33,588 nt of DNA, taken from assembly GCF_004010195.1 (NCBI RefSeq), contig NC_057717.1, positions 103,775,658 through 103,809,245 of the forward strand, given 5' to 3'. Positions 1 through 33,588 of the stretch are shown here, piece by piece (the stretch's first letter is position 1; each line of letters starts with the position of its first letter). The position numbers and the translations under genes are program-made. Source of the stretch: Chiloscyllium plagiosum (lineage: Eukaryota). The notes under the pieces were generated by a model, which was given only the letters and a program-made list of their open reading frames with translations, had not been told where the DNA came from and did not search any database.

Positions 1-1212
1 TCATTGGTTCCAATGTGGACAATGACCTCCTGCTGGCCCCTCTCCCCCATGAGAACATTCTGCACCCTCTCTGAGACATCCTTGATCCTGGCACCAGGGA
101 AACAACACACCATTCTGATTTTTCACTGCTGGCCACAGAAATGTCTGTCTGTTCCTCGGACTACAGAATCCCCTAACACAATTGATCTCTTGGAAGCCGA
201 CGTACCCCTCGTTGCATTAGAGCTAGTCTCAATACCAGAAACTTGTCTGTTTGTGCTACATTCCCATGAGAATCATCACCCGCTATGTTTTCAAAAACAG
301 CATACCTGTTTGAAATGGGGATATCCACAAAGACTCCTGCTCTAGCTGCCTTCCTCCCCTACCTTTCCTGGAGTTAACCCATCTATGTGACTGTATCTGA
401 GACTTTCCCCGCTTCCTATAACTGCCATCCATCACATACTGTTGCTGTTGCAAATTCCTCATCGCATCTAACTGTCTCTCCAACCGATCCACTCGATCTG
501 ATAAGATTTGCATCCAACAGCATTTATGGCAGATATAAACCGCAGTAATCCTTAAACTCTCTTTAACCTCCCACATCTGACAAGAGGTAAGTATCACTGC
601 AAAGGCCATTTTTGCTCCTTCACAATCTACAAACCCAGAAAATAACACCGTCTTATTCCTCTACAAACACTGCCCCAGGTTAAATTAATAGTTATGGCTT
701 ATATTTTAAGTTTAATCAAGAGACATGTCTCAAAAAACATATAATCAAGAAAGGATCCACTCTACTCACTACTGCAGACTTCCTGTAGGTCACACTTAAA
801 AACACTTATCTGATTCTGTGCTGTGAACTTTGCCCAACAGTTCCTCCAAGATTAGTTGTGAATTTCACTGTTTGCCAATTTTCCCAGATGCACTCCGATG
901 TCCAGCGATACATAAATTCAAACAGCAAAAGCTGTAACTGTGCAGGTTCACTGCTGTGTCAGTTTCTTTCTCTCTCTCTCCTGCACTGTCCTCACCATGT
1001 GCTTCCTTTGTCTGTGATTCTTCCTCTTAAAACTGCTGCTGTTTTGACTTTTTTTTCCCCAAAGTTCCAAAACGATGCAACAGCATATAAAACAGTAATC
1101 GCTGCTCCTGGAATTTGAGGAAATCACCTCCAGCACCTAAAATACCTCAAAAAAGGAGCAGCTCTTACAGCCACAAATGTATCCCTTCCTCCATCTTGGA
1201 TTACCCAGAATC
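1..1212 (-). mobile_element. 5' portion of a CR1-clade LINE: 5'UTR plus disrupted ORF1 (zinc finger/leucine zipper + SGNH esterase domain); runs off the window's left edge
   Basis: Minus-strand translation gives CQMWEVKESLRITAVYICHKC followed by LSDRVDRLERQLDAMRNL (zf/lz), then VLGDSVVRGTDRHFCG...CCFPGARIKDVSERV...VIVHIGTND. These are the GDS and HxGTND motifs of CR1 ORF1 esterases. In-frame TGA near 124 and frameshifts. The 5' end near 1212 (GATTCTGGGTAATCCAAGATGG) is inferred from the junction. Confidence 0.85.
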
Positions 1213-1637
1213 CTGTGGTACCAATTTTTAAGAAAGGTGGTAAGGAAAAGGGATCTACAGACCAGTGGGACTGACTTCAATGTTGGAGTGAATCCTGAGG
1301 GACAGGATTTGCATGTATTTGGAAAGGCAAGGACTGATTACAGATGGTCAACATGGCTTTGTGTGTGGGAAATCATGTCTCACTAACTTGACTGAGTTCT
1401 TTGAAGAAGTGACGAAGAGCATTGATGAGGGCAGAGCGCAGATGTGATACGGGCTTCAGTAAAGCATTCAAAAGGGTTCCTCGTGGGAGACTGGATAGCA
1501 AGTGTAGATCTCACGGAATATAGGGAGAACTGGCCATTTGGATACAGAACTGGCTCAAAGGTAGATGACAGAGGGTGGTGAGTGGAAGGTTGCTTTTCAG
1601 ACTGGAGGCCTGTGACCAGTGGAGTGCCACAAGGATC
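1213..1637 (+). mobile_element. CR1 LINE ORF2 (reverse transcriptase) fragment, degenerate
   Basis: Across frameshifts: VVPIFKKG..YRPVGLTS..QHGFVCGKSCLTNLTEFFEEVT..FSKAF..WIQNWL..WRPVTSGVPQGS, the N-terminal part of CR1 RT. Confidence 0.9.
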
Positions 1638-1855
1638 ATAGAGTCATAGAGCCATAGAGACGTACAGCATGGAAACAGGCCCTTTGGTCCAACCCGTCCA
1701 TGCCAACCAGATATCCCAACCCAATCTAGTCCCACCTGCCAGCACCCAGCCCATATCCCTCCAAACCCTTCCTATTCATATACCCATCCAAATGCTTCTT
1801 AAATGTTGCAATTGTACCAGCCTCCTCCACTTCCTCTGGCAGCCCATTCCATATA
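1637..1855 (-). mobile_element. CR1/HER1 LINE 3' end
   Basis: Reverse complement of the CR1 3'UTR with a (TCTATGAC)-like tail, read as catagagtcatagagccatagag on +; matches the copy at 15521-16190. Confidence 0.85.
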
Positions 1856-1856
1856 T

Positions 1857-2066
1857 GAGATGGAAATGTGTTGCTGGAAAAGCGCAGCAGGTCAGGCAGC
1901 ATCTAGGGAACAGGAGAATCGACATTTCGGGCATTAGCCCTTCTTCAGGAGGCTAATGCCCGAAACGTCGATTCTCCTGTTCCCTAGATGCTGCCTGACC
2001 TGCTGCGCTTTTCCAGCAACACATTTCCATCTCTGATCTCCAGCATCTGCAGACCTCACTTTCTCC
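1857..2066. mobile_element. Penelope-like element pseudo-LTR remnant forming an inverted repeat, with a hammerhead-ribozyme-like core
   Basis: 83-bp arms 1857-1939 and 1951-2033 (1 mismatch) around an 11-nt loop. Minus strand reads CTGAAGA-A-GGGC-TAAT-GCCC-GAAA. Same family at 13786-13966. Confidence 0.7.
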
Positions 2067-2700
2067 TACAAGGATGATGACAAGGGGGAGCATAAGGTGT
2101 ATAAGGATGTACGTGGAACAGTATCAAAGGATGAAGGAGAAGTTCAATATGGTGGGTCTCCAAATGAAGGGTTATGTGGAAATGGGCTGTTGGGATAGAG
2201 TGAGGTAAAAGGGGATATTATAGCACACGGAGGTGCATCCTGTTGCGTTCCCTGCCATCACTTGCTGTTCTCTAAGTGCTAAATGCAATTGAAAAATAGC
2301 CTGGGCAATGTCCAGCGATCCATGTATGGGTGATATTAGTACACTGAAGAAGCAAATACATGAAGCATGGATTTGCAAATTGCGGCTACATTTCATTTGC
2401 AAACATTTCTTCTCACATATGCAATGCATCCAGAGCAATAGTGCGGATGCATTAAATATTGTCAAAGGCAGATTGCACTGTGCCATTGATGCTGGCTAAA
2501 CTAACATTGTTACGTTTATGATGCAGAAGTTCACAACAATAACTTAAAAGGAGATATATGCTGGCCAAATGCACCCCATCACTTGTGAAACATTCGATTT
2601 TCAAGGAGGGGAGCATCATTGCATTAGAAGCAATGAGCAAAGACCACCATCTAAGGTCTTTCTGCTAAAGTACAATGAGGATTCAATCAGTTGTCAGACC

Positions 2701-3220
2701 CTTGTTGTGAAACTTGAAATAGTTCAGAAAAGATTTACAAGGATGTTGTCAGGGTTGGAGGATCTGAGCTACAGGGAGAGGCTGAACAGGCTGGGGCTGT
2801 TTTCCCTGGAGCTTCGGAGGCTGAGGGGTGACCTTATAGAGGTTTACAAAATTATGAGGGGCATGGATAGGATAAATAGACAAAGTCTTTTCCCTGACAT
2901 GGGGGAGTCCAGAACTAGAGGGCATAAGTTTAAGGTGAGAGGGGAAAGATTTAAAAGAAGGTGGTGATTTTAAAAAGGGGCAATTTGTTCATGCAGATGG
3001 TGGTACGATTTTGGAATGAGTTGCCAGAGGAAGTGGTGGAGGCTGGTACAATTACAACATTTAAAAAGCATTTGGATGGGTATATGAATAGGAAGGGTTT
3101 AGAGGGAAATCGGCTAAGTGCTGGAAAATGGGGCTAGATTAGTTTGGGATATCTGGTCGGCGTGGACAAGTTGGACCACAGGGTCTGTTTCCGTGCTGTC
3201 CACCCCAATGACTCTGTGAT
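2701..3220 (+). mobile_element. CR1/HER1 LINE 3' end (ORF2 C-terminus + 3'UTR)
   Basis: VVKLEIVQKRFTRML..LSYRERLNRLGLFSLELRRLRGDLIEVYKIMRG..RTRGHKFKV, then the CR1 3'UTR ending in atgactctgtga. Confidence 0.92.
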
Positions 3221-3355
3221 GAGGAGAGTGACAGGAATTGTGACAATCTTAAGAGTTAACATCTTCACACCATCTCTCATCTCACTACTAGGAAACAGTA
3301 TTGTAGAAACTAGCCATTCCAGGGAGACCATGGCTGGGTTAAGCCTCAGAGAGTA

Positions 3356-3414
3356 CCTCAGCAGAGAACGTGACACATTTTGGAAGTTGTGATTCAGCCA
3401 CTCGATGATGGTCA
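3356..3414 (-). CDS. Candidate neck/stalk exon of the putative type II membrane receptor (3' boundary uncertain)
   Basis: Strong acceptor ctccttccctcacAG|. Phase-1 reading (M)TIIEWLNHNFQNVSRSLL with an N-glycosylation sequon NVS, in phase with exon 5832-5906. Donor ambiguous (AG|GTACTC near 3356, or A|GTGAGA near 3285). Confidence 0.35.
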
Positions 3415-3915
3415 CTGTGAGGGAAGGAGCTGGTTGGAAACAGATCTGTAACCTAGATGAGCAGAAACCAACAGCTCATTTTGATACTATCTTGCATGAG
3501 TCAGGCAGATCAGATCAGTTTGAATCTCTCCACAATCCCACCTCATCTGATAGCAAGACAGAAAGAACATGTCCTCGCGCAGTTTGGGGATGTTTTGAAG
3601 ACAGTGGCAGCCTGTTTTGCTTTAAGGCCATCCAGGGCAGTGAGGGGGTGAAGGCAACAAAAAGACATTAACCTTTCATGTGACATTCACGCCTTACTGC
3701 TGCTCCATGTGCTGGCAGCTCACTCAGGGCTCAATGAGGGGACTGGGAAGCTTCACACTTTCTGCTGTTACACTCAGTGGGCAGACGTGTGTGATCTGCT
3801 CCGCTCTCCCAAAACATGGAGACTCACAATGTCAGGATATACCTCCGCCTAAATCTGTCACAATTCCCAGAAAGTGCCCTGGTGCCTTACCTAAATGATA
3901 CTCTGACACCTCCCC

Positions 3916-5230
3916 AACCTGGTTATATGGCACCTTACCTACCTGGTACTCGGGCACTCTCCCTACCTGGTACTCTGGCACATTACCCAACCTGGTATTC
4001 TGGCACTCTACCTACCTGGTACTCTGGCACCTGACCTACCTGGTATTCTGGCACTCTACCTACCTGGTACTCTGGCACCTGACCTACCTGGTATTCTGGC
4101 AATAACCCTACCTGGTATTCCAGCACACTTCCAACCGGTTGCTCTGGCACCTTACCTACCTGCTACTCTGGCACTCATCCTACCTGGTACTCTGGCACCC
4201 GACCTATCTGGTACTCTGGCACTCTCCCTACCTGGTATTCTGGCACTCATCCTACCTGGTACTCTGGCACCCGACCTACCTGCTACTCTGGCAATAACCC
4301 TACCTGGTATTCCGGCACACTTCCAACCGGTTGCTCTGGCACCTTACCTACCTGGTACTCGGGCACTCTCCCAACCTGGTATTCTGGCACCTTACCTACC
4401 TGGTACTCGGGCACTCTCCCAACCTGGTATTCTGGCACCTCACCTACCTGGTACTCGGGCACTCTCCCAACCTGGTATTCTGGCACCTCACCTACCTGGT
4501 ACTCTGGCAGACTCCCAACCTGGTACTCTGGTATCCTCCCTACCTGGTACTCTGACTCCCTGCCTACCTGGTACTCTGGCACCCTCCCTACCGGGTACTC
4601 TGGCACTCTCCCTACCGGGTACTCTGGCACACTCCCAATCTTGTACTCTGGCACTCTCCCTACCTGGTACTCTGGCATCCTCCCTACCTGGTACTCTGGC
4701 ACCCTCCCTACCTGGTACTCTGGCACCCTACTTACCTGCTACTCTGGCACCCTCCCTACCTGGTACTCTGGCACCCTACTTACCTGCTACTCTGGCACCC
4801 TCCCTACCTGGTACTCTGGCACCCTCCCTACCTGCTACTCTGGCATCCTCCCAACATGGTACTCTGGCACTCTCCCTACCTGGTACTCTGGCACTCTCCC
4901 TACCTGGTACTCTGGCACACTGCCCTACTTTTTACTCTGGCACCCTCCCTAGCTGGTAGTCTGGTGCCTTACCGATCTGGTACTCTGGCACTCTCCCTAC
5001 CTGGTACTCTGGCACTAACCCCACCTGGTATTCCGGCACACTTCCAACCGGGTACTCTGGCACCCTCCCAACATGGTACTCTGGCACTCTCCCTAGCTGG
5101 TAGTCTGGTGCCTTACCGATCTGGTACTCTGGCACTCTCCCTAGCTGGTAGTCTGACACCCTCTCAACGTGGTACTCTTACACCCTACCAACCTGCACTC
5201 TGGCACCCTATGTATCTAAAACTCTGGCAC
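3916..5230. repeat. 24-bp minisatellite (consensus TACCTGGTACTCTGGCACCCTCCC)
   Basis: Roughly 50 tandem units of 23-25 bp with degenerate edges; produces the VPEYQVGR and YSGTLPTW pseudo-ORFs. Confidence 0.95.
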
Positions 5231-5695
5231 CATACTCTTGTAGTACTCTAACACCCTACCTTATCAGCACCTTACCTAGCTGGTATCCTGCGCTATACTG
5301 ACATAACTGGCCAATTCAGGTAATTGTTGGTATGCAATTACCTGAAACCCTACCAACCTGATACACTACTCGACTGACACCGTACCCACCTGGGACTCAT
5401 TCAGATGGCATCCTAACCCACACTTGACTTATGCAGCTACCATTTCACAGGAGCAGTTGCATTCTTGCCATTTCAACACAGGATACCCAGGGGAAGTAAG
5501 AGACTGAGCTTTACCTGCCCTCACCTCACTCCCAACAAGCCTGCCCAACTGGATCGAAGGTCCACTCCGGATTTGTGCAGGAGCTGCGATACCAGTCAGA
5601 AAGGCCAAGCCCTTTCCCCGGTGTAACAATGTTAGGGTGGAGTTGCACTTTGACTGTGTTTACCGCATCTTGCAAAACCCAGCCCCGACACATGG

Positions 5696-5726
5696 GAGAC
5701 AGAGAGAGAAAGAGAGAGAGAGAGAG
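5696..5726. repeat. (GA)n microsatellite
   Basis: gagacagagagagaaagagagagagagagag; a similar tract lies at 7009-7047. Confidence 0.9.
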
Positions 5727-5831
5727 TAAGCATGTACTGCTCCCTACTCTGTTGGCAGATACTGGAGGGGAGTTTGGAACGACTGAAAACAAAAAGCGAA
5801 AATAACTTTGAAAAATGAATCGCAAACTCAC

Positions 5832-5906
5832 TAATAGTTTGATCCTTGTTGTGTTCAGTCTTTAATGTCGTCTTAGCTGGGCTCACTTTCTGTTCCACAT
5901 TCGAAA
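5832..5906 (-). CDS. Candidate 75-nt symmetric (phase 1-1) stalk exon of the putative receptor
   Basis: Acceptor cactctctttcAG|, donor A|GTGAGT. Open frame (I)SNVEQKVSPAKTTLKTEHNKDQTI joins in frame to the TM exon. Confidence 0.5.
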
Positions 5907-6239
5907 CTGAAAGAGAGTGAAATCGACCTCCATCACTGAATAGGACAACGTAAGAAAATTTGGAATATATGGAACATAAGAAAATTTGAAACAATTTTCT
6001 CCTTAAAGAGTCAGAAGTGTTTTGTTTCAGGTTTATCAGCTTTATTTCCAACGTCCTCACCTCTCACATCCTACTCTTGGTGGTCATCCCTGTTGGTCCT
6101 TGTGTTTTCTGCATTGTGGAAAGGTGGTGTTGGGACTGCACCTTCTCAAGCACTGAGTTGCCAGAGATTGGGTGCTAAAGAAGGCTCTGCAGGTACCACT
6201 CTCACCTAGGGTGCCAGTTCCCGTCCCACCCTAGCACTT

Positions 6240-6530
6240 GGTATTAAATCTATCAAAGCTGACTCTATGCAGCGGTACAGACAGAGTGCTACACTGTCTT
6301 TTGGGATGAGAGATGCTCAGACTGCATGACTGGCTAGCCATAAATTCCCGACAGCACTGTCTTGAACAAAGGCAGGGGAACTTTGACCAATGCCCAGACC
6401 ACATCAATAAGCCAGCCTGCCTGCTGATTACCTGAATAGTACTATGGGATCTTGCTGTGTACAAACTGGCTAGTGTGGAGCAGAACAATTTACAAAAGAC
6501 TGGCTTCTGGAAGAAATGCACTTGAACTGT
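6240..6530 (+). mobile_element. Degenerate Deu-domain SINE (SacSINE1/AmnSINE1-like)
   Basis: agagtgctacactgtcttttgggatgaga ... aaaggcaggggaact ... gggatcttgctgtgtacaaactggc resemble Deu-domain blocks. Confidence 0.55.
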
Positions 6531-7324
6531 CACAACAATAAAGGGGGCAGGCTAAGTGCTGGAAAGTGGGACTTGTGTAGGTTTGGAGTCAGCAGGAATT
6601 CAACGGGCCAAAGGGCTCCTTTTGTTCTGTATGATTCTCCGAAATGCTTTCAGCCGGCTGGTTAATTTGCCCTCCTTTACCTTTTCACGTCTGCCTGATG
6701 TTATAAAGCTGAAAGAGACTTGGGGTGGGACCTGGTTGAGACAGAGGGGTTTGTCAGCTCACAGGGCAGCGAGAGATCACTGCATCCTCTCCCTCTGAAC
6801 TGAGAATGAAGACATTTTGCCTTCTTTCTTAAGAGACTGGGTTTTTGCTGAGGCAGGGGAGTTATCAGAAAGTTGCAAGTGCAGCTCATCCCTGCGTTAG
6901 AAAGACACCTTACAGAATTTACACAGACGGTACTCTTCGCACATGGACTCAGATTGGGAGCCAATTCTCTGCGGGGGCTGTCCCTGTGAAATGGAACCAG
7001 AAACATTTAGAGACAGAGAGACAGACAGAGAGAGAGAGAGAGAGAGAAACACGTTTGAGAAACTCGACCCAGCAGAGGCTCAGACAGGGAGAAAATGTCA
7101 CTGTCCCCTCCCTTGTTGCTCGGGTGGGCAACCTGGGCAGTGGTGAAACAAAATGGAAATCTCTCAAGGGTATTTTGAAAACATTGGTTGAGTTTGGTCA
7201 TTAATTTGTATCTCTGTTGCATTTCAGCTTGGTGAGTTGAGACTTCCGTAAGAAGTTCCAAGTTACTCTGGGGGATGATCTGTGTGAATGGTCATTTCTC
7301 CTGGATTTCCACAGCAGGTGATTG

Positions 7325-8267
7325 TGTCACAAAGATTAGATTAGATTCCCTACAGTGTGGAAACAGGCCCTTCAGCCCAACCAGTTCACACCGACCCTCC
7401 GAAGAGTAACCCACCCAGACCCATTTCCCTCTGACTAATGCACCTAGGACTATGGGCAATTTAGCATGGCCAATTCACCCTGACCTGCACATCTTTGTGA
7501 CTGTGGGAAGAAACCGGTGCACCCGGAGGAAATCCACGCAGACACGGGGAGAATGTGCAAACTCCACACAGAGAGTCGCTCGAGGCTGGAATTGAACCTG
7601 GGACCCTGGTACTGTGAGGCAGCAGTGCTAACCACTGAGCCACCACACCGCCCTTTCTTTCTAAAAGCTGTTCCTTTTCTCAAGGAGACTCTGTCCTTGA
7701 TTTTTCTCAGAGGGGTAATAAACCGGGCCGGGCTCCAATCAGTCTGGTTTGGCACAGAGATGACAAGGATTTTGAGAGGCCTTTTGTTTATATGTAAACA
7801 GGTGGGACTCCAGGCCAAAGTCGTCATGCTTTAGAAGTATAATGGAAGGGGAGTGGTCAGCTCTCTAGCTGAGTAGTTTTAGTTCAGCCCAGAGCTAGTT
7901 AGGAGTTCAACAGTGTGGAAACTCTCTCTCTCTCTTTCTGCCCTTCTAACTTCAACCTGTAAGTATGTGTTCCATTTATACTGGGTTTTAAAGGGAGTTT
8001 GCTTATTGGGACTGTTGTGTGTATTCGGAACAGCATAATTAAGTCTTGTTTGGATAGACTGAGTTCTGTAGGGACTCTTTTTTCTGTTCTTTGTGTTTCA
8101 TTGTGTAATTTTGTGAATAAATTTTTATCTGTTTTAAAATTTAGTAGTCAACCTAGCTATCTTACTCCAGGTAATTTCACTGTGCACTTACTGAAACTAA
8201 TTGCCAAGTTATGGTCTGGGGCTACCTGCTCAATCATATTTTGAGTGGTCCGGCCGAGTCCATAACA
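7325..8267 (+). mobile_element. Solo LTR (Gypsy/ERV-like) with 4-bp TSD ATTG, interrupted by a SINE
   Basis: Starts TGTCAC (7325) and ends ATAACA (8267). Flanked by ATTG at 7321-7324 and 8268-8271. Contains AATAAA near 8116. Confidence 0.7.
7334..7653 (-). mobile_element. HE1-like V-SINE (tRNA-derived) nested in the solo LTR
   Basis: Minus strand: GGGCGGTGTGGTGGCTCAGTGGTTAGCAC (A box), GGTTCAATTCC (B box), V-domain GTGGAGTTTGCACATTCTCCCCGTGTCTGCGTGG, HER1-like tail (AATCT)n. Confidence 0.92.
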
Positions 8268-8390
8268 ATTGGAAGGCGTCCTACGCCACACACTTTTATA
8301 AAAAAAAGGTAGCAGAAAACAGCTCATTTTTGTTCACTTCCCTCGCGTGTCCCTCACGGGCCGTTCCTGGAGTCAAGGTGAAATACTTAC

Positions 8391-8504
8391 TTCTCGAAAT
8401 GCAAACCACAAGCAGAACAAACATCACGAGAAAAGAGATGATCAACATCATGGATTTTCCCAAAATAATGGTCCATCCTCCACACGAAATCTCCCTTCCA
8501 CAAC
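8391..8504 (-). CDS. Transmembrane exon (114 nt, phase 1-1) of a putative type II membrane receptor
   Basis: Acceptor tttctttcgttcaaAG|, perfect donor A|GTAAGT. Translates (G)CGREISCGGWTIILGKSMMLIISFLVMFVLLVVCISR, with a 20-aa hydrophobic stretch. Confidence 0.7.
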
Positions 8505-8583
8505 CTTTGAACGAAAGAAATCGGGTGTGAGCAGTTTAGTTCAGCGCAGATCAATTCTCCAATCCCCACCAGCAGAAGGGAAG

Positions 8584-8840
8584 TGTTCCACAAGAGACTT
8601 TAAAGTCAGCCTTCACTGCCCCTCACTAACTTTGGTATGTTGGTGGTGGGTCTGCTTCTTAAACTGATGTGGCCCCCATAGTGTTGTTAGGAAGAGAGTT
8701 CCCGAATTTTGACCCAGTTACAGTGAAGGAATAGTGACATATTTCCAAGTCAGGACGGTGAGTGGCTCAGAGGGGAACTTGCAGGGGGGTGGGGTTCCCA
8801 TGTATCTGCTGCCCTTGTCCTTCCAGATGGAAATGGCCAT
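8584..8840 (-). mobile_element. 3' end of an L2/Crack-like LINE; inverted relative to the copy at 9107-9850
   Basis: Reverse complement of ~9600-9848. The ORF track shows near-identical peptide CSTRDFKVSLHCPSLTL(V/I)CWWWVCFLN on opposite strands. Confidence 0.75.
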
Positions 8841-8914
8841 CTGAGGGAGTGTTGCTAGGCTGTAAACTGTTCTCAGCTTTCCTCTGCTTCTTGAGGACTG
8901 TCCAAGTTGGGTTA

Positions 8915-9076
8915 TTAAAGGATATTCAAGGTTAAGATAGATGGGTTTTTAAACAGTAAGGGCCACAGTAAGAATTATGGGGAAAAGGCAGGAAAGTAAT
9001 GCACTACCAGACTGCCATGATCTCACTGAATGATAAGAGTTGACTCGATGGGCTGAATGGCCAATTTCTGTGTCTA
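8915..9076 (+). mobile_element. Degenerate CR1 3'UTR fragment
   Basis: ttcaaggttaagatagatggg...tatggggaaaaggcagg...gccatgatctcactgaatg...gatgggctgaatggcc. Confidence 0.65.
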
Positions 9077-9106
9077 AATTTAACCGAATCCAGAAAATAT
9101 CCAAGC

Positions 9107-9850
9107 TTAGGCTGACAAGTGGAAATTATATCCATGCCATACAAATACCAGACAGTGACCCTCTCCAATAAGAGCCAATCTAACCACCACCCCTTGATAT
9201 TCATTGGTGTTACCATCACTGAATTCCTCACTATTCCCATTCTGGGGATTACCACGGACCAGAAACTGAACTAGACTTACCACATAAACACAGCAGCTAC
9301 AAGAGCAGGTCAGAGGCTGGGAATACTGCAACGTGTAACTCCCCTCCTGACTCCCCTAAGCCCATCCACCATCTGCAAGGCACAAGTCAAGAGGGTGATG
9401 GAATACTCCCCACTTGCCCTGGATGGGGGCAGCTCCAACAACACTCAAGAAGCTCAACACCATCCAGGACAAAGCAGCCCACTTGATTGGCAGTGCATCC
9501 ACTCCCTCCACCACCGACGCTCAGTAACAGCAGTGTGTCCCATCCACAAGATGCACTGCAGCAATTCACCAAAGATCCTCAGACAGCACCCTCCAAACCC
9601 ATGACCACTTCTATCTAGAAGGACAGGGGCAGCAGAGACATGGGAACACCACCCCCTGCAAGATCCCTCCTGAGCCACTCACAATGCTGACTTGGAAATA
9701 TATCACTGTTACTTCACTGTCAGTGGGTCAACTCCCTCCCTAGCAACACTGCGGGAGCCACATCAGTTTAAAAAGCAGACCCACCACCAACATATCAAAG
9801 TTAGTGAGGGGCAATGAAGGCTGACTTTAAAGTCTCTTGTGGAACAGTGG
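9107..9850 (+). mobile_element. L2/Crack-like LINE ORF2 C-terminus and 3' end, degenerate
   Basis: ILGITTDQKLN*TYHINTAATRAGQRLGIL...ICKAQVKRVMEYSPLAL..SLHHRRSV; stops and frameshifts present. Confidence 0.8.
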
Positions 9851-10696
9851 TAATGTTCCAACCTCTGAGTCTGGAGACCCAGTTTCAAGTCTCCCCTAGT
9901 CCAGGGATGAGTCTTAACATTCCTGAGCACCTCGATTAGAAAATATGTAAATGCTGACCTTACCAGCAATACTCACAACCTGTGAGGTTTTTTTGTTTAT
10001 AAGTATCACAGCATCACTCAAAGTCAGTCTGTCAAACTTGTGCTGAACTATCTACTCATCTCACTCTCCTCATGCTCGGTTTCTTATCCCTGAAAGCCTT
10101 TAACTCCCTTCTGGAATGATTTTGATTGTTCACCCACAGTAGGGGTGACAAAGTGGCAATGTCCCAGTCTCTGGACCAGAAACTCCAGGTTCAAACCACA
10201 ATGCAGGAGGGCCTCTGCAGTAAATGATTGAATGCTCATAGTGTAATTCCTTCCAATAGACTGGCCAACAGTGGTGCAAAGGGAATTTCCCGATCAGCCC
10301 TCCTGCAGACGTCCGCCATATTGCCAATAAGCATGGACCAATCACACGGCCCCAGTCTTTGGACATGGGAGGAAATGGCAGATTTCATGAGGAGCTTATA
10401 GCAGAGATGGTCACGTTCAAATCACCCTCTGCACACCTTCTCTCTAGCCGCCCATCCATTGTTTTGGGGATTATCTTAAACCTCTACAGTAGCCACTGAC
10501 TGAAAGTGCAAGAGAGTGCAACTAGAAACACACCCTCGAAAATAAGAGAACTCTGGCCAGGAGATGACAAGAAGCAATCAAAATGGCCTCTTGATGCTGA
10601 ACCATTTAGAAGTTTTGTTAACACAACCCTCAGGTTCCAATCAAGGGAGGATCATAACCAATGGATGCGCAGTTAAGAAAATTGACAAGACAACTT

Positions 10697-11016
10697 GGGG
10701 CAGCGCAGTGGCTCAGTGGTTAGCACTGCTGCTTCATAGCACCAGGGTCCCTGGTGCGATTCCAGCCTTGGGTGACTGGCTGTGTGGAGTTTGCACATTC
10801 TCCCTGTGTCTGTTGGGTTTCCTCTGGGTGTTTCGGTTTCCTCCCACACTCCAAAGATGTGCAGGTCAGGTGAACTGGCCGAGTTAAATTGCCCGTAGTG
10901 TTAGGTGCATTAGTCAGAGGGATATGGGTCTGGGTGGGTTACTCTTTGGAGGGTCAGTGTGGACTGGTTGGGCTGAAGGGCCTGTTTCCATTCTGTAGGG
11001 AATCTAATAAAAAAAA
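10697..11016 (+). mobile_element. HE1-like V-SINE
   Basis: gggcagcgcagtggctcagtggttagcac..gtggagtttgcacattctccc..cctgtttccattctgtagggaatctaataaaaaaaa. Confidence 0.92.
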
Positions 11017-11059
11017 GCCCAAGTTGAGAATGGAAGGTCTCTTTCTTCCTCACAGCTTT

Positions 11060-11345
11060 CTTTTATTCGTTCACAAGATGAGGATGACACGAGACAGACC
11101 AGTATTTATTGCCCATCCCTAACTGCCCAGAGGGCAGTCAAGAGTCGACCCCATTGCTGGAGGTCTGGAGTCACATGGAAGCCAGACAGGGTAAGGATGG
11201 CAGATTTCCTTCCTTACAGTACAGATGGGTTTTTCTGACAATGAATACATGGTTATCATTAGACTCCTAATTCCAGATTTTTATTAAATTCAAATTCCTC
11301 CATCTGGTACCCAGGCCGTTACCCGGGTCTCTGGATTATCGGCGC
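11060..11345 (-). mobile_element. SINE with L2/Crack-like tail (same family at 12945-13280 and 32217-32520)
   Basis: Three homologous copies share atttattgcccatccctaa-tgcccagagggcagt-aagagtc...ggtaaggatggcag...ttccagat...aattcaa. Confidence 0.7.
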
Positions 11346-11974
11346 ACATGGCCATTGTCTTCCTGAGTTGTTGCAGTTTGAGTCACACTGAAAAGCCACT
11401 GAAAGCAGATTCAGTCGCAATTTCCAAAAGGAAAATTTTAAAATGGAAAGAGAAAGTGAAATTGCCGGGCCTTGGGGAAGGCGCAAAGGGAACTGTGACT
11501 AATTAAACCAATCTTTCAGAGGGCTAGCACAGCCACAAGGGGCAGAAAGGCCCCCTGCTCTGTGTGTGATATGAATGCACATGGCATTGATCATGTTAAT
11601 GAAGGAGGAACATTGGCCAGGACAGGAGGAGAACTCCCACCAAGCAGGAGATGTAAGGTGCGGAAAATCACAGAAACATCCTTTTCCACAATACACAGAG
11701 TGCTCTGACACTGGCATCAAAGTGGGAAATGTACATTAATTAGAAAAGTTGGCATAAAATATGAAAACATGAATCAGAGACTCTCACAAACAAAAAAAGT
11801 TAATTGAAGATTAATATCTTTGGCCTTTTCTACGTGTTAAACAGATCTTTGGCCGGTTTTATATGTTAAGATCAGGAGAGACCAGATTTAATTCAAATAG
11901 AGGAGGCTCCCAGGTGACTTGAGAGAAGTGTTTAGAATGTGAGCAAGGTGCAATGGAGTGGACTTTATTCGTGA

Positions 11975-12900
11975 TTAAGGGTTGACAGTAAGAAAGTGCA
12001 GGATTTGGGAAGTAACGTTGTACAGGATATTGGTGAGACCTTGGCTGGAGTATTGTGTCCAGTTCTGGTCACCCAGTTATAGGAAGGATATGATGAAGAA
12101 GAGATTTACCAGGACTTCGCCAGGAATGGAAGATTTGAGTTATAAAGAAAGACTAAATAGGCTGAGATGTTTTTCACTGGACTGCAGGAGGTTGAGAGAT
12201 GATCTGATTAGATTACTCACAGTGTGGAAACAGGCCCTTCGGCCCAACAAGTCCACACCGACCCTCCAAAGGGCAACCCACCCAGACCTATTCCACTACA
12301 TTTACCCCTTCACCTAACACTACGGGCAATTTAGAATGGCCAATTCACCTAACCTGCACATTTTTGGACTGTGGGGGGAAACCGGAGCACCCGGAGGAAA
12401 GCCATGCAGACACGATGAGAATGTGCAAACTCCACACAGACAGTTGCCCGAGGCGGGAATTGAACCTGGGTCTCTGGTGTTGTGAGGCAGCAGTGCTAAC
12501 CACTGAGCCACCGTGCCACCCACAAGGTGGATTCTGATAGAATTTATAAAATAATGCGAGCTATAGATAGAGTTAATGGTAGTTGTGCACTCCCTAGAGT
12601 GGGGTATTTCAAAACTGGGGGCACATTTTTAAGGTGAGAGGAGAGAGATATTAAAAAGGCATAAGGGGAAAATTGTTTACCCAGAGGATGGTTCACGTGT
12701 GGAATGACCTTCCTGAGGAAGTGATGGATGCAGGAACAGTTACAATGTTTAAAAGACATTTGGATAAGTTCATGAATAGGAAAAGTTTGGAAGGATATGG
12801 GCCAGGAGCAGGCAGGTGGGACTAGTTTAGTTTGGGATTAGGGTAAGCATGGACTGGTTGGACCGAAGGGTCTGATTCCATGCTGGATGAATCTATGACT
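11975..12900 (+). mobile_element. CR1/HER1 LINE 3' end split by an HE1 SINE
   Basis: LYRILVRPWLEYCVQFWSPSYRKD..LSYKERLNRL..RRLRDDL | SINE | resumes ctgatagaatttataaaataatg..; tail tctatgact. Confidence 0.9.
12209..12521 (-). mobile_element. HE1-like V-SINE inserted in CR1
   Basis: Full tRNA head and V-domain on minus; possible TSD TCTGAT at 12203-12208 and 12533-12538. Confidence 0.9.
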
Positions 12901-12944
12901 GTATTAACTCTTATTGTAGAGAAGTGTGCAGGACAGTTCTCTTT

Positions 12945-13280
12945 CTCTGATTCACTCATGGGGTATGGACATCACTGGCAAGGCCAGCATTTATTGCCCA
13001 TCCCTAATTGCCCAGAGGGCAGTTAAGAGTCAACCACGTTGCTGTGGGTCTGGAGTTACATGTAGGTCAGACCAGGTAAGGATGGCAGATTCCTTCCCTG
13101 AAGGACGTTAGTGAACCAAATGGGTTTTTCCAACATCAATGGTCTCATGGTCACCATTAGACTCTTAAATCCAGATTCTTTACTGAATTCAATTTCCACC
13201 ATCTCCCATGCTCCAGAACATTAGCTGAGTTTCTGGATTAAGAGTCTAGTGATAATACCACTAGGCCATTGCTTCCCCTA
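12945..13280 (-). mobile_element. SINE with L2/Crack-like tail
   Basis: Homologous to 11060-11345 and 32217-32520; tRNA-like head on minus (ggggaagcaatggcctagtggtattatcactagact). Confidence 0.75.
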
Positions 13281-13609
13281 ATAGAGGGTTTTCACAGATG
13301 GTTGCAATACCATGGACTAAAATCAGAAAGTACTGGAGAAACTCACTGGGTATTATAACATCTGTGGAGAGAGGGGTTACAAAGAGGAATCGTTCTGCAC
13401 ATTAACACTCTCCACTGTTGCTGAGTTGCCTTTCTGGCTTAATAATAATGTGAACTGAATGGATTCTTTCATCAAATAATACCTTTATAACAATATGTTA
13501 AAGTAAAGAAGGTGTCTGTAATGCAGTCAGTATCAAAGATTTATATTGTGCAAGGACAGTTAAAGCTCCTGGGGTGGGGGTGGGGGGGGGGAGGGGGGGG
13601 GAGTTCTTT

Positions 13610-14295
13610 TGATGTAATTTGATTTATTTTTGTTGCAAAGCTTTGAATGGCATGCAGTACAGGCAGATCATAGCGTACAAAGTGAATTAGGGTAATAGCA
13701 CAGAGTGAGGAATACAATGTAACAGCTGCAGAGGAGGGGCACGGAGACCAAGATCTACATTAAATTGGAAACTTGAGAGGTCCATCAGAGCTGAAAATGT
13801 GTTGCTGGAAAAGCGCAGCAGGTCAGGCAGCATCCAAGGAACAGGAGAAGGGCTTATGCCTGAAACGTTGATTCTCTTGCTCCTCGGATGCTGCCTGACC
13901 TGCTGCGCTTTTCCAGCAACACATTTTCAGCTCTGATCTCCAGCATCTGCAGTCCTCACTTTCTCCAGGTCCATTCAGAAGTCTAATAACAGCAGGGAAG
14001 AAGCTGTTCTTAAATCTGTTGGTCCGTATGTTTAAGCTTTTGTATGTTCTATCCAACAGAAGAGGTTGGAAAAGAGTGTAACCAGGGTGGGAGGGGTCTT
14101 TGATGATGTCGGCTGCTTTCCCGAAGTAGAGATGGGATCAATGGAAGAGAGGCTGGATTATGTGACGGACTGGGCTGTGTTCACAACTCCCTCTCGTTTC
14201 TTACGGCCCAGAGCAGAGCAGTTGCCGTAACAAGCCGTGAAACATCCGGATAGGATGCTTTCTAGAGTGCATCTAGAAAAATTAATCAGACAGTT
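13610..14295 (-). mobile_element. Rex1/Babar LINE 3' fragment, interrupted by a Penelope-like insert
   Basis: Minus translations LINFSRCTLESILSGCFTACYGNCS..VVNTAQSVT and RTNRFKNSFFPAVIRLLN are typical Rex1 RT C-terminal motifs. Confidence 0.85.
13786..13966. mobile_element. Penelope-like pseudo-LTR palindrome with 8-bp TSD
   Basis: Inverted arms ~13784-13849 and ~13872-13937; flanked by AGGTCCAT at 13778-13785 and 13967-13974; same family as 1857-2066. Confidence 0.75.
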
Positions 14296-14834
14296 CTCCC
14301 CTTCTACTGACCCGGTTCCAGCACAAACCTCCAGGCAACGGGGCAAAAGTTTCCGGACTCTGCATTCCCCGATTTTCCACCCCAAGGCTGTGACCAGTGT
14401 TTCCAAAATTACTCCAAATTTACCCAACCTTTCACTGTTTTTAGTGGGACAAAGGTCAGTGGAAACTGATTTACCATAAACATAGAGCAATTTAACTGTT
14501 ATAAATTCTGCCAAAGTGCAAAATAAGCGGCATTATCCAGTGGGTTATTCTAACAATAACTCTCAATACAACAAGCCAGTCCCTGTCTCTCTTTCCCTCA
14601 GATCAAGGTTAGATTTAGAGTTCCCTCAATGCTGTATACTTTCCAACATTATCTATAAACAATTGGTTTCGCATTGATCTGTTACTGGGTGGTGCAATTA
14701 AAATGGTGTTAGATGTTGGATAAAGTTAGATACATTTGTTTTGTACACTATAAAAATTTTAACCAATGCAGTTACCAACATTCTCCTGGAATAAAGGATA
14801 AATTACTCCAATTTTAATAAACTAGAGATTTCCT

Positions 14835-14927
14835 CAGAAGGGTCACTCTACCTGAAACGTTAACTCTGATTTCTCTCCACAGATGCTGCCAGATCTGCTG
14901 AGCTTTTCCAGCAATTTCTGTGTTTGT
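14835..14927 (+). mobile_element. Diverged Penelope-like pLTR fragment
   Basis: gaagggtcactctacctgaaacgttaactctg...agatgctgccagatctgctgagcttttccagca, related to the two palindromic copies. Confidence 0.6.
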
Positions 14928-15520
14928 TAGTGATTTTTTGTTTAATTGTTTCTGAGTGTTAATCCCTAACTGAGAATTTCACGAAGCAACATTTGGATCT
15001 AATCTGACAGACTAGTTTCTGCCCTTTGTACAAACCGTGTCTCCAACCCGGTCTGATTTCTAGCCCTTTGAAGTCATGGATGGGAACAGTGGCCATTCGA
15101 TTTGTGGTCCTTTGATCATTCCCACATCACACTCTACAAAGAAACATGTTACCACCAACAAAATGCTCCTAAATTCTCACACACTCTAGAATCTGATTCT
15201 TCTTGCCGTTGGTATTTTTTACGCGTTGTGGTAACGAGTTCAAGACGAAAACCTCGCTCAAAATGTGCCTTTTTGTGTGGCAACCTGCAAATTCTGCATC
15301 ACCAGACAAAAAGGGTTTTCTACAATATTTCAGATCAATCCCCTTACTTTCTTTGTTCAGTGAAATATCTCAGTGACAGAAGAGCAGAAAACTGCCTTTG
15401 AAATATCGCCCATTTAAAATCCCTCAGCTGGTTCCATCCCTTATTAAAAAGATTGATTTTTCATGTAAACACCACAACGTTACCTCTCAAATTAGGAAAT
15501 TTATCGGTCAACTCCATCAA

Positions 15521-16190
15521 GAACAGAGCCATAGAGATGTACAGCACAGAAACAGACCCCTCGGTCCAACCCGTCCATGCTGACCAGTTATCCTGAATTA
15601 ATCTAGTCCCATTTGCCTGCGTTCATCCCACATCCCTCTAAACCCTTCCTATTCATAAACCCATCCAAATGCCCTTTAAATGTTGCAATTGTACCAGCCT
15701 CCATCACATCCTCTGGCAGCTCATTCCATACACGTACCACCCTCTGCGTGAAAACGTTGCCCCTTAGGTCTCTTTTATATCTTTCCCCTCTCACCTTAAA
15801 CCTATGCCTTTATTTTTGAACTTCCCTACTCTGGGGAAAAGATCTTGTCTATTTGCCCTATCTGAGCCCTTCACGATTTTATAAACCTCTATAAGGTCAA
15901 CCCTTAGCATCTGACGCTCCAGGGAAAACAGCCCCAGACTGTTCAGCCTCACCAACCCTGGCAACATCCTTGTAAATCTTCTCTGAACCCTTTCAAGTTT
16001 CACAACATCCTTCCTATAGCAGGGAGACCAGAATTGCAAGCAGCATTCTAAAAGTGGCCTAACCAATGTCCTGTACAGCTGCAACATGATCTCCCAACTC
16101 CTGTACTCAGTGCACTGACTAATAAAGGCAAGGGTTCTAAATGTCTTCTTCACCACTCTGTCTACCTGGGACTGCACTTTCAAGGAACTA
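15521..16190 (-). mobile_element. CR1/HER1 LINE 3' end
   Basis: SLKVQSQVDRVVKK..LQLYRTLVRPLLECCLQFWSPCYRKDVVKLERVQRRFTRML..FTQRVVRVWNELP plus 3'UTR. Confidence 0.93.
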
Positions 16191-17051
16191 ATAGTCTTGC
16201 ACCATTTGCAAATCCTGCTTTCCCTCCGTCCTGGATGGTGGAAGTGTTCAGACAAGAGAAAGCTAGTCACCTCTTGCTTTTCCCTGCCACCACGCAAGAA
16301 GAGATGAGAAGCTAGGACTGTTCTCCAGCAACATCTCAACATCTTCAAAGTGCCACTACAGACACCCGTAAAAAGATCATAGTCACTTGGAAGGACTTGG
16401 ATAGAGTGAGTGAAGGGAAACAGTTTGCAATGACAGGAGGGTTGGAAGTCGGTGAGGGGGGGCAGCTTTAAAGTAACTGAAAACTGAAGCAGAGAGAGAG
16501 GGTGAAGGGAATTTTTTTTAACACAGCAAGTTATTGCGATCTCTAACGTACAGCCCAACAGAACTCGAGAAGCAGATTTGGCAACAGTGGGGCAGGAAAC
16601 ATCAAGGAAGACGATTGGCAGCATTGTGTTAGTGTCAGCCCCGCATTCATCCTTTCAGCTCCCTGCCAAGCCCCCTCTGTACAAGTGCCCCGCTGACTTC
16701 GCCATCATCAAGCCTTTCCCTGATTCCCTTCAGACAGTGACTAGTGAACCTGCTCCCAACCTGGGCAGTACTTTCAAGACCTTACTGTGTTGAAAAATAA
16801 AAGACGGCACTTTTTGTGAAACATTCTGACACGCTTGCGCTCCCTGTGGGGGACAGAATGTCCTCTCTCACCCATCGCTCGAAATGGCTTCTCTCCATCC
16901 ACCTATCAACACTCCCTCAGGATTATAAACGGTCCAGTCAGATTGAACCGTGATCCCCCCACATTAGGAGCTGGTTGGTTTGGGGGGGGGGGGGGGAGAG
17001 AGGGTGGGGGAGGGGTGGTGGCACGCGGTGATCCCAGGACCCACTCTTTAC

Positions 17052-17254
17052 CTTGGGATCTTCCTGCCCGGCCACTGCTCTGCCGGTGGATATCGCAGTT
17101 GTTGTAGATGGTCTCGTTCTCCCTGTGGTCCCGGAGAATATGGAAGTTGGTGTATGTTGGCTCGTGAGGCATGGTCTCCGGCATGGCACGGACCTGGCCA
17201 GCTGAGTCTGCCCTTTCTAGCGAGGTGCTCCAACTGAGCTCAGGGCACATGAGC
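17052..17254 (-). CDS. Candidate N-terminal cytoplasmic exon of a type II receptor (C-type-lectin-like), with two YxN motifs
   Basis: Frame MCPELSWSTSLERADSAGQVRAMPETMPHEPTYTNFHILRDHRENETIYNNCDIHRQSSGRAGRSQ(G). Donor CAAG|GTAAAG is phase 1 and joins in frame to the TM exon. Possible acceptor ttgttctgtAG| at 17255. Candidate ATGs at 17250, 17184 and 17172. Confidence 0.6.
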
Positions 17255-17327
17255 CTACAGAACAAGTGGGCAGGACCTTCAATGTCTGCTTCATGCATCA
17301 TGCTGCTCTCTGAAACGCAGGTTTTCT

Positions 17328-17625
17328 AAGAGATATTATCTCCTGCACTTCCTGTGATTCACTTATCTCAGTGAGTACCGGCAAAAAAAAGGACTGTTAT
17401 CAGAAATGATCTCTGCTTTACAGTTTTACCCTTACTCAATCACTTTATATTCCTCAACATGGGGAGCAGTGGGCTGGGGAGGAGGGGAGGAGATGTTTGA
17501 GCTCAGAGATAGTTTTGTAAGTTTTTTCCTGGATGTGAGTTAGAGAAAGACCAATTGCATTAATCTTCCCCAGCAGCTTGCTTCCTCCCAATCTCAGACT
17601 GGTTTGTTCTATTGTAGGAAGTAGT
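17328..17625 (-). promoter_or_regulatory. Possible haematopoietic-type promoter/enhancer (ETS + GATA cluster) upstream of the cytoplasmic exon
   Basis: CAGGAAGT (minus, 17347-17354), AGATAAG (minus, 17362-17368), double GATA gagatattatctc near 17330-17342, AGGAAGT near 17616. Confidence 0.3.
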
Positions 17626-17667
17626 CTGACCTTTGGAAACCATTTATCACAGCCAGTGGGTGGACTT

Positions 17668-18016
17668 CACGCACACGCGCACACACAGACGCAGGCACAC
17701 ACACAAACACTCACACACACAGACATGACATACACACAAACACACAGACACACATACACACACACATACACACACAAACACACACAGACATAACACACAC
17801 AAACACAGACACGCACACGCATGCACACACACATGCACACACACATGCACACAAACACTCACACACAGACATAACACACCAGACACACAGAGACATGCAC
17901 ACACACACAGAGACACGCACACACACATAGACACACACATGCACATAGACTCTCACACACAGACACACACACAGACACACATACACACACATGCACGCGC
18001 ACGCACGCACACACAC
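17668..18016. repeat. Degenerate (CA)n microsatellite
   Basis: About 350 bp of cacacaca/cagaca/catgca. Confidence 0.95.
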
Positions 18017-19924
18017 AATTCAATTGCTCTCGAGTCAAGTGAGATTTCAATCCCACGTCCAACTCCCAATGAATGTGGCTTAGCTCAAAACCTGGTACTG
18101 CATGGTTCCCACCAACTGAATCCCAACACAGAATGAGTCGATTCGGCCTAGCGCCTCTGTGCTGGCTGTCAGAGAGAGCTACCCAATTAGCCTTATTCTT
18201 CCTGGCCTTTCCCCAATCTGGCCTTGTTCAACATGTCCCTGTCCAATTCACGTTTGGAAGCTGAATCTGTCTCCATGACTGAGTTCATTCCAAAGCAGAA
18301 CAGCTCACGATTTATTTCCCCTGTGGTTCTTTTACGAACTAATCATAACTGTTTGTCTGCACTGGAAACAGCTTCCCTTCATTTACCCAATCGAAACAGT
18401 CACCGTTTCTTAACCCTTTACCTTCTCCTTCAAGGAGAATGGTTCCAATTCCTTAACAACTGTCCCTCCTCAATCAATTCCTTCATTCGTTACTTCTCTT
18501 CTCACTCAGTGAAAATCAGGGTCCATGGTGAGGTGGTCAGCAGGTGGTCAATGAGGAACCTCTCAACATCAAGACCCAACAATCCCATTGTTCAAGCAAG
18601 TGTTGAGTAGTGAGATCGGTTACTCATTGGTGAGCGGTGAGATGCCTATTTCCAAGGATAATCACCTACTAAAAGCTTGGTTCTTGCTTAGTCTCACTTC
18701 ATTGGTATGCAATCACCCAACCTCCCAACTGCCAGTTAAAAACTAAACATTGACAACCCTTGGCATGACAGTCTGAGCGGGTACTTGGTGACTACAGTTT
18801 GTCCTCCATCTTGGGCACCCAGCATCATGTCACAGGGCACACTCTGTGTGCAATAGTGGCACGTAACCCATGTCCACAGACATTGGCATTGAGATGTATC
18901 AGCCTCACCCCTTTATCCTGGCAGATACCATGCCATGCATAGTACGTTCTGTGCTTTGGAGCAGCCCGGGATCTCTCACTATAACTACACAGAGGGACAG
19001 ACACTGTGCTCAGAGGGTCTCAGCACTCCCTCACTCACTGCCCGCTCAACCTTTGTCACGAAAGTTGGCATTTTGCCCAATCAGTTGCATCCCTGCCTTG
19101 CTGTTTAGTGCAAATATGAAGCCAAGCAGATAGTGGTGGTTGTCTCCGTCAAGGGCGTGGGTACCATGTTGTACAGTACTGTGCCCCATCAATCTCACAC
19201 CCGGGCCATGTCCCAGCAGGACAGGACAAACAGATCACACCTGCTTCAGCCAAATGACCCTTTCTCAAAGCGAAAAGGATGTGGCCCTCACGGATGGAGA
19301 GGTCATCACTTCGGGAGGTGGGAAAGCAGGGGGGTGGGGGGGGGGGGGGGGTACAACTAATCAGAGGCATCACGTGATGGAAGAGCTGGGGTGGTCAGGG
19401 TCAGGGGGTCCATCTCACTGCTGTCCTGGGACAGAGCCACGATCAGTCCTACACACCAAGCACAAACCATCAAGGGACCTCCAGGTCTCCGTTTGGGTAT
19501 GGGGGGGGGGGGGTGGGGGAGATGGGTCAGGTCACCCCAAAGCCTTGCAGTAAGCCCCAGAGGGGGTTACATGTGCTCTGCCCAGCTGGAGTAGATGGGA
19601 CAAAGAGCTGGCGTGATGGAGAGCAGGAGCAGTTACCTGAGGAGGGAGAGCAGAATGTTAGGCAGGAGAGACCTCACCGTCACAGAGAGAGCACAAGGGG
19701 ATGGACTGCTCCAACACCAAAAGAGGCTGATGGACACTCGGCTCCAGCCAGAAGGTCTCTCACACATGGACATGGTGAGCAGGCGTTATCCAGTGAAACC
19801 AGCATCCAATGGCTGGCCCTTGTTGTTGCTGAATACAAGTGAGTGGATTGAGGCATTACAAAGACCGCCTGTATATGAAGGCACCACAGTGAGAAGATGC
19901 TGGGCTATAGTGGTCATTGGATAA

Positions 19925-22900
19925 AACATAACACTGACCCAGAGACAACCCAGACATAAACACTGACCGAGAGATAAACCTGGACCCAGAGATAAAGACA
20001 GACCCAGAGATAAACACTGACTGAGAGATAAACACTGAACCAGAGATAAACACTGACACAGAGATAAACACTGACACAGAGATAAACACTGACACAGAGA
20101 TACACACTGACCTTGATATAAACACTGACACAGAGATAAACACTGACACAGAGATAAACACTGACACAGAGATAAACACTGACACAGAGATAAACACTGA
20201 CACAGAGATAAACACTGACACAGAGATAAACACTGACACAGAGATAAACACTGACACAGAGATAAACACTGACACAGAGATAAACACTGACACAGAGATA
20301 AACACTGACACAGAGATAAACACTGACACAGAGATAAACACTGACACAGAGATAAACACTGACACAGAGATAAACACTGACACAGAGATAAACACTGACA
20401 CAGAGATAAACACTGACACAGAGATAAACACTGACACAGAGATAAACACTGACACAGAGATAAACACTGACACAGAGATAAACACTGACACAGAGATACA
20501 CACTGACCTTGATATAAACACTGACACAGAGATAAACACTGAGAGATAAACACAGACCCAGAGATAAACACTGACTCAGAGATAAACACTGACCCACAGA
20601 TAAACACTAACACAGAGATAAACACTGACCCGGAAATAAATACTGACTGAGAGATAAACATTGACTCAGAGATAAACACTGACTCAGAGATACACACTGA
20701 TCCAGAGATAAACACTGAGAGATAAACACAGACCCAGAGATAAACACTGACTCAGAGATAAACACTGACCCACAGATAAACACTAACACAGAGATAAACA
20801 CTGACCCGGAAATAAATACTGACTGAGAGATAAACATTGACTCAGAGATAAACACTGACTCAGAGATACACACTGACCCAGAGATAAACACTGACCCAGA
20901 GATAAACACTGACACAGAGATACACACTGACACNNNNNNNNNNNNNNNNNNNNNNNNNNNNNNNNNNNNNNNNNNNNNNNNNNNNNNNNNNNNNNNNNNN
21001 NNNNNNNNNNNNNGAGATAAACACTGACCCAGAGATAAACACTGACACAGAGATAGACATTGACACAGAAATAAACACTGACATAGAGATAATCATTGAC
21101 ACAGAGATAAACACAGACCCAAAGATAACCACTGACCCAGAGATAAACACTGACCCAGAGATAAACACTGACACAGACTTAAACACTCACCCAGAGATAA
21201 ACACTGACCCAGAGATAAACACGGACACAGAGATACACACTGAGCCAGAGATAAACACTGGCACAGAGATACACACTGATCCGGAGACAAACAATGGCTG
21301 GGAGATAAACACTGACCCAGAGATAAACACTGACACAGAGATAAACATTGACTCAGAGATAAACACTGACTCAGACATAAACACTAACACAGAGATAAAC
21401 ACTGACCCAGAGATAAGCACTGACACAGAGATAAACACTGACCCAGAGATAAATACTAACACAGAGATAAACACTGACCCAGAGATAAACACTGACTGAG
21501 AGATAAACTCTGACCCAGAGATACACACTGACCCAGAGATAAACACTGACACAGGGATACACACTGACACAGAGATAAACACTGACACAGAGAAAAACAC
21601 TGACACAGAGAAAAACACTGAAACAGAGATACACACTGACACAGAGATAAACACTGACACAGAGATAAACACTGACTGAGAGATAAACACTGACCCAGAG
21701 ATAAACACTGACACAGAGATAAACACTGACACAGAGAAAAACACAGACACAGAGATACACACTGACACAGAGATACACACTGACACAGAGATAAACACTG
21801 ACACAGAGATACACACTGACCCAGAGATAAACACTGACATTGAGATAAACACTGATGCAGAGATACACACTGACAAGGAGATAAACACTGACACAGAGAT
21901 AAACACTGACCCAGAGATACACACTGATTCAGAGATAAACACTGAGAGATAAACACTGACACAGAGATAAACACTGACACTGAGATAAACGCTGACACAG
22001 AGATAAACACTGACCCAGAGATACACACTGACACAAAGATACACACTGACCCTGAGATAAACACCGACTCAGAGATAAACACTGACACAGAGATACACAC
22101 TGACACAGAGATAAACACTGACACAGAGATAAACACTGACCCAGATTTAAACATTGATCCAGATGTAAACACTGACCCAGAGATAACACTTGCGTAAGAT
22201 AAACACTGACACAGAGATAAACATTGACACAGAAATAAAACTGATCGGGAGAGAAACACAGATCCAGATAAATACTGACCCAGAGATAAACACTGACCCA
22301 GAGATAAACACTAATACAGAGATAAACACTGACCCAGAGATAAACACTGACTGAGAGGTAAACACTGACCCAGAGATAAACACTAACACAGAGATAAACA
22401 CTGACCCAGAGCTATACAATGAACCAATGATAAACACTGACCCTGAGGTAAACACTGATCCAGAGATAAATACTGACTCAGAGATAAACACTGACCCAGA
22501 AATAAACACTGACCGAGAGATAAACACTGATCTGGTGATAAACACAGACCAAGATATAAACACTGACATAGAACATAGAACATAGAACAATACAGCGCAG
22601 TACAGGCCCTTCGGCCCTCGATGTTGCGCCACTCCAAGCCCACCTAACCTACACTAGCCCACTATCCTCCATATGCCTATCCAATGCCCGCTTAAATGCC
22701 CATAATGAGGGAGAGTCCACCACTGCTACTGGCAGGGCATTCCATGGACTCACGACTCGCTGAGTGAAGAACCTACCCCTAACATCTGTCCTATACCTAA
22801 CCCCCTTAATTTAAAGCTATGCCCCCTTGTAATAGCTGACTCCATACGTGGAAAAAGATTCACACTGTCGANNNNNNNNNNNNNNNNNNNNNNNNNNNNN

Positions 22901-25900
22901 NNNNNNNNNNNNNNNNNNNNNNNNNNNNNNNNNNNNNNNNNNNNNNNNNNNNNNNNNNNNNNNNNNNNNNNNNNNNNNNNNNNNNNNNNNNNNNNNNNNN
23001 NNNNNNNNNNNNNNNNNNNNNNNNNNNNNNNNNNNNNNNNNNNNNNNNNNNNNNNNNNNNNNNNNNNNNNNNNNNNNNNNNNNNNNNNNNNNNNNNNNNN
23101 NNNNNNNNNNNNNNNNNNNNNNNNNNNNNNNNNNNNNNNNNNNNNNNNNNNNNNNNNNNNNNNNNNNNNNNNNNNNNNNNNNNNNNNNNNNNNNNNNNNN
23201 NNNNNNNNNNNNNNNNNNNNNNNNNNNNNNNNNACACTGACACAGAGATAAACACTGACACAGCGATAAACACTGGCTCAGAGATAAACACTGACCCATA
23301 CATAAACACTGACACAGATTTAAACACTGACCCAGAGATAAACACTGACACAGAGATAAACACTGACTCAGAGATAAACACTGACCCATAGATAAATATT
23401 GACACAGAGATATACACTGACCCAGAGATAAACACTGACTGAGAGATAAACACAGGCTCCGAGATAAACACTGACACAGAGATATACACTGACACAGAGA
23501 TAAACACTGACACAGAGATAAACACTGACTCAGAGATAAACACTGACCCATACATAAACACTGACACAGATTTAAACACTGACCCAGAGATAAACACTGA
23601 TCTTGGGTGAAACACAGACCCAGAGATTGACAATGAACCAGAGATTAACACTGACTGAGAGATAAACACTGATCTGGTGATAAACACAGACAAAGTTATA
23701 AAAACTGAGTCAGAGATAAACACTGACCCTGAGATAAACACTGACCCAAACTTAAACACTGACACAGAGGTAAACACTGACTCACAGATACACACTGACC
23801 CGGAGATAAACACTGGCTGGGAGATAAACGTTGACACAGAGATAAACACAGACCCAGAGATACACACTGAGCCAGAGATAAACACTGGCACAGAGATACA
23901 CACCGACCTGGAGATAAACACTGGCTGGGAGATAAACACTGACACAGAGATAAACACAGACCCAGAGATAAACACAGACCCAGAGATAAACACTGGCTGG
24001 GAGATAAACACTGACACAGAGATAAACACAGACCCAGAGATAAACACTGACCCAGAGATAAACACTGACACAGAGATAAACACTGACTCAGAGATAAACA
24101 CTGAGAGATACACACTGACCCAGAGATAAACACTGACTCAGAGATAAACGCTGACCCAGAGATAAACACTAACACAGAGATACACACTGACACAGAGATA
24201 AACACTGACCCAGAGATAAACACTGACTCAGAGATACACACTGACACAGAGATACACACTGACACAGAGATACACACTGACTCAGAGATAAACACTGACT
24301 GAGAGATAAACACAGGCTCAGAGATAAACACTGACCCAGAGATAAACACTGATTGAGAGATACACACTGACACAGAGATAAACACTAACACAGAGATACA
24401 CACTGACCCAGATATAAACACTGACACTGAGATAAACACTGACCCAGAGATAAACACTGACTCAGAGATAAACACTGACCCAGAGATAAACTCTAACACA
24501 GAGATAAACACTGGCCAGAGATAAACACTGACCCAGAGATAGACACTGACTCAGAGATAAACACTGAGAGATAAACACTGACCCAGAGATAAACACTGAC
24601 TCAGAGATAAACACTNNNNNNNNNNNNNNNNNNNNNNNNNNNNNNNNNNAGAGATAAACACTGACACAGAGATAAACACTGACTCAGAGATAAACACAGG
24701 CTCCGAGATAAACACTGACCCAGAGATAAATATTGACACAGAGATACACACTGACACAGAGATACACACTGACTCAGAGATACACACAGACCCAGAGATA
24801 AACACTGATTGAGAGATAAACACTGATCCAGAGATACACACTGACCCAGAGATAAACACTGACACAGAGATACACACTGACACAGAGATACACACTGACT
24901 CAGAGATACACACAGACCCAGAGATAAACACTAACACTGAGATAAACACAGACCCAGAGATAAACACTGACTCAGAGATAAACACTGACTCAGAGATATA
25001 CACTGACACAGAGATAAACACTGACACAGAGATAAACACTGACTCAGAGATATACACTGACCTAGAGATAAACACTAACACTGAGATAAACACTGACCCA
25101 GATATAAACACTGACTCAGAGATAAACACTGACTCAGAGGTACACACTGACACAGAGATAAACACTGACACAGAGATAAACACTGACCCAGAGGTACACA
25201 CTGACCCAGAGCTAAACACTGACCCCGAGATAAACACTAACACAGAGATAAACAATGACCCAGAGCTTTAAAATGAACCAAAGATAAACACTGACCCAGA
25301 GATAAACATTGACCCAGAGATAAATACTGACCCAGAGGCAACCCAGAGATAAATATTGACACAGAGATACACACTGACCCAGAGATAAACACTGACCCAG
25401 AGATAAACACTGACCCTGAGACAAACACTGACCCAGAGATAAACACTGACCCAGAGATAAACACTGACACTGAGATAAACACTGATCCAGAAATACACAC
25501 TGATCTGAAGATAAACACTGACGCAGAGATACACACTGACCCCAAGATAAACACTGACACAGAGATAAACACTGACCTAGAGATACACACTGACACAGAG
25601 GTAAATACACAGAGGTAAATACAGACCCGGAGATAAACACTGGCCGGGAGATAAACACTGACTCAGAGATAAACACAGACCCAGAGATACACACTGACAC
25701 AGAGATGAACACAGACCAGGAGATAAACACTGGCACAGAGATAAACACAGGCCCGGGAGATAAACACTGACCCGGAGATAAACACTGACACAGAAATAAA
25801 CACTGACCCAGAGATACACACTGACCCAGAGATAAACACTGATACAGAGATAAACACTGACACAGAGATACACACTGACCTTGATATAAACACTGACACA

Positions 25901-28596
25901 GAGATAAACACTGACACAGAGATACACACTGACCCAGAGATAAACACTGACACAGAGATAAACACAGACACAATGATAAACACTGACACAGAGATAAACA
26001 ATGAACCAGAGATTAACACTGACTGAGAGATATACACTGACCTGGTGTCAAACACCAACAAAGTTATAAACACTGACCCAGAGATAAACACTGACCCAGA
26101 CCTAAACACTGACCCAGAGGTAAACACTGACACAGAAATACACACTGACTCAGAGATAAACACTGGCTGGGAGATAAACACTGACACAAAGATAAACATT
26201 GACACAGCGATAAACACAGACTCAGAGATAAACACAGACACAGAGATAAACACTGACACAGAGATAAACACTGGCACAGAGATAAATACAGACCCAGAGA
26301 TAAACACTGACACAGTGATAAACACTGACCCAGAGATACACACTTACCCAGAGATAAACACAGATCCAGAGATAAACACTGACACTGAGATAAACACTGA
26401 TCCAGAAATACACACTGATCTGAAGATAAACACTGATGCAGAGATACACACTGACCCCAAGATAAACACTGACACAGAGATAAACACTGGTCCAGAGATA
26501 AACACTGACACAGAGGTAAACACACAGAGGTAAATACAGACCCGGAGATAAACACTGGCTGGGAGATAAACACTGACACAGAGATAAACACTGACACAGA
26601 TATACACACTGACACAGAGATAAACACTGACCCGGAGATAAATACTGGCACAGAGATAAATACAGGCCCGGAGATAAACACTGACCCGGAGATAAACACT
26701 GACACAGAGATAAACACTGACCCAGAGATACACACTGACCCTGAGCTAAACACTGACCCGGAGATAAACACTGACACAGAGATACACACTGACCCAGATA
26801 TAAACACGGACACAGAGATAAACACTGACACAGAGATACACACTGACCCTGAGATAAACACTGACTCAGAGATAAACACAGACGCAATGATAAACACTGA
26901 CCCAGAGATAAACACTGACCCAGAGATACACACTGACACAGAGATACACACTGACACAGAGATACACACTGACCCTGAGATAGACACTGACCCAGAGATA
27001 AACCCTGACCCAGAGTTAAACACTGACCGAGAGATAAACACTGATCTGGTGATAAACACAGACCAAGAGATAAACCCTGACCCAGTGTTAAACACTGACC
27101 GAGAGATAACACTGGCCGTAAGATAAACACTGACACAGACATAAACATTGACACAGAGATAAACACTGACCTAGAGATATACATTGACACAGAGATAAAC
27201 ACTGACCCAGAGATAAACTCCAGATCAGTGTTTATCTCTGTGTCAGTGTGTATCTCTGTGTCAGTGTTTATCTCTGGGTCAGTGTTTAATACTGACCCAG
27301 AGATACACACTGACACAGAGATAAATACTGACCCAGAGATACACACTGAGACAGAGACATACCCTGACCCAGAGATACACACTGACACAGAGATAAACAC
27401 TGACCCGGAGATAAACACTGACCCTGAGACAAACACTGACCCAGAGATAAACACTGACACAGAGATACACACTGACACAGAGATAAACACTGATCTGGAG
27501 TAAAACACTGACAAAGTTATAAACACTGACTCAGAGATAAACACTGACCCAGACATAAACACTGACCCAGAGGTAAACACTGACACAGAAATACACACTG
27601 ACTCAGAGATAAACACTGGCTGGGAGATAAACACTGACCAAGAGATAAACACTGACACAGAGATAAATACAGACCCAGAGATAAACACTGACAAAGTGAT
27701 AAACACTGACACAGAGATAAATATAGACCCAGAGATAAACACTGACACAGTGATAAACATTGACTCAGAGATAAACACTGACCCAGAGATAAACACGGAC
27801 ACAGAGAAAAACACTGACCCAGAGATAAACACTGACCCAGAGATACACACTGACACAGAGATAAACACTGACACAGAGATAAACACTGACACAGAGATAA
27901 ATACAGACCCAGAGATAAACACTGACACAGTGATAAACATTGACTCAGAGATAAACACTGACCCAGAGATAAACACTGACCCAGAGATACACACTGACTC
28001 AGAGATAAACACTGACTCAGAGATACACACTGACTCAGAGTTAACACTGACACAGAGATACACACTGACCTTGATATAAACACTGACTCAGAGATAAACA
28101 CTGGCTGGGAGATAAACACTGACCAAGAGATAAACACTGACACAGAGATAAATACAGACCCAGAGATAAACACTGACACAGTGATAAACACTGACACAGA
28201 GATAAACACTGACACAGAGATAAATACAGACCCAGAGATAAACACTGACACAGTGATAAACATTGACTCAGAGATAAACACTGACCCAGAGATAAACACT
28301 GACACAGAGAAAAACACTGACCCAGAGATAAACACTGACCCAGAGATACACACTGACTCAGAGATAAACACTGACACAGAGATACACACTGACACAGAGA
28401 TAAACACTGACACAGAGATACACACTGACTCTGAGATAAACACTGACCTAGAGATAAACACTAACACAGAGATAAACACTGACCCAGGGATAAACACTGA
28501 CTCAGAGATAAACACTGACTCAGAAATACACACTGACCCAGAGATAAACACTGACTCAGAGATAAACACAGACCCAGAGATAAACACTGACTGAGA
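19925..28596. repeat. 18-bp tandem satellite (consensus GAGATAAACACTGACACA/CCA/TCA), ~8.7 kb including gaps
   Basis: Hundreds of tandem units; homogeneous block ~20116-20495; N gaps at 20934-21013, 22872-23233 and 24616-24649. Confidence 0.97.
22568..22871 (-). mobile_element. CR1 LINE 3' end inserted in the satellite (runs into an assembly gap)
   Basis: (catagaa)3 tail followed by tacagcgcagtacaggcccttcggccctcgatgttgcgcc...ggcagggcattccat; CpG-rich. Confidence 0.85.
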
Positions 28597-29649
28597 GGTA
28601 GTTGGAAGATGAGATGAATTGGTCAGGTGAGTTGTATGGCCCATTTGAAAACAGCGATACATAGGCAAGTGTCCAGTTGTCCTTGCAATGAAGTGTTCAG
28701 CTGTGTACCCTGAGAAGCACTAGATTGTATTTGCTCTCCCACTAGATATTCAGTGACGGGTAACCCTGACCTTCAATACTGACTCGGTGCATGGCTGCAG
28801 TTCAAAGATGGCGCTGGTGCCAGGGATCCTGGGAGATTCTGGTGGTGGGTGGGACTACAGGATAAGCTTGCTGCTGTGGTGGTGTGGCACAATTGGGACA
28901 GTAGTGTGTGAAAACTCACTAGGCCATGAAGAGAGAAACCTTCCATGAAACAAAATGGCACTTAGCCATCCTCAGGTTGGTTTCAGTCCAATCATTTGCC
29001 CTTTCCATCCTTCAGTTGTGCTGCTTTAAAGGACAATTTGAGTTCAGGCCCATGGTTGTCTCGTTAACCTCACTCCTGATCTCTTTGCCCTCACTCTTTG
29101 GGGACTCTGCATGACCTTTGAGCTGGGTTTAGGGATTTCATCTGCTTCTCATTTGTTAAACGAGAATTTGTCATCATTGGAAGCCAGTCAAATCTCGTTC
29201 CAACATTCACTCAGCTCCAAATTCCATGGGGCATTGAAATTCATTGATGAGTCAAAGGCATTGGGCAGGGTGTCCACCAGATCAGGGTTAACACAGCCAG
29301 GGGTAAGGCGTCTGATGACAACATTGTCTGCAATCACATTGACGCACAGTGAATGGGAGAGGGTCCCATTCCCGTAGGACTGTTGTCATGCACACCTCCA
29401 GTGTGTTTACACTGACTGAGGTGGGAAGATCCAACCCAGGTGGGTAGACTTTGTTAGGCAAGGGCATTAAAGTGGAGCTATGATTCAGAACAGCCATGAT
29501 CCAAAGAAAGGATGGAACAGACTCAAAGGGGTTAATAGACTCTTATTGTTCCTTTACTATTCCCTAACTTCAGGGGAAAAAAAAAGCCCCGCTGTATAAT
29601 CGCCTCAATCCTTCCACTCAGAATATTGAACATGTGCAATGTGGATAAT

Positions 29650-30024
29650 CATAGAATCCCTACAGTGTGGAAGCAGGCCATTCAGCCCATCAACTCCATA
29701 CAGACCCACCAAAGAGCATCACACCCAGCCACCTACCCCACCTCCCACATCTGTAACCTTACCTTCCCCATAGCTAGTCCACCTCGACGGCAAATCCCTT
29801 GTCACTACGGAGCAATTTAGTGTGGCCAATCCACCTAAATTGCATAACCTTTGGAGTGTAAGACAAAAGCAAGGATGAAACCAGAGCCCCTTTGATGAAA
29901 CCCCACACAGACACGGGGAGAATGTGCAAACTCCACACACAGACAGTCGCCTGAGGCTGGAATCGAACCTGGGTCTGTGGTGCTGTGAGGCAGCAGTGCT
30001 AACCACTGAGCCTTCATGCTATCC
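29650..30024 (-). mobile_element. HE1-like V-SINE (diverged)
   Basis: tRNA head ggctcagtggttagcactgctgcc..ggttcgattcc on minus, V-domain, tail gggattctatg. Confidence 0.88.
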
Positions 30025-30779
30025 CTAAAAGGAAGAGAGGAACAGTATTGGAGAAAGAAGATAATTTGATGGGGAGAGAGTTCCAACATTAGATGCTGAA
30101 CTTTAACATGAATCTGGTCATGTGTGAGGGACATGGAATAATATTCCCAGATGTAGGACAGGAATTCCTCTCAAGACTTACCTGTTATTGGATCTTCTGG
30201 GATCCATTAAAATTTCAGACCATGACCAAAGACATAAACAGACTTTGAGCCTTTTGTTTTGACAACTATCTGGTAGCGTCAAGACCAATATAGTTTTTTG
30301 ATCAGCCGAATGTACAGAGGAAACTTTGCAGAGTCAAACATTAACTGTACAATCATCATCATTTATTAACAGTTTGAGATGTCCCTCATGATGCCAAACA
30401 GAGTTTCCGACAACCCCACAGCCAGAATGGTGAGGGAGACATGGATAGTTTCTGCTTGTTCTTCCTCATGAGATGGTGGTCACACACCGCTACCTCAGCA
30501 AATAGCGGCTCATGGCGTGGGTAACTTTCCCAAAGCAGTGTCTCACATCGACACACTATACCAACCTCTGGTGAAGAACCCTTCCTAATTGTCTGAAGCA
30601 AGAGAATGAGTGATGCTCGACCAGCTGAGTAATTGGGGACTTTTGCGCCAAGTGTGAAAATCAAACTTATCTACATCTGCTCTCGAGTGGCTCCTATACC
30701 TGGAGCCCTGAACAAACCTCAGTTTGGTACGCGCTCCCGGTGAGACTATATCTCTCCCTTCCTCCAATGACCTGCTGTT

Positions 30780-31260
30780 GAAACCCTTTGACACAACCTT
30801 TAATACCTCTCACCTTGAATATTGCAATGGCTGGTCTTCCAACCTCTGTGAATGTAAGCCTACCTGAAACTTAGCAAACCCCATCTCCCATTGCGTCAAT
30901 CCCACGTAGTCCATGAACGTCGATCTGCACTGGCTCTCAGCCCAATTATGCCTTAATTTTGATGCCTCCTTCTGGTCTTTAAATCCCTCCATGACCTTCA
31001 TCCTTCCTGCCCCGAAACCTTCTGCAGATCCACAGAACTCTTGCACAATGCAGATTCACCCCCCTCCAACCCTCTGGCCTCCTGCATCAGCAGCTGTGCC
31101 TTCAGACTCTGAGACCTGGATCTACCTTCACTCCCCCACCCCCATAATAACTTCATCGAACAGTAATCAAAGGGCTGAATGGTCTAATCTTGTTTCAGCG
31201 TTCTCTTCTCCACCTCTCTCCGTCTCGAAGATTCTCATTAAAAGTTAACCGCTTTTGGCC
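30780..31260 (+). mobile_element. Degenerate L2 LINE 3' fragment
   Basis: HLEYCN/AGLP ... DLHWL remnants of the L2 ORF2 C-terminus (LDYCNSLL..GLP..LHWLP). Confidence 0.55.
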
Positions 31261-31789
31261 TCTGTGATCTACGTACATGACAATTTCTCTCTGATAATGC
31301 TCTTGCAAACTTCCTTGGAATATTTTGCGACATTAGGGATGCCACATAGATGAAAATTAGTGCTGCCGTGCTGTAACCAAGAATAAGACTGTATATCGTA
31401 TAAACCAGGATTGGAAACTGATCCTTAAAATATATTATAAGATGAACAAGTGAACCAGATGGGTCTTTCTGACAATCAGCAATGGATCCCTAGTCATCAT
31501 TTGGCTCTTAATTCTACATTGACATCGCATTTACTTGCTAGAACAGCGCAGACAAACACAGAATCTTCCATTTCACGATCAAGCTCTGAAGCATTCGATT
31601 CTGCTGGTATTTTACCACATGAAGCTCACACTTTTATACAAACGTACAGAAATGTTACATTGTGCTGTTTACAAAATGTTCCCTTTGATACCAAAATGTC
31701 ACCCCCTCCGCAGGCAGAATCTCCCCAGCACGTCGTTCGATCTCTGTGATGTACAGCTAAATGTCACTGAGTCAATATATCCCGAGCTA

Positions 31790-31915
31790 ATGTACCCACA
31801 CTACGTGGAGTGCAGCGGGTTCAGAAAGGCAGCACATTGCCACTTCCTCCAGGAAAATCAGCGTTGGGCAAGAAACACTGTTCTACACAAACACATCCCA
31901 AGAACAAAAAAAAAT
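31790..31915 (+). mobile_element. L2/Crack-like 3' tail fragment with A-rich end
   Basis: gcagcgggttcagaaaggcagcacattgccacttcctccagg...cacatcccaagaacaaaaaaaa. Confidence 0.5.
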
Positions 31916-32216
31916 ATTATTTTTTTCTAAAAGGATTTCATTTTGGAGCAAGATGTAATGCACACATGAGAGACCTGGTGGAGTTTTTGCTTCGACTTGT
32001 GCCCAGCAGGGGAGTAACTGGATAAAGCAGAGTGACTTTGTTCTTTATAACCGAGCTCTGGAAGTATGCGGGAAATACAGGGGAGAGCTTAAGATGCAAA
32101 GCCATACTCTAAAAATGGAAACAATCGCTTCAATGGGACTCAATGGTTCCAATGTTGTAAGTTCCTTTAATGTGACCTTCTGGCTAGACTGATGGGGTAA
32201 GATAAAGTGGGATTTC

Positions 32217-32520
32217 TTTTCATTCAGTCACAAGATGAGGGTGTCGCTAGTTGGGCCCAGCATTTATTGCCCATCCCTAATTACCCAGGAGGCAGTTAAG
32301 AGTCAATCACTTTGCTGTGGGTCTGGAGTCACATGGAGGCCCAACCAGGTAAGGATGGCAGTTTCCTTCCCTAACGGACATTAGTGAACCAGGTGGGTTT
32401 TTCCAGCAATCGACAATGGATTCATGGTCATCATTAGATCCTTAATTCCAGATTTTTATTGAATTCAAATTCCGTCATCAGCTGTGTCCGGATTTGAACC
32501 TGGGTCCCCAGAACATTACC
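32217..32520 (-). mobile_element. SINE with L2/Crack-like tail
   Basis: Homologous to 11060-11345 and 12945-13280; B-box-like ggttcaaatcc on minus. Confidence 0.75.
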
Positions 32521-33402
32521 TCATGAGAAGGCTTATTTGGAACAAGATGGGCCAAATGGCCTGTTTCTGTGTGGTACACTCCATATCATTTCACGGCTGG
32601 GTTGAGTCAATAACCTGCCATCTCTGTGCCCTCCACCCTATCCTTGTCTTGCGATTCATGATGGGGTTGACAATAATGTCAACATTCGCAATGATGTTGA
32701 GTGGGTGCCAGTAACCATATCTGTTACACTTCAGGCCCAATCCTCACTGGTACCAAGAAGATGAACAGCAACGTCCAAAAGTTACTCCAGTGCAGGAATG
32801 GAGGGAGGAGGATGACCAAAATAAGTGCCCATTTCCCAGCTCGTGCTGATCTGCAGGGGGGGCTAGAGGGAGGAGAAACACAACTCTAAAAGGGCCAGTG
32901 GCGACTCCTAGCAACTGTCGATCTCCACCTGGCCGTTCTCCACAACCTGGACCTCGCCGGGGGCAGGAGGTGTCTTGGGGTTGGCCGGGGGTGCAGGATT
33001 CGGTTCGGATGGAGCCTTGGGCGTGGAGCTGGACGGGACGACGTGGTTGGAGTTTGTTGGTTGGTGACTGTCCCTCAGCCCCTTGATGGAGAGCAGCAAT
33101 TCCTTATGGTCTTCCTGCAGCGCAGTGAGACGACTTTCCTGTGGTCAAACATCGAGAGACAGCAGTTAAAGGCAGGGATGGCAAGGCCATCATTAAACCG
33201 CACAAAGTGAGCCGAGTAATGGAGCCATATTTAGGGCTGAATCTACGTTTAGAATGCCCATCCTGATTTCCCTAACATCTTCTGCCCTCTTTTCAAACCA
33301 GGCTTTGTAAGTAGATTGACATTGCATGGCTTGCCGGGATAACCAGTCTTATAGATTGGGAGCCCACAATGACACAGAGCAGAAGGACAACATACAATCC
33401 AG

Positions 33403-33588
33403 CAATAGACAATAGACAATAGGTGCAGGAGTAGGCCATTCTGCCCTTCGAGCCTGCACCACCATTCAATATGATCATGGCTGATCATCCTTAATCAGTA
33501 TCCTGTTCCTGCCTTATCTCCATAACCCTTGATTCCACTATCCTTGAGAGCTCTATCCAACTCTTTCTTAAATGAATCCAGAGACTGG
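33403..33588 (-). mobile_element. CR1 LINE 3' end, runs off the right edge
   Basis: (aatagac)n tail followed by ggtgcaggagtaggccattctgcccttcgagcctgcaccaccattcaatatgatcatggctgatc. Confidence 0.85.

What the first reader, a model, noticed from the sequence alone, without database searches (positions are those of the whole stretch)
3356..17254. Hidden minus-strand gene for a type II membrane immune-type receptor, not recoverable from the ORF track
Seen in sequence: four splice-bounded segments on the minus strand chain in phase 1 without stops. The chain reads MPETMPHEPTYTNFHILRDHRENETIYNNCDIHRQSSGRAGRSQ|GCGREISCGGWTIILGKSMMLIISFLVMFVLLVVCISR|ISNVEQKVSPAKTTLKTEHNKDQTI|MTIIEWLNHNFQNVSRSLL. Established: the order Tyr-motif tail, TM, then phase-1 neck exons with an N-glycan sequon is the architecture of type II C-type lectin receptors (CD209/CLEC4/CLEC17A/NK-complex). 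Inference: this is a shark lineage-specific lectin-like receptor whose recognition domain lies left of the window. That domain is not seen here, so the family call is provisional.
Basis: partly seen in the sequence, partly recalled or inferred. Interest (0 to 1): 0.75.

Follow-up and report, generated by a model that had tools for sequence, protein, structure and literature searches.

The report
Shark lectin-type receptor missing its lectin
The minus-strand gene is real but is already in the public annotation as an uncharacterized bamboo-shark protein, and it turns out to be a membrane receptor descended from the C-type lectin receptors that keeps a conserved tyrosine-bearing tail, membrane anchor and helical stalk while its sugar-binding domain has shrunk to a stump.

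Summary
They match the first three coding exons of NCBI XP_043550901.1 ('uncharacterized protein LOC122552273 isoform X2', Chiloscyllium plagiosum, 304 aa). I rebuilt that protein exactly from nine exons spanning about 43.6 kb. The fourth exon (3414-3357) has no support. It is one of 1,629 chance-level candidates in that intron, shifts the frame and matches no relative. The true next exons lie left of the window.

The protein is type II: a tail with two YxN(F/C) motifs, one membrane helix, three 24-25-residue stalk repeats (one exon each) and an 83-residue end. That end is homologous only to about the first 49 positions of a C-type lectin domain. It gives no Pfam Lectin_C match, and none was found in 150 left-flank frames.

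Relatives with the same tail occur in 9 of 10 shark and ray species. Only the horn shark copy ('CLEC10A-like') keeps a scoring Lectin_C domain.

The lectin-receptor call is therefore right by descent, but the expected recognition domain is not there. I could obtain no RNA evidence. Interest is moderate.

The parts
17052..17301 (-). Coding exon 1 as in the NCBI model (250 nt). It encodes the whole cytoplasmic tail. The ATG at 17301 is the first in the open frame.
17143..17160 (-). First tyrosine motif, P-T-Y-T-N-F (residues 48-53 of P0001). It has the YxxPhi / YxN form and is like YENF of CLEC10A.
   Evidence: Present in 9 of 10 species. The YENF passages were read in PMC7404283 and PMC4709716.
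17095..17109 (-). Second tyrosine motif, I-Y-N-N-C (residues 65-69). Its tyrosine lies exactly 16 residues after the first tyrosine.
   Evidence: The Y-to-Y spacing is 16 in 9 of 10 species.
8391..8504 (-). Coding exon 2 (114 nt, phase 1 to 1). It encodes the conserved juxtamembrane GCGREISCGGW and the membrane helix.
   Evidence: Conservation is shown.
8398..8454 (-). Transmembrane / signal-anchor helix (residues 101-119, mean Kyte-Doolittle 3.04). It has no charged residue.
   Evidence: AlphaFold2 gives a helix at 100-134 with pLDDT about 88-93.
5832..5906 (-). Coding exon 3 (75 nt, phase 1 to 1). This is the first extracellular stalk segment.
   Evidence: It is present in the Chiloscyllium and Hemiscyllium models and absent from the three Stegostoma isoforms.
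3357..3414 (-). It is rejected as a coding exon of this gene, being a chance AG..GT open segment inside intron 3.
   Evidence: It is absent from P0001-P0005.
3899..5209 (.). 24-bp tandem repeat, 54.6 copies, inside intron 3.
1..5831 (-). Window part of intron 3. The intron is 9,763 nt in all and includes 3,351 N immediately left of the window. Exon 4 follows at L009:6068-5997.

Best explanation
**What it is.** The window holds the 5' third (coding exons 1-3) of a nine-exon, about 43.6-kb minus-strand gene. This gene is NCBI LOC122552273 of Chiloscyllium plagiosum.

**Protein layout.** It encodes a single-pass type II membrane glycoprotein of an elasmobranch-wide family that descends from the group II C-type lectin receptors (the CLEC4 / CD209 / CD23 / ASGR-CLEC10A kind).
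- N-terminal cytoplasmic tail with two strictly spaced tyrosine motifs: PTY(T/S)NF, then (I/V)Y(N/S)N(F/C) with its tyrosine 16 residues after the first.
- A cysteine-bearing juxtamembrane stretch.
- An uncharged membrane helix.
- An alpha-helical stalk of 24-25-residue repeats, each on its own 72-75-nt phase-1 exon. The repeats arose by tandem duplication of 2-3-kb units.
- An 83-residue glycosylated end, which is the remnant of the first third of a C-type lectin-like domain. The rest of that domain is gone.

**Inferred mechanism.** The stalk holds the protein as an oligomer at the cell surface. The membrane-distal stump cannot bind sugar the way a C-type lectin does. Whatever the ectodomain meets, the conserved tail does the work. 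The first motif is a YxxPhi signal of the YENF/YQDL kind that drives endocytosis of CLEC10A and ASGR1. Once phosphorylated, both YxN motifs could recruit SH2 adaptors.

**Shown versus inferred.** Shown: exon structure, homology, domain loss, conservation of the tail. Inferred: topology (from sequon distribution and the lack of a signal peptide), oligomerisation, endocytosis or signalling, and expression.

**Confidence.** About 0.8 for the identity, about 0.4 for the tail mechanism. The figure given is for the whole statement.
For: **Gene model**
- P0001 is 100% identical to the exon-1 peptide and comes from a contig of the same length as the window's contig.
- It is rebuilt exactly from nine GT-AG exons.

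**Family**
- A profile of five orectolobiform sequences, searched against 1.84 billion representatives, found 13 proteins at E<=1e-3.
- Ten of the 13 come from elasmobranchs and share the juxtamembrane stretch and membrane helix, and nine of those ten also share the tail.

**Descent from lectin receptors**
- The Heterodontus member has Pfam Lectin_C at 34.4 bits against a cut-off of 22.6 (its isoform X1 scores 34.3). Its alignment with P0001 runs from the tail into the CTLD start at 4e-22, with Stegostoma at 4e-31 and with Carcharodon at 3e-46.
- hhalign of the post-neck region (4 sequences) against 5 CTLDs gives probability 83% and P 8.8e-6, covering CTLD columns 2-49 only. All 20 column-shuffled controls gave P>=0.016.

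**Loss of the domain**
- No Lectin_C in P0001-P0003 at E<=10.
- None in 150 left-flank minus-strand frames of 30 aa or more.
- Lectin_C scores over the cut-off in 1 of 10 species.
- Hemiscyllium, from an independent assembly, ends with the same last exon and stop.

**Topology**
- 1 sequon lies before the helix and 7 after it. Across the family the counts are 0-1 before and 2-11 after.

**Stalk**
- AlphaFold2 gives helices at 149-166 and 172-220 with pLDDT about 70-88. It then gives a low-confidence hairpin and helix, and residues 254-304 are disordered.
- The neck exons share their flanking intron sequence.

**Tail**
- The Y-to-Y spacing is 16 in 9 of 10 species.
- A neighbour-joining tree of tail plus helix follows the species groups.
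- YENF of CLEC10A and YQDL of ASGR1 are described as endocytosis motifs, and YENF also as hemITAM-like (passages of PMC7404283 and PMC4709716).
Against: - No RNA evidence was obtained, so the junctions rest on the NCBI model and on conservation.
- Two N runs in the left flank could hide an exon: 1,530 nt lying 450 nt beyond the last exon, and 200 nt elsewhere.
- The charge difference across the helix is weak (+1 on the N side, +2 on the C side). Topology therefore rests on the sequons and on family analogy.
- The +3 residue of the second motif is C in orectolobiforms, so it is not a YxxPhi signal there.
- Neither motif is a canonical ITAM, ITIM or hemITAM.
- The last exons differ between Stegostoma isoforms and Chiloscyllium. 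That would also fit relaxed constraint on the stump.
- The structure model is poor overall (mean pLDDT 53.6).
- NCBI lists an isoform X1 of this gene that I did not recover.
Confidence: 0.7

Rival explanations
1. This is an intact type II C-type lectin receptor whose complete recognition domain lies further left and is simply missing from the NCBI model.
For: The Heterodontus relative has a full Lectin_C domain. N runs of 1,530 and 200 nt in L011 and 3,351 nt in L009 could hide exons. Short CTLD exons are hard to detect in six-frame scans (caveat printed).
Against: No Lectin_C appears in 150 minus-strand frames covering L010:1-2035, all of L011 and L012:3714-8839. There is no Lectin_C hit near the locus genome-wide. 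Heterodontus P0008 finds only exon 1 in this genome. Hemiscyllium, from a different assembly, has the same terminal exon and stop, and Stegostoma models also stop early. The first CTLD cysteine is already lost in Chiloscyllium.
Confidence: 0.06
2. This is a decaying relic. The gene lost its lectin domain and is drifting towards a pseudogene, so the protein, if made at all, has no function.
For: The CTLD is truncated, and the C-terminal exons differ among Stegostoma isoforms and from Chiloscyllium. The stump is predicted to be disordered. No RNA holder was available to show expression.
Against: The reading frame and all nine GT-AG splice pairs are intact. The tail, juxtamembrane stretch and helix are conserved between sharks and rays, with invariant tyrosine spacing. 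Sequons in the stump (NKT, NGT, NNT) are invariant among the five orectolobiform sequences. CTLD-less forms persist in 9 of 10 species.
Confidence: 0.12
3. The topology is not type II. The N-terminal segment is extracellular (type III), or the hydrophobic stretch is not membrane-spanning.
For: The charge bias around the helix is weak or slightly reversed (+1 N side, +2 C side in P0001). No experimental topology exists.
Against: The sequon distribution is 1 before and 7 after the helix, and 0-1 against 2-11 across the family. The aligned relatives are named by NCBI as members of the CD209, CLEC4E and OLR1 families, which are known type II receptors (established knowledge; alignments). The cytosolic-type tyrosine motifs sit on the N side.
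Confidence: 0.03

Closest known systems
[quoted passage not shown]
   Same: It has the same tail with two YxNF motifs 16 residues apart, the same juxtamembrane CGR..SCG stretch and membrane helix, and a repeat stalk. The alignment with the window's protein runs into the CTLD start (4e-22). It groups with the other sharks in the tail+helix tree.
   Different: It keeps a scoring Lectin_C domain of about 90 residues with WIG and the C-terminal cysteines. The window's protein stops after about 49 CTLD-equivalent positions.
CLEC10A (MGL) and ASGR1, mammalian group II endocytic lectin receptors
   Same: Both are type II, with an N-terminal YxxPhi endocytosis motif close to the start (YENF in CLEC10A, YQDL in ASGR1; passages of PMC7404283), a helical stalk and an uncharged membrane helix. 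The shark motif YTNF/YSNF differs from YENF at one position.
   Different: The mammalian proteins have one such motif and a Ca2+-dependent Gal/GalNAc-binding domain. The shark protein has two motifs and no working lectin domain. The tail itself gave no hit outside elasmobranchs. The name 'CLEC10A-like' is NCBI's automatic label. The Heterodontus CTLD matches solved CLEC4F, DC-SIGNR, CD23 and DC-SIGN chains better than CLEC10A (7e-8 to 2e-6 against 1.6e-4).
CD23 (FCER2) and DC-SIGN/DC-SIGNR (CD209 family)
   Same: Each has a stalk of short tandem repeats that vary in number, between the membrane and the lectin domain. The family profile touches DC-SIGNR neck+CRD weakly (E 0.51). The repeat-per-exon layout of CD23 is recalled and comes from no call.
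   Different: The repeats here are 24-25 residues, not 21 or 23, and show no sequence similarity beyond helical character. The lectin domain is missing.
Ly49 / NK-complex lectin-like receptors
   Same: Type II with a stalk. Pfam Ly49 N-terminal region gives a sub-threshold match in Stegostoma (E 0.019, 15.9 bits against a cut-off of 31.5).
   Different: The match is below the cut-off. There is no ITIM and no charged membrane residue. No lectin-like neighbours were found around the locus.

Membership tests
C-type lectin-like domain proteins (Pfam PF00059 Lectin_C) | Match to the Lectin_C profile at or above the curated cut-off (22.6 bits) | tested here: not met
   There is no Lectin_C row for P0001-P0003 even at E<=10, nor for P0005. 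None of 150 left-flank minus-strand frames matches at E<=1. The genome-wide scan has no hit near the locus.
C-type lectin-like domain proteins (Pfam PF00059 Lectin_C) | N-terminal CTLD segment (CPxxW...CYxF hairpin, first helix, first core cysteine, ...L..IN..EQ) | tested here: met
   hhalign gives probability 83% and P 8.8e-6, with query 3-63 on CTLD columns 2-49. All 20 shuffled controls gave P>=0.016. The BLASTP alignments reach this segment. Stegostoma keeps CPEKW...CFHF.
C-type lectin-like domain proteins (Pfam PF00059 Lectin_C) | WIGL strand, long loop region and the C-terminal cysteine pair of the core fold | tested here: not met
   These columns are empty or unalignable for P0001, P0002 and P0004 in alignment A2, while P0008 and P0013-P0016 fill them. 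The protein ends 20 residues after the aligned part. AlphaFold2 gives residues 254-304 as disordered.
C-type lectin-like domain proteins (Pfam PF00059 Lectin_C) | Ca2+/sugar-binding motifs (EPN or QPD, and WND) | tested here: not met
   The region that would carry them is absent from the protein. The motif names are recalled, established knowledge.
Group II type II C-type lectin receptors (CLEC4 / CD209 / CD23 / ASGR-CLEC10A) | Type II orientation: no signal peptide, one signal-anchor helix, C-terminal part outside the cell | tested here: inconclusive
   Consistent: one helix with Kyte-Doolittle mean 3.04, and sequons 1 before and 7 after it. But the charge bias is weak, and no topology predictor or experiment was available.
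Group II type II C-type lectin receptors (CLEC4 / CD209 / CD23 / ASGR-CLEC10A) | Sequence homology to recognised members | tested here: met
   4e-22 to the Heterodontus CLEC10A-like protein. The family profile hits Mobula CD209-like E at 1.3e-7, Myotis OLR1 at 4e-4 and Callorhinchus CLEC4E-like at 4.5e-4, each over helix + stalk + CTLD start. The stalk's helical composition may inflate these last three.
Group II type II C-type lectin receptors (CLEC4 / CD209 / CD23 / ASGR-CLEC10A) | Alpha-helical repeat stalk between membrane and CTLD | tested here: met
   There are three 72-75-nt phase-1 repeat exons plus one unused in-frame copy, and they share flanking intron sequence. Helices are predicted at 149-166 and 172-220. 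Oligomerisation was not tested.
ITAM / hemITAM / ITIM-bearing immune receptors | Canonical motif: YxxL/I-x6-12-YxxL/I (ITAM), DEDGYxxL (hemITAM) or (I/V/L/S)xYxx(I/V/L) (ITIM). These definitions are recalled. | tested here: not met
   The motifs read PTYTNF and TIYNNC (F or C at +3) with 12 residues between them. This is ITAM-like in spacing only.
Elasmobranch YxNF-tail family (unnamed; NCBI 'uncharacterized protein' in 9 species) | PTY(T/S)NF, then Y(N/S)N(F/C) with its tyrosine 16 residues on, then the CGG-type juxtamembrane stretch and the helix | tested here: met
   The window's exons 1-2 encode all of these. They are shared by 9 of 10 species.

The most novel reading that the evidence does not exclude
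Sharks and rays carry a one-gene-per-species receptor lineage that began as a lectin receptor. It has lost the lectin domain several times independently: in rays, in carpet sharks, and in mackerel and ground sharks. All the while it has kept an invariant double YxN(F/C) tail, which would be a previously undescribed ITAM-like or dual-adaptor signalling module. On this reading the tail and stalk, not sugar binding, are the selected function, and the glycosylated stalk acts as a ligand or co-receptor.
Probability: 0.25. Interest if true: 0.55.

Novelty: new variant of a known kind. Interest (0 to 1): 0.36.

Why it matters
Cartilaginous fish are the oldest living vertebrates with adaptive immunity, and their innate receptors are barely described. 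This locus gives a named place to a set of 'uncharacterized' RefSeq proteins. They form one family, derived from group II C-type lectin receptors and present in both sharks and rays.

The family pairs a strictly conserved two-tyrosine tail with a lectin domain that is intact in one lineage and reduced or replaced in nine others. That makes it a natural experiment on what a lectin receptor does once it stops being a lectin. It also yields a testable candidate signalling or endocytosis motif.

It also shows that the method over-extends chains with chance splice-bounded segments.

Tried and rejected
- **RNA evidence.** None of the junctions could therefore be tested with reads.
- **Complex prediction** for three copies of the stalk was not available, so oligomerisation stays an inference.
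- **treekit** could not be loaded. I used a Biopython neighbour-joining tree with 200 bootstraps instead. It is midpoint-rooted and built on 95 residues, so it is only indicative.
- **Pfam on whole proteins** gave only sub-threshold coiled-coil or membrane noise.
- **PDB sequence searches** with the family profile and with P0004 gave nothing significant. The best hit was a chemoreceptor helix at E 0.019, and DC-SIGNR scored 0.51.
- **No fold search was run**, because the model of the stump is low-confidence.
- **Paralogues.** The exon 1 and exon 2 peptides and Heterodontus P0008 find only this locus in the genome.
- **Exon 4 as a decayed stalk repeat** was considered and dropped. Its acceptor context is unlike that of the repeat exons, and there is no similarity.
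- **Rfam** on the window gave 0 matches.
- **Earlier notes of this scan near the locus:** none.
- **Literature.** 0 papers hold 'LOC122552273'. The 3 papers holding 'Chiloscyllium' and 'C-type lectin receptor' are unrelated by title and abstract. A five-term search on shark type II C-type lectin receptors (12 of 282 listed) showed nothing on this family.
- **Isoform X1 of LOC122552273** was not recovered by the searches.

Full report
**1. The observation**

The four minus-strand segments are in the sequence as written. The window is G000:C8:103775658-103809245 of a 3.56-Gb genome.

A protein search with the exon-1 peptide (window 17053-17184, minus) returned three NCBI proteins:
- P0001, 'uncharacterized protein LOC122552273 isoform X2 [Chiloscyllium plagiosum]', XP_043550901.1, 304 aa, 100% identical, from a contig of the same length as the window's contig
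- P0002 from Hemiscyllium ocellatum (296 aa, 93%)
- P0003 from Stegostoma tigrinum (223 aa, 80%)

So the gene is not hidden. It is a RefSeq model without a name.

I fetched 60 kb to the left and 30 kb to the right of the window and mapped P0001 by tblastn. I then rebuilt it letter for letter from nine exons, all with GT-AG introns:

| Exon | Location (minus strand) |
|---|---|
| 1 | window 17301-17052 |
| 2 | window 8504-8391 |
| 3 | window 5906-5832 |
| 4 | L009:6068-5997 |
| 5 | L009:816-742 |
| 6 | L010:8726-8652 |
| 7 | L010:1799-1684 |
| 8 | L010:372-296 |
| 9 | L011:3743-3683 |

The exon 1 and exon 2 peptides occur only once in the genome, so they are not repeats.

**2. The fourth exon is chance**

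- The segment 3414-3357 is 58 nt long, so it enters in phase 1 and leaves in phase 2.
- Placed before the real exon 4, it shifts the frame and gives a stop six codons later.
- In the 5.8-kb window part of intron 3 there are 1,629 AG..GT segments of 40-150 nt that are open when entered in phase 1.
- Its peptide matches none of 27 stored proteins (best E 1.5).
- Its acceptor context is unlike the nearly identical acceptors of the true stalk exons.
- No protein recovered by the searches contains it.

I could not test it with reads (see section 8).

**3. The start codon**

The NCBI models of Chiloscyllium and Hemiscyllium start at the first ATG of the open frame (17301). The Mobula birostris model has a different N-terminus. 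The conserved sequence begins there.

**4. What the protein is**

*Tail.* Residues 40-100 of P0001 hold P-T-Y-T-N-F and then T-I-Y-N-N-C, with the second tyrosine 16 residues after the first.

*Juxtamembrane stretch and helix.* The tail is followed by the stretch GCGREISCGGW and by one uncharged hydrophobic helix (residues 101-119, mean Kyte-Doolittle 3.04).

*Topology.* There is no signal peptide-like start. One N-glycan sequon lies before the helix and seven lie after it. Across the family the counts are 0-1 before and 2-11 after. That fits an N-in, C-out (type II) orientation. The charge difference across the helix is weak (+1 against +2), so the topology is inferred, not shown.

*Stalk.* After exon 3 come three stalk repeats of 24-25 residues, each on its own 72-75-nt phase-1 exon. 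The 60 nt upstream and 40 nt downstream of these exons are visibly alike. A fourth, unused, in-frame 72-nt copy with AG and GT sits at L009:3348-3277. The stalk therefore grew by tandem duplication of 2-3-kb units.

*Structure model.* AlphaFold2 with the 14-row family alignment gives:
- the membrane helix at pLDDT about 88-93
- stalk helices at 149-166 and 172-220 at about 70-88
- a low-confidence hairpin (231-240) and helix (245-254)
- a disordered end (254-304, pLDDT about 30)

Mean pLDDT is 53.6, so only the helices carry weight.

**5. The lectin question**

Tests that failed to find a lectin domain:
- Pfam finds no Lectin_C in P0001-P0003, even at E<=10.
I scanned 150 minus-strand frames of 30 aa or more from L010:1-2035, all of L011 and L012:3714-8839. 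The only family match over its curated cut-off was a reverse-transcriptase fragment.
- The genome-wide Lectin_C scan has 35 hits, none near the locus.

Evidence that the family nevertheless descends from lectin receptors:
- A profile of the five orectolobiform sequences, run against 1.84 billion representatives, found 13 proteins at E<=1e-3.
- Besides Hemiscyllium and Stegostoma, these are 'uncharacterized' proteins of Carcharodon, Mustelus, Pristis, Hemitrygon, Narcine and Mobula birostris.
- More distantly (1e-7 to 6e-4, matching from the helix onward) come Mobula CD209-like E, Myotis OLR1, Callorhinchus CLEC4E-like and one unnamed protein.
- The Heterodontus protein has the same tail, helix and stalk, and a Lectin_C domain at 34.4 bits against a cut-off of 22.6 (its isoform X1 scores 34.3).
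- Its BLASTP alignment with the window's protein runs from the tail into the start of that domain (4e-22). With Stegostoma the value is 4e-31 and with Carcharodon 3e-46.

To test the stump itself, I aligned the post-stalk parts of four orectolobiform sequences and compared them by hhalign with five lectin domains. The result was probability 83% and P 8.8e-6, with 48 columns aligned and stump positions 3-63 falling on lectin-domain columns 2-49. All 20 column-shuffled controls gave P>=0.016.

So the stump is the first third of a lectin domain: the CPxxW...CYxF hairpin, the first helix, the first core cysteine and the '...L..INN..EQ' strand. Stegostoma still reads CPEKW...CFHF. Everything from the WIGL strand onward is missing.

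Lectin_C scores over the cut-off in 1 of 10 species of the family. I examined 16 isoforms in all.

**6. How old the family is, and how the domain was lost**

The double-tyrosine tail with 16-residue spacing is present in 9 of 10 species. The Mobula birostris isoform recovered has a different N-terminus.

A neighbour-joining tree of tail plus helix (95 residues, 200 bootstraps, midpoint root) separates rays from sharks. It groups the three carpet sharks, and it pairs Carcharodon with Mustelus. Heterodontus falls among the sharks.

If these are orthologues, the lectin domain was reduced more than once. The alternative is an old duplication, with the CTLD-bearing copy kept only in Heterodontus. 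I could not separate these two readings. No protein outside elasmobranchs matched the tail.

**7. How it probably works**

The first motif (YTNF/YSNF) is a YxxPhi signal one residue away from YENF. YENF is described as the endocytosis motif of CLEC10A and also as hemITAM-like. ASGR1 uses YQDL in the same place near the N-terminus (passages of PMC7404283 and of PMC4709716). Both shark motifs also read YxN, the preferred Grb2-SH2 site when phosphorylated. That preference is recalled and comes from no call.

The helix has no charged residue, so pairing with adaptor chains of the FcR-gamma or DAP12 kind is unlikely. This is an inference from established knowledge.

My reading is a stalk-held surface glycoprotein that internalises and/or signals through its own tail. 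Its ectodomain no longer binds sugar as a C-type lectin. I put about 0.8 on the identity (a real gene, type II, lectin-receptor-derived, domain truncated). I put about 0.4 on the tail mechanism.

**8. Limits**

- No RNA evidence could be had. No RNA holder was listed, and the single read-laying run laid nothing.
- N runs in the flanks could hide an exon: 3,351 nt adjoining the window's left edge, plus 1,530 and 200 nt in L011. However, Hemiscyllium, from another assembly, ends with the same last exon and stop.
- NCBI's isoform X1 of this gene was not recovered.

**9. Surroundings**

Within about 60 kb to the left and 30 kb to the right I saw no other lectin gene. Upstream, on the minus strand, lies a RasGAP-family gene with PH, C2 and RasGAP pieces in L017 and L016. 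LINE reverse-transcriptase and endonuclease fragments sit in the long intron between exons 6 and 7.

**10. Verdict**

The gene model is already public, so what is new is the family assignment and the pattern of domain loss. No paper in the library holds the locus name. Two broader searches showed nothing on this family.

Noticed in passing
window 19948-28591: A very large 18-bp minisatellite of about 480 copies at 81% matches, broken by three N runs (20934-21013, 22872-23233, 24616-24649). It starts about 2.6 kb upstream of the gene's first coding exon. It gives long spurious open frames on both strands.
   Followed up: partly
window 3899-5209: A 24-bp tandem repeat of 54.6 copies (78% matches) inside intron 3. 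It produces 200-350-aa open frames on the plus strand that are not genes.
   Followed up: partly
window 17668-18017: A (CA)n microsatellite of about 176 copies, a few hundred bases upstream of the annotated start codon.
   Followed up: no
window about 7464-7679, 10546-10900, 12323-12628, 29722-30170: A dispersed repeat seen as near-identical open-frame translations ('...AQWLALLPHSTR.PGSIPA...CGVCTFSPC...') in both orientations. It is probably a SINE family. Rfam gave no match at gathering score.
   Followed up: no
L009:3277-3348 (left flank, minus strand): An unused in-frame 72-nt duplicate of stalk exon 4 with an intact AG acceptor and GT donor (peptide SMVPDEVKLILDSLKAERSKAVN). It could be a cassette exon of another isoform.
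   Followed up: partly
L017:6787-7131, L017:3850-4470, L017:851-1150, L016:4471-4839 (right flank, minus strand): Exons of a RasGAP-family gene, in the order PH_RASGAP (1.9e-10), C2 (1e-8) and RasGAP (8.6e-5 and 3.3e-16). Its 3' end points towards the window.
   Followed up: no
L010:3550-4056, 5202-5597, 6730-7089; L011:6280-6750: LINE fragments (reverse transcriptase RVT_1 up to 9.5e-24; endonuclease Exo_endo_phos_2 8.2e-11) on the minus strand, inside introns of the gene and just beyond it.
   Followed up: no
L009:6650-10000 (adjoining window position 1): A block of 3,351 N directly left of the window edge, inside intron 3. Further N runs of 1,530 and 200 nt lie in L011, the first only 450 nt beyond the last coding exon.
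   Followed up: partly
L014 (about 50-60 kb left of the window): A GC-rich stretch (56.5%) with many regularly spaced minus-strand open frames of about 99 aa and faint LRR_10 matches (best 4.8e-5, below the cut-off). It looks like a long-period tandem repeat.
   Followed up: no
P0007 / P0017 (Mustelus asterias relatives): In Mustelus the place of the lectin domain is taken by tandem copies of a 19-residue Ser/Thr-rich unit (AELPTTSNAEESIVTRSVA). This mucin-like end is a different way of losing the domain.
   Followed up: no
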